In this document: in pieces, positions 1 through 64,000 of the stretch
How positions within the stretch are numbered: the first letter of the stretch is position 1
Layout of the letters: every line of letters starts with the position of its first letter
Source of the DNA: Minisyncoccota bacterium
Lineage (GTDB): Bacteria; Patescibacteriota; Minisyncoccia; Phycocordibacterales; UBA9973
Direction: 5' to 3'
Length of the DNA: 64,000 nucleotides
Assembly (NCBI GenBank): GCA_041664605.1
Contig: JBAYKO010000002.1
Coordinates: forward strand, 7,453 to 71,452
The notes under the pieces: model-generated
The model's input: only the letters and a program-made list of their open reading frames with translations
Database searches by the model: none
Told to the model about the DNA's origin: nothing
Translations under genes and position numbers: made by a program

Positions 1-872
1 TGTGATGAAGTTGAAAGAAATGTTCCTAGCATTTGAGGAAATAATAAAATAGATAAAGCAAAAATGATCGGAATAACCCCAGCTTGGTTTATTCTAAGTG
101 GTATATAAGTTGAAACCCCACCATACATTTTCATTCCTCTGACTCTCTTAGCATAAGTGACAGGAATCGGTCTCTCTGCTTCGGTTACAACAACCACACC
201 AGCAATAATAAAGAGTCCTACCACAGTAAAGAGAATAAATAATGGAATTTGAGATACATCAAAAGAAAAGATTGTCTGACCGACTTGGCTTGGAATAGAA
301 GCCACAATACCCGCAAAAATTATAAGTGAAGTACCATTACTAATTCCGTATTCAGAGATAAGCTCACCAATCCACATTATAAGTATTGACCCAGCAACAA
401 TAACAATTAAACTAGTGGCTTGATCAAACATAGTTAAATCAGCTAATATGCCCTGTTTTTGAAGTAGTGCTATCATTGAAAATCCTTGAATTAGAGCAAG
501 GGGAACAGTAAGTAATCTTGAATATTGAGCAAATTTTTTCTTCCCAGCTTCACCTTCTTCGTGATAAAGCCTCTTTAGAGCAGGGATCATAATAGTTAAA
601 AGTTGCATAATAATCGAAGCAGTAATATATGGTCCAACCCCCATCATAAGAATAGACAAATGAGAAAGACCACCTCCTGAGAATATGTTTAATATTCCAA
701 AGAATTGATTATTGTTTAAAAAATTCTCAAGCTTAATAGCATTAACGCCAGGAATTGGAATCGCAGCCAAAAGTCTAAAGACAATAAGAGCCCCTAACGC
801 AAAAAGTATTTTCTTTCGCAGAACTTTATCTTGGAAAACAACTTTAACTTTATTCCAAAAATTTGTAATCAT
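1..872 (-). CDS. secY: Preprotein translocase SecY, N-terminal ~290 aa; the gene runs off the window start
   Basis: Reverse translation from ATG at 872 gives MITNFWNKVKVVFQDKVLRKKILFALGALIVFRLLAAIPIPG, a typical SecY N-terminus. No stop before position 1. It sits upstream of L15 as in the spc operon. Confidence 0.85.
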   Translation of the reverse strand, partial: MITNFWNKVKVVFQDKVLRKKILFALGALIVFRLLAAIPIPGVNAIKLENFLNNNQFFGILNIFSGGGLSHLSILMMGVGPYITASIIMQLLTIMIPALKRLYHEEGEAGKKKFAQYSRLLTVPLALIQGFSMIALLQKQGILADLTMFDQATSLIVIVAGSILIMWIGELISEYGISNGTSLIIFAGIVASIPSQVGQTIFSFDVSQIPLFILFTVVGLFIIAGVVVVTEAERPIPVTYAKRVRGMKMYGGVSTYIPLRINQAGVIPIIFALSILLFPQMLGTFLSTSS

Positions 873-893
873 ATTTTTATTATATCTTTAAAC

Positions 894-1325
894 CTATTTT
901 ATTTCACCTCCCAAAGCTTCGATCTTTTTTCTTGCTGATTCAGACACTAGGCAATCTGAAATAATTATTTTTTTTGTTAATTCTCCTGTTGCTAAAATTT
1001 TTATCAAACTTATTCTTCCTCCGAGTTTTTTTATAATATTTTTACTAAACAATGAATTAGGCGTAACTTTTTCTCCATCTTTAAAAAGTTTGTCGATGGT
1101 TGAGAGATTAATTGCAACTGGTTTTTGTTGAGTAGTAGTAAATCTGTATCCTCTTTTTTTAGGAATCTTTTTTATTATGTCTCTTAGTTCTGGTCTCTTT
1201 TTTCTTCCAGCTCTTGAGTTCTGTCCTTTGTGTCCCTTGCCAGAAGTTTTACCACGGCTTCCTCCTCTACCGATATACTTTTTCTTTCTATTTTTAGTTT
1301 TTCTTTTTATTTCGTGTAATTGCAT
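894..1325 (-). CDS. rplO: 50S ribosomal protein L15
   Basis: 143 aa, Gly/Lys-rich N-terminus GRGGSRGKTSGKGHKGQ typical of uL15; spc operon position. Confidence 0.9.
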   Translation of the reverse strand: MQLHEIKRKTKNRKKKYIGRGGSRGKTSGKGHKGQNSRAGRKKRPELRDIIKKIPKKRGYRFTTTQQKPVAINLSTIDKLFKDGEKVTPNSLFSKNIIKKLGGRISLIKILATGELTKKIIISDCLVSESARKKIEALGGEIK

Positions 1326-1329
1326 GGTT

Positions 1330-2004
1330 TTATTCTTCTTTTTCTTTTAAATTTTCTGGAATAATATCATCTAAATTAATTTCTTCATCTATAATTGGTG
1401 CTGTATAAACTTTTTCTGTTAGATATGAAAGTGCTTTCATTGTTGCTCTGGCAGTATTATATTTATTTTTACTTCCAGAAAGAACTTTTGAAGTAACATT
1501 TTTAACACCTGCTAAATTCAAAATATCTCTTACAGAACTTCCAGCTACCATTCCCTTTCCTCTGTTTGGCATAATCATGACAACTGAAGCACAGAATTTT
1601 GCTTCAACATCATGAGGAATAGACATCTCTTTTGTTGTTCTAATCTTTATCATGCTCTTTTTTGCGCTTCTTAGGGCCTTTCCAATAGCAAGTGCTGTAT
1701 CCCCGGCTTTTCCAGTTCCAAGACCAACAGAACCCTTTCTGTCTCCTATAACCATAGCAACGCTAAAACTAAATCTTCTTCCTCCTGAAACGACACGAGT
1801 CACTCTTCTTATGCTTATGATTTTTTGATCAAATTCAGGCTTAGCTTTTTCAAAAGACGGTCTTCCACCCCTTCTATCGTTTGATTTTCTGCCATTACTT
1901 TCTCCTGGTTTTCTAGGAGAAAAACCTGGCTTTCTAGGTAGAAATCCTGGCTTACTTCCATTTGTACTTCCTGTGTTTGGTTTTGTATTTTGAACTTTAT
2001 CCAT
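1330..2004 (-). CDS. rpsE: 30S ribosomal protein S5 with ~55-aa N-terminal extension (PRKPGF repeats)
   Basis: Core RVTRVVSGGRRFSFSVAMVIGDRKGSVGLGTGKA matches uS5; sits between L18 and L15, with no L30 gene. Confidence 0.9.
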   Translation of the reverse strand: MDKVQNTKPNTGSTNGSKPGFLPRKPGFSPRKPGESNGRKSNDRRGGRPSFEKAKPEFDQKIISIRRVTRVVSGGRRFSFSVAMVIGDRKGSVGLGTGKAGDTALAIGKALRSAKKSMIKIRTTKEMSIPHDVEAKFCASVVMIMPNRGKGMVAGSSVRDILNLAGVKNVTSKVLSGSKNKYNTARATMKALSYLTEKVYTAPIIDEEINLDDIIPENLKEKEE

Positions 2005-2009
2005 ATTAT

Positions 2010-2354
2010 TTAAAATTTAAGACCATTACTTCTAGCTTCATCAGCAAGAATTTTAATTCTTCCTGTATACTTGAAACCGTTTCTATCAAAAACAACATCT
2101 GAAACCTTCTTTTCTTTAGCGCTTTCGGCAATTAATTTTCCAACTTGCTTTGCTCTTTCTGTCTTTGTGCCTTTTTTAACAGTAATATCAGAAACTGAAA
2201 CTAAAGTATTTCCTTTTACATCATCAATAAGTTGAGCATAAATATAACTATTTGAACGGAAAATAGAAAGTCTAGGTCTTTTTGCAGTCCCAGAAATTTT
2301 TGATCTGATTTTTTTCTTCAATCTTATTCTTTTTTCTGTTTTTTTATTTGCCAT
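2010..2354 (-). CDS. rplR: 50S ribosomal protein L18
   Basis: 114 aa, uL18-like; operon position L6-L18-S5. Confidence 0.88.
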
Positions 2355-2377
2355 AATACTTTATAACTTTCTACTTA

Positions 2378-2914
2378 TTAAGCAGATTTCTTTCCTTGTT
2401 TTCTTCTAATAACTTCATCAAAATATCTAAATCCTTTACCCTTATATGGTTCTGGTTTTTTAAGTGATCTAACTTTTGCTGCAAATTGTCCAACGCTTTC
2501 TTTATCAATTCCAGAAATTGTAATATTGTTTTTTTCAGCCTTAACTTCAAGGCCGTCTGGAATAGGAACAATAACTGGATGAGAAAAACCGAGTGCAAAG
2601 TTTAAATTTTTTCCAACTACTTCTGATTTAAAACCGATTCCTTCTAAAATTAACTTCTTTTCAAATGGAGTATTTACTCCTAAAATCATATTCTTTAAAT
2701 GTGATCCATAAGTTCCCCATAATGCTCTTGCAAAAATATCACTTTTAACTGGATTAAGGGTTATTTCATTGTTTTCAATTTTAACTTCAATAACATCAAA
2801 TTTGAATTCTCTTTTCAATTCTCCCTTTGGTCCTTTTACAATAATAAAACTGCCATCTTTTTTGACTTCTGTTTTTTCCGGTATTTGAATTATTTGTTTT
2901 CCTACTCTAGACAT
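2378..2914 (-). CDS. rplF: 50S ribosomal protein L6
   Basis: 178 aa with the MSRVGKQIIQIP...KGPKGEL uL6 signature. Confidence 0.9.
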   Translation of the reverse strand: MSRVGKQIIQIPEKTEVKKDGSFIIVKGPKGELKREFKFDVIEVKIENNEITLNPVKSDIFARALWGTYGSHLKNMILGVNTPFEKKLILEGIGFKSEVVGKNLNFALGFSHPVIVPIPDGLEVKAEKNNITISGIDKESVGQFAAKVRSLKKPEPYKGKGFRYFDEVIRRKQGKKSA

Positions 2915-2946
2915 AATTTTTATTATTTATAGTGAGCTCTGTCGAA

Positions 2947-3336
2947 CTACCAAATCTTAAACAATAATTCTCCTCCGACCATTTCCTTTTTAGCTTCTTT
3001 GTCTGTTAAAATTCCTTTTGGGGTTGATAGTACAAAAATTCCAAAACCATTTTTAAATGGTTTGATTTCCTTTACTCCTGCATACATTCTTCTTGATGGT
3101 TTAGAAATTCTTTTTACATCATTAATTCTTGGTTTATCATCTCTGAAGGCAACACCTATTTCCAAAACTGGAAAATCCTTTGTTGTCTTTTTTGTTACTG
3201 ATTTAACATAACCTTCTTTTAAAAGACAATTTGCAATTGCGTGTTTGATTTTTGAATAAGGTACAGTAATAGAATCTCGGGAAGCATTTCCTGCATTTTT
3301 TATCATTATTAACATTGATGAAATTGGATCAGTCAT
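2947..3336 (-). CDS. rpsH: 30S ribosomal protein S8
   Basis: 129 aa MTDPISSMLIMIKNA...SRRMYAG, uS8-like. Confidence 0.9.
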   Translation of the reverse strand: MTDPISSMLIMIKNAGNASRDSITVPYSKIKHAIANCLLKEGYVKSVTKKTTKDFPVLEIGVAFRDDKPRINDVKRISKPSRRMYAGVKEIKPFKNGFGIFVLSTPKGILTDKEAKKEMVGGELLFKIW

Positions 3337-3348
3337 TTTTTTATATTT

Positions 3349-3534
3349 TTACCATGAAGATTTTCTAACACCAGGAACCATTCCTTCATTAGAAAGTTCT
3401 CTAAAACAAATTCGACAAAGACCAAAATCACGCATAAAACCATGCTTTCTGCCACACTTAAAACAACGATTTACTTTTCGCGTACTAAATTTGGGTGTTT
3501 TTTTTGATCTTGCGATAACTGAAGTTTTTGCCAT
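3349..3534 (-). CDS. rpsZ: 30S ribosomal protein S14 type Z (zinc-binding)
   Basis: 61 aa with CFKCGRKHGFMRDFGLCRICFRE zinc ribbon. Confidence 0.9.
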   Translation of the reverse strand: MAKTSVIARSKKTPKFSTRKVNRCFKCGRKHGFMRDFGLCRICFRELSNEGMVPGVRKSSW

Positions 3535-3540
3535 AAAAAT

Positions 3541-3571
3541 TAGGTTCTAGCTTCTAGGGGCTAGGTTCTAG
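3541..3571 (-). repeat. (CTAGAAC)n-type heptad repeat array directly 5' of the rpsZ start codon
   Basis: Minus-sense ACTAGAACCTAGCCCCTAGAAGCTAGAACCTAATTTTTATG. The same heptad array recurs at 19989-20022, 44041-44071, 50771-50800, 55329-55355, 54181-54220 and 61253-61283. Confidence 0.7.
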
Positions 3572-3687
3572 TAAATCAAGATATCTCATTCTTTTTCTTA
3601 AATACTTCAATAAATACGAGTACTTAAGGAGAAGAACGGATCTTTAACCTACCAAACTATATTAGCAAATTTAAAAATGTTGTCAAA

Positions 3688-3855
3688 CCCATTTTAAAAC
3701 CATCAGAAAAGGACGGTCCTTTTCTGATTAAAAAGCAAGTTTGAGAGCAAGTCAATTTTAAAACCCTTCGGGAAGGACCGTTCTTCCCGGATTCTGCGAA
3801 AGTCTTGCTTTCGCAGAATCAACCCATTTTAAAACCCCCTAAATAGGGGGTTTTA
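3688..3855 (-). repeat. Three tandem ~65-70-bp units, each CCCATTTTAAAACC followed by a GC-stem hairpin; the last hairpin is a T-tailed intrinsic terminator
   Basis: CCCATTTTAAAACC at 3688, 3753 and 3823. Hairpins are tcagaaaaggacggtccttttctga, ttcgggaaggaccgttcttcccgg, attctgcgaaagtcttgctttcgcagaat and aaaaccccctaaatagggggtttt. Confidence 0.6.
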
Positions 3856-3866
3856 TTAAAAAACTT

Positions 3867-4697
3867 TTATTTATTCTCGAACTTACGTTCCTTGGTTTCA
3901 GGATCAGTTACTATTCCTCTCTTAAAAACAATCGGACCAACTTTTTCAATTTGTTCTTCTTTTTTATTTTCAATTAAACGATTAAATGGACTATTATCTT
4001 TATTTCTTTGATCGTATCCAATCTTGATAATTTGTTCTTCCATTCTATTAAAAGCAAGTAAAAGATGTATTTTTCTTTCTTTTGGTGACATTTCTTCAAA
4101 ATTTTCATTATGACGTCCCCACCATTCACCTTTATTGTTTGGTTTTGTACCAAAATAACTCCCATTAATCAATTCATATGAGCAATTAGGGCAAATGGTA
4201 GTCTCATAATAAAGTGGTTCCAAACAATTAGAACAAATATTATTTTTTACTTGAAATCCACCATGATACACCCAATTATCTTTAAGGGAGCAAGCAAAAA
4301 TACCGAATTTTTGATGTTTAAACAAGCGACCAGTTTTTATTTTATTTCTTTCACTTCCATAAAGAGTTAAGCAAAATTCCCGTCCCTCTTGTGCTATTTC
4401 TTTTATTTTCTCAATTTCTTTTCTTTCAGAATTGTTTTCTACATCATTTGCTGTGATTGTAATAAATCGGGCAAAATGATAGGCATTCAAAAGATATTTT
4501 CTTTCTTTTGCATACCCATAAAGACTTTTAATCTTAAAGAAAGAATTTTTTTGACGCTCTATATGAGCTTTAAAACTTTTATCAAGATTTGGGAAAAATT
4601 CCGGACCACTTGGATAATGCCTATAAATAAAGAGTGTTTTCCTTATTTCATCTATGTATGAATTCATTAACGTCTGGGCAAATATTCTATTTTCCAT
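3867..4697 (-). CDS. Hypothetical 276-aa protein with a C-terminal CxxC...CxxC zinc ribbon, inserted between rpsZ and rplE
   Basis: Long ORF with CSNCLEPLYYETTICPNCSYE. It has its own upstream motif TTTACTTTTCT and a downstream terminator, and no recognisable family. Confidence 0.6.
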   Translation of the reverse strand: MENRIFAQTLMNSYIDEIRKTLFIYRHYPSGPEFFPNLDKSFKAHIERQKNSFFKIKSLYGYAKERKYLLNAYHFARFITITANDVENNSERKEIEKIKEIAQEGREFCLTLYGSERNKIKTGRLFKHQKFGIFACSLKDNWVYHGGFQVKNNICSNCLEPLYYETTICPNCSYELINGSYFGTKPNNKGEWWGRHNENFEEMSPKERKIHLLLAFNRMEEQIIKIGYDQRNKDNSPFNRLIENKKEEQIEKVGPIVFKRGIVTDPETKERKFENK

Positions 4698-4764
4698 TTC
4701 AATATATTTAATTTACTTTTCTACCCCAACCTTACCACAACCAAATAATTAGTCAATGAAAAAG

Positions 4765-4790
4765 AAAAGCGGCCATTATTGGCCGCTTTT
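4765..4790 (-). terminator. Intrinsic terminator (aaaagcggccattattggccgctttt)
   Basis: GC stem flanked by A/T runs just downstream of the 4796..5269 stop. A degenerate copy lies at 5344-5371 after rplE. Confidence 0.6.
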
Positions 4791-4795
4791 TAACA

Positions 4796-5269
4796 TTAAT
4801 GCATATTTTGGAGAAGTTGATTGAGCGTTTTATCAATATCAGCAACAACGCTTTCTGCTGATTGTTCAAGTATTAAAGCTCTTTCTTCTGATTTCGCTAA
4901 TAATTTATTTTTCTTTCTTAAAGAAGAAGATTCGGTTGCTTTAGAAAGATATTTATTAATTTTCTTTACATCCTTCTTCATTCCTTTTACTTTTTCACTT
5001 AAACTATTAGCAAAGTCAATCATTTGATTAACCGCTTCTTTTTTCTCTATATCTGAATCAGATATTAATTCACTGTAATCTTTGCAAGCAACAACTAATT
5101 TCTTACAGGAATTAGCCGTTGTGTCCAAGCATAATTTTAATGCCTTAATATCCTCCTTTAAAGACCTAATTTCTTCATTAGTATTCTGGTACTGACTTTT
5201 TTTGGCTTGACCAAAGATGTTAACACTGACAACAATTGATAAAATCGCTAAAATTACTAGTTTTTTCAT
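4796..5269 (-). CDS. Hypothetical secreted/lipoprotein-like coiled-coil protein (157 aa), inserted in the spc operon
   Basis: N-terminal signal peptide MKKLVILAILSIVVSVNIFG; the rest is charged and coiled-coil. Confidence 0.55.
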   Translation of the reverse strand: MKKLVILAILSIVVSVNIFGQAKKSQYQNTNEEIRSLKEDIKALKLCLDTTANSCKKLVVACKDYSELISDSDIEKKEAVNQMIDFANSLSEKVKGMKKDVKKINKYLSKATESSSLRKKNKLLAKSEERALILEQSAESVVADIDKTLNQLLQNMH

Positions 5270-5401
5270 TTTTACTGATTTAATGTTCTGTTTGTTTTAT
5301 CTAGTAAACATAATATCATTAAAAATATATTAGTCAAGCCAATTAAAAAACAGCCCTTATGGCCGTTTTTTACTTTACAAACTTTATAACTTTCTACTTT
5401 T

Positions 5402-5947
5402 CTAGTCTTCTTTCTTAAATGGAACTCCAATAGCTTCAAAGAATTTTATTGCTTCTTCTTTACTCTTAGCTGTTGTAACCAATGTAACCCCCATTCCAAA
5501 AACATCTTTTAATTCTTCATCGGCAGTTTCAGGAAAAATTGTATGTTCTTTAATTGAAAAAGTCATATTACCAATATTGTCTACTGATTTTCTGGTTAGT
5601 CCTCTAAAGTCTTTTGTTCTAGGAATAACAATATTAAAAAGCTTATCTAAGAAAGAATACATTCTTCCCCCTCTCAGTGTTACTACAACTCCAACAGGAT
5701 CTCCTTCTCTTGTCTTAAAAGAAGCAATTGATTTCTTGGCTCCCCTAATTGATCCTTTCTGGCCAGTCATCTTTGCTAATCTACCTAAAATAAAATCATT
5801 TCTATTTTTGTCTTTTTTCACACCTGAACCAGTTCCGGAATTTAAAACAACCTTAACCATTTTAGGTGATGCCATTTTATTTTTGTATCCAAAATCTTTT
5901 TTCATTGATTCAAATGCTTTTATTTCTCTTTGTTTTACTGTTTCCAT
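5402..5947 (-). CDS. rplE: 50S ribosomal protein L5
   Basis: 181 aa; MASPKMVKVVLNSGTGSG and the rest match uL5. Confidence 0.9.
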   Translation of the reverse strand: METVKQREIKAFESMKKDFGYKNKMASPKMVKVVLNSGTGSGVKKDKNRNDFILGRLAKMTGQKGSIRGAKKSIASFKTREGDPVGVVVTLRGGRMYSFLDKLFNIVIPRTKDFRGLTRKSVDNIGNMTFSIKEHTIFPETADEELKDVFGMGVTLVTTAKSKEEAIKFFEAIGVPFKKED

Positions 5948-5961
5948 AATTTTATTTGAAA

Positions 5962-6267
5962 TTAAATTTCTTGACCGCTTTTTTTACTGATTCTTACTTT
6001 TTTACCAGCAACTATTTTACTACCAACTCTTGATCTGGTGTTATCTTTTGGATCAACAATCATTACATTTGCAACTTTTATAGGCATAGCAATACTTAAA
6101 ATTTGTCCTTTTTCTCCACTCTTTCTTGGCTTTTGGTGTTTCTTTCTTACATTTATTCCTTCAACAACAATTTTTCCAAGTGCAGGGAAAGCCTTAACAA
6201 CTTTTCCCTTTTTGCCTTTGTCTCCACCAGTAATCACTATTATGTTGTCTCCTTTTTTTATATTCAT
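5962..6267 (-). CDS. rplX: 50S ribosomal protein L24
   Basis: 101 aa with KGDNIIVITGGDKGKKGKV, the KOW motif of uL24. Confidence 0.9.
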   Translation of the reverse strand: MNIKKGDNIIVITGGDKGKKGKVVKAFPALGKIVVEGINVRKKHQKPRKSGEKGQILSIAMPIKVANVMIVDPKDNTRSRVGSKIVAGKKVRISKKSGQEI

Positions 6268-6315
6268 GATTGATTTTTACTTTATAACTTTATGAACTTT
6301 CTACTTTATAACTTA

Positions 6316-6687
6316 CTAAAGTACTTCTGGTGCTAATGAAATAATTTTTTGATAACCTAATTCAGCAAGCTCTCTTGGAATCGGCCCGAATATTCTTCCT
6401 GCTTTTGGATCTTTCTTTCCTTTTTCCAGAATAACAACTGCATTATCATCAAATCTTATATATGATCCGTCTTTTCTTCTGAAAGCTTTTCTTTGTCTTA
6501 CAACTACGGCATGGTGAATATCTTTTTTCTTAACAAGTTTTCTTGGCTCTGCAACTTTAACAGAAATAACAACAAGATCGCCGATTTGTGCATATCTTTT
6601 TTTCGAACTACCAAGAATCTTGAAAACTTTTCCAATTTTTCCTCCAGCATTGTCTGTTATTTTTACTACTGTTTCTGGTTGTATCAT
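6316..6687 (-). CDS. rplN: 50S ribosomal protein L14
   Basis: 123 aa MIQPETVVKITDNAGGK, uL14. Confidence 0.92.
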   Translation of the reverse strand: MIQPETVVKITDNAGGKIGKVFKILGSSKKRYAQIGDLVVISVKVAEPRKLVKKKDIHHAVVVRQRKAFRRKDGSYIRFDDNAVVILEKGKKDPKAGRIFGPIPRELAELGYQKIISLAPEVL

Positions 6688-6691
6688 ATTT

Positions 6692-6949
6692 TTATAAGAC
6701 CTTAAATTTCTTATCTTTAGAAATTGGTCTTGTTTCTATTATTCTTACAACTTCACCGACTTTGTGAATGTTCTCTTCATCATGTGCCTTGTAACGTTTA
6801 TTAATCTTTAAATATTTCTTATATTTTGGATGTTTAACAAAACGAGCAACAGAAACAACTACAGTTTTCTGCATTTTATCGGAAACAATCTTACCTTGTA
6901 AAATTTTTCCTTTTTGTTCTTTTTCTGTTGTTTTGATTTCTTTTGCCAT
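6692..6949 (-). CDS. rpsQ: 30S ribosomal protein S17
   Basis: 85 aa, uS17-like; operon position. Confidence 0.88.
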
Positions 6950-6969
6950 AATTATTCTTGTCCGATCTG

Positions 6970-7173
6970 CTATGCAGATTTAGGATTATTATTCTTTTGT
7001 TTTGTTATCTCAGTTAAAATTCTAGCGATATTTCTTTTTATTGTCTTTCCTTCTTTAACATTTTTACTCTTACTTCCAGAAACTCCAAATCTAAATGCTT
7101 TCAGCTTGTGTCTCTCTTCTTCTAAGAGTTTTTGTAAATCAGTATTTTTAAGTTCTATTTTATTTTTTGCCAT
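6970..7173 (-). CDS. rpmC: 50S ribosomal protein L29
   Basis: 67 aa helical, between L16 and S17. Confidence 0.85.
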
Positions 7174-7177
7174 AAAA

Positions 7178-7603
7178 TTATTCTCTTGCTATAACTTTCG
7201 TCTTAACTGGTAATTTTGTTCCAGCTTTTCGTAAAGCTTCTTTTGCAATTTCTGCAGGAACTCCATCAACTTCAAAAATAACTCTTCCAGCACTTACTTC
7301 AACACAGTATCCCTGTGGATCACCTTTACCCTTTCCCATTCTTACCCCTGCTGCTTTTTGTGTAAAAGGTCTATCAGGAAAAATTCTAATCCAAACTTTT
7401 CCGGCTTTTGTAAGTTTTCTTGTCATTGCCTTTCTAGCTGATTCAATTTGGTTTGACTTGATTCTTGCTGGAGTTGTAGCTTTAAGCCCAAAAGAACCAA
7501 AGCTTACTTTTGATCCTCTCGCTGAAGTAGTGGAAGAAATCTTTTTTGGATTCTTTCTAGCACTTTGCCATTTTCTAAATTTTACTTTCTTTGGGAATAA
7601 CAT
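7178..7603 (-). CDS. rplP: 50S ribosomal protein L16
   Basis: 141 aa MLFPKKVKFRKWQ...GKGKGDPQGY, uL16. Confidence 0.92.
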   Translation of the reverse strand: MLFPKKVKFRKWQSARKNPKKISSTTSARGSKVSFGSFGLKATTPARIKSNQIESARKAMTRKLTKAGKVWIRIFPDRPFTQKAAGVRMGKGKGDPQGYCVEVSAGRVIFEVDGVPAEIAKEALRKAGTKLPVKTKVIARE

Positions 7604-7608
7604 AATTT

Positions 7609-8277
7609 TTATTTCTTATTTTTATCTTCGAAAATTTCTCCTCTATAAATCCAAACTTTAATTCCAATATCTCCATAAGGTAAGTGTCCTTTTTCTCTTG
7701 CAAAATCAACATCAGCTCTAAAAGTTTGAAGTGGAATACTTCCTTTTTTTAATTCTTCTGAACGAGCAATTTCAGCTCCTCCCAATCTTCCTGCAAGTAA
7801 TATCCTTACTCCTTGTACTCCCCTTGAAGACATTACTTTTTCAATTGTTTGTTTCAAAACTCTTCTATAAGGCATTCTTTTTTCTAATCCTTCTGCAACT
7901 GAATAAGCAACTATGTGCGCATCAGAATCTGGAGCAGTAACTTCAACAATATCAATTTTTAAATCTTCCCCTAAAGTAATTTTTTCCTTTCTTAACATTT
8001 TCAATAAATCTTCTTTCAACTTAATAGCACCTTCTCCACTTCTACCAATTATCATTCCAGGTCTTGAAGTTTTGATAACTATTCTTGTTGTTTTTTGATT
8101 TCTTTCAATTTCCACTACTGAAACATAAAAAGTTCTCAATCTTTTTTCAAAAAATCTTCTTATTAAAACATCTTCTTTTAAATATTCTTTATATTTTTTG
8201 TTATCAGCAAACCAAGCTGATTTCCAGCCTCTTAAAATTACTAACCTATGTGCGTATGGGTGAACAACTTTTGACAT
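7609..8277 (-). CDS. rpsC: 30S ribosomal protein S3
   Basis: 222 aa with KH domain GRSGEGAIKLKEDL. Confidence 0.92.
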   Translation of the reverse strand: MSKVVHPYAHRLVILRGWKSAWFADNKKYKEYLKEDVLIRRFFEKRLRTFYVSVVEIERNQKTTRIVIKTSRPGMIIGRSGEGAIKLKEDLLKMLRKEKITLGEDLKIDIVEVTAPDSDAHIVAYSVAEGLEKRMPYRRVLKQTIEKVMSSRGVQGVRILLAGRLGGAEIARSEELKKGSIPLQTFRADVDFAREKGHLPYGDIGIKVWIYRGEIFEDKNKK

Positions 8278-8282
8278 AAATA

Positions 8283-8771
8283 TTATTTGGCCTTTTTAAT
8301 CGGCTTCTTAACTGATTTTTTGGTAACTTGCCCCGCCTTGGCGTGGGTCTTTTCTATATCTTTTTTAGGTTTTAAAATTTTTTCAGCTTTTTTCAATGCT
8401 TTCTTTGCAACCTTCTTTTCTTTCTTTGTTTCTTTAGTACCTACTTGTCTTACCCCAAGAGTAATCACAAGATGACTTGTTCTTTTATTAATTCTTGATG
8501 CTGAACCTCTTGCTCTTGGCATAAACCTTTTATAAACAACACCTTTATCTACTGTGACTTCTTTTACATAAAGCTCATCTTCATTTGCTCCAAAATTATT
8601 CTTTGCGTTAGCTATTGCTGATTTTAAAAGTTGTTTAAATGGAAGAGCTGCTCTTTTAACTAAGAAATCAAGTTCTGTTTCTGCAACTTTTACGTTTTTA
8701 CCTTTTATTAAATTCGCAACTAAACGAACTTTTCTAGGTGATTGTCTGTAGTTTTTAAGTATTGCTTTCAT
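8283..8771 (-). CDS. rplV: 50S ribosomal protein L22 with ~50-aa Lys-rich C-terminal extension
   Basis: 162 aa; uL22 core followed by a K-rich tail. Confidence 0.88.
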   Translation of the reverse strand: MKAILKNYRQSPRKVRLVANLIKGKNVKVAETELDFLVKRAALPFKQLLKSAIANAKNNFGANEDELYVKEVTVDKGVVYKRFMPRARGSASRINKRTSHLVITLGVRQVGTKETKKEKKVAKKALKKAEKILKPKKDIEKTHAKAGQVTKKSVKKPIKKAK

Positions 8772-8780
8772 GATTTAAAA

Positions 8781-9152
8781 TTATTTTTTCTTAGTGTCAG
8801 TTGTTGACTTTGCAGCCTTAGCAGCAGTTATTTCAGCTTCTTTTTTCTTTTGTTCTAATTCTTTCTGCATTTTACCTCCGTGTCTTAGGAATTTCTTTGT
8901 TGCAGAAAATTCTCCAAGTCTGTGACCTACCATATCTTCAGTGGCTAAAACATCAATAAAAAGCTTCCCATTATGAACAGCAAAAGTAAAACCAACCATT
9001 TCTGGTGATATCTGACAGGCTCTTGACCATGTCTTAATAGCGCCGGTTTCAAGCGGTTTTTTGCCTTCTATTTTCTTTAGAAGTCTTTCGTCTACGTATG
9101 GTCCTTTTTTAAGTGATCTTGTCATTTGTAAATTAAAATAAAATAAGCCCAC
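8781..9152 (-). CDS. rpsS: 30S ribosomal protein S19 with C-terminal extension
   Basis: 123 aa; [21 protein letters not shown] and the rest match uS19. Confidence 0.9.
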
Positions 9153-9247
9153 CTAATACGATTAGGTTATTTTGAGCCTGTTAGTTATCTTAACAAATTT
9201 AAAGATAGTGTCAACTTTATTTATATAAAAACCTATTAATATCTTGG

Positions 9248-9332
9248 GGGGTTGACCCGGCAGTAGAGCTTGGTGATGCTCTTTTAGAGCCGTGCTTTGC
9301 ACATCTCCAAGTCTCACTGCCGGGTTGACATA
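9248..9332. other. Long imperfect hairpin in the enlarged L2-S19 spacer (stem arms GTTGACCCGGCAGTAG / CACTGCCGGGTTGAC)
   Basis: Inverted repeat of about 15 bp; the ~50-nt interior holds a further GAGCTTGG/CCAAGTCTC pairing. A TTGACA...TAAGAT promoter-like sequence lies downstream on the minus strand. Confidence 0.5.
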
Positions 9333-9380
9333 AACTCCCAAAAGGTAATCTTGGGGTAGAAATTCTTTAAATTACATAAA

Positions 9381-9629
9381 ATGGTTGTAATTATTGGTGC
9401 CTTTCTTATCTGCGCAGCACTTTTGATAGTTTCTACACTAACAACTTTGTACTATTTAACACTGTTACATGACGCAGAAAAGAAGAAATTGGGAGAAGAA
9501 ATTATTAATTCTTACAAAAGAGAATACTCTTTTTTTAAGAACATATCTTGGATCTTTTTTTTCATCGCTGGAACATTAGCAGTTTGTCTATTTTTAATAG
9601 ATAAATTCCATATACTAGTGATAAAATAA
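9381..9629 (+). CDS. Small 82-aa two-TM membrane protein encoded antisense inside the L2-S19 spacer
   Basis: Two hydrophobic helices; a terminator follows directly (9645-9670). Confidence 0.45.
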   Translation: MVVIIGAFLICAALLIVSTLTTLYYLTLLHDAEKKKLGEEIINSYKREYSFFKNISWIFFFIAGTLAVCLFLIDKFHILVIK

Positions 9630-9644
9630 TAAAGTTCTTATTGT

Positions 9645-9670
9645 AAAAAACCGCCAAATGGCGGTTTTTT
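9645..9670. terminator. Bidirectional intrinsic terminator (aaaaaaccgccaaatggcggtttttt)
   Basis: Perfect GC stem with A/T runs on both sides, immediately after the rplB stop and the 9381..9629 stop. Confidence 0.7.
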
Positions 9671-9677
9671 ATTTAAT

Positions 9678-10526
9678 TTATTGAGATTTTCTAGATTTTC
9701 CAGTCTTTCTTCTTGATACAATGAAAACATTTGAGTATTTCTTTGGTTTTCTTGATTTTCTACCTCCTGTAATTTTACCATGTCTTGTTTTTGGTCGTTT
9801 TGTTCCCCTTCCTTGTCTTCCTTCACCTCCACCATATGGGTGATCAACTGGGTTCATAGCAGAACCTCTAACTGTTGGCCTGATTCCTTTCCATCTTGAT
9901 CTTCCTGCTTTTCCAAAGTTAACAAGTTTTGATTCTTCGTTTGAAACTCTTCCAATAGATGCCCAACAATTCTCTGTTACTCTTCTTACTTCAGAAGATG
10001 GCATTTTAATGTGTGTATATCCTTCGTTGTTTGCAATTACTTGAGCAAATATACCTGCTCCTCGTGCGATTTTTGCCCCTCCCTTTGGTTTTAATTCAAT
10101 ATTATATACAAATGTACCAACTGGAATAACTTTGAGCGGTAGCCTATTTCCTTCTGTAAGTGGAGCCTTTTCCGAAGAAACTATTACATCACCAACTTTC
10201 ATCCCTTTTGAAGCTAAAATATATCTTTTTTCTCCATCCTTATAAAAAACTAAAGCTATAAAACCTGATCTGTTTGGATCATATTCAATAGTCTTTATTG
10301 TTGCTGGAATATCAATTTTTTCCTGTCTAAAATCTATATCTCTAAAAAGTCTTTTATGCCCACCACCTTTGTGTTGAGTTGTTATTCTTCCTTGATTATT
10401 TCTTCCTACACTTCTTTTAAAACCTTTTACTAGAGATTTTTCTGGTTTTGATACTGTTAAAGATTCTCCGTAAGAAACGGTTGTCATTTGTCTTCGTGAT
10501 GGTGTTTTTGGATTATACTTTTTCAT
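9678..10526 (-). CDS. rplB: 50S ribosomal protein L2
   Basis: 282 aa with GRNNQGRITTQHKGGGHKR and the C-terminal uL2 motif. Confidence 0.93.
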   Translation of the reverse strand: MKKYNPKTPSRRQMTTVSYGESLTVSKPEKSLVKGFKRSVGRNNQGRITTQHKGGGHKRLFRDIDFRQEKIDIPATIKTIEYDPNRSGFIALVFYKDGEKRYILASKGMKVGDVIVSSEKAPLTEGNRLPLKVIPVGTFVYNIELKPKGGAKIARGAGIFAQVIANNEGYTHIKMPSSEVRRVTENCWASIGRVSNEESKLVNFGKAGRSRWKGIRPTVRGSAMNPVDHPYGGGEGRQGRGTKRPKTRHGKITGGRKSRKPKKYSNVFIVSRRKTGKSRKSQ

Positions 10527-10542
10527 AATTATTTAAATATTT

Positions 10543-10896
10543 TTATACAAAATCAATTTTGTCACCTTTTTTAAGATAAACATAAGCTTTCTTTCCACCC
10601 TTCTTTGTTCCTTTTTTCCCTCTAAAAATAATATTTTTAGCTTTAATAGTAACAACTCTTACTTTTTCAGGTGAAACTTTATATATGGAAAAAATCGCTT
10701 TTTTAATTTCGTTTTTTGTTGTATCTTTTGGAACATTAAAAGTATAGGCTCCATTTTCACTTAACATTGTTGCCTTTTCGGTAATTCTTGGTTCTTTTAA
10801 AATAAGAGAATAATCCTTTTTACTAAAAACAACCGGTGACTTTTCTTTCACTTCTTTTTTGTCTGTATTATTTTTTACTTTTTTTTCTGTTGGCAT
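10543..10896 (-). CDS. rplW: 50S ribosomal protein L23 with N-terminal extension
   Basis: 117 aa; uL23 core. Confidence 0.85.
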   Translation of the reverse strand: MPTEKKVKNNTDKKEVKEKSPVVFSKKDYSLILKEPRITEKATMLSENGAYTFNVPKDTTKNEIKKAIFSIYKVSPEKVRVVTIKAKNIIFRGKKGTKKGGKKAYVYLKKGDKIDFV

Positions 10897-10929
10897 TGTT
10901 TTACTTTATAACTTTATGAACTTTCTACT

Positions 10930-11664
10930 TTATAACTTGCCTTTTAAAAAGGCTATGCTTTCTTCTGGGTTTGCAACTATAAGATATTTACTATTCATAA
11001 TATCAAGCGGGTTTATGTTTTTAAAATCAATCAAACTGACAGAAGGCAGATTGTTAAAACTTTTATCTATGGTTTTATCCTTACCAAAAATTGTAATAAT
11101 AGCAGCATTTTTTCTTTTAGTAGATAGTTTTTCAAAACCAGAAACTTTTGCGAGTGTTTCTATAATTTCTTTTGCACTTTTTGTTTTTATTTCTTTAATT
11201 GAAATTTGATCAATAAAAAGAATTTCATTTTTCTTCATTTTTTCTGATAGAACAACATAAAGAGCCTTGACCATCATCTTTTTATTTATTTTCTTTTTAT
11301 AATTTTTTTCTGCAAGAGGACCATGAGTAACACCTCCACCTTTCCAAATAGGAGATCTGGATGATCCGTGTCTTGCTCGTCCTGTTCCTTTTTGTTTCCA
11401 TGGTTTTTTACCTCCACCACGAACTTCTCCGCGCCCTTTTGTGTCAGCTGTTCCTGCTCTTTTATTTGAAAGAATACTTGTAACTATTTGATGGACCAAA
11501 TCAGCATTCCATTTTAATCCAAAAATATTAGCAGGCAAACTTATTTTACCTGTTTCTTTTCCTGTTTGATTATATATAGAAGCAGAAAGACTAGAAACTT
11601 TTCCTTCTTTTACAACTGTCTCTTTTTGAGCTTTCTTTTCTTTTTTGATTGATTCTTTTTTCAT
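10930..11664 (-). CDS. rplD: 50S ribosomal protein L4
   Basis: 244 aa with GTGRARHGSSRSPIWKGGG, uL4. Confidence 0.9.
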   Translation of the reverse strand: MKKESIKKEKKAQKETVVKEGKVSSLSASIYNQTGKETGKISLPANIFGLKWNADLVHQIVTSILSNKRAGTADTKGRGEVRGGGKKPWKQKGTGRARHGSSRSPIWKGGGVTHGPLAEKNYKKKINKKMMVKALYVVLSEKMKKNEILFIDQISIKEIKTKSAKEIIETLAKVSGFEKLSTKRKNAAIITIFGKDKTIDKSFNNLPSVSLIDFKNINPLDIMNSKYLIVANPEESIAFLKGKL

Positions 11665-11677
11665 TTTATTTCTGTAA

Positions 11678-12292
11678 CTATCCTAATATTTTTACAAGAG
11701 TTCCTCTTCTTCCGGGAATTGCTCCTTTAATTAAAATTAAATTATTTTCTAAATCAATATCAATTACTTTAAGATTTTTCACTGTTACCGTATCACTTCC
11801 CATTCTTCCTCCCATTCGCATTCCTTTTGGAACACGATTTCGAAGTCCACCACCAATTGACCCTGCTTCATGTTCTGAGTGTTTTTGACCGTGACTTCTT
11901 GGTCCTCCATGAAAACCGTGTCTTTTTATAACACCTTGGAAACCCTTTCCTTTTGAAATTCCTGAAACTTCAACTTTATCTCCTTTTGAAAAAACAGAAA
12001 GTTCAATTTTATCCCCAGTTTTCATATTTCCTAACATTTCCTCATCAACAAGAAACTCTCGTAATGTTTTAAACGATCCAGTTCCTTTTAAATGACCAAT
12101 TTTTGCTTTCGTTAGTCTACTTTCTTTTTGATCATCATATCCAACTTGAACAGCCACATAGCCATCTTTTTCTTTGTTTTTTAGTTGAGTAATTGTGATT
12201 GGACCAGCTTCAATAACCGTTACTGGAGTAACTTTTCCATCTTCATCAAAATACTGGCTCATATTCTGTTTTTTTCCAAGGATAAATTTCAT
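11678..12292 (-). CDS. rplC: 50S ribosomal protein L3
   Basis: 204 aa with GKGFQGVIKRHGFHGGP, uL3. Confidence 0.92.
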   Translation of the reverse strand: MKFILGKKQNMSQYFDEDGKVTPVTVIEAGPITITQLKNKEKDGYVAVQVGYDDQKESRLTKAKIGHLKGTGSFKTLREFLVDEEMLGNMKTGDKIELSVFSKGDKVEVSGISKGKGFQGVIKRHGFHGGPRSHGQKHSEHEAGSIGGGLRNRVPKGMRMGGRMGSDTVTVKNLKVIDIDLENNLILIKGAIPGRRGTLVKILG

Positions 12293-12309
12293 ATATTTTT
12301 AAGGAATGC

Positions 12310-12460
12310 AATGACTATAAAAATAATGACCCAGCACTAATTTTATAATTGTCTTATCTTACTATTTTTCTGAAAAAAGGCAAATGATAACAAACGGAAA
12401 CCCACGTACACTAAATTAAAATTAGTGCTGGGTAAGGAAAATTACATTCCTTTCAGTCAT
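12310..12460. repeat. About 150-bp hairpin element in the rpsJ-rplC spacer (arms ...AATGACCCAGCACTAATTTTA / TAAAATTAGTGCTGGGTAAGG..., ~66-bp loop)
   Basis: Imperfect inverted repeat of ~40 bp arms. It belongs to the IR-65-IR family also seen at 22588, 23777, 42196 and 57315. Confidence 0.55.
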
Positions 12461-12470
12461 TAATTTTCTC

Positions 12471-12896
12471 TTAAATCATTTTTACGTCAATATCAACCCC
12501 TGAAGGCAAACTTAAGTTTGTTAATGCTTCAATTGTTTTCTGAGACGGACTCATAATATCGATTAACCTTTTATGTATACGAATCTCAAATTGTTCTCGT
12601 GAGTTCTTATAAATAAAAGTTGATCTATTAACTGTATATTTTTTTATTTCAGTAGGAAGAGGTGTTGGACCAATAATTTTTGCATCATAACGCATTGCTG
12701 TATCCATAATCTGCTTTACTGAAGCATCGAGAATTTTACTCTCATATGCTCTAACTCTAATGCGTAATATTGCACCTTCTTCTTTCTTTGTTGCAGTAGC
12801 TACTTTTGAAACTTTTATTTTTTTTTCTTTCACTTCTTTTTCTTTATGTTCCTTCACTACTTTAGGTTTTGTTGTTTTTGTTTTTGTTGTAGGCAT
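12471..12896 (-). CDS. rpsJ: 30S ribosomal protein S10 with ~40-aa Lys-rich N-terminal extension
   Basis: Core RIRVRAYESKILDASVKQI and the rest match uS10. Confidence 0.88.
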   Translation of the reverse strand: MPTTKTKTTKPKVVKEHKEKEVKEKKIKVSKVATATKKEEGAILRIRVRAYESKILDASVKQIMDTAMRYDAKIIGPTPLPTEIKKYTVNRSTFIYKNSREQFEIRIHKRLIDIMSPSQKTIEALTNLSLPSGVDIDVKMI

Positions 12897-12935
12897 GACT
12901 TTATATTAAAGAACTATAAATTTCGCTTTTTTAAA

Positions 12936-14138
12936 TTAAGCAATAATTTTTGTTACAACTCCTGCTCCAACTGTCTTACCTCCTTCACGAATAGCAAAAT
13001 TCATTTGAGCTTCAAGTGCAATCGGTACAACTAATTTTACAGTGAAAGTTGCTGTATCTCCTGGCATAACCATTTCGGTTCCTGCTGCAAGAGTAACTTC
13101 TCCAGTAACGTCTGTTGTTCTGATATAGAATTGAGGCTTGTAACCTGTGAAAAACGGTGTGTGACGACCTCCTTCTTCTTTTTTCAAAATATAAACTTCT
13201 GCTTCAAAGTCTGTATGTGGAGTAACAGAACCAACTGCTGCTAAAACTTGTCCTCTAGTTAGGTCTTCTTTCTTTGTTCCTCTTAGAAGTATTCCAGCGT
13301 TATCTCCTGCCATACCTTCTTTTAGAGACTTATTGAACATTTCAATACCAGTAACAGTTGTTTTTACTGTTGGTTTAATACCAACAATTTCAACTTCTTC
13401 TCCAACCTTTACAATACCCCTTGCTATTTTACCAGTAGTAACTGTTCCTCTACCTTCAATTGAGAATATATCTTCAATAGGCATAAGGAAGGGTTTGTCG
13501 GTTTCTCTTACTGGAAGTGGAATCCAAGTATCGAGAGCATTAACAAGTTCCATAATCTTTTGTGACCATTCATTTGTCAAATCGTTTGATTCCAAAGCTT
13601 TAAGTGCTGAACCTTTTATAATAGGCGCACTTGCCCCGTCAAATCCTTGTTTTGTAAGAAGTTCTCTAACTTCTTCTTCAACTAGATCAATAAGTTCTTT
13701 ATCTTCAACCATATCGCACTTATTTAGAAAAACAATCATTTTTGGCACACCAACTTGTTTTGCAAGTAAAACGTGCTCTCTTGTTTGAGGCATAACTCCA
13801 TCAGTTGCTGCAATAACCAAAATAGCACCGTCCATTTGAGCAGCACCAGTGATCATATTTTTAATATAGTCAGCGTGCCCTGGAGCATCTATGTGAGCAT
13901 AGTGTCTAGTTGGAGTTTCATACTCAGAGTGGTGAAGAGCAATTGTAATTCCTCTTGCCTTTTCTTCTGGAGCATTATCGATTTTATCGACAGCTTCTAC
14001 TCTAGCGCCATAACCTTGAGCCTTTGCCATATCTAAGGTATGAGTGATCGCTGCTGTTAATGTTGTCTTACCGTGGTCAACGTGACCAATGGTTCCCACA
14101 TTTACGTGTGGTTTATCTCTTTTATATTCTTCTGCCAT
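12936..14138 (-). CDS. tuf: Elongation factor Tu
   Basis: 400 aa with [22 protein letters not shown] and NKCD motifs. Confidence 0.97.
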
Positions 14139-14317
14139 AAAATTTTTGAGCTAATAACTACAATTTAATAATCGAGAACTGAATACTAAATAATAACTAC
14201 TAGCTAATATTGATTAACTAATAAATACAAAAACACAATATGGATTAGATAATAGCTGAAATAAATAAAATAGTCAAATTTTTAGGGCTCTTTTTACTGA
14301 ATATCTTGTGGACAAGT

Positions 14318-14356
14318 AAATACCCGAGATTTTTACAAAAATCTCGGGTATTTTTT
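14318..14356 (-). terminator. Intrinsic terminator (acccgagatttttacaaaaatctcgggt + T run)
   Basis: Perfect inverted repeat followed by a T run; downstream of the 14420..14980 stop on the minus strand. Confidence 0.6.
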
Positions 14357-14419
14357 AAACCAAAAACCTTAAAACCTACCTCGGGATGATCCTTAGTTTA
14401 ATCAGTAAATATAGTTTAT

Positions 14420-14980
14420 CTATTGAAGCACAAGAGGAAATTCCAAAGTATCAGGAGTTGCCCCTGAAGGATCATTTTCAGTAAATACTACTTTCATTAG
14501 TGTTCCAGATTGAAGTCCAATACCGCCGTTATTAAAGATGACTGACGCGGTAAAAGGTACTGGCCCAAGTGTCATCCAGTTTGAAACAGGAATTAGATTA
14601 ATAATTCCTATTGGCCCCCAATTATTCCCATTTTGATAATAAAGTTGAGCTGTTCCCGCTTCTCCTTCAAACATGGTCCACCTACATCCTGTTGTTTGAT
14701 AATTTGTATTATCTACAACTCCATTAAAAACTACTGGTACGTTTGAGGAAATTGTAGAATTTGGAACAGGAGAATTTATTGTAAAACCACAATTACTAAG
14801 AGTTTGAATACCCCCTTGGTCTTTATTATCTAAATTATTATCTGTATTGAGAACATTATCCTTGTCTTGTGCTAATTTATCAGAATTTTTACCTGAAAAA
14901 TACATTACTCCACCGACAACTAACAATGCTACAACTACTAAAACTATTAAAATTGGCGCAAAACCTTTATTTTTATTCAT
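14420..14980 (-). CDS. Hypothetical membrane-anchored or secreted protein (186 aa) between tuf and fusA
   Basis: N-terminus MNKNKGFAPILIVLVVVALLVVGG is a signal anchor, faintly prepilin-like but with no Glu at +5; the rest is a Gly/Asn-rich beta domain. Confidence 0.5.
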   Translation of the reverse strand: MNKNKGFAPILIVLVVVALLVVGGVMYFSGKNSDKLAQDKDNVLNTDNNLDNKDQGGIQTLSNCGFTINSPVPNSTISSNVPVVFNGVVDNTNYQTTGCRWTMFEGEAGTAQLYYQNGNNWGPIGIINLIPVSNWMTLGPVPFTASVIFNNGGIGLQSGTLMKVVFTENDPSGATPDTLEFPLVLQ

Positions 14981-15186
14981 ATATTTTACTTTCAGACCAA
15001 GACTAATAAGCCTATGGTTTAAATAAATTATTAATACTTAAATTATAACACCCTGTAGTAGATTTTAGTAGTGCATTAAAAATGCGTCCCAATTTTGATC
15101 GGGACATTACTAAAATTCACTACGGAGTAAAATTAAAAACAGAAAACCCCCCGACCTGAGCCGGAGGGTTTTTAATAAAAATAGCA

Positions 15187-15570
15187 TTATATTATTTCAT
15201 GCAAAGAACACTTAGCTTCTCCCTTCATTGGGATTTCGTCATTAGTAATCCATTTCCCTGTATAACCACAAGGAAAACGACCAAAATTCTTTGAAAGAAA
15301 ATCATATTTTACTTCATGATCCGTCTTCCCAAAAATACCGTCAAGGTATTTTTTAGAAAAAGACATTCCTGTATCAGATATAGTTCCTTTGATCATAGCA
15401 GAACCATAAGAATCTTCGATTTGCCCACTGAAAGGATTTCCATCTTTTTGTTTTGTTACGAAATCGACATTTATAGTCCCGACAAAAAGTCCTTTTTTTA
15501 TCTTGTTAAATGTCTCGGAATAAACATCTTTAGGATCATAAAATGACCCTATAATTAGGAATTCGGTCAT
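15187..15570 (-). CDS. Hypothetical protein (127 aa)
   Basis: ORF with its own promoter-like upstream module (15575-15668) and a downstream terminator (15145-15178). Confidence 0.5.
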   Translation of the reverse strand: MTEFLIIGSFYDPKDVYSETFNKIKKGLFVGTINVDFVTKQKDGNPFSGQIEDSYGSAMIKGTISDTGMSFSKKYLDGIFGKTDHEVKYDFLSKNFGRFPCGYTGKWITNDEIPMKGEAKCSLHEII

Positions 15571-15690
15571 ATTTCAATTATTTAATTTACTTTTCTGATT
15601 TAACATTACCATATAAATTTTAAATTGCAATATAAAATTCAAAAACCCCCGGGTTGGGGGTTTTTAGAAAGAACATTGTAGCCGGATTGA

Positions 15691-16158
15691 TTAATAATCA
15701 ATGAAACTAGCGAGAGCTTTTTTCATAGACAATTCCGCCCCTTTTTTGAAAATTGTTTTACTACCATCAGTTAAAACTTCTGCCTTCCCTGATGCGGTAA
15801 CATAATCTTCCCGATCTTTAACAAGAATATTTGTAGTAAAAATATCCCCTGAATCATCTTTTGAAATTAAAAGATGAAAGGTATCCTTGCCCAAAATTCT
15901 TATGTCATCATAACATTGATTAATGCTTATGAGGCCACAAAATTCAATTTTCATTGAGTCGGATTCTTTTGCAAAGCTATCCAGTGAACAAAGTTGCGGG
16001 ATACTGTGACTTTCCACTTTGGTGTACTCGCCATTAGAAAAAATGTAAATACCGGGTTTTAAATTCAAATTTAGAATAAAGGTTGTGGCAATACAACCAA
16101 GAATAATACCCCCAGCAAAAATGGTACCAACAATGCCTGATTTAAGTAATCTTTTCAT
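15691..16158 (-). CDS. Hypothetical N-terminally anchored membrane protein (155 aa)
   Basis: TM helix near the N-terminus; preceded by a consensus promoter (see 16195-16228). Confidence 0.5.
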   Translation of the reverse strand: MKRLLKSGIVGTIFAGGIILGCIATTFILNLNLKPGIYIFSNGEYTKVESHSIPQLCSLDSFAKESDSMKIEFCGLISINQCYDDIRILGKDTFHLLISKDDSGDIFTTNILVKDREDYVTASGKAEVLTDGSKTIFKKGAELSMKKALASFIDY

Positions 16159-16194
16159 GAGTTAAAAATTTAAGGTTCTTATTTAGTTATCTTC

Positions 16195-16228
16195 CACAAT
16201 TATAGCATTTTGAGTTTTAAATGTCAAT
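16195..16228 (-). promoter_or_regulatory. Consensus sigma70-type promoter (TTGACA-17-TATAAT) for gene 15691..16158; duplicated module at 50170-50205
   Basis: Minus sense: ATTGACATTTAAAACTCAAAATGCTATAATTGTG. -35 TTGACA at 16222-16227 and -10 TATAAT at 16199-16204, spaced 17 nt. It is ~90% identical to 50170-50205. Confidence 0.7.
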
Positions 16229-16322
16229 AGATAAATTTCTTTAATAAACCCTTATTTTTAGACCTAAAATTCAAAAACCCCTCCGACGCAAGGTCGGAGG
16301 GGTTTTCATTAAAGAGCATTAA

Positions 16323-16976
16323 TCAATCAGGATTAGGCATAGCTAATCTTTGAACAGAAACATCTAGTGTTCCAAAACTTACTGCTTCTCTTAAAAAACT
16401 GAGAGCAGCATTAAGTTTTTTTTCATTTTTTATTTTAAAATCAGCTATTTGATCTCCTGTATCTTGTAAATTAATAATTGATTCTAAAATTTTTATTTTT
16501 AATTCACCTTTTGCCAAACAAAGACTTAGGTGCCATATTTCATAAAATGTCCCATTATTATCTCTTTTTGATCGCAAGCACTCAAATCCATAGGACTCAA
16601 GCTTTTCAACATTCTCTCTGTACCCTTCTTTTGTGTAGTAATGTCCACAAAGATGTTGAATATCAATGATTGGAGAATATAATGACGCATTATTATCAAA
16701 AATAATCTCATTAAATGGAAGACGGACTTGAGACATTTGCCCATCAGTTGCTTCTCTCCAAAAAAGGAGCATTTTATCGTCCGTTTTTGGGTCTGGTAAT
16801 TTTTCCCAAACCGGGACTGCATCCAGTCTGCCGTTCACAACCCTGATGAAATAGTTGCCGGTCCAAAGTGACCCCATAATTTTTTCATACTCTTCCGTTG
16901 TGAATCCTTTTATTGAAATACCTGGATACCCATAGGATTGAACATGGATTTTCTGTTCTTCTTTATTGTCTGCCAT
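16323..16976 (-). CDS. Hypothetical protein (217 aa)
   Basis: Long ORF. Its upstream ~95 bp (16977-17068) is nearly identical to 15571-15668. Confidence 0.5.
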   Translation of the reverse strand: MADNKEEQKIHVQSYGYPGISIKGFTTEEYEKIMGSLWTGNYFIRVVNGRLDAVPVWEKLPDPKTDDKMLLFWREATDGQMSQVRLPFNEIIFDNNASLYSPIIDIQHLCGHYYTKEGYRENVEKLESYGFECLRSKRDNNGTFYEIWHLSLCLAKGELKIKILESIINLQDTGDQIADFKIKNEKKLNAALSFLREAVSFGTLDVSVQRLAMPNPD

Positions 16977-17342
16977 ATAAAATCAATTTAATTTACTTTT
17001 CTGCTTTAACATTACCATAGAGATTCTAAATTGCAATACAAAATTTAAAAACCCCCGAATGGGGGTTTAATTAACGCTTTTTCTTTTTTTTAAAATTTTT
17101 AGACAGCTTTTGCAATTAACAGGTAAAACCTTGTCATTAGAATGACCCTTTAAAAAATATTTTTTATTTGGGTTTAATCCACACAAAGTGTTTGCATAAA
17201 GTAAATTCTTTTTAGTTGTGTGAATTTTCATTTTTTCAATATTTTTTACTTTTCTGATTTAAAACTAGCATGGGAAGAAAAAATTGACAATCATTTTTGA
17301 AAGATATAATGTAAAAATAGAAAAGTTTTTAAATTTATCCTC

Positions 17343-17639
17343 ATGCCATCAAAAAGAAAATATGCTATGGTTTATTACCTTGATTTCAAAAAAGATTTGA
17401 CTGAAATGAAAGTTGATCTTGTCTTATGTAATACAGGAGGCGACCCTGACACAACATATATTTATATCCGCGAAAATGATCTTATTAGTGAAAAAAAGGT
17501 AAAAAAAATCCGCGGAGTAAATGAAATTATAAGAAACAAAAAAGAAGATACTTTTAAAGTATTTAAAACTTTTTTTTCTTTTAACCAAATTATGGATAAA
17601 TTGCTCAACTTAAATGTTGACGCAAATATGGATTTCTAA
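17343..17639 (+). CDS. Hypothetical protein (98 aa)
   Basis: ORF with a terminator-like hairpin downstream (17687-17714). Confidence 0.4.
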   Translation: MPSKRKYAMVYYLDFKKDLTEMKVDLVLCNTGGDPDTTYIYIRENDLISEKKVKKIRGVNEIIRNKKEDTFKVFKTFFSFNQIMDKLLNLNVDANMDF

Positions 17640-17827
17640 AAAATTCCCGCACAAAGCGGGAATTTTAGTATCTGATAAAGAAAAAATCCTCCGACATGGG
17701 TCGGAGGATTTTTTCTATTTATGATTTTATTTTCTACTTTATAATCCCAGAAGTAAAATTTTAAATCGAATGTACTTAAAATTTACTACGGGACATGCTT
17801 TATGAACTTTCTACTTTACAACTTGCC

Positions 17828-19981
17828 CTATTTTCTTGAAGCAATAATTGTGTCCGCAACGTTTGTAGGCACAACATCGTATCTTAAAAATTCCATAGTA
17901 AAACTGGCTCTTCCTTCAGTCATTGAACGAAGTCCTGTCATATAACCAAACATTTCTGAAAGAGGAACAACAGCATTTAAAACTTTACTCATTCCACGAT
18001 CTTCCATTCCTTCAATGAGTCCTCGTTTTGATGATAAGTTTCCAGTAATATCTCCCATGAATTTTTCTGGTGTAACAACTTCTACTTTCATCATTGGCTC
18101 CAAAATAACAGGTCTTGCTCGTCTACAAGCATCTTGCACCGCCATTGAAGATGCAATTTTGAAAGCCATTTCATTTGAGTCAACTTCGTGATAACTTCCA
18201 TCATAAAGTTCACAAGAAACATTAACCATTCTAAATCCTGCCATAACACCTCTATCTAATCCTTCTTTCAAACCTTTTTCAACAGCAGGAATATATTCTT
18301 GTGGAACAACTCCTCCCTTAATAGAATTAATGAATTCAAATGCACCAGATCTTTTTGTATTCTTAGGAAGTTTTTCAATTTCTTCCTTAGTAAGAATTTT
18401 CATCGGCTTAATTCTAATTCTAACGTGACCGTAGTTTCCGCGTCCACCTGACTGTTTAATATACTTGCCTTCTGCTTCAGATTCTCCTAAAATTGTTTCT
18501 CGGTAAGCAACCTGCGGTTTACCAACATTTGCATCAACAGTAAATTCTCTTTTCATTCGATCAACAATAATTTCCAAGTGTAATTCTCCCATTCCAGCAA
18601 TAATAGTTTCGCCAGTTTCTTGATCAGTTGTAACTTTGAAAGTTGGGTCTTCTTGAGCAAGTCTGTTCAAAGCCATTCCCATTTTTTCTTGGTCAGCTTT
18701 TGTTTTTGGTTCAATACGAAGGTTAATAACTGGTTCAGGGAAAACAATTCTATTTAATTCAACTGGATGATCTTCATCACAAAGAGTATCTGAAGTAATT
18801 GTATCTTTAAGACCAACAGCAGCTGCAATTTCCCCTGCAAAAACTTTTTTCACTTCTTCTCTATCGTTTGCATGCATTCTTAAAATTCTACCAATTCTTT
18901 CTTTGTTTTTTGTTCTTGGATTGTAAACATAAGAACCAGATTCAAGTGTTCCTGAATAAACTCTAAAGAAAATAATTTGCCCTACGAATGGGTCAGTAGC
19001 CACTTTGAAAGCTAGCGCAGAAAAAGGTTCTGAATCAGAAGCATTTCTTATCACCGGTGCATCATCGTGGTCTGGATCTGTCCCTTCTATTGGAGGAATA
19101 TCAAGTGGTGATGGTAAATAATCAACAACACCATCGAGTACCAATTGCACACCTTTGTTTTTTAAAGCTGAGCCTGCATAAACTGGAAAAATTTCATTTG
19201 TAATTACCCCTTTTCTTAATAATTTTTTCAAAATTTCCATATCTGGAATTTTTCCTTCCAAATAATCATTCATTGTTTGGTCATCTTGTTCAACAATTTT
19301 TTCCATAAGTTCATTGTGATATTTTTTCGCCTCTTCAAGCATGTTTTCTGGAATTTCTTTTTCAATAACTTGATTTCCCATATCACCTTCAAAATAATAA
19401 GCTTTCATTTTCAAAAGATCTACAACTCCTTCGTGCTTTTCTTCAAGACCAATAGGAATTTGAACTCTTACTGCCTTTTTTGTAAGTCTGTCTAAAATAG
19501 TTTTGTAGGAATATTCAAAAGATGCACCTGTACGATCAAGTTTATTTATGAAACAAATTCTGGGAACCTTAGCTTCGTCAGCGTAACGCCAGTTGGTCTC
19601 TGATTGAGGTTCAACACCCGCAACTCCATCAAAAACAACAACAGCTCCATCGAGTACTCTTAAAGATCGCTTCACCTCTACAGTAAAATCAATGTGTCCT
19701 GGGGTATCTATAATATTAAAACGATGTTTTTTACTTTTATCTTTTAGATCAGCATAAGTCGGAGTCCAGAAGCAAGTAACAGCAGCTGAGGTAATTGTAA
19801 TACCCCTTTCGCGCTCTTGTTCCATCCAGTCGGTTGTAGTTTCTCCGTCATGAACTTCACCTATCTTGTGTGATACTCCGGTATAGAATAAAACACGCTC
19901 TGTGGTGGTGGTTTTTCCAGCATCAATGTGAGCAATAATTCCTATATTTCTAACTTTTTCTAAAGGGTAATCTCTTTCCAT
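17828..19981 (-). CDS. fusA: Elongation factor G
   Basis: 717 aa with [27 protein letters not shown] and the rest of EF-G. A heptad CTAGAAC array precedes the start. Confidence 0.96.
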
Positions 19982-19988
19982 GATAAAT

Positions 19989-20022
19989 TAGGTTCTAGTA
20001 GCTAGGTTCTAGTTTCTAGTGT
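19989..20022 (-). repeat. CTAGAAC heptad array directly 5' of the fusA ATG
   Basis: Minus sense: CACTAGAAACTAGAACCTAGCTACTAGAACCTAATTTATC-ATG. Confidence 0.7.
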
Positions 20023-20135
20023 AAATTAATTTTAAAAAGCGCTAATGCGCTAGAAATAATATACAACAAAGACGTTTTTTTTGCAAAGCAAAAGCCGGGC
20101 TATTCCCGGCTTTTAAAAAAGATCTACTACATTAT

Positions 20136-20423
20136 TTAAGACAAAATAATTTGTCCAAGAACAAGGCGTAAAGAGTTTGGAATACTCATTTGTTCATTTT
20201 TTATGAAATCTTTTATTCTGTCTTTGCACTTAAAGACATTTTTATCCAAAACTTTTACAGCAAAGCTTAGTGCCCTATGGTCTTCTTCCGACCTAAAATC
20301 TTTAGCAATGTTTGAATATTTTCTCATAAGATCAAAACAAAGATCTAATTTCCGGTTTCTTGCTTCATCCCCATCTTCTTTGTCTAGTCTTTTAATGGTT
20401 TTATCTATTTGTGCTATTTCCAT
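20136..20423 (-). CDS. Hypothetical protein (95 aa)
   Basis: ORF with the upstream TTTACTTTTCTG motif and a downstream terminator at 20088-20112. Confidence 0.45.
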   Translation of the reverse strand: MEIAQIDKTIKRLDKEDGDEARNRKLDLCFDLMRKYSNIAKDFRSEEDHRALSFAVKVLDKNVFKCKDRIKDFIKNEQMSIPNSLRLVLGQIILS

Positions 20424-20537
20424 AATGTCTTACTCAATTTACTTTTCTGCCCTAAGATTAATATTTTATTGGTATTTTGTCAAAACCATTCGACAGGCTC
20501 AGGGTAAGACAAAAGCCGGAATTATCCGGCTTTGAAG

Positions 20538-20789
20538 TTAATCAAAAACAATCTTTAATTGAAACGAGTCTCGAGAAAGTAGATTCCATCTATTAACCAT
20601 TTCGTATGGATCATTACCACTAATCGAATAACCGCATATATCGCAAGATATATATCCCTCATCAGGGGCACATCCATCATGTGTTAAATTTCTTGAACCA
20701 CACCTAGGGCAACCACGATAACCATTTTTATCTAGTATGGCACCAGAAAAGATAGCTTGAGCTAATTTTATTTGGTCATCATAGTTCAT
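20538..20789 (-). CDS. Small zinc-ribbon protein resembling Lar-family restriction alleviation proteins (83 aa)
   Basis: CPRCGSRNL...CDICGY...YEMVNRWN matches the Lar pattern CPFCG...C..CG...A.EAWN.R. Terminator downstream at 20507-20533. Confidence 0.35.
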   Translation of the reverse strand: MNYDDQIKLAQAIFSGAILDKNGYRGCPRCGSRNLTHDGCAPDEGYISCDICGYSISGNDPYEMVNRWNLLSRDSFQLKIVFD

Positions 20790-20928
20790 ATTATTAACTA
20801 TTAAATTTTTCTTCCTTTATCTTATATTTCTAGAGATATTTGTCAAAACCCGTAAATGAGCTCGGGGCAAATTAAAAACCGTTCCAACCTGAGTTGGAAC
20901 GGTTTTTAAAGAACAAAATTGAGAGAAA

Positions 20929-21444
20929 TTAATCATATAATTTTTCAAAGGCTGGAATCCAATAATTTTTTAAAAATCGTGCATAATAACCACAGAGCCC
21001 ACGGTCAAAAGCTATGTATTCTTTTTTTACTCCGTACAAAGTACAAAGCAAAAATGAAGTAATATTTGCCTTAGAACGATTACTACGGGCCGGATCGTTT
21101 TCAAAACTCTTACAGGCCATGCGGTAACTTTCGGCCAATATTAAAATCACGGCTGATTCTTCTACTTTTTTTAAAGAAAGATGAAGAGCATTAAAATCAA
21201 CATTATAGTTAAGATTGAAAACTTTAAGATGGTGTTCTTCTGGGCCCGGATCATAAGAACCAATAAATAACCCTTGAGCCAATAATTCCCTTTTTACTAA
21301 AGACAGTTTTTTGCGGTAAACACTGTTTATGTAAGAAGTGTAACTTTTAAGACATTCTCCTGCTTTTTTCTTGCCATGAGACAAAACTTTTACTTTATTG
21401 TTTTCAAAAATATCAAACAATTTGTCGGTAGTTTCAGTAGCCAT
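20929..21444 (-). CDS. Hypothetical protein (171 aa)
   Basis: ORF between rpsG and fusA; terminator at 20877-20906. Confidence 0.45.
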   Translation of the reverse strand: MATETTDKLFDIFENNKVKVLSHGKKKAGECLKSYTSYINSVYRKKLSLVKRELLAQGLFIGSYDPGPEEHHLKVFNLNYNVDFNALHLSLKKVEESAVILILAESYRMACKSFENDPARSNRSKANITSFLLCTLYGVKKEYIAFDRGLCGYYARFLKNYWIPAFEKLYD

Positions 21445-21521
21445 TTAATTAATATTTATCAAATTTCAAATCTATCTACACATTACATCATAGATATATT
21501 TTGTCAATATTTTAAAAAATC

Positions 21522-21558
21522 CCCCACCAGAGGCGTGTCGGCCTTTGCGGGGGATTTT
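21522..21558 (-). terminator. Intrinsic terminator after rpsG (aaaaaatcccccaccagaggcgtgtcggcctttgcgggggattttt)
   Basis: GC stem GGGGGATT/AATCCCCC with a T run; separates rpsG from the inserted genes. Confidence 0.6.
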
Positions 21559-21577
21559 TAAATTATTTAAATTAAGA

Positions 21578-22048
21578 TTACCAAGCAAAGTGAGCGAATG
21601 CTTTGTTGGCTTCAGCCATTTTATGAGTATCGTCTCTTTTCTTAATAGCTGCTCCTTCGTTTTTACTTGCTAGGATTAATTCATCTGCAATTCTTTTATC
21701 CATTGATAAACCCTTTTTTGCTCTAGCTGCGGCAATAATCCATCTCATTGAAAGAGTAAGTCTTCTTTCTGGTCTTACTTCTTTTGGAATTTGATAGTTA
21801 GCACCTCCAACTCTTTTTGTTCTTACTTCAAGTAAAGGACCAACATTTTTTATGGCTAAATCAAAAACCTCAAGAGGATTTGGATTTCCTGTTTTTTCTT
21901 TTATTATTTCAAATGCTTGATAAACTGCTTTTCTAGCGGCATTCTTTTTTCCTGACCACATTAAGCAATTTATAAACTTAGATAATTTTTGTGAATTATA
22001 AACTAAGTCTGGCTGGGCGATATTTCTATTTTTTACTTTTCTTCTCAT
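21578..22048 (-). CDS. rpsG: 30S ribosomal protein S7
   Basis: 156 aa MRRKVKNRNIAQPD..., uS7. Confidence 0.92.
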   Translation of the reverse strand: MRRKVKNRNIAQPDLVYNSQKLSKFINCLMWSGKKNAARKAVYQAFEIIKEKTGNPNPLEVFDLAIKNVGPLLEVRTKRVGGANYQIPKEVRPERRLTLSMRWIIAAARAKKGLSMDKRIADELILASKNEGAAIKKRDDTHKMAEANKAFAHFAW

Positions 22049-22089
22049 TTTTTATTGTCCGTCACGCCAGCTATAAGCGTTAGGATTAA

Positions 22090-22515
22090 TTATTTTTTAT
22101 CTCCTTTCTTTGGTCTTTTTGCACCATAAGAACTTCTGCTTTGTCTTCTATTTTCAACTCCTGTAGTGTCCAAAACTCCTCTCACAATGTGATATCTTAC
22201 CCCGATTAGGTCTTTAACCCTTCCGCCTCTTAACATTACAACTGAGTGTTCTTGTAGATTGTGACCAATTCCTGGAATATACGCGGTAACCTCTTGTCCA
22301 TTTGTAAGACGAACTCTGGCAATCTTTCGAAGAGCTGAGTTAGGCTTTTTAGGAGTTGTTGTTGTAACTTTAATACACACACCTCTTTTGAATGGAGCAT
22401 TGTATTTTACTGGTCTATTTTTAATACTATTAAAACCGCTTGCAAGTGCAACCGCTTTAGATTTCTTTGAAACTTTCTTTCTTCCTTTTTTAATTAATTG
22501 ATTTACTGTTGGCAT
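22090..22515 (-). CDS. rpsL: 30S ribosomal protein S12
   Basis: 141 aa with [13 protein letters not shown]...[10 protein letters not shown], uS12, plus a short C-terminal extension. Confidence 0.95.
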
Positions 22516-22587
22516 AATTAAACAATCAGTCTCGAAAGACTAGTAAGAATTACTTTACTATTTTAAGTAAAAAAAAGCAAGCCCGCA

Positions 22588-22675
22588 CACTTATTTTACT
22601 GTTGGGTGGCTTTTTTAAGCTCAAATTTTTTCTAATTCTATTAAAAACAACAATAAATAAGTGTGTGGGTAAGTT
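22588..22675. repeat. Hairpin repeat (arms GCCCGCACACTTATTT / AAATAAGTGTGTGGG) upstream of rpsL
   Basis: About 15-bp inverted repeat. It shares the 10-mer GCCCGCACAC with 57317-57326, next to tRNA-Gly. Confidence 0.5.
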
Positions 22676-22837
22676 TTTGTGGATAATAACCCTTGAAATC
22701 TTCCCCAAAAACACTAAAAAGAGTAGAATTAGGACAAAGATCGAGTTTACAAACTTTAAAAATTGATTTCTTAAGTCTACGAGAAATCACCTGTAATATT
22801 TACCCGCCTTTGGCTGGGACAGGTAAAAATTAAAAAT

Positions 22838-23047
22838 ATGAAAACTAAAGATTGTTTTTGGTCTATTGTCGAATTTGCTCTTTGGGTATGGGTTACTTAT
22901 TACTTCTTTTATATGTTGCAAAATCTTTATGAAATAAATTTAATTGAAGCGTCTTTCATATTGGTTATTTCAACATATTTTGCAATGATGGCTTGCCCTT
23001 GGTTAAGAAAAACTAGTGCATGGAAAGAACTTTGGAAAAAAGATTAG
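22838..23047 (+). CDS. Small 69-aa two-TM membrane protein
   Basis: Hydrophobic helices; followed by terminator 23083-23107. Confidence 0.4.
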   Translation: MKTKDCFWSIVEFALWVWVTYYFFYMLQNLYEINLIEASFILVISTYFAMMACPWLRKTSAWKELWKKD

Positions 23048-23112
23048 TAGATATAAAATCTAAAAATAAAAAACAACCCCCACTAAAGCATAGTGGGGGT
23101 TGTTTTTTATTT

Positions 23113-23751
23113 TTAGACGCCTGTTATAAAGTGAAAAATAACATAAATTAGAGGGGCAAAATATTGCCAAAGGAAAAAAATAAAGAAAAGTAAGACAAAT
23201 ATAGAATACTGCTCTAAAAATATTTCAACTTTTCTATATTTATAAGAGAGAAAAGAAAAAAGAATTTTTGAACCATCAAGTGGAGGAATAGGAATAAGAT
23301 TAAAAAATCCAAGTAAGATGTTTATAAAAACAATCATTTCTAAAATACCTTTAAATGAATCTGTAACAGGGAAAAATCTTATTATGAGGCCTAAAACTAT
23401 AGCTAATATAAAATTGGATATTACCCCAGCAGAAGCAACAATTACTGTACCCCATTTTCTATCTCTTAGATTAGCAGGATTATAAGGAACTGGACGAGCC
23501 CAACCGAAAATCCCACCGTTCGTTGTTAAGGCAAAAATGAAAGGCACTGCAACTGAGCCAATAGGATCTATATGTTTTAGTGGGTTCAAAGTTAATCTTC
23601 CAGCTCTTTCTGCTGTTTCATCGCCACAATATTTTGCTGCATATCCATGAGATATTTCATGAATTACCACAGACATAATAAGTATCACTACTTTAAATAT
23701 AATATCTATTACTTGCATATGATTGTCTCTTATGTTAACATAATTTAACAA
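23113..23751 (-). CDS. Site-2 protease family (M50) zinc metalloprotease, short form without PDZ
   Basis: HEISHG HExxH motif in a TM helix, LNPLKHID motif, polytopic membrane protein. Confidence 0.75.
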   Translation of the reverse strand: MLNYVNIRDNHMQVIDIIFKVVILIMSVVIHEISHGYAAKYCGDETAERAGRLTLNPLKHIDPIGSVAVPFIFALTTNGGIFGWARPVPYNPANLRDRKWGTVIVASAGVISNFILAIVLGLIIRFFPVTDSFKGILEMIVFINILLGFFNLIPIPPLDGSKILFSFLSYKYRKVEIFLEQYSIFVLLFFIFFLWQYFAPLIYVIFHFITGV

Positions 23752-23776
23752 AATAATAAAAATTCGTATGGCGACC

Positions 23777-23878
23777 CCGCCCTAATTTTGACATTTAGAT
23801 TAAGGTGGTAAACGAAATGAATTAAGTAAATTATAAATTTTAAAGATAGATAGATTGAGCATCAAAATTAGGGCGGGG
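23777..23878. repeat. Perfect 17-bp inverted repeat (CCCCGCCCTAATTTTGA ... TCAAAATTAGGGCGGGG) with a 68-bp AT-rich loop
   Basis: Arms at 23777-23793 and 23862-23878 are exact reverse complements; it lies between divergent M50 and rpmB. Confidence 0.75.
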
Positions 23879-23913
23879 TGCTCATAAAATATATTCGCTA
23901 CGCTCATTATTTT

Positions 23914-24159
23914 ATGGCAAAAACTTGTGCAATATCTAAAAAAGGATCAAAAGTTACTGGAGGATACAGTAATCGTGTTCGTGCTACAAAATTTAACCCG
24001 ACAGGAAAAGTTAGAAAATATCCTAATATGCAAAAGAAAAGAATCTTTGTTCCAGAATTAAATAAAACCGTAACTGTAAATATCTCAACAACAGGAATCA
24101 GGACAATAAACAAAAACGGTGCTTATGTTACTCTAAAAAAAGCTGGTTTAATAAAATAA
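23914..24159 (+). CDS. rpmB: 50S ribosomal protein L28
   Basis: MAKTCAISKKGSKVTGGYSNRVRATKFNPTG matches bL28. Start taken at the internal ATG 23914 (the ORF track begins at 23878). Confidence 0.85.
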   Translation: MAKTCAISKKGSKVTGGYSNRVRATKFNPTGKVRKYPNMQKKRIFVPELNKTVTVNISTTGIRTINKNGAYVTLKKAGLIK

Positions 24160-24203
24160 AATTCACTTTATAATAAAAAACTCTATTTATATAGAGTTTT
24201 TTA

Positions 24204-25097
24204 TTATTTTATTTTTAGAATCTCCCCGTCTGTTTCAAACTCAATTGTTCCGACATCAGCGGTGTTAAAATAATTAATTCCTCGTTTCTGAAGTCTATCT
24301 AATGTTTCTTTATGTGGATGCCCATAAGAATTATTTTTACCTGAAGAAATAACTGCATATTGCGGATTTACAGATTCTAGAAATAATTCACTGCTTGAGG
24401 TTTTTGATCCGTGGTGAGCCAATTTTAAAACACTAGCTTGTAAAGAATTTTTATAATGATTAAACATATAAGCCTCTGTAATTTTGGGCGAATCGCCAGT
24501 AAACAAGAATGATTCATTTCCATAAATAAGCTTGGCAACAACAGAAGATTCATTGCTGTCTAGATCAGAAACATCTCTATCAGGAAATAAAATATCTAAA
24601 TGAATACTATTTTTTTGATCCAAAATAATTTTTTGCCCTGTCCTTGCTAAAATTTTTTCTGTTTTTTGTTTTTTAAAACCAAAAAGTGAAATCTTTTGAG
24701 TATTTATTAGATTTTCTAATTCAGCATAAACTTTAGAAGTAGAGGTATTTCCAGATTCTAAAATCTTCCCAACTTTATAATTCTTTAAAACAAAAGGAAG
24801 TCCGCCGATATGATCTTTGTCTGAATGAGAAACAATTATTGCATCAATGGTTCTATCATAAAATGGCATTACTTCACTTAATTTTCTTAAAACTTTTTTA
24901 TCAGGACCACCATCAATTAAAATTTGATAACCATTTGGTGCTTCAATAAAAATACTATCTCCTTGTCCCACATCCAAATAATAAACTTTTAAATTAGTAT
25001 TGTTTTCTGTAACATAGATTTCTCGCCAAATAAAAATTCCACCAATAACCAGTGTTAAAATTAAAATCGGCAATAAAAATTTTCTAAATTTTTCCAT
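24204..25097 (-). CDS. comEC: ComEC C-terminal metallo-beta-lactamase domain, as a separate membrane-anchored ORF
   Basis: N-terminal TM helix, then an MBL fold with AIIVSHSDKDHIGG (HxHxDH) and LAHHGSKTSSS motifs. Confidence 0.75.
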   Translation of the reverse strand: MEKFRKFLLPILILTLVIGGIFIWREIYVTENNTNLKVYYLDVGQGDSIFIEAPNGYQILIDGGPDKKVLRKLSEVMPFYDRTIDAIIVSHSDKDHIGGLPFVLKNYKVGKILESGNTSTSKVYAELENLINTQKISLFGFKKQKTEKILARTGQKIILDQKNSIHLDILFPDRDVSDLDSNESSVVAKLIYGNESFLFTGDSPKITEAYMFNHYKNSLQASVLKLAHHGSKTSSSELFLESVNPQYAVISSGKNNSYGHPHKETLDRLQKRGINYFNTADVGTIEFETDGEILKIK

Positions 25098-25147
25098 ATG
25101 ACTTTATAAACCCTGGTAGTATAAAAATTTATCGAATGTATAAATTT

Positions 25148-26659
25148 TTAACTACGGGGCATGCTTTCTACTTTATAACTTTTTAAATATGGTTTTAATA
25201 AATAAAATCCCAAAGCTAGATAAATTATTAAAACTAAAATCAATGGGAATTTATTAATTGTAATCGAAGAAAAACCAAGTGAGGCTAAAAATTTAACTAC
25301 AAAAAGTTCATAGTGAAGTAATAAATATGAAATTGATGAAAATGGAAAAGCTAAAATTGTCGAAACAAAACCAAAAACCCCGGTCAAAAGTCCAAAAAGC
25401 ATAGTGGCTGGAATAAATGGAAGGATAAGTAAGTTTGCTGGTAATGAAACAATGGAAAGAATTCCCATCTTATATAAAATGAAAGGTAAAACGAAAAATT
25501 GAGTGGCTAGGGTTGCTGAGACTAATTCTCGTAAACCAAATTTTTTTGGTAAAAACATTAAGTGTTTTTCAACCCTTGGTGTTAAATAAATAATTCCAAT
25601 TGTCGCTAAAAATGAAAGTTGAAAAGATACATCAAAAGCCAAAATCCACGGATTTTGCAAAAGCATCAAAAATCCAACAATAAAAATTGCTCTGGTAATA
25701 TTTGAACTTCTACCAAGTAAACGAGCAACTAATACTAGTATCGCCATAAGTGATGCACGAATTACTGTCGCACCAGCACCAGTCATTAAGGCAAATAAAA
25801 TTATTGCCCCAATCCCAAAATAAATAGAAAGGGTGATTGGCAAAAAGCCAAAAAACTTCATTATATTTTCTGCAACAATTGTCACGTTATAACCAGATAA
25901 AGCAATCACATGAATTGTTCCAGTTTTCACAAAATCTTGTTTCAAATCATCACCCAGCGATTGCTTTGTTCCAAGTAAAATTCCTCCCATAAAAGATGCT
26001 TCTGGGTCAGGAATTGTTCTTGAAATAATATTTAAAAATCCATTTTTTAATCCTAAAAGTCCACGCATTATAAAATTTCCATTTCCACGAGAAATAATTT
26101 CAATTTTTGGATAATTGATTTGATAAAAAATTCCATCTTTTCTTAAATATGAAACATAATCAAAAGTCTGGCCATTTTCATTTTCAAAGTTTGATGGAAT
26201 TTTTAAGGTTCCGTTTATTTGTATTCGGTCCCCATAATAAAAAGTCGGAAACATTTCAGTTGTAATTAAGGCTTTTGAGTTTACGAGAATTTCTTTATTC
26301 TCAACAACGACATTTTCTAATTTAACTTCTAGTTTTATATTTTTATCTCTTTGATCTGGCTCATCATTTATTGTTCCAATTAAAGAAACTTTTGAATTTA
26401 TAGAATTGTTTAAAACCTGATCTCCATTATTTAAATCAGAAATATGAAACCTTAAAATTCCTAAACTTAAAGCTATTAGAAAAATAGCTATAAAAAAAGC
26501 TGGCTTTTGTGTTTCTTTAAACAAAAAATGGAGCAGAAAAACTATCACTGAAATCAGAGCTAGAAAAATAATAACTGACCATCCTAAATTAAAAAATGAC
26601 CGAAACAAAATGCCCAGGGCAAAACCTATCACAAAAATGTAAAGTTTATTAGGATTCAT
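25148..26659 (-). CDS. comEC: ComEC/Rec2 competence channel, N-terminal polytopic membrane portion (DUF4131 + Competence domain)
   Basis: 503 aa with many TM helices; it ends 50 nt upstream of the MBL ORF. Confidence 0.75.
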   Translation of the reverse strand: MNPNKLYIFVIGFALGILFRSFFNLGWSVIIFLALISVIVFLLHFLFKETQKPAFFIAIFLIALSLGILRFHISDLNNGDQVLNNSINSKVSLIGTINDEPDQRDKNIKLEVKLENVVVENKEILVNSKALITTEMFPTFYYGDRIQINGTLKIPSNFENENGQTFDYVSYLRKDGIFYQINYPKIEIISRGNGNFIMRGLLGLKNGFLNIISRTIPDPEASFMGGILLGTKQSLGDDLKQDFVKTGTIHVIALSGYNVTIVAENIMKFFGFLPITLSIYFGIGAIILFALMTGAGATVIRASLMAILVLVARLLGRSSNITRAIFIVGFLMLLQNPWILAFDVSFQLSFLATIGIIYLTPRVEKHLMFLPKKFGLRELVSATLATQFFVLPFILYKMGILSIVSLPANLLILPFIPATMLFGLLTGVFGFVSTILAFPFSSISYLLLHYELFVVKFLASLGFSSITINKFPLILVLIIYLALGFYLLKPYLKSYKVESMPRS

Positions 26660-26696
26660 CTAACTTTATAAACTTTTTACTTTATAACTTTATACT

Positions 26697-27419
26697 CTAA
26701 AAACCCCATTCCTTTAAAATTTCTTTTTCTTCTTCAGCACTTTTTGCTTTTTTATATTTTACTCCAGAAACTCCTTTAACTTTTTTCTCACACTCTGCCC
26801 AAGTTTTCCATTTATAAATTTTCCCTTTAATTAAACTGAGATATGAGTAGGCTGGCCCAATATTTTTCTTATTTTTTGTCGGTGGTTTTTTTTTGCTTAC
26901 AATATCATGAAAATAAATTTCAAATTTTTCTTCATAGTCTTTTAGTTTTCCTTCATATAATTCAACTGGTTTCATCATAGCGAAACTCGTAGCGATAACA
27001 TCAGCCCTTTCATTTCCATCTACTCCACTGTGCCCTTTTATTTTCTCCCATTTTATCTTGCCTAACTTTAATCTCTTTTTATTAACTAAAGAAAGTTCTT
27101 GCCATAAATCTTTATTCAAAACTTCATTTTTGTCTTTTGTGATCCAATTATTTTTTTCCCAACCATAAATCCAACTAGTTATTCCGTTTAAAACATAGGC
27201 TGAATCTATATATATTAAAACATCTCCTTTTTTATTTCCTAAATATAAAAGTGCTTCTACAACAGCCCGTATCTCCATTCGATTATTAGTAGTATGTTTT
27301 TCCATTCCACCAAGTTCATTTATTTTATTTTTTTCTGAATCACAGATAATCGCCCCAAAACCTCCCGGCCCTGGATTTCCAAGTGAACTTCCATCAGTGA
27401 ATATTGTAAACTTTTGCAC
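26697..27419 (-). CDS. rnhA: Ribonuclease HI with a C-terminal hybrid-binding (Cauli_VI-like) domain
   Basis: N-terminal core TDGSSLGNPGPGGFG...NNRMEIRAVVEAL...HSGVDGNERAD is RNase H1. The C-terminus YKWKTWAECEKKVKGVSGVKYKKAKSAEE matches the HBD consensus (Y..W.EC...V.G..G..YK.F...EEA). Confidence 0.8.
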   Translation of the reverse strand: MQKFTIFTDGSSLGNPGPGGFGAIICDSEKNKINELGGMEKHTTNNRMEIRAVVEALLYLGNKKGDVLIYIDSAYVLNGITSWIYGWEKNNWITKDKNEVLNKDLWQELSLVNKKRLKLGKIKWEKIKGHSGVDGNERADVIATSFAMMKPVELYEGKLKDYEEKFEIYFHDIVSKKKPPTKNKKNIGPAYSYLSLIKGKIYKWKTWAECEKKVKGVSGVKYKKAKSAEEEKEILKEWGF

Positions 27420-27449
27420 TTAATTATTGTATCATATTTTTAATAAATG

Positions 27450-27490
27450 TATTGTCAACAAACTTTGCGATAGCGAAATTTATTGACAAT
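27450..27490. promoter_or_regulatory. About 40-bp palindromic site (TTGTCAACAAACTTTGCGATAGCGAAATTTATTGACAA) overlapping the -35 of the 27518 gene; an inverted copy sits at 28036-28076
   Basis: TTGTCAA...TTGACAA arms. The TTGACA-17-TAAAAT promoter ends 5 nt before the ATG. The right-hand copy is TTATCAATAAACTACGCTATCGCGAAACTTATTGATAA, and they share the GCGATAGCG core. Confidence 0.6.
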
Positions 27491-27517
27491 AGTAAATTTA
27501 TAAAATAAAATATAAAC

Positions 27518-28003
27518 ATGACTATTATAGAAAAAATATTAAATGAAATAGAAAAAACTTCTTTAAATTATAAAGGTGTTAGGGTTAATCTTTTAGGTAT
27601 ACCTCAATTTAAGAAATATTCTCCAAATTCAATAAAAACAACATTGTCTAAAATGAAAAAAGATGGGTTTATTAAACAAAATGATAATAATTGGCAAGTT
27701 ACTAATTTAGGGAAAAAATATATTAAAAGAAAAGCAGAATCATTATTAAATTTTGAATCTACTTTTGCAAAAAATGAACCTAAAAATCTTATTGTTATGT
27801 TCGATATTCCTGAGCCACAAAAAGCGGAAAGGGATTGGTTTCGTTGGAATTTAAAAAAATTTGGTTATATTATGATTCAAAAAAGTGTTTGGGTTGGTCC
27901 ATCTCCATTACCAAAAGATTTTCTAGATTATTTAGAAAAAATAAAACTTGAAAAATCAGTTAAAACTTTCAAATTAGCAAAACCCTATAATTCTAAATCT
28001 TAA
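27518..28003 (+). CDS. wHTH + Cas2/VapD-like domain protein (PaaX-like architecture), 161 aa; no CRISPR array nearby
   Basis: The N-terminal ~85 aa is winged-helix-like. The C-terminus LIVMFDIPEPQKAERDWFRWNLKKFGYIMIQKSVWVG fits the Cas2 beta1-alpha-beta pattern (hydrophobic-YDI ... R..V...L...G.R.Q.SVF). The gene is flanked by inverted 40-bp sites. Confidence 0.4.
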   Translation: MTIIEKILNEIEKTSLNYKGVRVNLLGIPQFKKYSPNSIKTTLSKMKKDGFIKQNDNNWQVTNLGKKYIKRKAESLLNFESTFAKNEPKNLIVMFDIPEPQKAERDWFRWNLKKFGYIMIQKSVWVGPSPLPKDFLDYLEKIKLEKSVKTFKLAKPYNSKS

Positions 28004-28106
28004 ATTATATTTAAAAATGGTTTAAGTTTATTAATAATTATCAATAAACTACGCTATCGCGAAACTTATTGATAATTAAATTAGTAATATTAATTACAAC
28101 CATAAT

Positions 28107-29936
28107 CTATAAAATTTCCACAATTCTTAATCTTATTTCTGATCTTCCACGAAAAATATTCTTTTCAATACACCCCACAAAACTAATTTTACTACCTATC
28201 CCTAGGTTATGTTTGTCTTTTTTATCTTTGGCAAAAAAACTAATTGCCTTAACACTCTCACTATTTTCTTTCTTAAAAATAACTTCCAAATGTAGTTGTC
28301 CTTTTCCAAAATATCTAAATTCTTCAATTTTTAAATCTTGAAAATAAAAAAGTGGTTTAGGGTTTGAAATACCAAACGGAGAAAGCATTTCAATAATTTT
28401 ATAATTTTTTTCATTCACATCTTCAACTTCCATTTTTTTATCAACCAAAGTTTTTTTATTATAATTTTTTTTATCCTGCGAAGCCTCGGCGTAGCAAGAC
28501 AAAATTCTTTCTTCTAGAAAATAAATTTCTTCATGTGAGACCGAAAAACCACCAGCCATTTCATGTCCACCGAAATTGGTAAAAGTTTTCTCTCCAGCTA
28601 ACTTCATTAAAAGTGAGAGGTCTAAATCACCGCATGATCTACATGATCCTTTTATATCTTCTCCTCCCTCCATTCCCCAAACAAAAACTGATTTTCCGTA
28701 TTCTTCAGAAATTTTTGAAGCCACAATTCCCAAAACTCCAATTCGCCATTTTGGATTTCCTATAACAATAATTTCTTTTTCTTCACCAGACTCTATTCTT
28801 TTTTCTAAAGTTGCTTTTGCTTCTTTCACAATACCTGCCACAATAATTTTTCTATCATCATTTATTTTACTCAAGTGAAGTGCTAGTGCCCCTGCTTCCT
28901 TTTCATCATCTGTTGCAAGTAATTCAAAAGCACGCCATGGATTATCCATTCTTGAAGCGGCATTTATTTTAGGCACAATAGAAAAAGAAATATCATCTTC
29001 TGTTAAATATCTTGGATCAATATACATAAGAGCTAAGAGTTTTTGAAGTCCAAGCCGGCGATTTTTTCTTAAAACTTTCAAACCGAAATAAGCAAAAACT
29101 CTATTTTCTCCAACCAAAGGAACTGAATCAGCAACCGTTGCAAGTCCAACCATATCTAAAAGCCATTTTTCCCATCCCTCACTAATTTTTTCCGAGAAAA
29201 AATTAGTGAGGGATGAATCCTTACTCTTTCCAACTTCTTCATTATATTTTCGTATCAGTGCTTGAATTAATTTAAAAGCCACTCCTGCTCCACAAAGCAT
29301 TTTAAAAGGATATTCATCATCTTCTTGTTTAGAATTTAAAATTGCATAGGCCGGAGGTAAAATAGTCCCAGGAATATGATGGTCTGTAACTATTACGTCA
29401 ATTCCTAAATCGTTCGCATATTTTATTTCATCTACATCTGTTATTCCAAGATCAACAGTAATTAGAAGTGATGCTTTTTTATTGGAAATTTTCAAAATAG
29501 ATTCTTTGTTTAAGCCATAACCCTCATCGTGTCGGTGCGGAATATAAATTTCATAATTTTCATATTTAATTTTTTTAAAAAAGTCGTTGAAAATTACACA
29601 ACCGGGAATTCCATCAGAGTCATAATCACCAAAAACCACAATTTTTTCATTTTGTTTTATGGCAAGCATTATTCTTTGCACAGCCCTTTCCATTCCAAGC
29701 ATTAAAAATGGGTCATGTAAATCATTTTCGTAAGATGGATTTAAAAATTTCTCTGATTCTTCTTTAGTGATAATTCCTCTATTAAAAAGTAACCTTTTTA
29801 CCAATTCCGGATAACCATCAAAATCTGTTATATTTTCATGGCCCAGAGGATAAAAAGCATATTTATCACCTAAAGAAAGTTTTTTATTATCATTTCGCAA
29901 CGAATCAGAAGAAACATCCATACTTTCAACTTTCAT
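28107..29936 (-). CDS. recJ: Single-stranded-DNA-specific exonuclease RecJ
   Basis: DHH motifs (VVFGDYDSDGIPG, ITVDLGITD, DVIVTDHH) and a DHHA1 region. Start taken at MKVESMDV (29936); the ORF track extends to 30011. Confidence 0.85.
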   Translation of the reverse strand: MKVESMDVSSDSLRNDNKKLSLGDKYAFYPLGHENITDFDGYPELVKRLLFNRGIITKEESEKFLNPSYENDLHDPFLMLGMERAVQRIMLAIKQNEKIVVFGDYDSDGIPGCVIFNDFFKKIKYENYEIYIPHRHDEGYGLNKESILKISNKKASLLITVDLGITDVDEIKYANDLGIDVIVTDHHIPGTILPPAYAILNSKQEDDEYPFKMLCGAGVAFKLIQALIRKYNEEVGKSKDSSLTNFFSEKISEGWEKWLLDMVGLATVADSVPLVGENRVFAYFGLKVLRKNRRLGLQKLLALMYIDPRYLTEDDISFSIVPKINAASRMDNPWRAFELLATDDEKEAGALALHLSKINDDRKIIVAGIVKEAKATLEKRIESGEEKEIIVIGNPKWRIGVLGIVASKISEEYGKSVFVWGMEGGEDIKGSCRSCGDLDLSLLMKLAGEKTFTNFGGHEMAGGFSVSHEEIYFLEERILSCYAEASQDKKNYNKKTLVDKKMEVEDVNEKNYKIIEMLSPFGISNPKPLFYFQDLKIEEFRYFGKGQLHLEVIFKKENSESVKAISFFAKDKKDKHNLGIGSKISFVGCIEKNIFRGRSEIRLRIVEIL

Positions 29937-30011
29937 GATATGATTATAACAAGTAAAGTTGAAAGTTATAAAGTTTATAAAGTTATAAAGCAAAAAAATA
30001 TAATAAATCAA

Positions 30012-30428
30012 ATGGAAAACTGTTTATTTTGTAAAATTATAAAAAAAGAAATTGATAGCTCGATTATATATGAAGATGATAAATTTATAGCTATTTTAGA
30101 CATAAGCCCAATAAATATTGGTCATTCATTGTTAATCCCAAAAGAACATTCTGTAAACATTTTTGATATCAAAGAAGAAACACTAAGTGAAGCTGCACCA
30201 ATATTGAAAAAATTATCTTTAGCTATAAAAAAAGCAGTAGATGCCGATGGAATTAATATTCACATGAATAACGAAGAAGCAGGTGGACAAGCTATTATGC
30301 ACACACACTTTCATGTAATTCCAAGATATAAAGATGATGGAATAGTCCAATGGAAATCAGTACGAGGATACTCTGGAGAAGACGAAGAACAAGAAATAAT
30401 AATAAAAATCAAAAGCGCCTTAAAATAG
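30012..30428 (+). CDS. HIT-family (histidine triad) protein
   Basis: MENCLFCKII N-terminus and the HTHFHVIPR triad. Confidence 0.85.
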   Translation: MENCLFCKIIKKEIDSSIIYEDDKFIAILDISPINIGHSLLIPKEHSVNIFDIKEETLSEAAPILKKLSLAIKKAVDADGINIHMNNEEAGGQAIMHTHFHVIPRYKDDGIVQWKSVRGYSGEDEEQEIIIKIKSALK

Positions 30429-30453
30429 GCGCTTTTGATTTTTATCCCCCAAT

Positions 30454-30485
30454 TTACATATTTACGCCATGGCGTAAATATGTAA
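30454..30485. promoter_or_regulatory. Perfect 32-bp palindrome TTACATATTTACGCCATGGCGTAAATATGTAA between convergent HIT and pgk
   Basis: Exact reverse-complement symmetry. It lies downstream of the HIT terminator hairpin (aaagcgccttaaaataggcgcttt). Confidence 0.6.
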
Positions 30486-30528
30486 CTTAAGATTTTTATA
30501 TTAAATAAACCTCAATTTTTAAATTTAT

Positions 30529-31659
30529 TTAATTCTTTCCTTTCTCAAGAGCCCTGATCCCAGGAAGTGTTCCTTTTGAAAGATAATCTATCATTGCTCC
30601 TCCACCAGTTGAAACAAAATTTATTTTATTTTCAATCTTCAGTTTTGAAATGGTGGTGACAGTATCCCCTCCACCTATTATTGTTTTAGCATCAGTTTTT
30701 ACTAAAAATTTAATTAACTCCGATGTTGCTTTATCGAAGCCTTCTTCGTAAACTCCAAGTGGCCCATTCCATAAAACAAGCTTTGATTTTGTGATATAAC
30801 TTTCAAGTATTTTTATTGTTTCTTCTCCAACATCAACTATTTTTTCATCGTGGAAAACCTTATCAACCTTCCTTGTAGAAACTTTTTTACCGTCAGTTAC
30901 AAGAACATCAACTGGTAAAATAATTTTACTATTTTTTATTAAACTTCTTAACCCAAAATTTTTATTATCAAAAGAAGATGTCCCTATTTCAAAACCTTGT
31001 TCTTTAAAAAAATTATTCGCAATTGCCCCACCGATAAAAATATAGTCAGCAATTTTTACATATTTTTTTATCAAAGGCATTTTTGTTTCAAATTTTGCAC
31101 CACCCAAGATAAACAAAAAAGGATGTTCTGGTTTTTTAAACAAGGCTTCCAGATGATGAATTTCCTCTTCAAAATTAAGCCCCATATAGCTCGGTAAAAA
31201 TTTAGTTATTGAATCAATAGATGCATGGTTTCTATGTGAAGAAGAAAAAGCTTCGTTTACATAAATATCTCCTAGTCGTGAGATTCCACGAGCAAAAGAC
31301 ACGTCATCTTTCTTTTCTCCTTCATGTTTCCTTAAATTCTCTAGCAGAAAAACTGAATTATTTTTCATTTTAGCAACCTCATCATTAACATTATCTCCCA
31401 AAGAAGTCGGGATAAAAACTGTCGGAATAATTTTATTTAAATAATCTGCCACAGGTTTTAAACTTTGACTCCCATCATCTCCGATATGGCTTATCAAAAT
31501 AATTTTTGCTCCTTTTGATTTTAAAAATTCTATTGTTGGTAATGATTTTCTAATACGAAAATCATCAAAAACCTTACCATTTTTTAATGGAACATTAAAA
31601 TCAACTCGAACAATTATTTTTTTTCCTTTTAAATTATTAGCCTTTTTTATTGAATTCAT
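30529..31659 (-). CDS. pgk: Phosphoglycerate kinase
   Basis: 376 aa with the VRVDFNVP N-terminal motif and GGGAMIDYL-type C-terminal motifs. Confidence 0.93.
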   Translation of the reverse strand: MNSIKKANNLKGKKIIVRVDFNVPLKNGKVFDDFRIRKSLPTIEFLKSKGAKIILISHIGDDGSQSLKPVADYLNKIIPTVFIPTSLGDNVNDEVAKMKNNSVFLLENLRKHEGEKKDDVSFARGISRLGDIYVNEAFSSSHRNHASIDSITKFLPSYMGLNFEEEIHHLEALFKKPEHPFLFILGGAKFETKMPLIKKYVKIADYIFIGGAIANNFFKEQGFEIGTSSFDNKNFGLRSLIKNSKIILPVDVLVTDGKKVSTRKVDKVFHDEKIVDVGEETIKILESYITKSKLVLWNGPLGVYEEGFDKATSELIKFLVKTDAKTIIGGGDTVTTISKLKIENKINFVSTGGGAMIDYLSKGTLPGIRALEKGKN

Positions 31660-31663
31660 TTTT

Positions 31664-32443
31664 TTACTTTACACTCTTTAATATTTCTCCAAACTTTTTT
31701 GAATCTAAACTATCTCTACCAACTAAAAGCCCATCTGCTCCACCATTTTCCAAAAAATCTTTTGCATTTTTATGATTTACTGATCCACCATAAACTATTC
31801 TTAGGGAAGAAATATTCTTTACCCCAAACATATCCGATAAAACCCTTCTAATAAAAATACTCATTTCTAAAAATTCTTCTGGTATTGCTTGTCTTTTTGC
31901 ATTTTTCCCAATCGCCCAAATGGGTTCATAAGCAATTATTAATTTGGAAAACATATTTTTAGAGAAACCCTTTAATCCTTCTTCAATTTCTTTCTTAATA
32001 AAAGTCAAATATTCATGATTTTCATCTCTTTCTCTTTCGCCAACACACAAAATTGGGATTATTTTATTTTTCAAACAAGCTTTTATTTTTAAATTAGTCA
32101 TTTCATTTGTCTCACCAAATGCCCGTTTTTCCGAATGACCAACAATCGAATATTTTATCCCTAAGTAATAAAGCATCCTTGGAGAAATTTCTCCAGTAAA
32201 AGAGCCTGATTCTTCCCAGTATAAATCTTGTGCCCCAATAGAAAAATTCTCACTTTTTGAATTTTTAGCCAAATTTTCAAGAAAAATAAAAGGAGGACAA
32301 ATAACCACCTTAGCCTTATTGATTCCGGAAGCTATTTTTTTAATAGCAAAGAACTCTTTTTTCGCCTCGCGCGTTGTCAAAGGGTTCATTTTCCAATTTC
32401 CTATGATAATTTTCCTACCTGTTGACATTATTTTATCCAACAC
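31664..32443 (-). CDS. tpiA: Triosephosphate isomerase
   Basis: 259 aa with IIGNWKMN, AYEPIWAIG and YGGSV motifs. Confidence 0.93.
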   Translation of the reverse strand: MLDKIMSTGRKIIIGNWKMNPLTTREAKKEFFAIKKIASGINKAKVVICPPFIFLENLAKNSKSENFSIGAQDLYWEESGSFTGEISPRMLYYLGIKYSIVGHSEKRAFGETNEMTNLKIKACLKNKIIPILCVGERERDENHEYLTFIKKEIEEGLKGFSKNMFSKLIIAYEPIWAIGKNAKRQAIPEEFLEMSIFIRRVLSDMFGVKNISSLRIVYGGSVNHKNAKDFLENGGADGLLVGRDSLDSKKFGEILKSVK

Positions 32444-32633
32444 TAAATTGTGTTATTGGTATGTGTTTATTAAAAAATAGAGACAAAAACCTCCATATTG
32501 CTATATCAATTACTCAAAAAGGAGATTAAAATGAACATAATTTAGTGCTGGATTTATTTTACCACAAATAATCAAAAACCCCTCCGATTTTTATCAGCAG
32601 GGGTTTTTAAATTTAATATAATTATTTACTCAA

Positions 32634-33941
32634 CTAAGGCTGTAGAACACCACCAATCAAGCAACCCTGGTATCCAAATACACCATTTGCTCCAGTACCA
32701 TAACCAGAATAACCAGTTCCACCATAGATAACGTTACCAGTATCCGTATTGTAAGCCCAAAGATTACAAAGAGTATTACCACCTGCTACAGCAACACCAG
32801 TGTCAACAGAGAATGGGATTAGGCGAGAACCGGCATTAGAACCAGAACCACCACTTGAAAAAATTCCCATTGATTTCGGTAGATAAACATTATTTTTTGT
32901 TTTAGTTTCTTGAGCTTTTAGTAATTCATAAAGAGCAGTCCTTGTTGTAGAATCAACTACTCCTGTTTTAATTAAGCTTTTTTCTTGTTGCAATTTAAGT
33001 ATCGCTGACCTTGTTGCACTACCAAAAGAACCAGTTATTTTTGTAGATAATGGAATATATCCTGCATTTTTTAGAATATATTGAAAAGCTTTTATTTCAT
33101 CACCTTGCATACCAAGAGCAAGAGTAAATGGGTTAGTTGGATTTTGAGCTATTAAACCACCCGAACCACCTCTATTGGTAGGTCCGCCAGTACATTCTTT
33201 AGGAGTTGCAGGCATATTTTGACCTTCACAAGAACTCCATGTCATTATTTGACCATTTAGCCAGCAATTTACAATACATGTTTTTTTATTCCAAATGAAA
33301 TCACCTCGTTGTTGTTTTAAATTTGAATAAGTTGTAGTTGGATTTTTTGTGGCAGTCGTTGTAGTAGTAGAAGTAGTTGTAGTTTTAGTTTCAGTAGTAG
33401 TATTATTAGCAATCTGAGAAGCATTTATAGTAAAAGTATTATTTGAATAATCTGTAAGACCACTTATTTGCCCAGTTGAAATTATTTTCAGTTTGAAATT
33501 ATTTGTTCCCAAAGAAGGAGCATTGACGATACTTGGAGTATGAGAAATATTACTACCAAATGAACTTTCACCTGACCCTAATGAATATGCCATTGAAGGA
33601 ATTGCCATATCAATTATCCAAACTTGTGCTCCTTGTCCAATAGCAATGTTACAACCTGACCAAGTTGGACGTATATTATCATTAAGATTGAAAATTTGCC
33701 CACCATTTGGATTTGTTACTTCTATCCAAGCAGGTGTTGTTGGTAAACAAACTCTCGCAGTAGGACCAGATGTAACAGCACTTGTTACAGCTGCTGACAG
33801 CTGAGATTGTAAATCTAGAACTTTTTGGTTAAGTTCTGAAATTTGATTCATTACATCATCTATTGTTGATGCTTTTGTTATTATTGGCATTGACACAAGC
33901 AACACCGACAATAAAATAAATAGACCTAATATTTTTTTCAT
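32634..33941 (-). CDS. Secreted protein with Thr-rich linker and a C-terminal peptidoglycan-binding (PG_binding_1-like) domain
   Basis: Signal peptide; a run of TTTETKTTTTSTTTTTATKNPTTT; a GDEIKAFQYILKNAGY...SATRSAILKLQQ PG-binding-like segment; Gly-rich tail. Confidence 0.6.
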   Translation of the reverse strand: MKKILGLFILLSVLLVSMPIITKASTIDDVMNQISELNQKVLDLQSQLSAAVTSAVTSGPTARVCLPTTPAWIEVTNPNGGQIFNLNDNIRPTWSGCNIAIGQGAQVWIIDMAIPSMAYSLGSGESSFGSNISHTPSIVNAPSLGTNNFKLKIISTGQISGLTDYSNNTFTINASQIANNTTTETKTTTTSTTTTTATKNPTTTYSNLKQQRGDFIWNKKTCIVNCWLNGQIMTWSSCEGQNMPATPKECTGGPTNRGGSGGLIAQNPTNPFTLALGMQGDEIKAFQYILKNAGYIPLSTKITGSFGSATRSAILKLQQEKSLIKTGVVDSTTRTALYELLKAQETKTKNNVYLPKSMGIFSSGGSGSNAGSRLIPFSVDTGVAVAGGNTLCNLWAYNTDTGNVIYGGTGYSGYGTGANGVFGYQGCLIGGVLQP

Positions 33942-34115
33942 AATTTATGATTGTCCTTCATAGCCTGTTTAGAATTAGAACAAAGCCGAAGGGTTAATTA
34001 ATAATAATATTTTTCAATGTTTTAATTATACCCTCTTATGTTAAAAAGTAAAAGGTAAAAGGGAATTACAAAAATCCCCTAGTTGGGGGATTTTTGTAAT
34101 TAAAATTAATTATTA

Positions 34116-35081
34116 TTACTGACAACCAGCGGGACAATCAGAATCATTATAATTTCCACCTGGCTTACATGGTCCAGCAGAAACTGTATGAGTAACAGAA
34201 TTTCCTGAATTACCGTTACTGTCAGTTACAGTTAAATTAATATTATAAACTAGAGGGTCTGTCGCTGTTGGCCCAGGTCTATCAAAAAGAAAAGTTCTTG
34301 GATTACCAGCAAATGTTTGACTAGGATAACCACCACCACTCTTTGTATATGAATAAGTTAGTGACCCAATTCCACCTTGTGATGTCCCCGTAAGTTGATA
34401 AGTTTTATCAGTACACTCAGTCCCAGTTTTATTTTGAGTAAAAGATGCAGTTACTGCTATATTAGCACTGCAATAATCCGGATTACCACCATTAATACCA
34501 GAACAATTCCAAGAATAAATATGCTGAATTGGTAGTGGGGTTGATGCTATACCAGAGTTACAAAGATTTGTAGGAGGAGATGTCACAAATTGACCATCTG
34601 ACGCACCACAAGCACCATCGATTGAGAAATCACAAATAAATAGTTTTCCTTCACTATCAGCACAAAGCTGTTTTCCTTCATTTCCAGTCAGAGAGCTGAC
34701 TCTCATTTTTCCTAAAGTATTATCAACTCCTTTAACTGTTAGGGCTTCAATATGGATGGCTGTTTCTGGATCTGTTTGTATAAGTTGAGTGTTTAAAACT
34801 GAAAGTTTTTGTGCAAATTGAGAATCTTGTGATGCTAAAAATCCAGCCACAGATAACCCTGCACTTTTTTCAAAAACAGAATTACCTTTATCTATGGGGC
34901 GACATGGATTTGAGTCTGGAAAAGATCCTGGATTATTTAGAGAAGATGATTCTGGTGTTATACAAGTATGACTATCTGATGAAACAATTTTAGAATTTCC
35001 AAAACTTAGATAACTAACAGCAATCCCAAAAACAAGCGCCAGTGATATTATTTTTATTGATTGTAATATTTCTTTTTTCAT
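34116..35081 (-). CDS. Secreted Cys-rich protein, paralog family A (start likely MKKEILQS)
   Basis: Conserved N-terminal signal MKKEILQ..KI..L.L....S.G and a Cys-rich module shared with 35242 and 36917 (VC....G.L..C.....GCG...GQ.....P..LC..G....W.W.C.G.NGG...C). Confidence 0.6.
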   Translation of the reverse strand: MKKEILQSIKIISLALVFGIAVSYLSFGNSKIVSSDSHTCITPESSSLNNPGSFPDSNPCRPIDKGNSVFEKSAGLSVAGFLASQDSQFAQKLSVLNTQLIQTDPETAIHIEALTVKGVDNTLGKMRVSSLTGNEGKQLCADSEGKLFICDFSIDGACGASDGQFVTSPPTNLCNSGIASTPLPIQHIYSWNCSGINGGNPDYCSANIAVTASFTQNKTGTECTDKTYQLTGTSQGGIGSLTYSYTKSGGGYPSQTFAGNPRTFLFDRPGPTATDPLVYNINLTVTDSNGNSGNSVTHTVSAGPCKPGGNYNDSDCPAGCQ

Positions 35082-35241
35082 CCTGTAGTGAATTTTCAAA
35101 TTGTTTTTTAAAACAGGTTTGAATTTTTAATTAATGTTTAATATTTTTTACGACTTTAATATTATTTTTTATTTTATTACCCCGTAATAATTTGAAAATC
35201 TGCTACGGGATTCATATTTTTGCTTTTATGCCAATTAGTTA

Positions 35242-36879
35242 TTAAAGTTTAGTGAATTTAATATAACCATTTCCTCCAACTCCTCCACCAGCTCCAGAGT
35301 TACAACCACCTCCACTACCACGATCTCCTCCACCTCCACCTCCACCTCCTTGTCCACCAGTACCAAGATTTCCATTATCTCCACCTGTTCCGTTACTTTC
35401 CTCACCATAAGCTCCTCCGTTTATAAGAACCCCATCGTAACAAGAAGATCCTCCTCCATTTCCACCATTACCTCCATGACCATCTGCTCTTGTATCTCCA
35501 TTGTATCCATTTCCACAACCAGAATTTTGACAAGAGTTTGGATTACAACTTCCAGCACCACCTGAACCACCTTGTCCGTAGAGATAATATGATCCATCAG
35601 TACCACCAAACCCGCCCTGACCACCAGGTGCAGACAAAGTTAAGACAGTAGTAGCTTCTCCACTTCCTCCATAATCCCCAGAAGTGACACCATCGCCACA
35701 AGCAGCACCATTATCAAAACCACGATTACCGCCAGCACCAACATGAAATGAAATCGTTTGGCCAGCAGTTAAATTTGTTTCAAGATAAGAATACCCACCC
35801 ATACCTCCTCCACCACCTCCTTGTCCACCAGTATTAGTAAGACTATCTAAAGCTCCCCCACCTCCTTGTCCTCCACCTCCACGAGCTTCAATTTTATAAT
35901 TACCACCACAACCAGCATGAATGGTATAAGACGAAGAACCTGGAGTTGTAAAATTGAAATTTGGTTGGTCACAATTAACAGGAACAGGTGCCTCACATGG
36001 TGCATCTATACCTCCGTTTATTCCAAAACATGTCCAATGCCATGATGAACCATCACTAGTAACGAGAGAAGCATTACCTTGTGAACAAAGACTGCCATAC
36101 ATATCATCTGGCGCCGAAGAAGCTGGAACAGAATCTGCTGGACCGCAAGCTCCAGGAATTGCAGGACATAAAATTAATTTTCCCAAAACATCAACACACA
36201 CCTCTTTATTACTATTATTTACCAAAGACGAAAGTTTCATATTTTGAGCTCTTTCAGTCCCAGCAACATCCAAAACATATTCGTCTGTATCAGTACCACC
36301 AAATATTTCACCAAATATTCCACCTTGAGCCAAATTAGGAATACATTGCGCCCCTAAATTGGGAACAATTTCACAATGTGTATCCGAAGGACAATTCAAA
36401 AGATCACATCCGCTTGGATTTGGAATACAAGTTGTAAAATAACAATAAAAACCAGTAGTACAAGCAGGATTACACCCTATTCCTTCAGGAGAAATAGGAT
36501 CAACAAGATCAGCTAACACTTTTTTTATATTAAAAGTTTTATTTAAAAAACTGAGTGAATTATTTATTCCTTTATAGTTAAACACTTGTTGAGATCCTCC
36601 ATTTCCTTCTTCCCCTGGAATAACAGGAGGAGTATAAGTACCAACAATTAGTTTAGTATAGAACCAGGCATTTTCTGTTGCAAAAAATGGATCAACTGCT
36701 AAATTACCATTTTTTACTTGAGCAGAAGTACTATTATTTACAGGGCCTGAAGTCGGTGTTCCTGCTTGTGATGTAGGGAAATTCCAAGTAGTGTTTGTGG
36801 CAAAAGCAAAGCCAATTGAAAGACAGACAATTAATCCTAGTATAGTTATTTTTAATCCTTGTAATATTTCTTTTTTCAT
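35242..36879 (-). CDS. Secreted Cys-rich + Gly-rich repeat protein, paralog family A
   Basis: Shared signal and Cys module, then ~200 aa of GGxGGxGG repeats (ARGGGGQGGGG...). Start taken at MKKEILQG to avoid overlap with 36917. Confidence 0.6.
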   Translation of the reverse strand: MKKEILQGLKITILGLIVCLSIGFAFATNTTWNFPTSQAGTPTSGPVNNSTSAQVKNGNLAVDPFFATENAWFYTKLIVGTYTPPVIPGEEGNGGSQQVFNYKGINNSLSFLNKTFNIKKVLADLVDPISPEGIGCNPACTTGFYCYFTTCIPNPSGCDLLNCPSDTHCEIVPNLGAQCIPNLAQGGIFGEIFGGTDTDEYVLDVAGTERAQNMKLSSLVNNSNKEVCVDVLGKLILCPAIPGACGPADSVPASSAPDDMYGSLCSQGNASLVTSDGSSWHWTCFGINGGIDAPCEAPVPVNCDQPNFNFTTPGSSSYTIHAGCGGNYKIEARGGGGQGGGGALDSLTNTGGQGGGGGGMGGYSYLETNLTAGQTISFHVGAGGNRGFDNGAACGDGVTSGDYGGSGEATTVLTLSAPGGQGGFGGTDGSYYLYGQGGSGGAGSCNPNSCQNSGCGNGYNGDTRADGHGGNGGNGGGSSCYDGVLINGGAYGEESNGTGGDNGNLGTGGQGGGGGGGGDRGSGGGCNSGAGGGVGGNGYIKFTKL

Positions 36880-36916
36880 ATTTTTTATATTTGTTTTGTT
36901 TTTAGGATTAATAATT

Positions 36917-38233
36917 TTAATTCCAGACAACCTTTAGCCAACCACTTCCACCATTTCCACCACTTCCGCCAGAGTGTAGAGAACCATATCCTCCACCTCC
37001 TCCACCTCCTCCATAACCACCAGTTTGGTTTCCTCCAGGGCCTGAAGCTCCAGGATCCCCTGCTTTTTCTGCAGGATCACCATTAAACCCAGCAGGACCA
37101 CCAAGAACAGTTACACCACTGCAACCAGTACCACCCCCATTTCCACCATTTCCATAAGTAGAAGGTTTTCCATCAGCATAATAATCAGCTGGACAATCTC
37201 CGAAATAACCGCTAGTTCCTTGGAATCCACCCCAATTTATATTGTTACCATAATCACCACCTCCTTTACCCCCAGGAGCAACCAAGTATGAACCGAATGA
37301 AGTACTCCCGGCATCTCCTCCAGGAATTCCTGTTTTGTCTTCTGTGCTTCCACTATTTGCACCACCAGCACCACCAGCACCACCAGCACCAATGGTAATC
37401 GGTATAACTTGCCCTGATGTTATTCCTAATTGTAAATAAGTATTATCTAATGAACCAAGTCCGCCACGTCCGCCTCCGCCACCTCCCATCTGGGAACCAA
37501 AGGCACTTTCATTACTACCACCAGCACCACCTCCTCCTCCACCACGAGCTGTTACTACTATATGAGAACAACCAAGTGGAACTGTCCAACTAGAAGATCC
37601 GACAGTATTAAATATTTGAGATCCAGAAATACAGGCGGGGATTGTAGCACAAGAAACCGTTGATCCGAGTGGGGGTGGAGTTGTACATGTCCAATTAAAT
37701 GGACCACCTAAAACACCAGTAACAGCAGATGGTGACCCTCCTGTAGCACAAAGATTTGTTGTTGGTGCATTCATAAATACCTGACCATATGAAGTTCCAC
37801 AACCAGGCATAACAAGATCTGGACATTTAATTAACTGCCCAATACTATTAGCACAAACTCTTTTCTGAGTTGAATTTATTAACCCTGTGATTTTTACATC
37901 ACCAGCGATTTTTTTATTTCCAAAAACTGTTAGTGTGTCCGGAATTGGTTGCCCAAGTTGATAAAATACTGGTATGTCATTCCCAACTACAACTTTTCTG
38001 TTAACACTTGAATTTTGAGTTGCTAAAAACGACATGACTGATAAATCTCCCTTTTTTACTTGAGCAACTATTCCTTCGTGAATATATGGATAGGTATTTC
38101 CATTATTAGTTAGATCTGTCGGGGGAGTGTTTGATGGGGTAAGAAATGTCTGCGCATTCAACATCCCAACACTAAGACTTATTATTAGTCCTAAAAAAAT
38201 TATTTTTCCTGCTTGTATAAAATCTTTTTTCAT
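36917..38233 (-). CDS. Secreted Cys-rich + Gly-rich repeat protein, paralog family A
   Basis: MKKDFIQAGKIIFLGLIISLSVG signal, Cys module, ARGGGGGGAGG... Gly repeats. Confidence 0.6.
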   Translation of the reverse strand: MKKDFIQAGKIIFLGLIISLSVGMLNAQTFLTPSNTPPTDLTNNGNTYPYIHEGIVAQVKKGDLSVMSFLATQNSSVNRKVVVGNDIPVFYQLGQPIPDTLTVFGNKKIAGDVKITGLINSTQKRVCANSIGQLIKCPDLVMPGCGTSYGQVFMNAPTTNLCATGGSPSAVTGVLGGPFNWTCTTPPPLGSTVSCATIPACISGSQIFNTVGSSSWTVPLGCSHIVVTARGGGGGGAGGSNESAFGSQMGGGGGGRGGLGSLDNTYLQLGITSGQVIPITIGAGGAGGAGGANSGSTEDKTGIPGGDAGSTSFGSYLVAPGGKGGGDYGNNINWGGFQGTSGYFGDCPADYYADGKPSTYGNGGNGGGTGCSGVTVLGGPAGFNGDPAEKAGDPGASGPGGNQTGGYGGGGGGGGYGSLHSGGSGGNGGSGWLKVVWN

Positions 38234-38303
38234 AGTTTTTGCTTTCCCGCAGAAGGCGGGACGCCCCGCCTTCTGCGGGACAAATTAACAATTATTTATA
38301 ATT

Positions 38304-39638
38304 TTAAATTTCTATCCATTTAGCTTTTTTATTTGAAGTTGATGAAGGACATGGCAAATCGTCTGGCCCTTGAATACCCTCATCATTTGGGCAAAGATCA
38401 AGAGGTTGGTCATTACAAAGAAGGTCAATCACTGGAGCTGATATTTCTTGATGATAAATAATAGATGGATCTTCAAGGTCAACACAATCTATAGAAGCAC
38501 TACTCGAATTTAAATTATATGGTATTAAAATATTATCAGCTTGTTGAGGATGTCCCCCTGTTACAGGAGGGGTAAAATTATAACCCCAAGATGTCTCACA
38601 ATAACCAACATCAAAAACATTATATACAATTTCATACCACTCATCTGCACTAGAGACACAAGTGGTAGGTGAGTATAAATACCATGATGGATTTAACGGA
38701 ACATAACTAACTGTTGTAGAAGCTGTTTGAGTTGCCATACTTGGAACTTCTATACAACTAATAGTGAAAGTTGTTGTTGAATTAGTTAATGGAACATCCA
38801 CTAATTTTGTAAATGGCCCAAAACCATTACCATTATTAGGAACCTGAATAGTATCGCCTGACGATGTAGTACCAAATAAACCATCCCAATCATTTGATCC
38901 ATCTACGGTAGCAGTACATGGACTTGAGCCTGAGCAAGAGAATGCTTCACAATTATTAAAGTTTGTTGATGTTGGAGACTGCCAAGTTAATGTAGTCGTA
39001 TTATTAGAAAATGTGATAGATGAAGGAGAAGCTGAAATCTGAAGGTCGGCCGCACCCCCTGTTGCAATTTTCATATTACTAAAATCTACCCAACCAACAA
39101 CATAAGAACCCCAGCCCATGTGAGTGCCTGTTGCTTTCATAACTTCTAAATCTGGGTCTGTTAAAGGTGGCGTGTCTGGCCCAAAAGCAATTGGTTCTGT
39201 AGAGTCTGGATTACCAAATAAAATCCACCCATCCCAACCATCGTTTGACCCGTTTATTGCCTTTGCAAAACCAACAACAGTATTTGTATCAGGATCAAAA
39301 TATGCCCCAGTTCTCCAGCTATTAGGGACACCATCAGTAGGGAAACTACTTAATCCACCAAATTTAACCCAGCCAATGTTCGAAGACCATGCGTAACCAG
39401 AAAGTTCGTTTTGAGAATTTATTTCTACTCCATATGGTACATTCCCATTAGAGCAATCAGGATTAGAACCCATTGGGTTATTACAATTATTGAAACTTAT
39501 CCAACCAATGTTTTGAGACCATGCTTCACCATAAACATTTTGCATTGGACTAGCAAAAGTTTTTTGATTTGTAAAAAATAAGGAGATTATAAAAATAAAA
39601 ATAAATAATGAGAATTTAAAAATTTTACCTTTTATCAT
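38304..39638 (-). CDS. Secreted protein with N-terminal NIGW/IGWV tryptophan repeats
   Basis: Signal MIKGKIFKFSLFIFIFIISLFF; repeats AWSQNIGWISFN, YAWSSNIGWVKFG, GWGSYVVGWVDFSN. Start is uncertain; the ORF track extends to 39710. Confidence 0.55.
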   Translation of the reverse strand: MIKGKIFKFSLFIFIFIISLFFTNQKTFASPMQNVYGEAWSQNIGWISFNNCNNPMGSNPDCSNGNVPYGVEINSQNELSGYAWSSNIGWVKFGGLSSFPTDGVPNSWRTGAYFDPDTNTVVGFAKAINGSNDGWDGWILFGNPDSTEPIAFGPDTPPLTDPDLEVMKATGTHMGWGSYVVGWVDFSNMKIATGGAADLQISASPSSITFSNNTTTLTWQSPTSTNFNNCEAFSCSGSSPCTATVDGSNDWDGLFGTTSSGDTIQVPNNGNGFGPFTKLVDVPLTNSTTTFTISCIEVPSMATQTASTTVSYVPLNPSWYLYSPTTCVSSADEWYEIVYNVFDVGYCETSWGYNFTPPVTGGHPQQADNILIPYNLNSSSASIDCVDLEDPSIIYHQEISAPVIDLLCNDQPLDLCPNDEGIQGPDDLPCPSSTSNKKAKWIEI

Positions 39639-39837
39639 ATCTAAAATAATAACACAAATACATTTTAATTTAAACACACTGTGGAAAAACAAACCATCTT
39701 CCCAAATCAAAAAAGGTTATAATTTTTAGTTTTAGTCCTAAAAAAATTAGGACTTTATTGTTACTTATCTGTATAATTTGAATAGACTTTTTATTGTACA
39801 AAAAAATAATAAAATACTATGAAAGGAGGTGTTAAAT

Positions 39838-40056
39838 ATGGGTTTATTTGATTTTATTTTTGGTTCGAGTACAGGCTCTGACCCAAAGACCAGGGTTTCA
39901 GATAACGGAGAAAAAATAACCGTAAGAAATAGTGATGTTGTTTTTGATCACAATTCAGGAAAACACGAAACTGCTTGGTCAAAAACAGAAGTTGATACAA
40001 GGACTGGTGATTCAAAAACAAGTGAAGGTGCACATGGGTCCAACTACCAAAAATGA
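39838..40056 (+). CDS. Small hypothetical protein (72 aa) with a canonical Shine-Dalgarno
   Basis: GAAAGGAGGTGTTAAATATG. This is the only clear GGAGG Shine-Dalgarno seen in the window. Confidence 0.45.
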   Translation: MGLFDFIFGSSTGSDPKTRVSDNGEKITVRNSDVVFDHNSGKHETAWSKTEVDTRTGDSKTSEGAHGSNYQK

Positions 40057-40139
40057 GTTATCAAATTCATTTTTGGTATACAAAAAAAACGCTGGGGTAT
40101 GTTATACATTCAGCGTTTTTTATTTTATAATAGAAGGGT

Positions 40140-40418
40140 ATGAACAAAATAACATCAGAAGAAAATAAAGAACTATTTTTAAAAACTTCTATTGTGATGG
40201 GCTTTATTTTATTAGGAGAAAATATTTTAGCAAAAGAATTATTTGAAAAACTAAATTTTCTAAAATTAAAAGATTCTAAAAATAGAGTCAATCCATATTT
40301 ATATAATCTAGCTTATGAGTTATTTCTATTTTTTGATGATAGAGATGTGACAACAATAGAAGATATTAAATCTGAATACAGAAAATGTTGTATTGAATAT
40401 AAAAATTTAGATAAATAA
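40140..40418 (+). CDS. Hypothetical protein (92 aa)
   Basis: ORF followed by a bidirectional terminator at 40433-40463. Confidence 0.4.
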   Translation: MNKITSEENKELFLKTSIVMGFILLGENILAKELFEKLNFLKLKDSKNRVNPYLYNLAYELFLFFDDRDVTTIEDIKSEYRKCCIEYKNLDK

Positions 40419-40468
40419 ATAATATAAAAAACAAATCCCCCGCCGGTTACACCGTGGGGGATTTTAAA

Positions 40469-42037
40469 TTAGTTAGAAACAACAATTTTACCTTTTTTGA
40501 TATTCAAATCATAAAGGTAAATTCCAGAAGAAACATTTAAATTAATGATTTCTTCTTGTTTGTCTATCTTTTTCGAAAAAATAAGCCTCGAGGAAAGATC
40601 GTAGAGATTGAAAGTAAAACCTTGTGCATTTGTAATAATTAAATTACCAATAGTAGGATTTGGAAACAAAGAAATCTGATTTTCTCCAATATTTTCCTCC
40701 GTTACCGAAGTTATTATTGAATAGCAGATTTGTTGTGTGGGTGTAGCTGAACCAACAATAGTTGCTGGAGTATTAACTACAACAGAATCTGTAACATCAA
40801 CTGTCTGTAAAACAACATTATTAACAACAGTCGCTGGTGTAGAAGATATCATTCCTGCATTTTCTTCATCACATCCAGATGTTCCTGACCATTCAGCTTT
40901 TACTAAATAAAGTTTGCTTTGTGAAAAACCAGTTGCAATAAAACCTCCATCAGATGTTTGCATCCCAGAATAAAAATAGTCACCATTTGTAGTCGATAAA
41001 CCAATTAATTTATTCCATAAAATTGAGCCGTTAGCATCAATTTTTACCAAGCAAGCATCATCATCCCAATCTGTAGAATCGCCAGACATTCCAAAAATTG
41101 CATACCCGCCATCAGATGTTTGAGACATTGAATAACTTCTTTCCCAATTTCCATTACCAATAGTCTTAGACCATTCAAGATTTCCATTTGCATCAGTTTT
41201 TACAACATAAAAGTTGTCATCATATTGAGTGTTAACAAAACTTTCAGTGTACCCACAAGCAATAAAACCCCCATCTTGAGTTTGAAGTACTGAATAACCA
41301 CCATCAGCAAGGGGTCCGCCATAAAGTTTTGACCACACTAGATTACCAAGACTATCAGTCTTAATTAGACAAAGATCATAATTACCAGCACCAATATATC
41401 CTCCGTGCCAACCAGTAATAATAAAACCATGATCATTTGTCTGTTGGATTGAAAGTCCGTAATCAGTATCACCACCATCATACATCTTAGACCATTGTAA
41501 GTTTCCATTTGAATTAAGTTTAATAATCCAAATATCAGCAAAAATTGAGCCAAAACCTTCGGTGTATCCCAAAATAACGTAGCCTCCATCAGATGTTTGT
41601 TTTACGGAATAGGAGTAATCATCTCTGTCTGACGAAAATGTTCTTGACCATTCTAAGTTTCCGCTTGCATCAGTTTTAATCACGTAAACGTCTTCAAAGT
41701 ATATTAGGGTTGGAAACGAAGAAGTTTCCCCTGCGATAATATAGCCACCGTCAGATGTTAATTCAATAGAGTAACCAACATCAATACCAGTTCCACCATA
41801 AGTTTTACTCCATAATTTAATACCATCTGCATCAGTTTTAATGAGACAGACTTCATCGTTTACATACCCAGTGATGACATATCCACCATCGGGTGTTTGT
41901 TTTACATCGTTTCCCAGCCCAGCTGATCCAAATAATCTTTGGAAAATAGGCATTTGAGTTTGAGTTTTCCCTGTTTGAGCTATCAATACGAAGCCAAACA
42001 AAAGAATAATAATTGTGAAAAATTTGTTTGTTTTCAT
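40469..42037 (-). CDS. Secreted beta-propeller-like repeat protein (SDGGY repeats) with a C-terminal domain resembling a Por/T9SS-type sorting domain
   Basis: Signal peptide; at least six repeats of (T/Q)(S/N)DGG(Y/F)(I/V/A)I.G. The C-terminus reads LFPNPTIGNLII...FNLYDLSSRLIF...GIYLYDLNIKKGKI. Confidence 0.55.
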   Translation of the reverse strand: MKTNKFFTIIILLFGFVLIAQTGKTQTQMPIFQRLFGSAGLGNDVKQTPDGGYVITGYVNDEVCLIKTDADGIKLWSKTYGGTGIDVGYSIELTSDGGYIIAGETSSFPTLIYFEDVYVIKTDASGNLEWSRTFSSDRDDYSYSVKQTSDGGYVILGYTEGFGSIFADIWIIKLNSNGNLQWSKMYDGGDTDYGLSIQQTNDHGFIITGWHGGYIGAGNYDLCLIKTDSLGNLVWSKLYGGPLADGGYSVLQTQDGGFIACGYTESFVNTQYDDNFYVVKTDANGNLEWSKTIGNGNWERSYSMSQTSDGGYAIFGMSGDSTDWDDDACLVKIDANGSILWNKLIGLSTTNGDYFYSGMQTSDGGFIATGFSQSKLYLVKAEWSGTSGCDEENAGMISSTPATVVNNVVLQTVDVTDSVVVNTPATIVGSATPTQQICYSIITSVTEENIGENQISLFPNPTIGNLIITNAQGFTFNLYDLSSRLIFSKKIDKQEEIINLNVSSGIYLYDLNIKKGKIVVSN

Positions 42038-42195
42038 AGTTTCAATAGCCCCTCCTTGAGACTTATTTTTTATTGTTTAAGAACTTTTAACACTTCTTAA
42101 GAAAGTGTTAGGCGAACATTTACACAGTAAGTGTTTTAGCCTTTTCTGCCCCAACTTTACCATATTTTTCAACGCAAGTCAAAGAAATGTGGATA

Positions 42196-42328
42196 ACCCC
42201 CACACCTATCCCGCCCTTATTCTGCTTTTCAATAACCACTCCTATTATAATCTCAACAACTTATCTAGGTTTAATATTTAAAGAACAGTCTATCTACAGA
42301 ATAAAAGCAAGGGCGGGACAGGTGTGGG
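42196..42328. repeat. MITE-like inverted-repeat element (arms CCCCACACCTATCCCGCCCTTATTCTGCTTT / CAGAATAAAAGCAAGGGCGGGACAGGTGTGGGG, 64-bp loop)
   Basis: ~30-bp imperfect inverted repeat. The core TTATTCTGCTTT...CAGAATAAAAGCAA is shared with the element at 57334-57440. Confidence 0.65.
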
Positions 42329-42434
42329 GGATAACCCGTGCATTCTCACTTCCGAAAAGGACCGCTCTTTTTGAGATTTAGTTTTACAAAAAATCCCCCG
42401 ATATCAATCGGGGAATTTTTATTTTCTCTATTTA

Positions 42435-42839
42435 TTATAGATTTTTGAGAGAGTTCAATAAGTCTAATTTTTGTTGATCTGTTAGTCCGTCACTATTTTT
42501 TGTAGTTCCTGAATTTGCTCCAGAAGTAGAGCCAGTTGTTCCCGATGTTGTACCACTAGTATTTTTTACAGTACCGGATGATAAATTATTTAAAATTTTT
42601 GCTTTTTGATCGGTTGTTAGATTCATGTCTTTTGAAGAATCAGACAGGTCTTTTAAAATATCCAATTTTTGTTGCTCATTTAAGTTATTCATATCAACAG
42701 GCTTTCTAAGTAATAAATAACCAACAACAAGAAGTGCTGTAAGTGCCACTATTAATAAAATTATTCTTAATTTATTTTTTGGATTTTTTAAATCCATTGC
42801 TCCACTATTTTTTTGAGGAAAAATATTTATACTTTTCAT
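42435..42839 (-). CDS. Hypothetical membrane-anchored protein with Ser/Thr/Gly-rich segment (134 aa)
   Basis: TM anchor, then SGTTSGTTGSTSGANSGTT. Confidence 0.45.
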   Translation of the reverse strand: MKSINIFPQKNSGAMDLKNPKNKLRIILLIVALTALLVVGYLLLRKPVDMNNLNEQQKLDILKDLSDSSKDMNLTTDQKAKILNNLSSGTVKNTSGTTSGTTGSTSGANSGTTKNSDGLTDQQKLDLLNSLKNL

Positions 42840-42943
42840 AAGATTGTGTCTGTCATCTAAGACAGAAAAATTATTTATTTACCCTGAGTTTATCGAAGGG
42901 TTACCTTAATCATAACATTTAAGAAATCGAGCAACAAGAAACC

Positions 42944-43294
42944 TTGTGGGAAAAACCCCCACACCTTTTATTTTATTGTCTTAGGTCATATACCTGCACA
43001 ACCTTTCAAGAAGAAAGGTGTGGAGGTATAATTTTTTATATGTATTATTTATATATTCTAAAAAGTTTAAAAGATGAAAAATTGTATATTGGTTCAACTA
43101 ATGACCTAAGACGAAGACTTTCGGAACATAATAATGGCCTTAATCGTTCAACAAAAGCACGACTGCCATTTGAAATTAGGTATTACGAAGCTTATAAAAG
43201 TGAGTATGATGCTAGAAAAAGAGAATATTCATTAAAAAAAGATGGAAAGGCATTAGGGCAACTAAAAAAGAGAATATCCGAAAGTCTTCTATAA
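42944..43294 (+). CDS. GIY-YIG nuclease domain protein (likely starts at internal Met about 43040, ~85 aa)
   Basis: YYLYILKSLKDEKLYIGSTNDLRRRLSEHN is GIY-YIG. Flanked by CCCCCACACCTTTT (42956-42969) and its exact reverse complement AAAAGGTGTGGGGG (43298-43311). Confidence 0.7.
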   Translation: MWEKPPHLLFYCLRSYTCTTFQEERCGGIIFYMYYLYILKSLKDEKLYIGSTNDLRRRLSEHNNGLNRSTKARLPFEIRYYEAYKSEYDARKREYSLKKDGKALGQLKKRISESLL

Positions 43295-43364
43295 AACAAA
43301 AGGTGTGGGGGAAAAGTAAAAGCCCCCAACCGTGATTGGGGGCTTTTGAAAGTCATAAAAAATA

Positions 43365-43850
43365 TTAATTCCCGGCAAATAGAAACTTAGTAAGTTCCTG
43401 ATTTGATCCGTAAGAAAATGATGTTTTAAGCTCTGTTCCATTTCTGGGACAAAAACTAAAATAGAAGAAAATTGGTTTTCCAACTAAATGAATAGTATTA
43501 ATGAATGGAAAAATTCTTATTCCAGATTTTCCATGATTAATACCAGCAAAAATTGCTTCATGAATACTCACTTGTCCGAGACTTTGTCCTTTTCCCAAAT
43601 TATCCAGTTGGTAAAAACCAACATTATTTTTTAGAGACAAGAGATGTAAATTTCTGTGTGAGTTTCTTTTGTGACCTTTTTCTTCTTCTGCCAAAATTAA
43701 ATGGCGTAAATAATTCTCTGTTTCAAGACTTATTTTTACAAATTTTTTTAAAAGTGTAAGCAATTCGTCTGCAGACAAACTGTAATCAACTTTCAATCCG
43801 TCTAAAATTTTTCTTTCTTTAATCATTGTATAATTTTTTATAATGAACAA
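43365..43850 (-). CDS. Hypothetical protein (161 aa)
   Basis: ORF only; no recognisable motif. Confidence 0.4.
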   Translation of the reverse strand: MFIIKNYTMIKERKILDGLKVDYSLSADELLTLLKKFVKISLETENYLRHLILAEEEKGHKRNSHRNLHLLSLKNNVGFYQLDNLGKGQSLGQVSIHEAIFAGINHGKSGIRIFPFINTIHLVGKPIFFYFSFCPRNGTELKTSFSYGSNQELTKFLFAGN

Positions 43851-44040
43851 ACTTGAAATAGATTAGCATATATCTATAAAAAGTCAAGATTTTGAATATT
43901 TACCAATTTTAGCATTTGACATTTCCTTTAATATGTCTATTATAGTAAATGTAAGTCCGTCACGAAACGGGCTTTTATTTTAAAAAATTTAATATTAAAA
44001 AAATAAAAAAGGTATCGAAAGTTTTGTTTTAGTATTTTAC

Positions 44041-44071
44041 TAGAACCTAGAACCTAGAACCTATCACCTAA
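44041..44071 (+). repeat. CTAGAAC heptad array 5' of nusA
   Basis: TAGAACCTAGAACCTAGAACCTATCACCTAATTT-ATG. Confidence 0.7.
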
Positions 44072-44074
44072 TTT

Positions 44075-45487
44075 ATGTTAGATATAAAAGTAATGAAATC
44101 CGCTCTTGAACAATTAGAAGAAGAGCGAAAAATTCCAAAAGAAAAAATAATCGAAGCTATCGAGCAGGCTGTTGCCGCTGCTTACAAAAAAGATTACGGC
44201 AAGAAAGGCCAGATAGTTAGAACTCATCTTGATATGGATACAGGTGCACTTGAATTTTCTCAAGTAAAAATTGTTGTTGATGACACTCTTGTAAAAATGC
44301 CAAAAGACGAAGATGAGGAAGGTGAAGAAAAACAAACTGAAGAAATTGTTGATGATGGAGATGAGAGAGCTTATTTTAATCCTGAACATCACATCTGGCT
44401 TGAAGATGCAAAAAAAATAAAAAGTAATGTTAAGCTCGAAGAAGAAATTATTTTTCCACTTGAAATGCGTGATGACTTCGGAAGAATCGCAGCACAAACC
44501 GCAAAGCAAGTTATTATCCAAAGAATTCGAGAAGCAGAAAGAGAATCAATTGTCGGAGAGTATGGAGAAAAGGAAGGAGAAATCGTTAGTGGAATAGTTC
44601 AAAAAATTGAACACGGTGATGTCTTCGTAGATTTCAATAGAACAGTCGGAGTAATTCCTTTCAGTGAACAAATTCCAAATGAACACTACAGAAGAGGTGA
44701 AAGAATTCGCGCATACTTGTACATGGTTGAAGAAACTCCACGCGGAGTAAATTTGAGATTATCTCGAACTCATCCAAAATTTTTAGAAAAACTTTTTGAA
44801 ATGGAAGCACCAGAAATCGCAAGTGGCGTTGTTGAAATAAAAAGTGTTGCTCGCGAACCAGGATCAAGATCTAAGATCGCGGTTAAATCAAATGATGAAC
44901 ATATTGATCCAGTGGGATCATGTGTCGGCCAACGCGGTGTCAGAGTTTCGACAGTAATGAATGAATTGGGTGGAGAAAAAATTGATCTTATAGAATGGTC
45001 AGATGATCCAAAAAAATTCGTCTCAAGTTCTCTGTCACCAGCAAAAGTTTTAGATATTGAAATTGATGAAAATTTACATCGTGCAAATGTCGAAGTTGCA
45101 GAAGATCATCTATCTCTTGCAATCGGTAAAGGAGGACAAAATGTTCGTCTCGCTGCAAAATTAACTGGATGGAAAATTGATATCAATGGAGTACAAAATG
45201 AAGAAGTTGCAAGCGATGAAGATAAAATTGAAACTGATAATGATAATGAGGAAATTGATAGTGAAACACTTGAAGAAAAATTTGGAAGCGAACAAGTAGT
45301 TGATGAAACAGATGAAAGCAAGGAAGGAATAGAGAATATTACTGATGAAACTGATGAAGAAGATAGTGATGAAAATGAAAACAAAGTGGGGGATGAACCA
45401 GCTATTCAAATAATAAATGATGAAAAAATAAAAGTTGATGACTCTCCTGCCATAGAAATTGTGAAAGAGAAAAAGAAGAAAAAATAG
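44075..45487 (+). CDS. nusA: Transcription termination/antitermination factor NusA with long acidic C-terminal tail
   Basis: S1 domain (GEIVSGIVQKIEHGDVFVDF) and KH domains (GSRSKIAV...CVGQRGVRV; LAIGKGGQNVRLA), then a D/E-rich C-terminal ~90 aa. Confidence 0.9.
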   Translation: MLDIKVMKSALEQLEEERKIPKEKIIEAIEQAVAAAYKKDYGKKGQIVRTHLDMDTGALEFSQVKIVVDDTLVKMPKDEDEEGEEKQTEEIVDDGDERAYFNPEHHIWLEDAKKIKSNVKLEEEIIFPLEMRDDFGRIAAQTAKQVIIQRIREAERESIVGEYGEKEGEIVSGIVQKIEHGDVFVDFNRTVGVIPFSEQIPNEHYRRGERIRAYLYMVEETPRGVNLRLSRTHPKFLEKLFEMEAPEIASGVVEIKSVAREPGSRSKIAVKSNDEHIDPVGSCVGQRGVRVSTVMNELGGEKIDLIEWSDDPKKFVSSSLSPAKVLDIEIDENLHRANVEVAEDHLSLAIGKGGQNVRLAAKLTGWKIDINGVQNEEVASDEDKIETDNDNEEIDSETLEEKFGSEQVVDETDESKEGIENITDETDEEDSDENENKVGDEPAIQIINDEKIKVDDSPAIEIVKEKKKKK

Positions 45488-45549
45488 AAAAAGAAAAACC
45501 GTTTCGACACCTAAATGTCGAAACGGTTTTTTTGATACTACTGGCATTA

Positions 45550-45777
45550 TTATTTTTTTAACACCGCTTTTAGTGCACCAGAGCCAATCACATAGCCGAT
45601 GTTTAGTATCTCAACAATAAGCCACACCCATAAAATACACAAAATTCCTAAGCCAGAAAAGAGTGATATCAAAAATTTTTTTGTTGAAATATTTTTACAA
45701 ACCTCTTTCCAAAGACTAGAAACCATATCTATGAATTGATCTCTTAACTTTTTAATGCCTGATTTCTTAGCTGCCAT
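45550..45777 (-). CDS. Small membrane protein (75 aa)
   Basis: One or two TM helices; ORF only. Confidence 0.35.
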   Translation of the reverse strand: MAAKKSGIKKLRDQFIDMVSSLWKEVCKNISTKKFLISLFSGLGILCILWVWLIVEILNIGYVIGSGALKAVLKK

Positions 45778-46066
45778 ATTTAAGATCTTTTAAATTCTAG
45801 TACAATTGTATCATATTTAGATTGTTTTGTCAACCCAACATACTTACTTTGTTTTTCGGGATATATCTTTAAAATCAGCCTTCATTTATCTATGCAACAA
45901 AGTAAGTGTATGGGTCAACCCAATAAAATGTAACGATTTTGTCCCTCATTCGGCATAAATGATATAATGTAAAAAACTTCACCCGAAAAATGAAGTAAAA
46001 ATTATTAGTTAAAAATTTATTATTAATTATTAAATAAAAAATCACGAAAAAGAGTTTTGCTCTCAC

Positions 46067-47140
46067 GTGATAAAATATCTTATGAAAAAATTAAAACTCG
46101 CATTCATATTATCCGTTCTTGGTTTAATGGTCATCCCATTTGCAACCAAGGCAGCATCTTGTACAACATTCCCAGCTGCATCTCTATCTCTTGATCCCAA
46201 CACCCCAATCTCACAATTAGTAACAGCTGGATCACAAAACATTGGGTTAGCTAAATTAAAAATTACGGCTGTAAATTGTGATATCACAGTGAAAGGAATA
46301 TCTCTCTATTCATCACCAAATAAAAATACTTTGAAAAATACTCTTAGTGTTTTAAAAATTTATAACGGTGGAACATTACTTGCTTCTGGAACAAATTTAG
46401 ATCCAGATGAAGGACAAGCAGTTGGCATTGGAAACTTCACAACCCCAATATTTTTAACACAAAGACAATCAGTTACATTAACTGTTACTGGAGACATAAA
46501 AACAAATGCCTCAGGAACTCTTGCTGTTGGGTTTAAAGACGCATCAATTTGGGATACAACTCTAAATACACAAACTCCAATGACTGAGTGGTTAACATTT
46601 TTTCCAAAAGGAAATGTAATGACAATTCTTAACACAAGTACATCATCAGATGATGACGAAAATGATGACAGTAAAAATGGAAATAAAAATGAGGAAAATA
46701 ATGAAGACAATGATGACAGAAATAAAAATAATGAAAATTATGGACAAGAAAATTCTGCTTCAAAACAATTAAGAAATGAACAAAGAAAAGAATTGAAAGA
46801 AGCAAAAAAGTTAACTGAGACAAAAGAAAGAGCTGTGAAGAAAATTTCTGCAGCAATAGAAAGATTACAAAAATTACAAGATAGATTACAATCAAGAATT
46901 ACAAAACTTGATGGATCAAAAATAAACACAGTTGAAGCTAAAAAGTTTTTAGAACAATCAAAAACAAAATTAGCTGAAGCAAAAGTTTTATTTGAAAGTC
47001 TAAAAAATGGAACAGTACCACCAACCATAGAACAATTAAAAACTGGTGCAAAAAGTCTTGAAGATATGTTAAAACTTTCAAAAGAATTTTTAACTAACGC
47101 GATTGAATCATTAAAAGCATCTACTCCAAAAACTAATTAA
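46067..47140 (+). CDS. Secreted protein: N-terminal beta domain, acidic Asn/Asp linker, C-terminal coiled coil (357 aa)
   Basis: Signal peptide (KKLKLAFILSVLGLMVIPFATKAAS), then DDDENDDSKNGNKNEENNEDNDD, then K/E-rich helices. Confidence 0.5.
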   Translation: MIKYLMKKLKLAFILSVLGLMVIPFATKAASCTTFPAASLSLDPNTPISQLVTAGSQNIGLAKLKITAVNCDITVKGISLYSSPNKNTLKNTLSVLKIYNGGTLLASGTNLDPDEGQAVGIGNFTTPIFLTQRQSVTLTVTGDIKTNASGTLAVGFKDASIWDTTLNTQTPMTEWLTFFPKGNVMTILNTSTSSDDDENDDSKNGNKNEENNEDNDDRNKNNENYGQENSASKQLRNEQRKELKEAKKLTETKERAVKKISAAIERLQKLQDRLQSRITKLDGSKINTVEAKKFLEQSKTKLAEAKVLFESLKNGTVPPTIEQLKTGAKSLEDMLKLSKEFLTNAIESLKASTPKTN

Positions 47141-47191
47141 CAATTTATTAAACTTGTCCGCCTTTGGTGGATTTAATCTCAAATAAAAAAT

Positions 47192-47455
47192 ATGGAAAAC
47201 GAAAATATAAAAAACGGAGAAAGTAAATCACATGGAGCCTTGATTGGTTCAATCATAGTTGTAGTAATTCTTATCATTGGTGGAATTTATTTTTGGAACA
47301 CAGATGTGAAGCAAGCATTACAAGAAAAACAACTCAATCAACAAGATGAACAATTAGTACAACAATTAAATACACAAGGAACTTCAGATGAACTAGCTGA
47401 TATTGAAAAAGATTTAAATGACACTCAACTAGATAATTTAGATCAAAATATTTAG
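47192..47455 (+). CDS. Small membrane-anchored Gln-rich protein (87 aa)
   Basis: TM helix followed by a Q-rich coiled segment; terminator at 47467-47503. Confidence 0.4.
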   Translation: MENENIKNGESKSHGALIGSIIVVVILIIGGIYFWNTDVKQALQEKQLNQQDEQLVQQLNTQGTSDELADIEKDLNDTQLDNLDQNI

Positions 47456-47582
47456 TCCCCTATTTTAAAAAGCCACCCCGACATAAAGGTCGGGGTGGCT
47501 TTTTATTTTGCAAAATGATAAATTAGAAAAACATTAGAAATTAATCAAGGTATTTTATTAAAAATAACTTACATATATTGAG

Positions 47583-48689
47583 ATGGAAATAAACAAATTA
47601 AAAAATTCTGAAGTTGAAATAATTGGCGAAATTAGTGCTGAGGACTTTAAAAAATACGAAGAAAAAGCATTTGAAAAACTAGGAGAAAATATAGAAGTAG
47701 ACGGTTTTAGGAAAGGAAAAGTTCCAAGAAATATTTTAGAGGGTAAAATTCCTGAAATGAGCATACTTGAAGAAATGGCGGAAATGGCCCTGGCTGAAAA
47801 CTACCCAAAAATAATTATCGACAATAAGATCGACGCTATAAGCCGACCAGAAATTTCTATTACAAAAATTGCAAAAGGTGAGGCTCTTGGTTTCAAAATC
47901 AAAACTGCCGTAATGCCTGAAGTTAAACTTACTGATTATAAAAAAATCGCTAGTGCTGAAAACAAAGACAAAATAAAGGTTGAAGTCACTGATGAAGAAT
48001 TTGAAAAAACAATCTTAGAAATAAGAAAAATGAGGGCTCCAAAATTCGAAGGACAAGAAGAAGAACATAAGTGCGAAAACGAGAATTGTGAACATAAACC
48101 AGCTGAAATTAAAGCTAAATCCGACGCAGTCGGATCGCCCGACTCTTCTAAAGAAGAGTTTAGAGAAGAAGACCTCCCTACCCTAGACGATGACTTTGTA
48201 AAAACACTTGGAAAATTCGAAAACGTAGAAGATTTTAAAAATAAATTAAAAGAAAACATTCAAAAAGAAAAAGAAGTTACAGAAAAACAAAAGAAAAGGC
48301 TAAAAATAGTAGAGAAAATAATAGAAGAGTCTGTTATTGAATTACCTAGAATCTTGATCGATGTCGAACTAGATAAAATGATGCATCAAATGAAAGGTGA
48401 CATTTTAGCTATGGGGCTTCCATTTGAAGATTATTTAAAACATTTACAAAAAACAGAAGACGATATTAAAAAAGATTGGGAAAAAGAAGCAGAAAAGAGA
48501 GCAAAACTCCAACTTATAATCAATAAAATCCCACTAGACGAAAAAATTGAAGCTGAAAAAGATGCTGTTCAAAAAGAATTAGATGTAATTTTGGAACAAT
48601 ATAAAGACGCCGATCCAGAAAGAGCGAGAATTTATGTTGAATCAGTACTGACTAATGAAAAAGTATTTCAATTTCTCGAGAACCTCTAA
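47583..48689 (+). CDS. tig: Trigger factor lacking the PPIase (FKBP) domain
   Basis: N-domain signature DGFRKGKVPRNILE. The middle FKBP domain is replaced by a ~40-aa acidic segment with HKCENENCEHK. The C-terminal arm domain is present. Confidence 0.75.
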   Translation: MEINKLKNSEVEIIGEISAEDFKKYEEKAFEKLGENIEVDGFRKGKVPRNILEGKIPEMSILEEMAEMALAENYPKIIIDNKIDAISRPEISITKIAKGEALGFKIKTAVMPEVKLTDYKKIASAENKDKIKVEVTDEEFEKTILEIRKMRAPKFEGQEEEHKCENENCEHKPAEIKAKSDAVGSPDSSKEEFREEDLPTLDDDFVKTLGKFENVEDFKNKLKENIQKEKEVTEKQKKRLKIVEKIIEESVIELPRILIDVELDKMMHQMKGDILAMGLPFEDYLKHLQKTEDDIKKDWEKEAEKRAKLQLIINKIPLDEKIEAEKDAVQKELDVILEQYKDADPERARIYVESVLTNEKVFQFLENL

Positions 48690-48737
48690 TTAAAACTGGA
48701 ATTAATTTAAACAAAGATAATCTAAATTTATTACTTC

Positions 48738-48790
48738 TCGCCCCGCACTAAAAAATTTGAGCATTAGTTGAATTTTTTTAGTGCTGGGGT
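48738..48790. terminator. Hairpin (CCCCGCACTAAAAAATT ... AATTTTTTAGTGCTGGGG) after tig
   Basis: 17-bp inverted repeat with a 15-nt loop. The AGCACTAA arms are related to the hairpin at 12337-12434. Confidence 0.5.
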
Positions 48791-48870
48791 GTTCGAATTT
48801 CTAGAGAATCAATAAAATACAATAAAAATAACAGCCGTTTGCAATTTTGTCGCAAACGGCTGTTTTAATA

Positions 48871-49398
48871 TTAATCTCTGTTATAAGGAAAAACATAACC
48901 AGTATTAAACGTTTTCTTGGGTGCTGAACTTTTTATTTTCCCATCCAAATACATTTGAAGGATTTTTGCCGTATCAACCGAGGTCTTTAACTCAAAGATA
49001 ACTAAACTAGCAGACCCAGTAACAGAAAATGTGGCAGCACTAACTTTTAAATCTTTATGGGAATCAAGAAAATGACTTATTTTTTGACCAAATTCGCTCT
49101 GGTGATATGTCTCAAAAGTATAGACATTATTCCCAAAATTAGTAATACCGTTTTCTTCTTTTATTATTTTTGCAATAGTGTCACTAGAACCGGCAACTTG
49201 TTTGATGGAAGCAATGACATTGTTGTCAGTTTTATTTCCTGACGAACAAGATGTCAAAGGTCCCATAACACTGGGAATAGCTATAATAAACAGAAGAAAT
49301 AAAATTGCATAAAATTTTTCTAATCTCTCTTTTCTGAGAGAACCTTTTTTACTTTCCATATAATTTATTTTAGAACATTTCTGCCCCAACATTACCAA
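48871..49398 (-). CDS. Hypothetical secreted/lipoprotein-like protein (175 aa)
   Basis: Hydrophobic signal and a Cys near SCSSG; upstream motif TTTCTGCCCCAACATTACCA. Confidence 0.45.
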   Translation of the reverse strand: MVMLGQKCSKINYMESKKGSLRKERLEKFYAILFLLFIIAIPSVMGPLTSCSSGNKTDNNVIASIKQVAGSSDTIAKIIKEENGITNFGNNVYTFETYHQSEFGQKISHFLDSHKDLKVSAATFSVTGSASLVIFELKTSVDTAKILQMYLDGKIKSSAPKKTFNTGYVFPYNRD

Positions 49399-49513
49399 AT
49401 ATCAAAATATTGTCAATCCCAACTTGGACATCGGATGTCCAAGTTGGGGAAAATCAATAAAATAGTTACACAAAAGCCCCTGGTTGGGGGGCTTTTTATA
49501 AAGAGCTAAAATA

Positions 49514-50131
49514 CTATGCTTTGTCCATCCATGCCCAGAATGATTTCCATCCTGCAGGTACTTTTACAATAAATTTGAAAAGATTATACCCGAGAGCCGA
49601 AATCATAAATATGGCAGTATAAACAATAAGACAAAATGTTACTACTATGACAGCATTTGGAATTCCCCAAATTATGGTAGTGCAAAGGAAAATCCCAAAT
49701 AAAGAGACAATTGCCCTATTTATGATTGCTTTAACTTTACTTGAACCATCATAAGGGAGGTCCTGACATGCCATTAACATAGTAAAGCCAGTCACGACAA
49801 GGTATCCGTAGAAAACACCAGTATCTATTGATGCAAAACTGCAAAGAAAACATAATACAGATATTGCAGCCACAACTATAATTCCGGGATTAAAACCATC
49901 ATCTTTGTCTGATAATACAAAAATCAACAGACAGAATGGAATAATTACCAGTAAATCCCAAAATCTGGAAATAGGGCTTCCTGCGTCAAAAATCCACAGG
50001 TTAAACAAATTGAATTCAATTAACGGTGATTGCCTTGCGTATTCTGCCGGTAAAATATGTGGCATAACAAACAACCAGATTAATCCGAGAAGGATCGTTG
50101 CAAGAACTGAATACTTTAATGTCTTTTTCAT
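49514..50131 (-). CDS. Polytopic membrane protein (205 aa)
   Basis: 5-6 TM helices; driven by a consensus promoter at 50170-50205. Confidence 0.5.
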   Translation of the reverse strand: MKKTLKYSVLATILLGLIWLFVMPHILPAEYARQSPLIEFNLFNLWIFDAGSPISRFWDLLVIIPFCLLIFVLSDKDDGFNPGIIVVAAISVLCFLCSFASIDTGVFYGYLVVTGFTMLMACQDLPYDGSSKVKAIINRAIVSLFGIFLCTTIIWGIPNAVIVVTFCLIVYTAIFMISALGYNLFKFIVKVPAGWKSFWAWMDKA

Positions 50132-50169
50132 AGCATAAAATTTAAAGGTTCATGAATATATTTATCTAA

Positions 50170-50205
50170 CACAATTATAGCATTTTCAAGTTTGAATGTC
50201 AATCC
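50170..50205 (-). promoter_or_regulatory. Consensus sigma70-type promoter (TTGACA-17-TATAAT), near-identical copy of 16195-16228
   Basis: Minus sense: ATTGACATTCAAACTTGAAAATGCTATAATTGTG. -35 at 50197-50202, -10 at 50174-50179. Confidence 0.7.
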
Positions 50206-50380
50206 CCACACTTAGTTCCCTATAAAACCCTTTATTTTCAAAAGATTTTTTGTGCCTCTGGAGATTTCCACCACATAGGTCTTGCCTATGGGGTTGAAAA
50301 TGGTACCCAAAAACATATTTATGAACATGTTTATTATTTTTTAAAATTGCTGTACAATTAAAAAGAAATTTATAAGTAAC

Positions 50381-50719
50381 TTGTCCCGCCATCGGCGTGG
50401 ATTGAAAAAATCTATGTTTTTAGGAAATGAAATAGAAAAAACAATAAACTTATCCCCTGAAGAGCTTATATCAAAGAAAGAAACTGAAATAAAGCGTCTT
50501 GAAAAACTAAGAGCAAACACAAAAAATAATCTCGATAAGGAAAAAGAAGAAAGAATAAATCCTAAAAAACCAGAAAAAACAGATAAAAATTTTTTGAAAT
50601 GGGTAGATGAAACAGAAGATGAACTTGCGGGATATACAGTTACAATCATTAGGTTAGAACAAGAAGTTGAGGAGATAAAAGAAAAAAATAAAGAAAAATC
50701 ACATCAAATCGCTGCTTAA
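50381..50719 (+). CDS. Charged coiled-coil protein (about 100-112 aa)
   Basis: K/E-rich helical ORF; the start is uncertain. Confidence 0.4.
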   Translation: MSRHRRGLKKSMFLGNEIEKTINLSPEELISKKETEIKRLEKLRANTKNNLDKEKEERINPKKPEKTDKNFLKWVDETEDELAGYTVTIIRLEQEVEEIKEKNKEKSHQIAA

Positions 50720-50787
50720 TAAAAATTTTTTATATTATTAATTTATTATTGATTTTAATTAACTAGTCACTAGAACCTAGTCGCTAG

Positions 50788-51393
50788 TTGCTAACCAACA
50801 TGTTAATACCTACCGTTATAGAAAAATCACAATTTGGCGAAAGAGCTTATGATATCTATTCTCGATTACTTAAAGAACGCATTATCTTTTTAGGTGGTGT
50901 TATTGATGACGATGTCGCAAATATTATTATTGCTCAACTTATTTTTCTTGAACACGAAGATCCGAAACAAGATATTAAACTTTATATAAACTCCCCTGGC
51001 GGATCTGTCACTTCAGCTATGGCAATTTTTGACACAATGAATTATATAAAACCAGAAGTTCAAACAATTTGTGTTGGTGTTGCTGCTTCAGCAGCTGCTG
51101 TTTTACTTGCTTCTGGTAAAAAAGGAAAAAGATTTGCACTTCCAAATGCAGAAGTAATGATTCACCAAGTTATGGGTGGAACAGAAGGACAAGCTTCTGA
51201 TATTGAAATAGCGGCAAAACATATTTTGAAAACTAAAGAAAAATTAAATAAAATTTTAGCTAAAAGTACTGGCAAAACTCCAGCTCAAATAGAAAAAGAT
51301 TCTGATAGAGACAATTATATGTCAGCAGAGGAAGCAAAAGCTTACGGAATTATAGATGAAATAATAGATGAGACTAAATCGAGAAAATCTTAA
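50788..51393 (+). CDS. clpP: ATP-dependent Clp protease proteolytic subunit
   Basis: [14 protein letters not shown] (Ser), MIHQ (His) and DRD triad context. A CTAGAAC-like array precedes it at 50771-50800. Confidence 0.93.
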
Positions 51394-51470
51394 TCACCCA
51401 AAGAAAACTAAAACCAAAATAGAAATACAAAAGCCGTTCCGGTAATCCCGGAACGGCTTTTTAAATACTG

Positions 51471-52202
51471 TCATTCTGTTTTTTTACTTATTTCATCTTC
51501 CATAAAAGGTGACAACCCAATTTTTTCAAAAATAGAAATAAATTGTGCGGTTATCAAAACATACTTTGAGGTATTAAAATATAGGTGATTTTTTTGAAAA
51601 CATTCTTTTTGTCCTTCTTCTATTTCAATAAGGATTGTTTTTTCCTCAATCAATTTATCACGAAAAACATTTAGATATTCTTTATCATTTCCAGAAACTA
51701 TGGTAATGATAAAAGATTCTACTTCTTTAGCCCATTCTGAATTAGGAAAAACCCTATTTTGATTAAGAGCTCCAACAAAAATAGATACAACTCGCTGAAT
51801 ATTTAGCCCTTCTTTAATCAATTCATTAAAGATACCTAAAAGAAATTCTCTTTTTTCTTCTTCGGGCTTATTGACATTCCTAAGAAAAAAACCAAACACA
51901 GTATAAGTGCATTCATCAAAAAATCGCCTCATACCAAATTCAACAAAAGTTCTCATTCCAAATAAACTATCTATGGATAACTTTTTTATTTCAAATAAAC
52001 AAAAATCATTATTATTGGTATCCCCCATAAATAATTTTTGTAATAACACGACTTTTTTTTCAGAGAAATAATTGTACTTTTTACATACATTTAATTTTCT
52101 TTTAAGAGAAATAAGTGTAATACCACCCCAAAGGATAATAATCGCACCAACTACAAAAATCAAAATCAAAATAACACTCATATTAACAGTAGTCATATTC
52201 AC
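51471..52202 (-). CDS. Hypothetical N-terminally anchored protein (243 aa)
   Basis: N-terminal TM helix; no recognisable domain. Confidence 0.45.
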   Translation of the reverse strand: MNMTTVNMSVILILIFVVGAIIILWGGITLISLKRKLNVCKKYNYFSEKKVVLLQKLFMGDTNNNDFCLFEIKKLSIDSLFGMRTFVEFGMRRFFDECTYTVFGFFLRNVNKPEEEKREFLLGIFNELIKEGLNIQRVVSIFVGALNQNRVFPNSEWAKEVESFIITIVSGNDKEYLNVFRDKLIEEKTILIEIEEGQKECFQKNHLYFNTSKYVLITAQFISIFEKIGLSPFMEDEISKKTE

Positions 52203-52651
52203 CTCCTTTTAAATAACTATTTAAAATATCTGCCCAAATTCTACAAAATATTGAGTTGTTTGTCAACAAGCAGTAAAGTTTAATTAGAGCAGAGCGTCTT
52301 TTTTGAAAAAGACGCCCTGCTTGTATTTCTATTAGACAACAAAAATTAAAGGTGATAATATGTAGTTATCGAAATTTTATAAATTTTAGTCAAAAAATGC
52401 TTAGCTTAAAGAATAATTATTGTCTTAGCCCAGCCAAAGGCGGGCAGGTTCCAGAACCGAAAGAAGAGTTAAACAAATCGAAAAAACCTTTATTTATCTT
52501 ATGTATTCAAAACTTTTTCCAAAAAACGAAGTAAAAATAGAGAAAAAAATACATATCTAAAACCTACCTGCCGGTAGGCAGGCTTAGAAATCTAAGACAA
52601 TTTTGATGTTCCTAAAGCAAACCCACAAAAAATGGGCTGGCATAGAACATT

Positions 52652-54178
52652 ATGAGTTTACAATTAATATTACTTGGCATCGCAACATTAATCGTTGGCG
52701 GTGCAATCGGATACTATCTTCGATTTGTCATTTCCCTTGGAAAAAGGGGTGGCGTTGAGCTTGAAATCAAGCAAATGCTTCTTGGGGCAAAAGAAGAAGC
52801 CCAAAAAATCTTAGATGAGGCAAATAAAAAGGCCGAAGAAAAGACTAGTGAGCTAAAGGAAGTAGAAAAAACAAAAGAACAAGAGTTCAAAAAAACAGAA
52901 GACCGCCTTATTAAAAAGGAGGAGCTTTTGGATGGTAGACAAGTCGAAATCGACAGAGAAGTCGAGGGAATAAAGGTGAAAGTTGAAGAAATAAAGAAAA
53001 TTAGAGAAAGAACCGACAAAATGGAAGAAGAAAAGGAAGGTGAATTAGAAAAAATTGCTAGATTAACAAAAGAAGAAGCAAGAGACGAACTTCTCAACAC
53101 CATTGAAAAAAGATACGAAGAAGATTTCTTGATTAGAATGCAAAAGCTAGAAAATATGAGTGAAGAAAAATTGGACAGAAAAGCAAAAGATATCCTTGCA
53201 ACAACAATTCAAAGACTTTCATCATCCACAGCATCAGAACTTATGACAACTGTTGTAAATATTCCATCTGATGACATTAAAGGAAAAATTATTGGAAAAG
53301 AAGGAAGAAACATTCGCGCATTTGAAAGAGCATCAGGTGTTGAACTTATTGTTGATGACACACCAGGCTCAATTATTATTTCATCTTTTGATCCAGTAAG
53401 AAGACAAGTGGCAAGACTTGCCCTTGAAAATCTTATTTTAGATGGAAGAGTACAACCAGCAAAAATTGAAGAGATGGTTGAAAAAGCGAAAGAAGAAATA
53501 AATAAAATTATAAAAGAAAAAGGCGAACAAGCGGTTTATGAATGTGGAATATTTAATTTAGATCCAAGAATCACCGCAATTTTAGGAAGACTTTATTTCA
53601 GAACAAGTTATGGACAAAATGTTTTACAACATTCTATTGAAATGGCTCACATTGCAGGAATGCTAGCAGAAGAATTAGGAGCTGACGTTTCAATTGCAAA
53701 AGCAGGAGCATTGGTGCACGACATCGGAAAAGCGCTTGATCATGAAGTTCAGGGAACACACATTGATATTGGAATCAGAATTTTGCAAAAATTTGGCGCT
53801 GATCCAAAAATTGTTACTGCAATGAAGTCGCACCACGAAGATTATCCTTATGAAACAATTGAATCAATCATTGTTCAAACAGCTGACTCGATCTCAGGAG
53901 GAAGACCAGGAGCAAGAAGAGATACTATTGAAAATTATTTAAAGAGACTAGCTGATTTAGAAGCTGTTGCAAATGGTTTTCAGGGTGTTGAAAAATCTTA
54001 TGCTCTGCAAGCAGGACGTGAAATAAGAGTATTTGTTATCCCAGATAAAATTTCAGATATCGAAGCAAAAAATATGGCACGCGAAATGGCAGTTAAAATA
54101 GAAAACGAACTTAAATATTCAGGTGAAATTAAGGTGACGGTCATACGAGAGAATCGAGTTATAGAATACGCCCGATAA
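52652..54178 (+). CDS. rny: Ribonuclease Y
   Basis: N-terminal TM, coiled coil, KH domain (IGKEGRNIRAFE) and HD domain (HSIEMAHIAGMLA...LVHDIGK). Confidence 0.92.
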   Translation: MSLQLILLGIATLIVGGAIGYYLRFVISLGKRGGVELEIKQMLLGAKEEAQKILDEANKKAEEKTSELKEVEKTKEQEFKKTEDRLIKKEELLDGRQVEIDREVEGIKVKVEEIKKIRERTDKMEEEKEGELEKIARLTKEEARDELLNTIEKRYEEDFLIRMQKLENMSEEKLDRKAKDILATTIQRLSSSTASELMTTVVNIPSDDIKGKIIGKEGRNIRAFERASGVELIVDDTPGSIIISSFDPVRRQVARLALENLILDGRVQPAKIEEMVEKAKEEINKIIKEKGEQAVYECGIFNLDPRITAILGRLYFRTSYGQNVLQHSIEMAHIAGMLAEELGADVSIAKAGALVHDIGKALDHEVQGTHIDIGIRILQKFGADPKIVTAMKSHHEDYPYETIESIIVQTADSISGGRPGARRDTIENYLKRLADLEAVANGFQGVEKSYALQAGREIRVFVIPDKISDIEAKNMAREMAVKIENELKYSGEIKVTVIRENRVIEYAR

Positions 54179-54292
54179 TAAATAGGTTGTATGTTTTAGG
54201 GGATAGGTTGTAGTAAATACAGAAAAAGCCGGCATTTGCCGGCTTTTTTAAAAAAAATCATTCAATAAAACTATCAGTTACGAAAATAACAA

Positions 54293-54952
54293 TTAATGTA
54301 ACATCAATTTTTTTGCAGCCCCCTCTAGTAAATCGGGATAAAATGGTTCTTCATTCAGCCTATAAGATAAACCCGGCTGGCAATATATTTTCTTCTTTTC
54401 CTTCATTCCTTTAATGTAGGCATAATAAGGTGAAGTAAGTAATGCATTAGGAAGTAAATTCTCCAAATCCCCATTTTTTCTGAACATACGAATTTGGGCA
54501 TCTTCAGCATTAAAATAAATTGGCAATATTCCAAAATAATCGTTCTTATTAGGAATTAGATTGTTTATCTCACTACAATTACCCATAATTACTCTCCCAT
54601 TTCTTGAAAACAATGTTATAAATCCGATATTACCTATGTTTAATTGTTCCAATTCAATAGCTTTGCTTTGTAATTCTTTTGTTTTGAATGGTACATCGTT
54701 TACGTAATGATCATCATAATAGACATCAGTATCAAGATAGGGCTTTATTGGACAAGTTAATTGCTGTTGAGGCATCAGGTCGTGCATTCCTCTATTTGTT
54801 ACTTTTCTCAATTGAAGGCTTTCTTTAGAAAAGCCTATTGGAACAATAAGAACATAATCATTTTGATCAGGTAATAATTTATTAAATTCATTACACCCTA
54901 CAATGATTATTCTTTTATGACTTGCTGTCATTTGCATAAAATCTATTTTCAT
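54293..54952 (-). CDS. Hypothetical protein with internal tandem duplication (219 aa)
   Basis: Two ~100-aa repeats: IIIVGCNEFNKLLPDQNDYVLIVPIGFSKESLQLRKV and VIMGNCSEINNLIPNKNDYFGILPIYFNAEDAQIRMF. Confidence 0.5.
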   Translation of the reverse strand: MKIDFMQMTASHKRIIIVGCNEFNKLLPDQNDYVLIVPIGFSKESLQLRKVTNRGMHDLMPQQQLTCPIKPYLDTDVYYDDHYVNDVPFKTKELQSKAIELEQLNIGNIGFITLFSRNGRVIMGNCSEINNLIPNKNDYFGILPIYFNAEDAQIRMFRKNGDLENLLPNALLTSPYYAYIKGMKEKKKIYCQPGLSYRLNEEPFYPDLLEGAAKKLMLH

Positions 54953-55357
54953 AATATGTACTTTAAAATTTCTGCCTATAATTGTACTAAATTAAAATTG
55001 TTTTGTCAACATAAGACTATTTCTATATAGTATATAGGGTAATTATAAAAAAGCCTTATGAACAAAGGGTGAAATTTTGTTCACAAAATTTCACCCAAAT
55101 CCCCTTGTTTTATAAGACTTTATAACTTTACAACTTTATGAACTTTCTACTTTTTTTGCTTGCCTTAAAAAACCCTTGTTATATAATAGTATACGAAGCA
55201 CATTGGTAAAAAGGTGTTTATAGAATAAAGTCTTTTCATAATAAATGTGAGAAGATATTAGGTCGAAAAATTTTTAAATAATAAATTATTAGTTGATAGT
55301 TTTTAGTCTTTAGTTTTAATACTATTCACTACAACCTATAACCTATAACCTAATTAA

Positions 55358-55630
55358 ATGAATAAACAAGCAATTGTAGAAATGGTTCACGAAAAAATCG
55401 GTGGAACAAAAGTTCAAGCTGAGGAAATCGTAGACTCAATAATTGATTCTATTATAAAGACTTTGAAGAAAGGCGATGAAGTTTCAATCGCAGGTCTTGG
55501 AATCTTCTCCGTAAAAGCAAGAGCAGCAAGAACAGCAAGAAACCCAAAAACTGGAGCAGCTGTACAAGTTCCAGCAACAACGGTTCCAAAGTTCAGAGCA
55601 GCAAAGGCATTGAAAGATGCAGTAAAATAA
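55358..55630 (+). CDS. hup: DNA-binding protein HU
   Basis: 90 aa, GLGIFSVKARAARTARNPKTGA arm; preceded by the CTACAACCTATAACCTATAACC heptad array. Confidence 0.93.
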   Translation: MNKQAIVEMVHEKIGGTKVQAEEIVDSIIDSIIKTLKKGDEVSIAGLGIFSVKARAARTARNPKTGAAVQVPATTVPKFRAAKALKDAVK

Positions 55631-55788
55631 AATTTTTCTCTAGAGAAAAAGAAAAAATTCCACAAATTTGTGGAATTTTTTCTTTTAAAAATAACTTCCC
55701 TGCCTACCGGCAGGCAGGTTCTCGCGCGCGAAAAGAAACTTAAACAAAAAAATCCACACTATGTGGATTTTTTTGTTTGTAATTTTAT

Positions 55789-56454
55789 TTAAACTATTTT
55801 CTTAGATTCCCCATAATTATCATTTCTCATATTTTCACTGATTCTTGTTTTTAATCCATCAATTCTCTTTATTGTGTCCCAAAAATTTTTAACATCCTTC
55901 TTTCCGTTATAATTTTGATTAGTGTTTAAGATGGTTTTCAATTTTTCATATACCTCTGGAGCAGTTAACTCGGTAGAATTATTAGCTTTAATCATGTCAT
56001 TAATTTGTTTTCCAGAATCTGTTGTCAAAAGAAACTCTTTTACAGCAGAATGTTTTATATATTCTAAACGCTCTGATCTTTTTGCCCAAATTTCTTTATT
56101 TGTTTCATGGAAATCACTGTCTTTTTTGATTTCTGAAATTTGATCTGAGATATCATCAATCTCTTTTTCTATTGGACCAAGTACTCCAGAAAAAGTTTCA
56201 GACCGCTTTGGATTTTCATATCTTTCCCCAGCCATAACAGAAGTTCCTCTTTCTTCTAAAGCTTTTTTCATGTCATCGGATGGTTCACTTTTTTCAAGAA
56301 TACCAGATACATTCTTTTTTACCCCTAGTTCCTTAAGTCCTATTGTTGCATCCCTATGCTCTTCTCTTTTCTCTGTTTTTTGAGCTTCGAGTTCTTGTAT
56401 CTTTTTTTTATTTTCCCCTATCTTTTCTAAATTAAACATATTTTTACTCCACAA
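55789..56454 (-). CDS. Hypothetical charged protein (221 aa)
   Basis: K/E-rich ORF; terminator at 55752-55780. Confidence 0.4.
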   Translation of the reverse strand: MWSKNMFNLEKIGENKKKIQELEAQKTEKREEHRDATIGLKELGVKKNVSGILEKSEPSDDMKKALEERGTSVMAGERYENPKRSETFSGVLGPIEKEIDDISDQISEIKKDSDFHETNKEIWAKRSERLEYIKHSAVKEFLLTTDSGKQINDMIKANNSTELTAPEVYEKLKTILNTNQNYNGKKDVKNFWDTIKRIDGLKTRISENMRNDNYGESKKIV

Positions 56455-56564
56455 AAAGTGGGTCTATTATTAATTATTAAAATAATACATTAAAAAGGTG
56501 TTTTAACTATAAATACCCCCTTAAATAAGGATACAATAAATTTATAGAAAATGGAAATAATTCA

Positions 56565-57296
56565 TTAGATAAGTGTCGTTACCAAAAAAATAAATATCAC
56601 CCCAAAAATTGTAGCCAATAAAGTTTTAAAAGATGAATTTTCTCTGTGAGCTTCCGGTAAAATATCAGAGACCCCAATATACAAAAGAAAACCAGCAAAA
56701 AATCCTAGATAAATAATTAGCGCTCCCTTTGGAAGAGTAAAAAATAAAGTTGAAATTCCTCCAAGCACAGGCGCAAGTGCGCTAAAAAATAAAAACTTTT
56801 TTGCCCTACTCTCACTATTTTTATGATTCAACATTAATGAAACCGTGTTTAGCCCATCAGAAAAATCATGAGCAATCACAGCAAGCGCAATCAATATTCC
56901 TGTGGCTCCTGAAACCTGAAAACCAAGACCAATCGCAACACCATCTAAAAATGAATGCCCTATTAAGGCCATGGCTTGCGCTACACCAACCGTAGGATGT
57001 TTGTGTGGACCATAATCATCTTCATGACTGTGGTGAATTAAAATTGTTTTTTCAAGTGTATGAAAAAGTAAAAACGCAACAACAAGAGCAATCATTGGAT
57101 AAAGTGGATTCATTCCCGTCTCCCCTATTAAATTTATAATTTCAGGAAAAACATCAAAAGCAATAACCGCCAAAATAACCCCAGCGGTAAAACCAAGAAT
57201 TATTCGTAAATTTTTTTTAAATTTAAGACCAAAAAAACCCCCTAAAATAGTGGATATGAATGTAAGAAAAATAAAAAATAAAAATGATGGATTCAT
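56565..57296 (-). CDS. ZIP-family metal cation transporter (ZupT-like)
   Basis: HSFLDGVAIGLGF and AHDFSDGLNTV motifs, polytopic. The start is probably the internal Met (MNPSFLFF) because the upstream 27 nt form the GCGGGTACGCCCGC minihelix. Confidence 0.8.
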   Translation of the reverse strand: MNPSFLFFIFLTFISTILGGFFGLKFKKNLRIILGFTAGVILAVIAFDVFPEIINLIGETGMNPLYPMIALVVAFLLFHTLEKTILIHHSHEDDYGPHKHPTVGVAQAMALIGHSFLDGVAIGLGFQVSGATGILIALAVIAHDFSDGLNTVSLMLNHKNSESRAKKFLFFSALAPVLGGISTLFFTLPKGALIIYLGFFAGFLLYIGVSDILPEAHRENSSFKTLLATIFGVIFIFLVTTLI

Positions 57297-57444
57297 GGTT
57301 AAAATTAGCGGGTACGCCCGCACACTGACTTTGCCATTATTCTGCTTTTTAAATATAAAAAATTTATTTTAAATAACTTAACTGAACATAATTTGTGTTG
57401 AGACTATATCTATCGGCAGAATAAAAGCAATGGCAAAGTAAGTG

Positions 57445-57515
57445 TGCGGGTAGGGAGAATCGGACTCCCGTCTCATCCTTGGCAAGGACGTGTTCTACCA
57501 CTAAACCATACCCGC
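57445..57515 (-). tRNA. tRNA-Gly (anticodon GCC)
   Basis: Hand-folded cloverleaf: acceptor GCGGGTA/TACCCGC, D arm GTTT-AGTGGTA-GAAC, anticodon stem CGTCC/GGATG with loop TTGCCAA, T arm GGGAG-TCCGATT-CTCCC, discriminator A. Confidence 0.85.
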
Positions 57516-57634
57516 ATTATTTAATTTTTAATAAAAAGTAATTTTAATATAACAAAAAAAAGAGTTTTTTTCAAATTTCCAATTTAAAAGCCCCCAATTG
57601 GGGGCTTTAAATTTCAGCTGAAATTTGCAGATTT

Positions 57635-57868
57635 TTAGTTCGAGCCGACAAAAATAGTTTTGCCAACCAACTCCGGTTCATCAGAGGTAATTGTGTGAAA
57701 AACAATCTTTGGTTTTTTATCAACAAAAACAGTCAATTCGCCGGGTTTTTGCAAAATCCCTTCAGTTTTTGATGCTTTTATAAGAGTTTTTGCAACTTCA
57801 ATTACCTTTGTTTCAAAAGCTTTGTTTATCTTCACAATACTCAATCCTTTCTTTTTTGTTTCTGGCAT
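57635..57868 (-). CDS. Hypothetical small protein (77 aa)
   Basis: ORF only. Confidence 0.35.
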   Translation of the reverse strand: MPETKKKGLSIVKINKAFETKVIEVAKTLIKASKTEGILQKPGELTVFVDKKPKIVFHTITSDEPELVGKTIFVGSN

Positions 57869-57931
57869 AAAATTTTAAATTAATAACTTATTTCCTTTTT
57901 TATAATATCAAATTATATAAAAATGTCAATA

Positions 57932-58663
57932 CTATCTCTCATTTCCAAATTCATCTGTCTGTTTTAGTCCTTTTTGTCTCCAATAGACTGATTTTATGGT
58001 CGCCTTTAGTGAGGGAATGGATTCTTTTAAATCATCGAGATAATAACCTTCTTTATTAACATAGGTTTTTTTAATAGGATCATAAGTAAAAATAGATTCT
58101 TGATAAGCAAACATACCAGCGCCATCAGGGTCAGTTGTCCTAATAGTTGTACCGAAATCAATAATAACAGGTTTACATTTATCATTTATTAAAACATTTC
58201 CGCTTCTTAAATCACGGTGAATAAACCCGGCTTTGTGCATTTTTTTTACTTCATTTTCTAAATCTTTAAAAAAGATATCTAATTCAAACCCTTCTGGAAG
58301 TTCTTTTTTACCACTTGATACATCCTCAATAGAAATACCTGATCTTTCCATAAAATAATACAATGCTCCTTTTTCATCTTTTAAAATAAGAATGGGTTCT
58401 GGGACAGAAACTCCTTTATTAAAAAGCTCCAATTGTGTATTAAACTCTTCTTCTAAATCATTACCTTTCATAAAAGGCACTTCTCGTATTTTTTTAAAAC
58501 AAATTCCAGATAATTGAGTATTTTCCAGTGCATTTACGGTGGCATTTCCACCATCACCAATAACTTCAAATTTATTAATAAAAAGCTCAAGATTATTAGT
58601 TACAATCTTTGACTTCTCGCTTTCTGGATTTCCTATTTTTAGAGTAATGTTATTTTTAACCAT
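57932..58663 (-). CDS. Minimal protein-kinase-like protein (243 aa)
   Basis: Gly-rich loop IGDGGNATV, catalytic loop HRDLRSGNVLIN and IIDFG (DFG) motif. Confidence 0.6.
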   Translation of the reverse strand: MVKNNITLKIGNPESEKSKIVTNNLELFINKFEVIGDGGNATVNALENTQLSGICFKKIREVPFMKGNDLEEEFNTQLELFNKGVSVPEPILILKDEKGALYYFMERSGISIEDVSSGKKELPEGFELDIFFKDLENEVKKMHKAGFIHRDLRSGNVLINDKCKPVIIDFGTTIRTTDPDGAGMFAYQESIFTYDPIKKTYVNKEGYYLDDLKESIPSLKATIKSVYWRQKGLKQTDEFGNER

Positions 58664-58666
58664 TTT

Positions 58667-58791
58667 ATTGTCGGGGGTGCCGAGAATCTCCCCTTACTGG
58701 GGCTGGTGATTTTCCCATCTACTATATGGAAAATCCTTTCAATTCTCGACGCAGGTGAAGCAGTTCACCTGCTTCACCCCTCACTTGCGTG
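58667..58791 (-). ncRNA. Conserved tRNA-trailer / 5'-UTR structured element ending in a copy of the tRNA-Pro 3' T-loop-to-acceptor segment
   Basis: ~85% identical to 60480-60593, with compensatory stem changes between the copies. It ends 6 nt before the kinase ATG with GATTCTCGGCACCCCCGAC, versus the tRNA 3' end GATTCTCGGCACCCCGA. Confidence 0.55.
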
Positions 58792-58862
58792 TCGGGGTGC
58801 CGAGAATCGAACTCGGGCCACATGATCCCAAATCATGGATACTACCGCTATACTACACCCCG
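58792..58862 (-). tRNA. tRNA-Pro (anticodon TGG)
   Basis: Acceptor CGGGGTG/CACCCCG, anticodon stem CATGA/TCATG with loop TTTGGGA, T arm CCGAG-TTCGATT-CTCGG. Confidence 0.85.
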
Positions 58863-59005
58863 GTATTTGTTTTTAATTAAAAAACTTTATATATATTATC
58901 ATATTTTTTCACAAAAACAATTTTTATTTTATGGATAAATTTAACTATTTGACAAAATAAATAAATGTGATAGTATAGTAATCAGAAAAAATAAAATTTG
59001 AAAAG

Positions 59006-59431
59006 ATGAAAAAAGTGTTTTATTTATTAGTTCTTATTGTGTTGATAGGTTGTTCCAATAAAGAAACTTTTTTGGAGAATGATTTTAAAGAAAATTCTTT
59101 TACACTTGAAGATGGGTCAAAAATTCAAATCCAAGTAAATCAAATAAACAAATATGAATTTTCTATTGAAGTAAAAAGTAGTGATACAAATTCTTTTATC
59201 GGTTTTGCCAAATCTAGTCCTATGGAAAGCACTAAACTCCAACCTTACATAGGTGATTTGGGTTTATATAAAGGACATTTTAAAGTTAATTTTGATCCAC
59301 AACCTGGACAATATTTAAATATCTATAAGATTGGAGTCGCAAAACACAATGAAAATCCAGGATATTTTATTGAACGAATAAAATATGTTTATTTCAGAAG
59401 TGAAACAGATTTTTGTATTCCAGAAAAATAA
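59006..59431 (+). CDS. Lipoprotein (141 aa)
   Basis: Signal peptide with lipobox LIGC. Confidence 0.5.
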   Translation: MKKVFYLLVLIVLIGCSNKETFLENDFKENSFTLEDGSKIQIQVNQINKYEFSIEVKSSDTNSFIGFAKSSPMESTKLQPYIGDLGLYKGHFKVNFDPQPGQYLNIYKIGVAKHNENPGYFIERIKYVYFRSETDFCIPEK

Positions 59432-59470
59432 AAATTCATTTAGAAAAGCCGGCTAAAACCGGCTTTTTGT

Positions 59471-59875
59471 TTACAAAATCACATTATCTAAAATTTTTAT
59501 TTTGGCTAAATTATTTTTAAGGTCAAGGTATACAGCAATCACTCCGAATTCCCATTCCCTATCGTCGGGGATATTTTTCTCCAGCAAATAAACTTGAATG
59601 GTAGTTGAAAGTCTTTTAATCTTCCATGGATGAACATTTTCTTCAGGTCTATAACCATCATTTGTTTCATGTGTAACACTTAAATTAGCCGAGTTTGTCT
59701 TAACCTCAAAGAAATATAGCTTATTTTTCTTTTCTCCAATAATATCAATTTCCCCACATTTCTTCGTATAATTCCTGTCTATTATTTTAAATCCTTGTTT
59801 TATTAGATATTTACAGGCCAATTTCTCGCCAATTTCCCCTATTTTTTGATTTTCTGAGGTAAAAACTTTTGGCAT
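59471..59875 (-). CDS. yraN: YraN/UPF0102-family endonuclease-like protein
   Basis: GEIGEKLACKYLIKQGFKIIDRNYTKKCGEIDII matches the UPF0102 signature. Confidence 0.65.
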   Translation of the reverse strand: MPKVFTSENQKIGEIGEKLACKYLIKQGFKIIDRNYTKKCGEIDIIGEKKNKLYFFEVKTNSANLSVTHETNDGYRPEENVHPWKIKRLSTTIQVYLLEKNIPDDREWEFGVIAVYLDLKNNLAKIKILDNVIL

Positions 59876-59892
59876 AAACGATTTGTTTCATA

Positions 59893-59944
59893 TGAAACAA
59901 TAAAAACTTACTTAAATGTGTTTCACGTGAAACGATTTTACTAT
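59893..59944. promoter_or_regulatory. Two perfect 14-bp palindromes GTTTCATATGAAAC and GTTTCACGTGAAAC, 24 bp apart, upstream of yraN
   Basis: GTTTCA-N2-TGAAAC dyads at 59893-59906 and 59931-59944; putative operator pair. Confidence 0.5.
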
Positions 59945-60180
59945 TTATTAGACAATTAATCTGTTTTAAAATACTTGTCTCTTAAAATACCATTATAAAA
60001 TAAGGATATTAGTTACAACACAGAAAAAATTTTAAGACAAAAATTGACTTGAAATCCCCAATAATTTGTGTCTTTTATGAACATATTCAACATAGTTATC
60101 CACAGTTTCCTTTAAAAAATCCTTAATTTAAAAGGATTTTTATAATTTATAAAAGACAGCAGTATTACAAAAAGACATAA

Positions 60181-60471
60181 TTACTTCAATCCTTTTAATT
60201 TTTCTTCCAATTTAACCATTTTAGCAGCCAATCTTCCTATCTTAGCTTTTTTCTTAAAAATTTCTTGATTTAATTCTTGTTTCTTTTCTTCATTATTTAT
60301 ATTACGTTCTCCATTTTCATATTTTCTTTGTTGTTCTAAAACAATGACTTCCTTCTCAAGTTTTTCTTTCTCTTCTTTTTTAACTTCTATTTCAACTTTA
60401 ATAGTCTCCTTTTCTGAGAAGTTATCTTCGTTATTTAAATTTGGTATTAAATTATTCTTGTTTATTTTCAT
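60181..60471 (-). CDS. Small charged coiled-coil protein (96 aa)
   Basis: K/E-rich ORF. Its ATG lies 9 nt downstream of the tRNA-Gly(TCC)-copy element. Confidence 0.45.
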   Translation of the reverse strand: MKINKNNLIPNLNNEDNFSEKETIKVEIEVKKEEKEKLEKEVIVLEQQRKYENGERNINNEEKKQELNQEIFKKKAKIGRLAAKMVKLEEKLKGLK

Positions 60472-60479
60472 AGGATATT

Positions 60480-60593
60480 GTCGGGATGGGAGAATCTCCC
60501 CTTACTGGGGCTGGTGATTTTCCCGTCTTCGACATGGAAAATCCTTTCGATTCTCCACGCAGATAAAGCAGTTTATCTGCTCATCTACGCTGG
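60480..60593 (-). ncRNA. Second copy of the conserved tRNA-trailer / 5'-UTR element, ending in a copy of the tRNA-Gly(TCC) 3' segment
   Basis: Shares AGAATCTCCCCTTACTGGGGCTGGTGATTTTCCC...ATGGAAAATCCTTTC.ATTCTC.ACGCAG with 58667-58791. Terminal GTCGGGATGGGAGAATC versus tRNA TGCGGGATGGGAGAATC. Confidence 0.55.
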
Positions 60594-60664
60594 TGCGGGA
60601 TGGGAGAATCGAACTCCCAACCTCAGTTTGGAAAACTGACGTTTTACCATTAAACTAATCCCGC
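60594..60664 (-). tRNA. tRNA-Gly (anticodon TCC)
   Basis: Acceptor GCGGGAT/ATCCCGC, D arm GTTT-AATGGTA-AAAC, anticodon stem TCAGT/ACTGA with loop TTTCCAA, T arm GGGAG-TTCGATT-CTCCC. Confidence 0.88.
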
Positions 60665-60770
60665 ATTGAATTTATTATTAAAATTCAAAAAGATTATAGC
60701 ATATTATTTTTATTTTTAAAATAAAATAACCTATTAATTTTCCCTTATTTTGTGTATAATTCGACTTAGG

Positions 60771-60842
60771 GCGCCCGTAGCTCAACGGATAGAGTACTTG
60801 TCTTCGGAACAAGTGATGTGGGTTCGATTCCTGCCGGGCGCA
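60771..60842 (+). tRNA. tRNA-Arg (anticodon TCG)
   Basis: Acceptor GCGCCCG/CGGGCGC, D arm GCTC-AACGGATA-GAGT, anticodon stem CTTGT/ACAAG with loop CTTCGGA, T loop TTCGATT. The T stem has two G-U pairs, so the fold is slightly weak. Preceded by TGTGTATAAT, an extended -10. Confidence 0.78.
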
Positions 60843-60998
60843 CAAAGAGAGAGAAAATATTAACTGCTTAATATTTTTGATGCTTTGTGCGAGACGGAAG
60901 TATGTTTTTTCAGCAGAAAAAACAACTGAGTCAGGGTCGGGAAATTTTAAGAGTGGCTGACGAGTAAAATATTCCTGACCACAAAGACAACAATAACC

Positions 60999-62504
60999 AT
61001 GAAACATCAATTTAAAATACCAGAAGAAGTTTCACGTGTAACAGAAACTTTAGAAAAAGCGGGATTTGAAGCCTATCTTGTTGGTGGGTGTGTTCGTGAT
61101 ATCTTATCGGACAAAGAGCCTAAAGACTGGGATGTGACCACAAATGCTACACCTGAGCAGATAATTGGTTTGTTTGAAAAGACTTATTACGAGAACTCTT
61201 TTGGAACAGTAGGAGTGGTTGTTTCATGTGAAACTAATATTGTTTCCTCTTCTATAACCTATAACCTAGAACCTAGAACCTGTATCATTGAGATAACTCC
61301 TTATAGATTAGAAGCAAAATATAGCGATAATAGACATCCAGACTCTGTTTCATTCAGTAATAAACTAGAAGATGATCTTAAGAGACGTGATTTTACTGTA
61401 AATGCCATAGCTTATAGTGTTTCTAAAGGACAGTTTATTGACCTTTATAACGGACAAAAGGACATAAAGGACAAAATAATCAGAACGGTAGGAAATCCAA
61501 AAGACAGGTTCCAAGAAGACGCACTTAGGCTTTTAAGAGCCGTTAGGTTTTTCGCTCAGCTTGGTTTCGTGATAGAAAAAGAAACAGGGGATGCGATCTT
61601 AGAAAATGCCCATCTTTTAAAAAATATTTCCAAAGAAAGAATCCGTGATGAATTTATAAAAATAATAATGTCGGAAGATCCAATGAAGGGAATTATCATG
61701 GCAGAAAAATTTGGAATTTTAAAATACATAATTCCAGAACTTGAAATTATGATTGGAGTAAAACAAAACGGTGATCACATTTATGATGTTTGGGAACACA
61801 GTCTTCGTGCCCTGCAACATGGAGCTGATAGAAATTTTTCTTTGGAAGTTAGATTGGCGGCACTGCTTCATGATATTGGAAAACCAAAAACTCGTTTTTG
61901 GTCAAAAGAAAAAAATGATTACACATTTTATGGTCATGATGTTGTTAGTGAAAGAATCACAAAAAAAATTCTTGATGATTTAAAATTTCCCAAAAAAACA
62001 ATTGAAACTGTCTCAAAACTCGTTAGAAATCATATGTTTTTTTCAGATATTGAAAAAATTACGCTTTCAGCAGTGAGAAGAATTGTAAGGAATGTTGGTG
62101 CAGATAATGTTTGGGATTTGATGAAAGTAAGAGCCTGTGATCGTATTGGAATGGGAAAGCCAAAAGAAGCTCCTTATCGTTTACGCAAATATGAATCAAT
62201 GATTGAAGAAGCAATGCGTTCTCCTGTATCTGTTGGAATGTTAAAAATTGATGGGTTAAAAATTATGAAAATCACAAATGAAAAACCAGGGAAAAAAATT
62301 GGCTATCTTTTGCATGCACTTCTTGAAGAAGTTTTTGATCATCCAGAATTAAACACTGAAGAATTTTTAGAAAATAGAGCGGTGGAATTAATAAAACTTT
62401 CTGAAAAAGAATTGCACGATCTCGGTGAAAAAGGGAAGGAGAAAAAAGATATTGAAGAAGAAAAAGAACTCGAAATAATCCGCAAGAGACACGGGGTGAG
62501 ATAA
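60999..62504 (+). CDS. cca: CCA-adding enzyme / poly(A) polymerase family with HD domain
   Basis: GGCVRDIL...DWDVTT head motif, RRDFTVNA and HD domain HDIGK. Contains an in-frame heptad insertion (61253-61283, SITYNLEPRTC). Confidence 0.88.
   Translation: MKHQFKIPEEVSRVTETLEKAGFEAYLVGGCVRDILSDKEPKDWDVTTNATPEQIIGLFEKTYYENSFGTVGVVVSCETNIVSSSITYNLEPRTCIIEITPYRLEAKYSDNRHPDSVSFSNKLEDDLKRRDFTVNAIAYSVSKGQFIDLYNGQKDIKDKIIRTVGNPKDRFQEDALRLLRAVRFFAQLGFVIEKETGDAILENAHLLKNISKERIRDEFIKIIMSEDPMKGIIMAEKFGILKYIIPELEIMIGVKQNGDHIYDVWEHSLRALQHGADRNFSLEVRLAALLHDIGKPKTRFWSKEKNDYTFYGHDVVSERITKKILDDLKFPKKTIETVSKLVRNHMFFSDIEKITLSAVRRIVRNVGADNVWDLMKVRACDRIGMGKPKEAPYRLRKYESMIEEAMRSPVSVGMLKIDGLKIMKITNEKPGKKIGYLLHALLEEVFDHPELNTEEFLENRAVELIKLSEKELHDLGEKGKEKKDIEEEKELEIIRKRHGVR
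61253..61283 (+). repeat. CTATAAC/CTAGAAC heptad array inserted in-frame inside cca
   Basis: CTATAACCTATAACCTAGAACCTAGAACCTG is translated as ITYNLEPRT within the head domain. Confidence 0.7.
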
Positions 62505-62547
62505 AGAAAAACCGGTCAATTGACCGGTTTTTTTAAAAAAGCTTTTC

Positions 62548-63261
62548 TTACCCTAAAATCTTAATGCCAAGTAAATGACAATTTTCCTCTCTGGGACCAA
62601 AAACATAATAATGAACCCCAAGGCCACGCTGACCTGGTTTCCTTTTTGAATCACAGTTGTATAAACACAGACAAATTGAATTTGAATAAAGCATTTTGGA
62701 AATTGTTCCAAGAGCCATAATTGGAAATTTTCTTTGAACTTCAGAATGGGTTGCCCCAAAAGCCAAAAGTTCAAATGCAGTAGCTGGGTGGAAACCCTTA
62801 GATTCCATGTTCTTTGTTTCTTCATCAACCTTACCCTTAAAAGGTAAAACTTTAGCAGCGACCTTGACGATTTTATTAGTATTTTCAGTTTTTTTGAATG
62901 AAAAATTATTTATGTCATCATTTTGCCAGTCATAATTTCCCTGAGAAATCATTTCCTTGATATTTTTTGAGTAATCAACATCAAAATAATAGGTTTCAGC
63001 TTCAGAACTTAAGAGGTAGCCGAGTTTTTCTTGAAGTTTGGCTGCATCTTCTTCTAATTTTTTTATTCGTTCTTTTGTTTTTTCTATTGTTTTTTGTTCT
63101 TGCTTGATCTTAATATTTCGATCAATCAGAGAGAGAATAAATCCAAGAAGAATTATCACTGACCCCCAGTGATCAAGGGTAAATTTTTCATTCAACAATT
63201 CGAGAACGATTCCTAAGATTACCAGGAAAGCTGCAATGTAAATCAAAATTTGCTTTTTCAC
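62548..63261 (-). CDS. Hypothetical N-terminally anchored coiled-coil protein (237 aa)
   Basis: TM helix, then charged helix; shares a bidirectional terminator with cca at 62503-62528. Confidence 0.45.
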   Translation of the reverse strand: MKKQILIYIAAFLVILGIVLELLNEKFTLDHWGSVIILLGFILSLIDRNIKIKQEQKTIEKTKERIKKLEEDAAKLQEKLGYLLSSEAETYYFDVDYSKNIKEMISQGNYDWQNDDINNFSFKKTENTNKIVKVAAKVLPFKGKVDEETKNMESKGFHPATAFELLAFGATHSEVQRKFPIMALGTISKMLYSNSICLCLYNCDSKRKPGQRGLGVHYYVFGPREENCHLLGIKILG

Positions 63262-63278
63262 TTTTTTGTCGTCAGTGA

Positions 63279-63833
63279 TTATAGTGCTGACTCCGCACTT
63301 TTATTTTGTTTATTTATTTTTTTACAGAAAACAAAGATTTGTTGGTTCCCATGCCAGAAAATGCGTCCTCCACAATCATCACTTCCACCAAGATAAAGAA
63401 TATTATTAATGTTATAAACTAAATAGTGATAGAAAAAGATTAGAGAGCCATCTGTGGGCTTAATTGGAATATGGAGCTTCTCACCCTCTGGCTGATCTTG
63501 GTATTGTAATCGTAATTGGGGGCCAGCTTCATATGGACAATAATCTAAGTCTAACGCTTCAGCTCTATCACAAATATCCGGATAGATGGCACCATCTCTA
63601 AATCCGAGATCTGCTACAGTTACTTTAATTAATTGAATTTCCACAGGAGTTTCAATAAGTAAAGTTTTTCTTAGGTGGCAATCATAAGGTTGATCATTTC
63701 CTTTACAAAGAAAAAGAAGATAATCACCATAGGTTCCAATTTTAATATTGTTTGTTTTAAATGTTTTATTTAATACATTTAGATCTTGTGGAATAACATC
63801 AATTGTTTTCCAAGTTTCAAAATTTGTTTTCAT
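63279..63833 (-). CDS. Hypothetical protein (184 aa)
   Basis: ORF only. Confidence 0.4.
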   Translation of the reverse strand: MKTNFETWKTIDVIPQDLNVLNKTFKTNNIKIGTYGDYLLFLCKGNDQPYDCHLRKTLLIETPVEIQLIKVTVADLGFRDGAIYPDICDRAEALDLDYCPYEAGPQLRLQYQDQPEGEKLHIPIKPTDGSLIFFYHYLVYNINNILYLGGSDDCGGRIFWHGNQQIFVFCKKINKQNKSAESAL

Positions 63834-64000
63834 TTTTTATAAATTTAATTGGTTAGTCGGGGATTCTAGAATTTCCCCGTGCAACCAATCAAATTATTTT
63901 TCAAATAACTTTAATTTCTGATCAAAGTATAGCAAAATATTTTATAATTGTCAAGTTGTTCCGACAAATTAAATCTAGATTTTTATAAAATAAGATTAAA

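Follow-up and report, generated by a model that had tools for sequence, protein, structure and literature searches.

PaaX, known from E. coli and Pseudomonas (PDB 8a39, 3l09), is a repressor that responds to phenylacetyl-CoA. It has about 300-316 aa, and its N-terminal winged helix is followed by the domain PF20803 and then by a C-terminal effector domain, PaaX_C. Its operators span ~39-40 bp, consist of widely spaced inverted half-sites and lie over its own promoter. In E. coli the PaaX box is TGATTC(N27)GAATCA, the protein represses its own promoter by steric hindrance, and the PaaX_M-type middle domain is the dimerisation module (PMC9493321). A related fold is that of Cas2, a dimeric, DNA-contacting protein with a β-α-β-β-α-β ferredoxin fold, an 'FD/YD' Asp in β1 and a QxSVW/F motif, and it is found again in VapD, a Cas2-like endoribonuclease toxin (HP0315, H. 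influenzae VapD). Rv0674 of M. tuberculosis (PDB 3kfw; 234 aa), which is shorter than PaaX and is described in its PDB entry as uncharacterized, we take to be a short PaaX-like protein. The genomes of CPR/Patescibacteria are tiny, and we know of no experimentally characterised regulator from them. In the literature searched, no paper brings PaaX together with Cas2 and the winged helix, or with Patescibacteria or the Candidate Phyla Radiation.

The DNA analysed here, referred to as the window, is a stretch of 64,000 nucleotides from a member of the Paceibacteria (CPR). It carries a gene for a 161-aa protein, termed mini-PaaX, with rnhA, recJ, comEC, HIT and pgk as neighbours; recJ is convergent with it, and no paa genes lie near it. 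The start codon assigned to the ORF is taken to be right because the N-terminus is conserved in all homologues. The features of the locus are as follows.

26697-27419, minus strand: rnhA (RNase H), the divergent neighbour, which has the upstream palindrome in common with the mini-PaaX gene and is a possible co-regulated target.
27431-27458, minus strand: divergent promoter-like site for rnhA, with its -35 TTGACA in the left arm of that palindrome, a 16-nt spacer and TATGAT (11/12, consensus match only).
27451-27490, no strand: upstream 40-bp bipartite palindrome, a probable operator, with arms TTGTCAA/TTGACAA, an A/T linker and the core GC-GATA-GC.
27483-27511, plus strand: mini-PaaX promoter, with -35 TTGACA (27483-27488, in the palindrome's right arm), a 17-nt spacer and -10 TAAAAT (27506-27511); 11/12 consensus match.
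27518-28003, plus strand: gene for the winged-helix (wHTH) and Cas2-like mini-PaaX protein, 161 aa (ORF, profiles, homologues).
27518-27757, plus strand: probable winged-helix domain (residues 1-62; predicted recognition helix 36-48) and long linker helix (63-80), from AF2 secondary structure and weak S19e wHTH matches.
27779-27979, plus strand: Cas2-like ferredoxin-fold domain, β-α-β-β-α-β, approximately residues 88-154 (profiles, AF2, conservation).
28037-28076, no strand: downstream 40-bp bipartite palindrome with the same type of arms (TTATCAA/TTGATAA) and the core GC-TATC-GC, between the stop codons of the mini-PaaX gene and convergent recJ.
30449-30488, no strand: 'orphan' site of the same architecture with other arms (TTACATAT...ATATGTAA; 17/18 arm positions complementary) and the core GC-CATG-GC, between convergent HIT and pgk.

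The gene product is a short member of the PaaX superfamily. A probable winged helix is joined by a long linker helix to a Cas2-like domain of ferredoxin fold, and the protein ends before any C-terminal effector-binding (PaaX_C) domain. The strongest profile match is to Pfam PaaX_M (PF20803; E=2.1e-14, 53.8 bits against a gathering score of 24, residues 92-154), the central Cas2-like domain, which was present in all 120 of the homologues listed. Pfam CRISPR_Cas2 (26.2 bits, cut-off 23.8) and NCBIfam cas2 (TIGR01573; 31.5 bits, cut-off 24.5) were also matched. The NCBIfam PaaX equivalog (TIGR02277) aligned co-linearly over the wHTH and middle domain, residues 35-150 corresponding to positions 33-148 of the 279 in the model, at a score far below its cut-off (25.9 against 264.55 bits). 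At the N-terminus profile matches were weak (S19e, E=0.002; HTH_45) and every Pfam wHTH model fell below its cut-off; the AF2 model shows the topology H-β-β-H-β-β followed by a long helix, and then β-α-β-β-α-β for the Cas2-like domain. As this model is of moderate quality (pLDDT 75.5, pTM 0.39), the arrangement of the domains is uncertain. Its best Foldseek matches in the PDB were Rv0674, which ranked first and is only 10% identical to mini-PaaX, VapD (probability 0.95-1.0 for the C-terminal fold), E. coli PaaX and many Cas2 chains, with probabilities of 0.9-1.0 and weak E-values (0.016 or worse). Searching PDB sequences with the family profile, and again with just the C-terminal domain, gave nothing significant, only weak S19e and Cas2 matches. 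The Cas2/VapD fold that the first-pass annotation had proposed for the C-terminal half, from the letters alone, is supported by the profile check and by the fold matches.

Mini-PaaX differs from Cas2 in that the domain is fused to a probable wHTH and is accompanied by neither cas1 nor a CRISPR array. TRF found no CRISPR-like array in the 64-kb window. PADLOC, run on the 72 window ORFs, matched its Cas2 models to the 161-aa protein alone and gave one other cas hit among the 25 of 29 families listed, a weak Cas3-type match (E=2e-7); the earlier observation holds in that no array and no other convincing cas gene was seen. Neither cas1 nor a convincing cas gene was present in the window or among the immediate neighbours of 80 related loci, where the direct up- and downstream neighbours cluster as housekeeping genes and include no conserved defence gene. 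Unlike VapD, mini-PaaX has an additional putative DNA-binding domain and lacks a VapX-like partner, no conserved small antitoxin-like gene being found in the window or beside the 80 loci.

The two halves of the protein are conserved to very different degrees, with a mean column entropy of 1.73 bits in the variable N-terminal part against 0.57 bits in the nearly invariant Cas2-like domain. Asp96 is invariant across the family and aligns with the Asp of the Cas2 'FD/YD' β1 motif (chains 6jhz and 3exc), and the segment LIVMFDIPE...QKSVW aligns with the Cas2 motifs FFDLP...QKSVY and YDV...QRSAF. The conservation of the domain far exceeds the need of a mere dimerisation module and, with the Cas2 models above their cut-offs and VapD among the top fold matches, it would suit an active nuclease of the kind of Cas2 or the VapD toxin, whose main job is the cleavage of RNA or DNA in a toxin or defence-like role, the wHTH serving only in targeting or autoregulation. 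We regard such a function as unlikely, since PaaX_M, the dimerisation module of a known repressor, outscores Cas2 (53.8 against 26.2 bits), antitoxin-like partner and defence neighbours are missing, cas content is limited to the one Cas3-type match, and the cognate sites and promoter overlap described below are what a repressor needs. The Cas2-like domain is probably used as a module for dimerisation and DNA contact.

The palindromes on either side of the gene are related and ~40 bp long, as had been noticed at first reading: they are 80% identical and each is near-palindromic, with arms of 19-20 nt that are 84-85% complementary around a 4-nt centre. Their description as inverted copies has little meaning, as a base-by-base count finds them equally 80% alike after reverse-complementing one, and among related loci with an asymmetric centre this is inverted between the two sites in 16 and direct in 16. 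A search for further copies recovered the orphan site, which shares the architecture and not the arms. It is probably the target of another paralogue encoded outside the window, and it is not kept between HIT and pgk in orthologous loci.

In the 80 related loci (598 kb), 113 bipartite palindromes were found against 0.4 expected from shuffled sequence, and 106 of these directly flank the homologous gene, almost every gene having both sites. It is on the whole bipartite palindrome that this significance rests; the 9-mer GCGATAGCG, with 1.24 matches expected by chance, was not significant and was rejected as a motif in its own right. All sites follow a common plan of an invariant GC-N4-GC core, a non-symmetric A/T linker and symmetric outer arms. 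In ~66 of the 80 loci the centre of the upstream site falls 36-55 bp ahead of the start codon, and in ~68 that of the downstream site falls 14-100 bp past the stop codon. Core positions 3-4 show 100% complementarity and arm positions 13-17 show 94-99%, whereas the linker drops to 35-54%, with T.T oppositions common. The centres are often self-complementary (CATG, ACGT, TATA, GGCC, GATC). This pattern of complementarity, together with the self-complementary centres, is more in keeping with a symmetric dimer recognising duplex DNA than with a hairpin.

Should the palindromes nonetheless act as nucleic-acid hairpins, for example as bidirectional terminators or REP-like elements, either their association with the gene would be incidental or it would be as hairpins that the protein binds them. 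Folded as RNA the sites do reach -14 to -17 kcal/mol (z-scores -4.9 to -7.7), the downstream and orphan sites each lie between convergent genes, the flanking sequence is often rich in A 5' of the site and in T 3' of it, and copies occur away from the gene, including three identical ones in one metagenome. The real terminators of the window look different, with an A-run, a GC stem and a T-run, and the canonical ones are stronger (-23 kcal/mol); the stems of the palindromes are AT-rich with mismatches in the linker, which is non-complementary in about half of the sites and would place an internal loop in the stem. A terminator scan of 27300-28300 found no terminator-like site, nor a terminator-like tail at the downstream palindrome, and an Rfam scan of 26500-29000 returned only two sub-threshold chance matches. 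Moreover, a hairpin loop has no need of the frequent self-complementary tetramers, the upstream site precedes the transcription start, and orphan sites are rare (~1 per 100 kb), unlike REP families. A hairpin role is accordingly judged quite improbable, and the suggestion of a general terminator motif can be set aside, given how closely the sites keep to the homologous gene. RAYT genes, flanked by their own palindromic REP sites in class-specific pairs, offer an analogy only, as REPs are abundant and processed as hairpins whereas the mini-PaaX sites are rare and look like duplex operators.

The position of the upstream site relative to the promoter is consistent with an operator. As claimed at first reading, the left palindrome overlaps a TTGACA-17-TAAAAT promoter. 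The start codon follows the -10 element by 6 nt, so the mRNA is probably leaderless; in related loci the -10 element stands at fixed offsets after the upstream site, the hexamer ending 6-7 nt before the start codon in 49 of 65. Past the downstream site no -10 enrichment was found in either direction in these loci. By its letters the half-site arrangement TTGTCAA-N24-TTGACAA (27452-27489) resembles a PaaX operator in size and spacing, and the predicted layout, with the site over the gene's own promoter, is likewise that of PaaX autorepression. Mini-PaaX departs from PaaX in the invariant GC-N4-GC core of its sites, in the second cognate site behind the gene and in having several paralogues per genome with differing arm specificity. 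Controller (C) proteins of restriction-modification systems, which are small autoregulators with palindromic C-boxes on their own promoters, provide a further analogy, differing in that C-boxes are not also found behind the gene. The folds of both RAYT and C proteins are unrelated to that of mini-PaaX.

We infer that mini-PaaX, lacking an effector domain and dimeric through its Cas2-like domain, is likely to repress its own gene and possibly the divergent rnhA. The protein would dimerise via this domain as PaaX does, and the dimer would occupy the ~40-bp double-stranded palindrome, with the two variable winged helices reading the paralogue-specific outer arms, ~12-17 bp to each side of the dyad, and the invariant Cas2-like dimer sitting over the invariant core. 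Binding at the upstream site, which lies over the -35 of the apparently leaderless mini-PaaX promoter as well as the -35-like box on the rnhA side, should therefore repress the mini-PaaX gene (negative autoregulation) and possibly rnhA. The downstream site, presumably cognate and without a promoter, could pair with the upstream site as a loop anchor. The spacing of the two sites (538-586 bp) has no 10-11 bp periodicity and so lends no support to phase-locked looping. Alternatively it could act as a protein roadblock or a weak hairpin, and a roadblock would insulate a small autoregulated gene from convergent or read-through transcription out of recJ. The few orphan sites suggest a small regulon beyond the gene itself. 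Counted against a repressor are that a regulator aimed mainly at both ends of its own gene is unusual, and that a pure DNA-binding role does not call for Asp96, conserved where Cas2 has its catalytic residue.

Two readings had been offered in the first-pass annotation, an autoregulated PaaX-like regulator and a small mobile cassette ending in inverted sites. The former is supported by profiles, by the fold and by the comparison of loci, and the arrangement of sites and gene looks like a self-regulating transcription factor, neither a CRISPR remnant nor a jumping gene. In the latter the site-gene-site unit would be mobile or invertible, moved, excised or flipped at the palindromes by the Cas2-like protein or a host recombinase. 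When the rnhA-recJ junction was compared, as had been advised, the unit was present in some relatives and the gene and both palindromes were absent as a whole at all eight junctions chosen via RecJ, with no solo site at seven of these, those with sequence at hand. Filled and empty junctions interleave in the RecJ tree (NJ, unbootstrapped), one locus (L042) has the unit in the opposite orientation with respect to recJ and rnhA, and several paralogues per genome and the invariant Asp96 could also be explained in this way. We nevertheless hold a cassette to be very unlikely. No transposase or integrase is found nearby or among the neighbours of the 80 loci, and the closest homologue, from a search of 5.8 billion proteins, is 70% identical and paralogues within a genome 52-82%, which leaves no sign of recent copying or of a near-identical copy. 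Each paralogue group lies beside housekeeping genes particular to it (recJ, gdh, an addA-like gene or tmk), with conserved synteny, and the upstream site is built into the promoter. The copies linked to recJ all have related arms of the form TGTYAA, as vertical descent with losses would leave them, and no target-site duplication or flanking direct repeat was seen on reading the flanks, a check that was not rigorous. Fifteen matches to the core 16-mer in viral contigs are regarded as chance, all being without the extended palindrome and without a homologue. A weak cassette-like flavour is left by the absence of the whole unit at the eight junctions and by its inversion in L042.

The family is large and widespread, with more than 1,500 sequences at 90% clustering, all of ~160 aa and from Patescibacteria, and 3,282 clusters at 50% identity; at least 12 assemblies carry 2-3 paralogues. 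The autorepressor reading would make mini-PaaX a minimal, effector-less PaaX and the Cas2 fold the hub of a sequence-specific DNA-binding dimer, and it explains the routine mis-annotation of these proteins as 'CRISPR-associated endonuclease Cas2' in genomes without CRISPR. With a probable site on both sides of each gene, a protein-to-DNA recognition code could be read from genomes and then tested. A bolder version, which we think very doubtful, is that the Cas2-like domain does more than dimerise passively, itself reading the GC-N4-GC core and possibly nicking or recombining it via Asp96, site-gene-site being a self-recognising unit that is inverted, lost or gained whole. If true, a member of the Cas2 family would possess 'repeats' of its own outside CRISPR, which would bear on how Cas2 came to act on palindromic repeats. 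In a milder version, these proteins may form a programmable CPR transcription-factor family in which the Cas2 fold has been turned into a sequence-reading DNA head.

The arms differ among paralogues and track the protein subfamily. Between the upstream and downstream sites of a single gene they agree at a mean of 8.77 of 10 positions; the mean between loci is 5.22 of 10, and paralogues from the same genome agree at only 3-7 of 10. Mutual information between protein columns and arm bases was dominated by high-entropy columns and phylogeny, and did not single out the recognition helix. Within a co-variation that is confounded by shared descent, S-G at residues 40-41 accompanies a TACT arm in 15 of 16 proteins, and eight of the nine proteins whose site has A at centre position 2 carry H or Q at residue 122, which belongs to the Cas2-like domain; K or R at this residue is never paired with that base (0/68).

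The gene studied here, referred to as the mini-PaaX gene, lies between rnhA and recJ and is accompanied by two 40-nt sites, each of which is an imperfect palindrome and which are 80% identical to each other.

27518-28003, + strand: mini-PaaX ORF, 161 aa
26697-27419, − strand: rnhA, divergent from the mini-PaaX gene
28107-30011, − strand: recJ, convergent with the mini-PaaX gene
27451-27490: upstream site
28037-28076: downstream site

The first-pass annotation had described related palindromes of ~40 bp on both flanks of this gene, and this observation is real and far from chance. GTDB species genomes were scanned, returning 353 encoding stretches, and 80 loci were fetched from these. In nearly all of these loci one palindrome has its centre 36-55 bp ahead of the start codon, and a second has its centre 14-100 bp past the stop codon. 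Under strict criteria for a bipartite site (GC at positions 3-4 counted from the dyad, with at least 5/6 complementary at positions 12-17 and at least 2/3 at positions 5-7), 113 sites were found in 598 kb of related loci, against 0.4 expected from shuffles. In the window these criteria pick out exactly three sites, namely the pair flanking the gene and another at 30449-30488.

Homologues of the 161-aa protein number more than 1,500, are all ~160 aa in length, and all come from Patescibacteria/Paceibacterota/Nomurabacteria, where they are annotated variously as Cas2, PaaX or hypothetical; an exhaustive profile search gave 3,282 clusters (50% identity), most of them 155-185 aa long. Two or three of the 80 loci came from each of at least a dozen assemblies. 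A more distant wHTH-Cas2-like paralogue of 192 aa (WDGQWRVVLLDLPE...) is encoded in two loci (L064, 3350-3928; L070, 606-1184), in tandem and directly upstream of the family gene; a GC-GACC-GC palindrome of its own lies 46 bp ahead of its start.

The C-terminal half of the protein matched Pfam PaaX_M (E=2.1e-14, 53.8 bits, cut-off 24), the PaaX protein central Cas2-like domain. It also matched Pfam CRISPR_Cas2 (26.2 bits, cut-off 23.8), which bears out the Cas2-type fold proposed from the sequence, and NCBIfam cas2 (31.5 bits, cut-off 24.5); PADLOC returned Cas2 models and weak winged-helix models only. The AlphaFold2 model (pLDDT 75.5, pTM 0.39) has three parts: helix and hairpin elements (residues 1-62), a long helix (63-80) and a b-a-b-b-a-b unit (91-152). 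Foldseek ranked Rv0674, which we take to be a PaaX-like protein, first among PDB structures, followed by VapD, E. coli PaaX (8a39) and many Cas2 chains, with probabilities of 0.9-1.0 yet weak E-values, as the two-domain geometry of the model is uncertain. The segment LIVMFDIPE...QKSVW lines up with the Cas2 motifs FFDLP...QKSVY and YDV...QRSAF, which places Asp96 at the b1 Asp position of Cas2; this invariant residue leaves room for a possible catalytic role of the Cas2-like domain.

Two known identities were considered and rejected. A functional CRISPR Cas2 goes with cas1 and an array, and both are absent around this gene. TRF found no CRISPR array in the window, as had been claimed. As for the further claim that no other cas gene is present in the 64 kb, PADLOC gave just one weak Cas3-type match besides the Cas2-like protein across the 72 window ORFs, among the 25 of 29 families listed. 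PaaX proper has a C-terminal domain and associated paa genes, whereas the 161-aa protein has neither; its residues 35-150 are co-linear with positions 33-148 of the 279-position NCBIfam PaaX equivalog, but score 25.9 bits, far under the cut-off of 264.55. The E. coli PaaX box, TGATTC(N27)GAATCA (PMC9493321), is of an equally unusual span to the window's site, TTGTCAA-N24-TTGACAA. From this shared span and the domain match, the protein is best described as a 'mini-PaaX', with the predicted DNA-binding and dimerisation modules and without the effector domain. In the library searched, no paper combines PaaX with Patescibacteria, with 'Candidate Phyla Radiation', or with both Cas2 and 'winged helix'.

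Alignment of 134 sites on their dyads gave the half-site consensus aaTGTTACA-(A/T)3-yTCTGC-nA. Complementarity between halves is 100% at positions 3-4, 94-99% at positions 13-17 and only 35-54% at positions 8-10, where many sites have T opposite T. The centre tetramer is mostly GATA or TATC, one substitution from a perfect palindrome, and in other clades is CATG, ACGT, TATA, GATC or GGCC. Each half-site therefore has two symmetric blocks, spaced by roughly one turn of the helix, with an A/T tract between them in which pairing is dispensable. Such a pattern points to duplex DNA that a symmetric protein would read on one helix face, and not to a hairpin stem. The asymmetric centres of the two sites have opposite orientations in 16 loci and the same orientation in 16, so the 'inverted copies' described initially do not characterise the family.

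The two best sigma-70-type matches in 27300-28300 take their -35 boxes from the two arms of the upstream palindrome.

+ strand: promoter-like match for the mini-PaaX gene, TTGACA(27483)-17-TAAAAT
− strand: promoter-like match for rnhA, TTGACA(27458)-16-TATGAT

The proposed overlap of the left palindrome with a TTGACA-17-TAAAAT promoter was therefore correct, and protein bound at the upstream site would occlude the core promoter. According to a review of the phenylacetate pathway (PMC9493321), repression of the Px promoter by its own product PaaX works by obstructing RNA polymerase. In related loci a -10 hexamer is found +23/24 or +32 from the dyad of the upstream site; its end is 6-7 nt ahead of the start codon in 49 of the 65 loci, suggesting that the mRNAs of this family are probably leaderless. 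In the window, a -10-like hexamer stands just 6-11 nt ahead of the start codon of both the mini-PaaX gene (27506-27520) and rnhA (27417-27436), and neither gene is preceded by a Shine-Dalgarno sequence, which suggests that leaderless mRNAs may be usual in the family.

Variation in the sites is matched by variation in the adjacent protein. The outer arms of the two sites of one gene are identical at a mean of 8.77/10 positions, compared to 5.22/10 between loci, and agree at 8 or more of 10 in 53 of 56 loci; paralogues of one genome have 3-7 of 10 in common. Arm type follows protein subfamily, as listed below.

Residues 38-42 of the protein and the accompanying arm
SL-SGT: arm TACTTATAA
SL-RGT / SL-RAT: arm TTGTTA(G/C)A
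RS[IV]-RTT...EKELSGI: arm TGACACA / TGATACA
GSL-KSG: arm AAGGTAC
TSF-ANA: arm GACTCACCA

The TACT arm accompanies S-G at positions 40-41 in 15 of 16 proteins. In 8 of the 9 proteins with A at centre position 2 of their sites (ACGT/AGGT centres), residue 122 (K of QKSVW, in the Cas2-like domain) is H or Q, and K or R was never paired with this A (0/68). The sequences share descent, and so these counts are phylogenetically non-independent; raw mutual information between protein columns and arms did not single out the recognition helix. Mean column entropy is 1.73 bits in the variable N-terminal half and 0.57 bits in the nearly invariant Cas2-like core, a parallel to the variable arms and invariant core of the site. 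These associations are compatible with winged helices reading the arms and a Cas2-like dimer sitting over the dyad.

Of the two roles first suggested for the gene, the regulator is favoured by the PaaX_M domain, the paired arms and the site over its own promoter. We consider it likely that the protein dimerises through its Cas2-like domain and that the dimer binds ~40 bp of duplex DNA sequence-specifically, leading to negative autoregulation and possibly to control of rnhA too. It would then represent a widespread, decodable regulator family in CPR bacteria, with the Cas2 fold put to non-CRISPR use.

No -10 partner was found for the downstream sites of related loci in either direction, and no terminator-like tail at that of the window. 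As RNA this site would fold at about -14 to -17 kcal/mol, and a canonical window terminator is stronger (-23). The palindromes are not a general terminator motif, as the real terminators of the window differ in form (A-run, GC stem, T-run) and 106 of the 113 strict sites directly flank the gene. Canonical terminators (palindrome centres 14335, 17697, 20890, 34082, 45512, 47485 and 55666) are symmetric, with A-run, GC-rich stem, loop, stem and T-run, clearly unlike the operator-type palindromes, and are probably bidirectional. The upstream and downstream sites lie 538-586 bp apart, and this spacing has no 10-11 bp periodicity. The leading ideas for the conserved second site after the stop codon are a loop anchor or a roadblock/insulator.

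Sites away from the gene (orphans) occur about once per 100 kb, with one in the window and about six in 560 kb of flanks.

30449-30488: orphan site, TTACATATTTAC-GC-CATG-GC-GTAAATATGTAA, between convergent HIT and pgk, 17/18 complementary

Because its arms are unlike those of the gene, this site probably belongs to a paralogue whose gene lies beyond the window. Adjoining it is a distinct canonical terminator with its centre at 30423. When metagenomes were scanned site-first with a 20-mer core, seven of nine matches were genuine bipartite palindromes. Two of these flank a homologous gene, one overlies the promoter of a gene for a Cys-rich protein, with a distant homologue 2 kb away, and four are orphans, including three identical copies on three contigs of one sample. 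The identical palindrome, ACCTACACGCAACTCTGC(TATC/GATA)GCAGAGTTGCGTGTAGGT, is found in metagenome Ga0180732 (L096 2977, L100 5590, L103 986); L096 and L100 have a translated flank in common, a similar ~205-aa gene lies ~250-300 bp away in L100 and L103, and the fetched DNA of all three contained no homologue of the 161-aa protein. In two loci (L026 and L053) a neighbouring gene is bracketed by a third copy of the gene's own site. Large Cys-rich proteins of one family (N-terminus ...KICQNCK...) are encoded directly beside family palindromes in the unrelated loci L053 (2161-3900) and L102 (from about 4390), and are a candidate regulon member. Taken with the site of the 192-aa subfamily, the orphans and third copies suggest that these proteins probably control small regulons beyond themselves.

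The other suggested role was a mobile cassette with terminal inverted sites. The comEC-rnhA-[gene]-recJ-HIT-pgk context is common to 16 of the 80 loci, and other groups of paralogues each sit beside conserved genes of their own (glutamate dehydrogenase and tsaD; an AddA/UvrD-like helicase; thymidylate kinase). A second set of loci was picked through RecJ and not through the gene, giving eight relatives (RecJ 52-57% identical). In all eight, recJ and rnhA are adjacent or nearly so and the gene is absent, and no family palindromes were found at the junction in the seven with DNA. Filled and empty junctions are interleaved on a RecJ NJ tree (no bootstrap). In L042 (JACQGC010000004.1, about 3900-4600) the unit is inverted relative to recJ/rnhA, opposite to the other 15 orthologous loci, as recombination between the two flanking palindromes would produce. 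Site-gene-site therefore comes and goes as one unit and can also change orientation. However, no transposase or integrase is present near the gene in the window or related loci, related TGTYAA arms occur on all recJ-linked copies, and no recent copies were found (nearest non-self homologue 70% identical, within-assembly paralogues 52-82% identical to each other). There is thus no positive evidence for mobility, and the economical reading of these arms and identities would be vertical descent with repeated loss and one inversion between the 40-bp inverted repeats.

In one relative, a JGI 3300067032 contig (with P0277) carries a Cas1 gene (PF01867) ~1.2 kb from recJ, in a pgk-recJ-rnhA region that does not contain the mini-PaaX gene. 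Among the window ORFs, one matched the PADLOC LmuA (Lamassu) model (E=4.6e-29) and another Avs1a (2e-13), although both may be generic domain matches. The recJ ORF as called is 634 aa with a TTG start, and the deposited RecJ is 609 aa, 100% identical and 25 aa shorter; the true start is probably downstream of this TTG. ComEC is divided between two ORFs within 24204-26659, one for a Competence/DUF4131 protein of 503 aa and the other for a metallo-beta-lactamase protein of 297 aa, and this split is also present in related loci.

What the first reader, a model, noticed from the sequence alone, without database searches (positions are those of the whole stretch)
32634..42037. Accessory cluster of six co-oriented secreted proteins, including three Cys-rich/Gly-repeat paralogs
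Six consecutive minus-strand genes all carry signal peptides. Three (34116, 35242, 36917) share a conserved signal MKKEILQ..KI..L.L and a Cys-rich module (VC....G.L..C.....GCG...GQ...P..LC...W.W.C.G.NGG...C), followed by very long GGxGGxGG low-complexity tails. One gene has a peptidoglycan-binding domain and Thr-rich stalk. One has NIGW tryptophan repeats. One has SDGGY beta-propeller repeats plus a C-terminal segment resembling a Por/T9SS sorting domain. The region looks like a diversifying cell-surface or adhesion locus of the kind expected in an episymbiotic or host-attached small-genome bacterium.
Basis: partly seen in the sequence, partly recalled or inferred. Interest (0 to 1): 0.65.

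Follow-up and report, generated by a model that had tools for sequence, protein, structure and literature searches.

The report
Conserved CPR surface-fibre gene array
This stretch of a tiny host-dependent bacterium (Candidatus Paceibacterota) encodes exported surface proteins, three of them fibre-like with binding heads of the kind phages carry on their tail fibres. It is the local copy of an uncharacterised gene block that sits between nusA and tpiA across this bacterial group, often running straight into the type IV pilus genes.

Summary
All six ORFs exist, and each starts with a basic, then hydrophobic, Sec-type segment. Three details of the observation are wrong. Only C and D carry Gly-rich regions; B does not. 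Those regions are a Pfam Gly_rich_2 domain that also matches phage tail-fibre PHROGs, not low-complexity tails. Two opposite-strand ORFs separate F from E.

The source is a Candidatus Paceibacterota MAG. B, C and D share a ~130-aa leader/stalk module ("LEAD") that no Pfam or NCBIfam model covers. They also share a 57-aa four-Cys module found in more than 3000 protein clusters, often as tandem repeats.

E (NIGW repeats) belongs to a large Patescibacteria family. In 80 related genomes LEAD genes lie next to E on the same strand: 71 ORFs within 4 kb against 5 farther away. The usual order is nusA | E–LEAD×1–3–(pilB–pilC)–tpiA–pgk. A LEAD-anchored search gave the same link. Neither family occurs in IMG/VR.

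So E–D–C–B is a conserved lineage module with variable heads, not an accessory island. A and F are local additions.

Best reading: Sec-exported, disulfide-stabilised surface fibres with swappable receptor-binding heads, genetically tied to the pilus locus. This mechanism is inferred.

The parts
38304..39638 (-). Gene E (444 aa; the ORF extends to 39710). Sec-type leader, NIGW/Trp-repeat domain, Cys-containing Ig-like C-terminal half, and a C-terminal ...KWIEI tail.
   Evidence: 785 homologs, all hypothetical and mostly Paceibacterota/Parcubacteria; the exact match is WDK96_01150; at least 546 tblastn-confirmed loci in GTDB species genomes; no Pfam or NCBIfam model covers the N-terminal domain.
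38904..39551 (-). NIGW-repeat domain of E (residues ~30-245). It has four G-x-AWS-x-N-[IV]-GW-[IV]-x-F type beta hairpins.
   Evidence: conserved G/W columns. AF2 block-mean pLDDT is mostly 72-93 over residues 31-140, drops below 50 at 151-170 and is 64-89 over 171-240; no Foldseek match below 1e-3 in PDB or BFVD.
38307..38321 (-). Extreme C-terminus of E (KWIEI). It is a degenerate copy of the family-wide terminal motif P-x-[FYW]-x-E-x.
   Evidence: 84 of 120 family members end in P-x-[FYWILV]-x-[ED]-x(0-4), against 1.2 expected from shuffles.
36917..38233 (-). Gene D (438 aa), a LEAD-family fibre protein: leader/stalk module, Cys module, Gly_rich_2 head.
37823..38233 (-). LEAD N-terminal module of D (residues 1-137): signal peptide, the conserved ...TP..PP...Q.K.G.L.V... 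stretch, and the VC....G.L..C hairpin.
   Evidence: the HMM built from this module hits 76 ORFs in 46 of 80 E-anchored loci.
37631..37822 (-). Cys module of D (residues 138-201): CG...P..NLC..G....W.C....C.
   Evidence: 3379 representative clusters match, often as tandem repeats; pLDDT above 90; no PDB match.
36935..37606 (-). Gly_rich_2 domain of D (residues 210-433).
   Evidence: PF21722, 38.9 bits; phrog_863 at 1.4e-19 and phrog_6202 at 3.1e-07.
37383..37391 (-). 9-nt (GAG) repeat indel inside D's Gly-rich domain. It is the only indel across 21.6 kb when compared with a 99.95%-identical population.
35242..36879 (-). Gene C (545 aa; the ORF extends to 36930), a LEAD-family protein. It carries a ~100-aa extra Cys-rich insert in the stalk, a Cys module (35977-36165) and a Gly_rich_2 head (35260-35949).
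34116..35081 (-). Gene B (321 aa; the ORF extends to 35099), a LEAD-family protein. LEAD module 34632-35081, Cys module 34452-34631, then a non-Gly beta-rich C-terminal domain (PKD-like by eye).
32634..33941 (-). Gene A (435 aa). Signal peptide, short coiled coil, beta domain, Thr-rich linker, small Cys domain, PG_binding_1 (32931-33107) and a Gly/Tyr-rich C-terminus. It is specific to this locus.
   Evidence: the PG-binding part matches endolysin PHROGs; no relative in the 80 related loci; a terminator-like hairpin at 34080-34060 separates A from B, but the scan total (13 found; shuffles mean 7.2, sd 3.0) is not clearly above chance.
40469..42037 (-). Gene F (522 aa). Signal peptide, SDGGY/delta-60-type beta-propeller repeats, and a T9SS type A C-terminal domain (40481-40669).
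   Evidence: NCBI name 'T9SS type A sorting domain-containing protein'. GC3 is native. L044 carries a distant analogue in the same slot.
39838..40418 (+). Two small opposite-strand ORFs (72 aa at 39838-40056; 92 aa at 40140-40418) that interrupt the run between E and F.
   Evidence: called genes; no family.
42435..42839 (-). Small single-pass membrane protein (134 aa) with tandem [ST]xx[EQ][KR]xx[IL][IL]xxL repeats. Relatives sit next to E in other genomes.
   Evidence: TM segment at residues 21-48; weak phmmer hits in 17 of 80 loci, adjacent to E and on the same strand in most (for example L010, L018, L055, L063, L074, L080); in L044 the hit lies next to the F-like gene.
31664..32443 (-). tpiA, the downstream syntenic anchor of the slot.
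44075..45487 (+). nusA, the upstream divergent syntenic anchor of the slot.

Best explanation
E-D-C-B is this genome's copy of a gene module conserved across Paceibacteria, at a fixed chromosomal position between nusA and tpiA. The module consists of one NIGW-domain protein (E) followed by a tandem array of 'LEAD' proteins.

Proposed mechanism:
1. LEAD proteins are exported by Sec.
2. Signal peptidase I probably cuts them just before a conserved mature N-terminus. The family consensus is A|W-[TS]-x-P-[TS]-x-x-P-P-x-x-N-x-x-x-P-[ILV]-N-x-[GS]-x-x-x-Q-x-K-x-G-x-L.
3. Disulfides stabilise the Cys hairpin and the 4-Cys module outside the cell.
4. The proteins are displayed as fibre-like surface structures. 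The conserved N-terminal module is the common attachment or assembly handle. The exchangeable C-terminal domain is the binding head.
5. In C and D the head is a Gly_rich_2 domain, the family that also matches phage tail-fibre PHROGs. In B the head is a different beta-domain.
6. E is the conserved partner, a candidate wall- or fibre-docking scaffold.
7. The module serves contact with the host cell surface and works beside, or together with, the type IV pilus whose pilB-pilC genes follow it directly in many relatives.

A (peptidoglycan-binding) and F (beta-propeller with a T9SS-type C-terminal domain) are further exported wall or surface proteins added locally to the same slot.

Shown: the gene structure, paralogy, domain assignments, conservation, synteny, strand linkage and absence from viral contigs. 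Inferred: export and cleavage, disulfides, fibre or trimer formation, docking to E, and host binding.
For: Paralogy and shared modules.

Export-type N-termini without lipobox, class III pilin motif or LPXTG.

Heads:
- Gly_rich_2 in C and D.
- D matches tail-fibre PHROGs at 1.4e-19.
- In phage Pam3 gp24 the TNF-like plus glycine-rich domains, with GGGGxGG motifs, are described as responsible for recognising the host receptor on a trimeric fibre (PMC9608196).
- Across 82 LEAD proteins the heads include Peptidase_S74 (8), Gly_rich_2 (6), Flg_new_2 (4), fn3 (3) and collagen (2). From my own knowledge, S74 and collagen are typical of trimeric fibres.

Conservation and linkage:
- The E family has at least 546 loci in GTDB species genomes.
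- All 76 LEAD ORFs, in 46 of 80 E-anchored loci, lie on E's strand.
- 71 LEAD ORFs lie within 4 kb of E and 5 farther away, in equal amounts of sequence.
- The recurrent order is Trigger-NusA | E-LEADx1-3-(PilB-PilC)-TIM-PGK. Gaps or overlaps of a few bases to pilB occur in L077, L045, L060, L020 and L068.
- Layouts identical to the window, without pilBC, occur in L010, L032, L044 and L076.
- Reverse test: 15 of 29 LEAD-anchored metagenome loci of at least 8 kb carry E on the same strand.

Cellular, not viral: no E or LEAD relatives in 2.9 million IMG/VR contigs.

Conserved mature N-terminus directly after an Ala-rich -1/-3 site.

CPR context: these bacteria are enriched in an MdbA-like thiol-disulfide oxidoreductase and in T4P, and lack PilQ and a Gram-negative envelope (PMC6744442).
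Against: - There is no experimental or expression evidence for any member.
- Signal peptides were judged heuristically only.
- I obtained no structure for the LEAD N-terminal module.
- Trimerisation is inferred from the domain company kept by other family members, not from B, C or D themselves.
- The Gly_rich_2 score of C is only just above its cut-off, and no PDB sequence match was found.
- E's domain has no fold match, so its scaffold role is a guess.
- This window and about 18 kb of extra contig contain no pilB, pilC or pilins. A working link to pili cannot be shown for this genome.
- The synteny counts come from related genomes and are not phylogenetically independent.
Confidence: 0.5

Rival explanations
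1. The module depends on the pilus. E and LEAD proteins would be accessory parts or cargo of the type IV pilus machine: tip or shaft-associated adhesins, or Sec-exported proteins pushed through the wall by a T2SS-like pseudopilus. They would not be free-standing surface fibres.
For: In many relatives E or the last LEAD gene abuts or overlaps pilB, followed by pilC and N_methyl pilins, on one strand. 20 of 80 E-anchored loci have pilB within 10 kb.
Against: B, C, D and E lack the class III signal and any N_methyl hit. Several genomes, including this one, keep E-LEAD in the slot without pilB/pilC (L010, L032, L044, L076). No pilB/pilC lies in the 64-kb window or in about 18 kb of extra contig.
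Confidence: 0.22
2. The proteins are envelope structure rather than adhesins. E would be a wall-anchored S-layer or scaffold protein, with its Trp-rich repeats binding a wall polymer. LEAD proteins would be structural envelope components whose variable domains reflect immune or phage evasion, not host recognition.
For: E is a single conserved gene at a fixed core position. It has aromatic repeat hairpins followed by Ig-like, PKD or CARDB domains in its relatives. A peptidoglycan-binding protein (A) is encoded alongside.
Against: No match to SLH, CW_binding, GW or other wall-binding models. The LEAD heads are of receptor-binding or fibre type.
Confidence: 0.15
3. The cluster is an idiosyncratic accessory or horizontally acquired island, or a prophage remnant carrying tail-fibre genes.
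For: A has no relative in the 80 related loci, and F has only one distant relative. D's head matches phage tail-fibre PHROGs. A GIY-YIG ORF and orphan small ORFs lie nearby. The region's GC is a little higher than its surroundings.
Against: E-LEAD is syntenic across many genomes. GC3 of all six genes is 0.13-0.21, against 0.18-0.24 for housekeeping genes; the raised GC comes from Gly codons. No E or LEAD relative occurs in IMG/VR. No other phage genes are in the neighbourhood.
Confidence: 0.08

Closest known systems
Phage tail-fibre receptor-binding proteins with a TNF-like plus glycine-rich domain (e.g. myocyanophage Pam3 gp24; Pfam Gly_rich_2 PF21722; related to the ALK/LTK glycine-rich ectodomain)
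   Same: C and D end in a Gly_rich_2 domain with GGGGxGG runs. D also matches tail-fibre PHROGs. The overall logic matches gp24: a conserved N-terminal docking part and a variable distal binding head (PMC9608196).
   Different: These are chromosomal genes of a bacterium, with Sec-type leaders and extra Cys modules. There is no phage context, and the E and LEAD families are absent from IMG/VR contigs. No PDB sequence match was found, and no separate chaperone gene was recognised.
Type IV pilus operons of monoderm and CPR bacteria, with associated adhesins
   Same: The chromosomal neighbourhood is the same. In relatives the module is followed on the same strand by pilB, pilC and N_methyl pilins. 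T4P are thought to be central to CPR-host contact (PMC6744442).
   Different: B, C, D and E are not pilins: they have no class III signal and no N_methyl hit. This genome's slot lacks pilB and pilC.
Fibre and spike proteins carrying the endosialidase-type intramolecular chaperone (Peptidase_S74)
   Same: 8 of 82 LEAD-family proteins in other genomes end in Peptidase_S74 and 2 contain collagen repeats. This suggests a family of trimeric fibres.
   Different: B, C and D themselves have no S74 or collagen domain.
T9SS cargo proteins of Bacteroidota (type A C-terminal domain)
   Same: F has a complete-looking CTD. TIGR04183 scores above its cut-off, and PNP, GxY and terminal K-[IL]-hydrophobic motifs are visible.
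   Different: The host is a Patescibacterium, a group without a Gram-negative envelope (PMC6744442). From my own knowledge T9SS is confined to the Bacteroidota/FCB lineages. The Pfam score is just under threshold. No T9SS component could be looked for genome-wide.
Gram-positive surface-protein families that share a conserved signal-peptide motif (YSIRK/GS type); comparison from my own knowledge
   Same: LEAD leaders share a sequence motif inside the signal peptide (MKK-x-[IL]-[IL]-Q-x-[IL]-K-[IL][IL]). It is conserved across genomes while the passenger domains vary.
   Different: The motif is different, there is no LPXTG or sortase signal, and no evidence exists for a dedicated targeting route.

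Membership tests
Pfam Gly_rich_2 (PF21722), glycine-rich domain | HMM score at or above the gathering cut-off (24.3 bits) over most of the 226-position model | tested here: met
   D scores 38.9 bits (model positions 2-221) and C 24.4 bits (1-221, marginal). B has no hit.
Phage tail-fibre receptor-binding head (TNF-like plus glycine-rich fold, trimeric) | The three-dimensional fold (polyglycine-type lattice on a TNF-like sandwich) and trimer formation | not tested
PDB sequence searches found nothing. Only the profile links to Pfam and PHROGs exist.
Prophage or phage-encoded tail fibre | Phage genomic context, or presence on viral contigs | tested here: not met
   The neighbours are nusA, tig, clpP, tpiA and pgk. 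No E or LEAD relatives occur in IMG/VR. tblastn of D against GenBank phages found no match, though the low-complexity filter was on.
Type IV pilins and minor pilins | Class III signal (short basic leader, G|F-T-L-x-E, hydrophobic helix) or a PF07963 N_methyl hit | tested here: not met
   No N_methyl hit. No G[FMIL][TS][LI]xE motif in A-F or anywhere in the window's ORFs.
Sortase-anchored surface proteins | C-terminal LPXTG-like motif followed by a hydrophobic segment and a basic tail | tested here: not met
   there is no terminal LPXTG; the single internal VPLTN in E is not C-terminal; no C-terminal hydrophobic segment. Whether the genome has a sortase gene could not be tested.
Bacterial lipoproteins | Lipobox [LVI][ASTVI][GAS]C at the end of the signal peptide | tested here: not met
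   none within the first 40 residues of A-F.
T9SS type A cargo (F) | C-terminal sorting domain above the curated cut-off | tested here: inconclusive
   TIGR04183 scores 32.8 bits against a cut-off of 23, so it is met. PF18962 scores 26.5 against 27, just missed. The motifs are visible by eye.
T9SS type A cargo (F) | A T9SS translocon (SprA, PorV, PorU and others) and an outer membrane in the same organism | not testable with these tools
   Only about 82 kb of the genome could be seen, and it holds no such genes. Literature says CPR lack a Gram-negative envelope.
PG_binding_1 wall-binding proteins (A) | PF01471 at or above its 23-bit cut-off | tested here: met
   45.2 bits over residues 279-337. 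No catalytic hydrolase domain was detected; only the binding part of the endolysin models matches.
delta-60 / SBBP beta-propeller repeats (F) | TIGR02608 at or above its 76.5-bit cut-off | tested here: not met
   42.8 bits, with one repeat matched at 3.5e-11. The repeat type is similar but below the family cut-off.
Known wall-binding repeat families for E (CW_binding_1, GW, SLH) | Any Pfam or NCBIfam hit on the NIGW domain | tested here: not met
   none among 120 family members.
LEAD family (defined here) | Match to the 130-position N-terminal HMM: leader, W-x-x-P...PP...N...P-[ILV]-N...Q-x-K-x-G-x-L, and the C....G.L..C hairpin | tested here: met
   B, C and D score 1e-44 to 1e-51, but they are part of the seed. 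Independent members from other genomes score 1e-23 to 1e-4. In B, C and D the W-x-x-P part is degenerate.

The most novel reading that the evidence does not exclude
Paceibacteria may carry a previously undescribed surface-fibre system, genetically fused to the type IV pilus operon. It would have three parts:
- a conserved NIGW-domain protein (E) with a C-terminal P-x-aromatic-x-E-x tag;
- a small repeat-bearing membrane protein;
- a tandem array of LEAD fibres, which share one assembly handle and carry interchangeable phage-receptor-binding-type heads (glycine-rich/TNF-like, S74-chaperoned, collagen, Ig).

In effect these would be bacterial 'tail fibres' that decide which host cell the episymbiont can attach to. 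The array composition would then predict host range.
Probability: 0.3. Interest if true: 0.75.

Novelty: new variant of a known kind. Interest (0 to 1): 0.55.

Why it matters
How uncultured CPR bacteria recognise and hold on to their hosts is largely unknown beyond type IV pili. A module that is conserved in position, wired to the pilus operon and built from one constant handle plus swappable phage-like binding heads is a concrete candidate for the specificity determinant. It can be tested in cultured Paceibacteria/Minisyncoccia-host pairs.

The work also marks four widespread sequence elements that lack any curated family:
- the LEAD leader/stalk module;
- the 57-aa four-Cys repeat module;
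- the NIGW domain;
- the terminal motif of the E family.

For this particular window the result is more modest. It is an ordinary local instance of that uncharacterised module, plus two locus-specific exported proteins.

Tried and rejected
- Word-indexed homolog searches with D, full-length and N-terminal, returned almost nothing. Gly-rich words swamped the candidate set.
- The exhaustive HMMER search list was dominated by multi-copy Cys-module proteins. It could not show single-copy LEAD relatives.
Narrower alignments worked.
- Foldseek against PDB and BFVD gave no significant match for E or for the Cys module.
- PDB sequence searches with D and with a Gly-rich profile found nothing.
- tblastn of D against GenBank phages found nothing.
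- Promoter and terminator scans were not clearly above shuffled expectation, so the operon boundaries remain uncertain.
- Walking the contig outward about 18 kb found no pilB/pilC, T9SS or sortase genes.
- Rejected on direct motif tests: pilins, sortase substrates, lipoproteins.
- Rejected: prophage remnant and recent local gene duplication.
- Literature searches found no description of these families or of T9SS-type domains in Patescibacteria.

Full report
**1. Observation**

The window is AT-rich (GC about 0.31). It carries the six minus-strand ORFs at the stated coordinates. I label them:
- A, 32634-33941
- B, 34116-35099
- C, 35242-36930
- D, 36917-38233
- E, 38304-39710
- F, 40469-42037

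Public gene calls and the homologous leaders place the real starts of B, C and E at 35081, 36879 and 39638.

Each protein begins with a basic stretch, a single hydrophobic segment and an AxA-like site. None has another hydrophobic segment apart from one borderline 19-mer in C. None has a lipobox, a class III pilin motif or a terminal LPXTG. This fits Sec export, but SignalP was not available.

B, C and D are paralogs: B vs D 7e-20, C vs D 2e-10. They share a leader, MKK[ED][IF][IL]Q..KI, a ~130-aa N-terminal region, a C....G.L..C hairpin and a four-Cys module.

Three points of the observation need correcting.
- Only C and D have Gly-rich regions; B does not.
- Those regions are Pfam Gly_rich_2 (D 38.9 bits, C 24.4 bits, cut-off 24.3). 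D also matches phage tail-fibre PHROGs (1.4e-19).
- Two plus-strand ORFs called as genes in public assemblies lie between E and F.

A has PG_binding_1. F has delta-60/SBBP-like repeats and a T9SS type A domain: TIGR04183 32.8 bits against a cut-off of 23, Pfam 26.5 against 27.

**2. Source**

E, F, A, B and C are identical to proteins of a Candidatus Paceibacterota MAG (locus tags WDK96_01130 onward). The same proteins appear in independent ENA, JGI and Logan assemblies. A second population is 99.95% identical over 21.6 kb. Its only indel is a 9-nt GAG repeat unit inside D's Gly-rich domain.

**3. The modules**

*Cys module.* A profile of the N-terminal half of B, C and D was searched against 1.84 billion representative proteins. 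It gave 3379 hits.
- The top 150 nearly all match only profile positions ~147-206. This 57-aa Cys module (CG..NG.....P..NLC..G..S.V.G.GPW.W.C.G.NGG..A.C.A) occurs as tandem repeats of up to about 30 copies in proteins of up to 5587 aa.
- It has no Pfam model, even in proteins made almost entirely of it.
- The proteins carrying it are named hypothetical in Paceibacterota, Pacearchaeota and Alphaproteobacteria MAGs.
- AF2 models the module confidently (pLDDT above 90). Foldseek finds no solved relative (best E = 1).

*E family.* The E N-terminal domain has 785 word-indexed homologs, all hypothetical, and at least 546 confirmed loci in GTDB species genomes.
- Its repeats (G-x-AWS-x-N-[IV]-GW-[IV]-x-F) are modelled with block-mean pLDDT mostly 72-93 over residues 31-140 and 64-89 over 171-240, with a sub-50 gap at 151-170. 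They have no fold match in PDB or BFVD.
- C-terminal to the repeats, relatives carry Ig-like, PKD or CARDB domains.

**4. Synteny, the main result**

The window order is rny - clpP - tig - nusA | small ORFs, F, E, D, C, B, A | tpiA - pgk - HIT - recJ. Relatives keep the same backbone. In L008 and L006/L007 the nusA-tpiA slot holds an E homolog followed by pilB, pilC and N_methyl pilins.

In L003 the E homolog is followed by two proteins whose first ~120 residues are homologous to B, C and D, and then by pilB and pilC. I call this shared module LEAD.

In 80 E-anchored loci from GTDB genomes:
- A LEAD HMM finds 76 ORFs in 46 loci, every one on E's strand.
- 71 of them lie within 4 kb of E and 5 farther away, in equal amounts of sequence (508 kb vs 504 kb). 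31 of 52 loci with at least 2 kb on both flanks have one within 4 kb.
- nusA occurs in 29 loci, pilB in 20 and tpiA in 16.
- The recurring map is Trigger(-) NusA(-) | E(+) LEAD(+)x0-3 [PilB PilC ...] TIM(+) PGK(+).
- L010, L032, L044 and L076 copy the window's pilus-less layout.
- L077, L045, L060, L074, L042 and L027 have the LEAD array running into pilB with gaps of a few to some hundred bases (a few to tens in L077, L045, L060 and L042). In L020 and L068 E overlaps pilB.

The reverse test used 80 metagenome loci anchored on LEAD. Of the 29 that are at least 8 kb long, 15 have E on the same strand, mostly adjacent, and 6 have pilB/C.

Neither E nor LEAD has relatives in 2.9 million IMG/VR contigs.

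**5. The LEAD family**

Its consensus runs: a basic leader with an internal Q..K motif, a hydrophobic core, then ...A-(A)-W-[TS]-x-P-[TS]-x-x-P-P-x-x-N-x-x-x-P-[ILV]-N-[VI]-[GS]-x-x-x-Q-x-K-x-G-x-L. Among 82 members W appears in 62, Q in 78 and K in 75. The conserved sequence therefore starts right at the likely signal-peptidase site. B, C and D keep the Q-x-K-x-G-x-L part and have a degenerate W-x-x-P part.

No Pfam or NCBIfam model covers the module.

C-terminal domains vary widely among the 82 members: Peptidase_S74 (8), Gly_rich_2 (6, including C and D), Flg_new_2 (4), fn3 (3), collagen (2) and Hint (2).

B, C and D are as far from each other (37-39% identity in the module) as from LEADs of other genomes (36-41%). 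They are old paralogs, not recent duplicates.

**6. Interpretation**

What is shown:
- E-D-C-B is the local copy of a conserved Patescibacteria module in a fixed slot. It has one constant protein (E) and an array of proteins that combine a constant N-terminal module with exchangeable heads.
- It is cellular, not viral.
- In many genomes it is contiguous with the pilus assembly genes.

What is inferred:
- Sec export and cleavage before the conserved N-terminus.
- Extracytoplasmic disulfides. CPR are enriched in an MdbA-like oxidoreductase (PMC6744442).
- Fibre architecture, probably trimeric. S74 and collagen partners are typical of trimeric fibres (my own knowledge). [quoted passage not shown]
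- The N-terminal module as a shared docking handle, E as its partner or wall scaffold, and the heads as host-surface binders.

I put this reading at about 0.5.

The main rival, at about 0.22, is that the proteins are pilus-dependent accessories or cargo. The tight pilB linkage favours it. Two facts weaken it: there are no pilin signals, and several genomes, including this one, keep E-LEAD in a slot without pilB/pilC. A purely structural envelope role gets about 0.15. An accessory island or prophage remnant gets about 0.08 and holds at most for A and F.

**7. A and F**

A is an exported protein with a coiled coil, a beta domain, a Thr-rich linker and PG_binding_1, but no recognisable catalytic domain. 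It has no relative in the 80 related loci.

F is separated from E by two opposite-strand ORFs. Its codon composition is native: GC3 is 0.21 against 0.18-0.24 for housekeeping genes.

A distant analogue of F (23-27% identity) sits in the same slot of another genome, L044, a Minisyncoccia MAG. It too has a signal peptide, a beta-propeller and a T9SS-type C-terminal domain (TIGR04183, 40.1 bits). In both genomes the gene follows a small repeat-bearing membrane protein.

Patescibacteria lack a Gram-negative envelope. From my own knowledge T9SS belongs to Bacteroidota and their relatives. The domain is therefore unlikely to work as a T9SS signal here. Whether the genome has any T9SS or sortase gene could not be tested.

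**8. Comparison, novelty and verdict**

The closest known things are:
- phage tail-fibre receptor-binding proteins with glycine-rich heads;
- S74-chaperoned fibres;
- monoderm and CPR type IV pilus loci;
- T9SS cargo (F only).

Membership in the pilin, sortase-substrate, lipoprotein and prophage classes was tested and failed. Gly_rich_2 and PG_binding_1 membership is met.

I found no paper describing the LEAD module, the NIGW family, the Cys module or the nusA-E-LEAD-pilBC-tpiA block. Only open-access text was searched.

I rate the finding a new variant of a known kind: modular exported surface fibres or adhesins. Interest is 0.55. The window itself is an ordinary instance, but the module it belongs to is widespread, uncharacterised and experimentally approachable.

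Noticed in passing
window 38307-38321 (C-terminus of E); E-family proteins P0006-P0124: The E family carries a conserved motif at the extreme C-terminus, P-x-[FYWILV]-x-[ED]-x(0-4). 70 members have exactly one residue after the acidic position (for example KKPKFIER, KTPGYIEQ, TPVFEES). It occurs in 84 of 120 members, against 1.2 expected from shuffles, and in 1 of 82 LEAD proteins. A few members continue after 'EIPP' into a hydrophobic tail. It looks like a sorting, processing or docking tag, and I could not match it to a known one.
   Followed up: partly
window 40481-40669 (F); L044:16295-17791: T9SS type A C-terminal domains sit on beta-propeller proteins in two different Paceibacteria/Minisyncoccia genomes. 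Both are in the nusA-tpiA slot and both follow a small repeat-bearing membrane protein. The lineage is not expected to have an outer membrane or a T9SS.
   Followed up: partly
window 42435-42839 (-); e.g. L010:8423-8731, L074:9617-9943, L055:9513-9914, L044:15828-16106: A small single-pass membrane protein with tandem [ST]xx[EQ][KR]xx[IL][IL]xxL repeats recurs in the module. Weak phmmer hits occur in 17 of 80 loci, in most of them adjacent to E and on the same strand. It may be a third conserved member of the module.
   Followed up: partly
window 37383-37391: A 9-nt (GAG) unit is gained or lost in D's Gly-rich domain. It is the only indel across 21.6 kb between two 99.95%-identical populations; the only SNP is at 44908 in nusA. 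This points to repeat slippage in the binding head.
   Followed up: yes
proteins P0125-P0273; P0126, P0129: The 57-aa four-Cys module forms tandem arrays of up to about 30 copies in giant proteins of up to 5587 aa. It appears in MAGs labelled Pacearchaeota (DPANN archaea) and Alphaproteobacteria as well as CPR. It has no Pfam model and no solved structural relative.
   Followed up: partly
window 35977-36879 (gene C, stalk insert at about residues 90-200): C carries an extra ~100-aa insert in the LEAD stalk, with eight more cysteines (GCNPACTTGFYCYFTTCIPNPSGCDLLNCPSDTHCEIVPNLGAQCIP). B and D lack it.
   Followed up: no
window 42944-43294 (+) and 43365-43850 (-): A GIY-YIG nuclease-domain ORF (1.5e-17) and an orphan 161-aa ORF lie between nusA and the surface-protein block. 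In L006 the equivalent space holds two small ORFs that look like a toxin-antitoxin pair by eye. The upstream end of the slot seems to collect small mobile or selfish genes.
   Followed up: no
L090:14146-16878 (same contig, about 4 kb beyond the window's left edge): A 910-aa protein has faint TraG-D_C and DUF8128 hits, possibly part of the Patescibacteria conjugation-type T4SS. It is not related to the finding.
   Followed up: no
window 25148-26659 (-): A ComEC competence channel (Competence plus DUF4131 domains) lies about 6 kb downstream of the block. No pilus genes were seen in the window.
   Followed up: no

Follow-up and report, generated by a model that had tools for sequence, protein, structure and literature searches.

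A very small foldback mobile element of Patescibacteria whose only gene encodes a GIY-YIG nuclease

The inverted repeats that flank a GIY-YIG nuclease gene in a Patescibacteria contig are real and mark the ends of a mobile DNA element of roughly 360 bases (356 bp, at 42956-43311 of the window, that is, the whole 64-kb stretch of DNA that was analysed), which carries only this gene, encoding an 84-aa single-domain protein. The DNA of the element is constrained to fold into a three-way junction, it is flanked by a 4-bp target duplication, and it has gene-less hairpin relatives with the same tips, all of them belonging to a large family spread through the ultra-small Patescibacteria. The preliminary description, which had proposed a small mobile or homing module, is thus supported with regard to mobility, although homing in the classical sense is not supported, since there is no intron or intein, no conserved allelic site and no extra DNA-binding domain, and duplications are present. 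The mechanism by which the element moves is inferred. The features on which the following paragraphs rely are these:

42952-42955, no strand assigned: left target-site duplication AAAA of the gene-bearing element.
42956-42976, plus strand: left arm of the terminal stem P1, with the tip CCCCCACACC at 42956-42965.
42978-42989, plus strand: 5' arm of the internal stem P2 (GTCTTAGGTCAT), in the 5' untranslated region.
42993-43026, no strand assigned: decayed nested mini-hairpin, with arms at 42993-43007 and 43013-43026, in the loop of P2.
43027-43032, plus strand: -10-like TATAAT, 7 nt upstream of the ATG, with no Shine-Dalgarno sequence between them.
43040-43294, plus strand: GIY-YIG nuclease gene, 84 aa plus stop.
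43101-43112, plus strand: 3' arm of P2 (ATGACCTAAGAC; codons N-D-L-R).
43113-43125, plus strand: 5' arm of the stem P3 (GAAGACTTTCGGA; codons R-R-L-S-E).
43277-43289, plus strand: 3' arm of P3 (TCCGAAAGTCTTC; codons I-S-E-S-L).
43291-43311, plus strand: right arm of P1, containing the stop codon, with the tip GGTGTGGGGG at 43302-43311.
43312-43315, no strand assigned: right target-site duplication AAAA.
42197-42330, no strand assigned: 134-bp gene-less foldback (MITE-like) with the same tips, flanked by the ATAA duplication (42193-42196 / 42331-42334) and inserted into the DnaA-box-like TGTGGATAA (42188-42196).
57317-57450, no strand assigned: second 134-bp foldback of the same MITE family, with the variant tip CCCGCACAC, which supplies the 3' acceptor end of tRNA-Gly(GCC).
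22582-22669, no strand assigned: 88-bp foldback with CCCGCACAC/GTGTGTGGG tips, 9 nt from a TGTGGATAA box.

The 14-mer CCCCCACACCTTTT lies at 42956-42969 and its exact reverse complement at 43298-43311, as had been noticed, and when one mismatch is allowed the repeat extends to 21 nt (95% complementary); the right arm contains the stop codon TAA at 43292-43294. The tip CCCCACACC occurs four times in the window against 0.10 expected, a number reached in 0 of 100 shuffles, and all four copies are the tips of the gene-bearing unit and of the neighbouring hairpin at 42197-42330, whose arms are 28 nt long and 89% complementary. This neighbour is a bona fide non-autonomous relative with its own ATAA duplication (ssDNA fold of -30.5 kcal/mol, z = -7.7). 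The partial third copy of the repeat that had been noted before the start of the gene is also real, and corresponds to the right arm (43013-43026) of the decayed 34-bp mini-hairpin nested in the 5' untranslated region. The possibility raised beforehand that the repeats are ordinary terminators used genome-wide is excluded, given that they lack T-tracts, occur only at these elements in the 64 kb and travel with the nuclease gene, while the real, bidirectional terminator lies at 43318-43347.

The ORF is a GIY-YIG nuclease (Pfam PF01541, E = 6e-18, covering residues 1-71), whose real start is the ATG at 43040 and not the TTG at 42944, in agreement with the 83-87 aa of all its close homologues. 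The residues of the catalytic motifs (Y3, Y5, Y16 (90% or more), G18, R26, E29, H30 and E62) are conserved in 32 homologues, and the protein as a whole is under very strong purifying selection (79% mean column identity). According to an AlphaFold model (pLDDT 78), the nearest solved folds are UPF0213 BH0048/EF2693 and the catalytic domain of I-TevI, with SLX1 also among the nearest solved relatives; the best solved hits have E = 1e-5 and 8.5e-4, with 34% and 29% identity in the fold alignment. No NCBIfam family reached its cut-off, the only hits in a plasmid collection were yazA-like, and libraries of defence-system and phage families gave only weak generic homing-endonuclease hits. No second copy of the gene lies in the window.

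The exact protein is named in the sources as 'Candidatus Paceibacterota', and a phmmer scan of 1.84 billion cluster representatives found 6591 clusters at E <= 1e-3 and 777 at E <= 1e-10. Eighty homologous loci from species-representative Patescibacteria genomes, at 59-90% protein identity, were retrieved (individual loci are designated below by L and a number). In about 64 of them the gene is bracketed just as in the window, by a left tip (C)CCCCACAC(C), an arm of 14-23 nt, the gene and then the complementary arm overlapping or abutting the stop codon, whereas the surrounding genes are unrelated from locus to locus. Apart from CCCCACAC, the tip types include CCCGCAC, CCCAGCAC and ACCCTGTT. 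In 35 anchored pairs of arms, 90.7% of the cells are Watson-Crick or wobble pairs, against 43-55% when the partner is slid, and 15 of 20 positions show changes on both sides (141 cells), which none of 500 shuffles reaches. The outer 9 positions are nearly invariant and the inner ones change freely with compensation, a pattern that fits a sequence-specific tip on a structure-specific stem.

The signatures of insertion are clear. In 1.16 Mb, comprising 161 loci plus the window, 99 tip-bearing foldbacks were catalogued, falling into four size classes: gene-sized elements of about 280-330 bp; a 131-138-bp family with a shared inner motif, which includes 42197-42330 and 57317-57450 of the window plus L005, L024, L026, L044, L049, L062, L072, L073, L104 and L119; elements of 60-105 bp; and mini-hairpins of 29-40 bp. 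Of 95 non-redundant elements, 54 have a direct repeat of at least 4 bp immediately outside the tips and 47 have exactly 4, while permuted flanks give 5.1 on average and at most 13 in 1000 permutations, although 41 of the 95 lack a perfect duplication. Filled and empty sites exist for gene-less copies: L002 carries a 68-bp element absent from the homologous stretch of L004, and the intact mini-hairpins of L006 and L008, together with a 131-bp MITE in L026, interrupt a 5' untranslated region that is continuous in more than 15 relatives, the decayed hairpin of the window sitting at the same spot as the mini-hairpins. There are also tandem arrays that share single 4-nt spacers, for example GGG-TTAT-[gene element]-TTAT-[MITE]-TTAT-CCACAG in L005. 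Two copies in one genome (L007 and L008) are 87% identical over the aligned element region and differ little within the coding sequence.

For the gene-bearing element itself, however, no empty site was found, only patchy presence. Of 80 nusA relatives, 73 have no GIY-YIG gene detected in the sequence examined around nusA, some of it only a few hundred bases upstream, and all are at most 73% identical in NusA, while the two hypothetical genes flanking the insertion in the window have no homologues there. Of the other seven, which have a GIY-YIG gene upstream of nusA, two are 88% copies with the same tips and five are a 43-52% paralogue with a different repeat, ACCCTGTTAAAT.../...ATTTAACAGGGT. 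Furthermore, identical proteins sit at one fixed locus across many samples and the window holds a single gene copy. Current mobility is therefore low.

Folding of 42945-43320 as single-stranded DNA gives -65 kcal/mol (z = -10) and shows two long-range stems in addition to P1, both of them perfect in the window: P2 (12 bp), between the 5' untranslated region just upstream of the TATAAT and the codons N-D-L-R, and P3 (13 bp), between the codons R-R-L-S-E and I-S-E-S-L. The linkers between the three helices are only 0-2 nt, and the helices form a tight three-way junction. Across 21 elements of 60-89% protein identity to the protein of the window, 93% of 920 cells pair, against 37-52% when slid, and 25 of 46 pairs covary (P1, 11 of 21; P2, 8 of 12; P3, 6 of 13). 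Several of these changes are paired synonymous substitutions, such as TCG/TCC to TCT/TCA in the two serine codons, and where the protein order N-D becomes D-N the arm in the untranslated region changes to match. G:T mismatches are not favoured over A:C (11 vs 25 and 23 vs 19), and a TATAAT/TATACT/TATATT hexamer recurs in the close relatives 7-12 nt before the ATG, downstream of the 5' arms of P1 and P2, although its function as a promoter, like the argument for a leaderless mRNA, rests on consensus matches only. From this it is inferred that the structure is selected in DNA, either as single strands or as an extruded cruciform, and not in the mRNA.

Regarding the targets, the empty sites reconstructed for 47 elements show C at +1 (32 of 47), then C, A, C, and G at -1 (28 of 47), that is, G/N4/CCAC (slashes mark boundaries), a sequence that imitates the duplication followed by the tip. 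The DnaA-box-like TTATCCACA is 8.5-fold enriched in these genomes (91 against 10.7), and about 20 of the 91 perfect copies abut a tip, with TTAT as the duplicated part in either orientation; the MITE at 42197-42330 is one of these cases. Although the cumulative GC skew has a local low and gene orientation switches near 42-44 kb, where a perfect TGTGGATAA abuts the MITE, there is no cluster of DnaA boxes there or elsewhere in the window, so the box is an insertion target and not oriC. The second MITE of the window inserted at CCTA/CCCGC in the 3' acceptor strand of tRNA-Gly(GCC), and its tip now supplies the last six bases of the tRNA. In relatives, the targets include the codons of the prepilin cleavage site. 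Among the 150 nearest cluster representatives, 44 are at least 180 aa long, and 34 of these, plus about eight with variant motifs, are in-frame fusions of the nuclease to a type IV prepilin at ...G-A-G/F-T-L-I-E. The DNA of two of them (L182 and L183) shows the element inserted at GG(N)-TTTA-CC of the G-F-T codons with TTTA duplicated, the right tip plus the duplication re-encoding Gly-Ala-Gly-Phe-Thr; in L182 the old pilin start remains upstream and pilM/pilN follow. No paper linking GIY-YIG and pilins was found.

The closest described system is that of the Ssn nucleases (cd10448) and their NTS-ssnA-NTS loci (Chenal et al., Nat Commun 2025, PMC11893778), single-domain GIY-YIG enzymes of about 94 aa that bind a hairpin repeat flanking their own genes and dispersed in the genome, and that cut single-stranded DNA just upstream of it. 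As there, repeats flank a gene for a protein of about 90 aa and are also found away from it, complete hairpins flanking the gene in L062, L049 and others; in the Ssn family, moreover, repeat and enzyme vary together between lineages, and the authors themselves note the IS-like and REP/RAYT-like layout. Here, nonetheless, the two flanks are the two halves of one foldback, so the gene sits in the loop, two further stems involve the coding sequence, the tip is CCCCACACC, and the published SRM consensus HGTCWYN(0-2)YYVSBRHN(0-5)WNVSBRGN(0-2)RNCYNB has no match on either strand of the window. Duplications, nested insertions and empty sites are not reported in that work, which does not mention Patescibacteria.

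Other systems are more distant. REPIN/REP-RAYT systems also comprise a usually single-copy gene flanked by inverted copies of a short palindromic repeat that exists as many gene-less hairpins, with stable placement and low activity, but RAYTs are HUH (Y1) transposases related to IS200/IS605 TnpA, whereas the enzyme here is a GIY-YIG hydrolase, and REPINs do not carry 4-bp duplications. The IS200/IS605 "peel and paste" transposons are likewise very small, with ends recognised as folded single-stranded hairpins and a short target sequence recognised next to the end, but they use an HUH transposase with a covalent intermediate, lack terminal inverted repeats and target duplications, and have subterminal hairpins rather than a whole-element foldback. 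GIY-YIG homing endonucleases (I-TevI, Seg proteins) and the structure-specific SLX1/UPF0213 (YhbQ/YazA, cd10456) nucleases share the catalytic fold and motifs, and SLX1 cuts branched DNA at junctions, but the element has no DNA-binding extension, intron or intein context or allelic homing site, and occurs in dozens of unrelated contexts. Bacterial MITEs and foldback elements (e.g., Correia, RPE, Nezha) are also short, non-coding and hairpin-forming, with terminal inverted repeats and short duplications, and insert in intergenic DNA and occasionally in genes, but known MITEs derive from IS elements with classical transposases, while here the only associated gene encodes a GIY-YIG nuclease and no recognised transposase (DDE, HUH, serine, tyrosine, Cas1) is encoded. 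In addition, a study of rRNA-gene insertions in CPR independently reports GIY-YIG genes in non-intron insertions at scattered sites (PMC11270868).

Taken together, the most probable explanation, held with reasonable though not full confidence, is that of a minimal insertion element (about 285-330 bp in relatives without the nested hairpin), whose gene-less derivatives (hairpins of 29-138 bp) have inserted independently, some of them nested inside gene-bearing copies or in tandem arrays. It is inferred that the nuclease works like the Ssn / SLX1-type structure- and sequence-directed GIY-YIG enzymes, recognising the conserved tip at the base of the folded stem, in single-stranded or extruded DNA, and nicking at the boundary between N4 and the tip; that genomic sites mimicking N4 plus tip are nicked on both strands with a 4-nt stagger; that host ligation and gap filling then join the element and create the duplication; and that the hairpin derivatives are mobilised in trans. 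A model in which the 4 nt travel with the element through cohesive ends is less favoured, since close relatives carry TTAT or its complement ATAA at the same box in either orientation, which fits a staggered cut plus fill-in better. It must be noted that no biochemistry exists, so nothing shows that this nuclease cuts these tips or suffices for movement, and that GIY-YIG enzymes hydrolyse and do not perform strand transfer, so host ligase and repair must be invoked. Present-day activity, with a gene that is usually single-copy and stably placed within populations, is inferred to be low and REPIN/RAYT-like, rather than the bursts of an IS.

Among the alternatives, a domesticated Ssn-like host system, in which the nuclease and its dispersed hairpins serve the cell, for example by restricting or shaping recombination of incoming single-stranded DNA during natural transformation, as SsnA/NTS does in Neisseria, is unlikely as the sole explanation but not excluded. 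The stable single copy, the strong purifying selection, the precedent in Neisseria, the fusions to type IV pilins (the DNA-uptake machinery) and the whole hairpins flanking the gene in L062 and L049 speak for it, and the repeats around the gene would then be a relic or a means of autoregulation. However, it does not explain the 4-bp duplications, the nested and tandem insertions, the filled and empty sites or the three-way junction that ties the ends to the coding sequence, which need an insertion mechanism at some time. Both readings are in fact compatible, with an origin as a mobile element and a present use by the host.

Much less likely is that the gene is a mere passenger inside ordinary MITEs moved by an unrelated transposase encoded elsewhere (for instance, an IS5/IS701-type enzyme giving 4-bp duplications). 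Such duplications and short terminal repeats are typical of DDE-transposon MITEs, and gene-less copies outnumber gene-bearing ones in the window, but no element of 0.6-4 kb with matching ends was found in the 1.16 Mb, the gene is bracketed with base precision in about 64 of 80 genomes, and the coding sequence itself pairs with the untranslated region and the 3' end. Moreover, only 9-10 nt of the tip are conserved in sequence, which suggests recognition of a structure rather than of a long binding site. Least likely of all is an RNA-level feature pairing the mRNA ends, or acting as terminator or stabiliser, to control expression of the nuclease. P3 does lie wholly within the transcript, a hairpin scan flags TGTGGGAAAAACCCCCACA at the left end and the decayed right arm of the nested hairpin overlaps a GGAGG, but the absence of a wobble bias on the sense strand, the position of the 5' arms of P1 and P2 upstream of the -10-like box, the gene-less copies with the same tips and duplications and the lack of a T-tract after the arms argue against it. 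Neither does any Rfam family match at gathering thresholds; at E up to 1, the best matches over the 42197-42330 hairpin are all miRNA-precursor families, and the remaining weak sRNA/leader matches fall far below their gathering scores.

A bolder reading, which is possible but for now only tentative, is that the nuclease would be the sole element-encoded function of a new class of DNA transposon, at about 290-360 bp apparently the smallest protein-coding one, which would move as a folded three-way-junction DNA, with the nuclease nicking between N4 and the tip and host ligase and repair completing the insertion with a 4-bp duplication. By encoding Gly-Ala-Gly-Phe-Thr with its tip plus the duplication, the element can, on this reading, sit inside type IV pilin genes and be removed at the protein level by the prepilin peptidase.

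GIY-YIG nucleases are known from homing endonucleases, repair enzymes, retroelement endonucleases and, since 2025, the Ssn ssDNA nucleases, but not as the engine of a DNA transposon, and this family supplies the genomic signatures of insertion that the Ssn work lacked. It also shows a gene whose own coding sequence is shaped by a DNA three-way junction, visible as compensatory synonymous changes, and defines a target rule, G/N4/tip-like sequence, that explains the insertions into DnaA-box-like sites, a tRNA end and the prepilin cleavage codons. From a technological point of view, the conserved tip with a free stem suggests a set of small sequence- and structure-specific DNA nucleases with predictable sites and, for Patescibacteria, the family gives a handle on genome dynamics and on assembly breaks.

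The 134-bp foldback at 57317-57450 lies at one end of the gene for tRNA-Gly(GCC), within window positions 57308-57515, and its tip supplies the last six bases of this tRNA, while the acceptor end that it displaced can still be recognized on the other side of the element. The junctions read CCTA|tip and tip|CGTA, and the elements of this arrangement are the following:

57308-57314, the displaced original acceptor end, which reads GCGGGTA on the plus strand
57317-57450, the 134-bp foldback
57445-57450, the last six bases (CCCGCA) of tRNA-Gly(GCC), which is on the minus strand, supplied by the tip of the foldback

The DnaA-box consensus TTATCCACA is also a preferred insertion target. It is 8.5-fold enriched in 1.16 Mb of Patescibacteria sequence and is found in the window at 42188-42196, 22678-22686 and 60096-60104. 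Apart from being a target, it often lies upstream of nusA as a single copy, as occurs about 150-520 bp upstream of this gene in the Patescibacteria loci L088, L130, L139, L140, L159 and L160, which suggests a regulatory site. In the window, the cumulative GC skew has a local low (about -3.29) within positions 40000-46000, and gene orientation switches from minus to plus around 42-44 kb; however, the window minimum of the skew (-3.36) is at 58-60 kb, and no cluster of DnaA boxes is present. In this same part of the window, a 522-aa repeat-rich protein encoded at 40469-42037 on the minus strand has a near-threshold match to the type IX secretion C-terminal sorting domain (Por_Secre_tail, 26.5 bits against a 27-bit cut-off), which is unexpected in Patescibacteria. 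Furthermore, a 49-bp hairpin, CCCCGCACTAAAAAA...TTTTTTTAGTGCTGGGG, lies at 48741-48789, just after the trigger-factor gene. It is either a terminator or a decayed mini-element with a CCCCGCAC-type tip, and no duplication is present.

A second GIY-YIG paralogue, with 43-52% identity, lies directly upstream of nusA in five of the loci (L092 3184-3381, L094 1297-1494, L132 908-1153, L139 4707-4904 and L157 3965-4162), and has its own bracket, ACCCTGTTAAAT.../...ATTTAACAGGGT, together with matching gene-less hairpins, although the copy in L132 has an internal stop codon. In contrast, the GIY-YIG genes of 61-65% identity in loci L042, L044, L049, L055, L062, L072 and L077 lack the bracket and are instead flanked by complete CCCGCACAC-type hairpin elements, which is the same layout as NTS-ssnA-NTS. 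In these cases, the right flanks repeatedly read GGG-T(T/C)TA-CCA(A/C)GC.

In the subfamily whose left arm abuts the ATG (loci L047, L060, L067, L068, L070 and L075), the element sits immediately after the stop codon of a long co-directional upstream ORF and, in L047, L067 and L070, the stop TAA sits at the left tip within the TAAA flank, which is a perfect duplication in L047 and L070. This suggests co-transcription with the host gene. A different association with a host gene, seen in relatives and not in the window, involves type IV prepilins. About 28% of the nearest 150 cluster representatives (P0131, P0148, P0186 and P0199, among other proteins) are in-frame fusions of the GIY-YIG domain to type IV prepilins at ...GAG|FTLIE, for which no literature was found. 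These fusions, represented at the DNA level by loci L182 (456-1214) and L183 (1690-2703), arise by insertion of the element at the GG-TTTA-CC codons with a TTTA duplication, and in them the nuclease would be the “leader” removed by prepilin peptidase.
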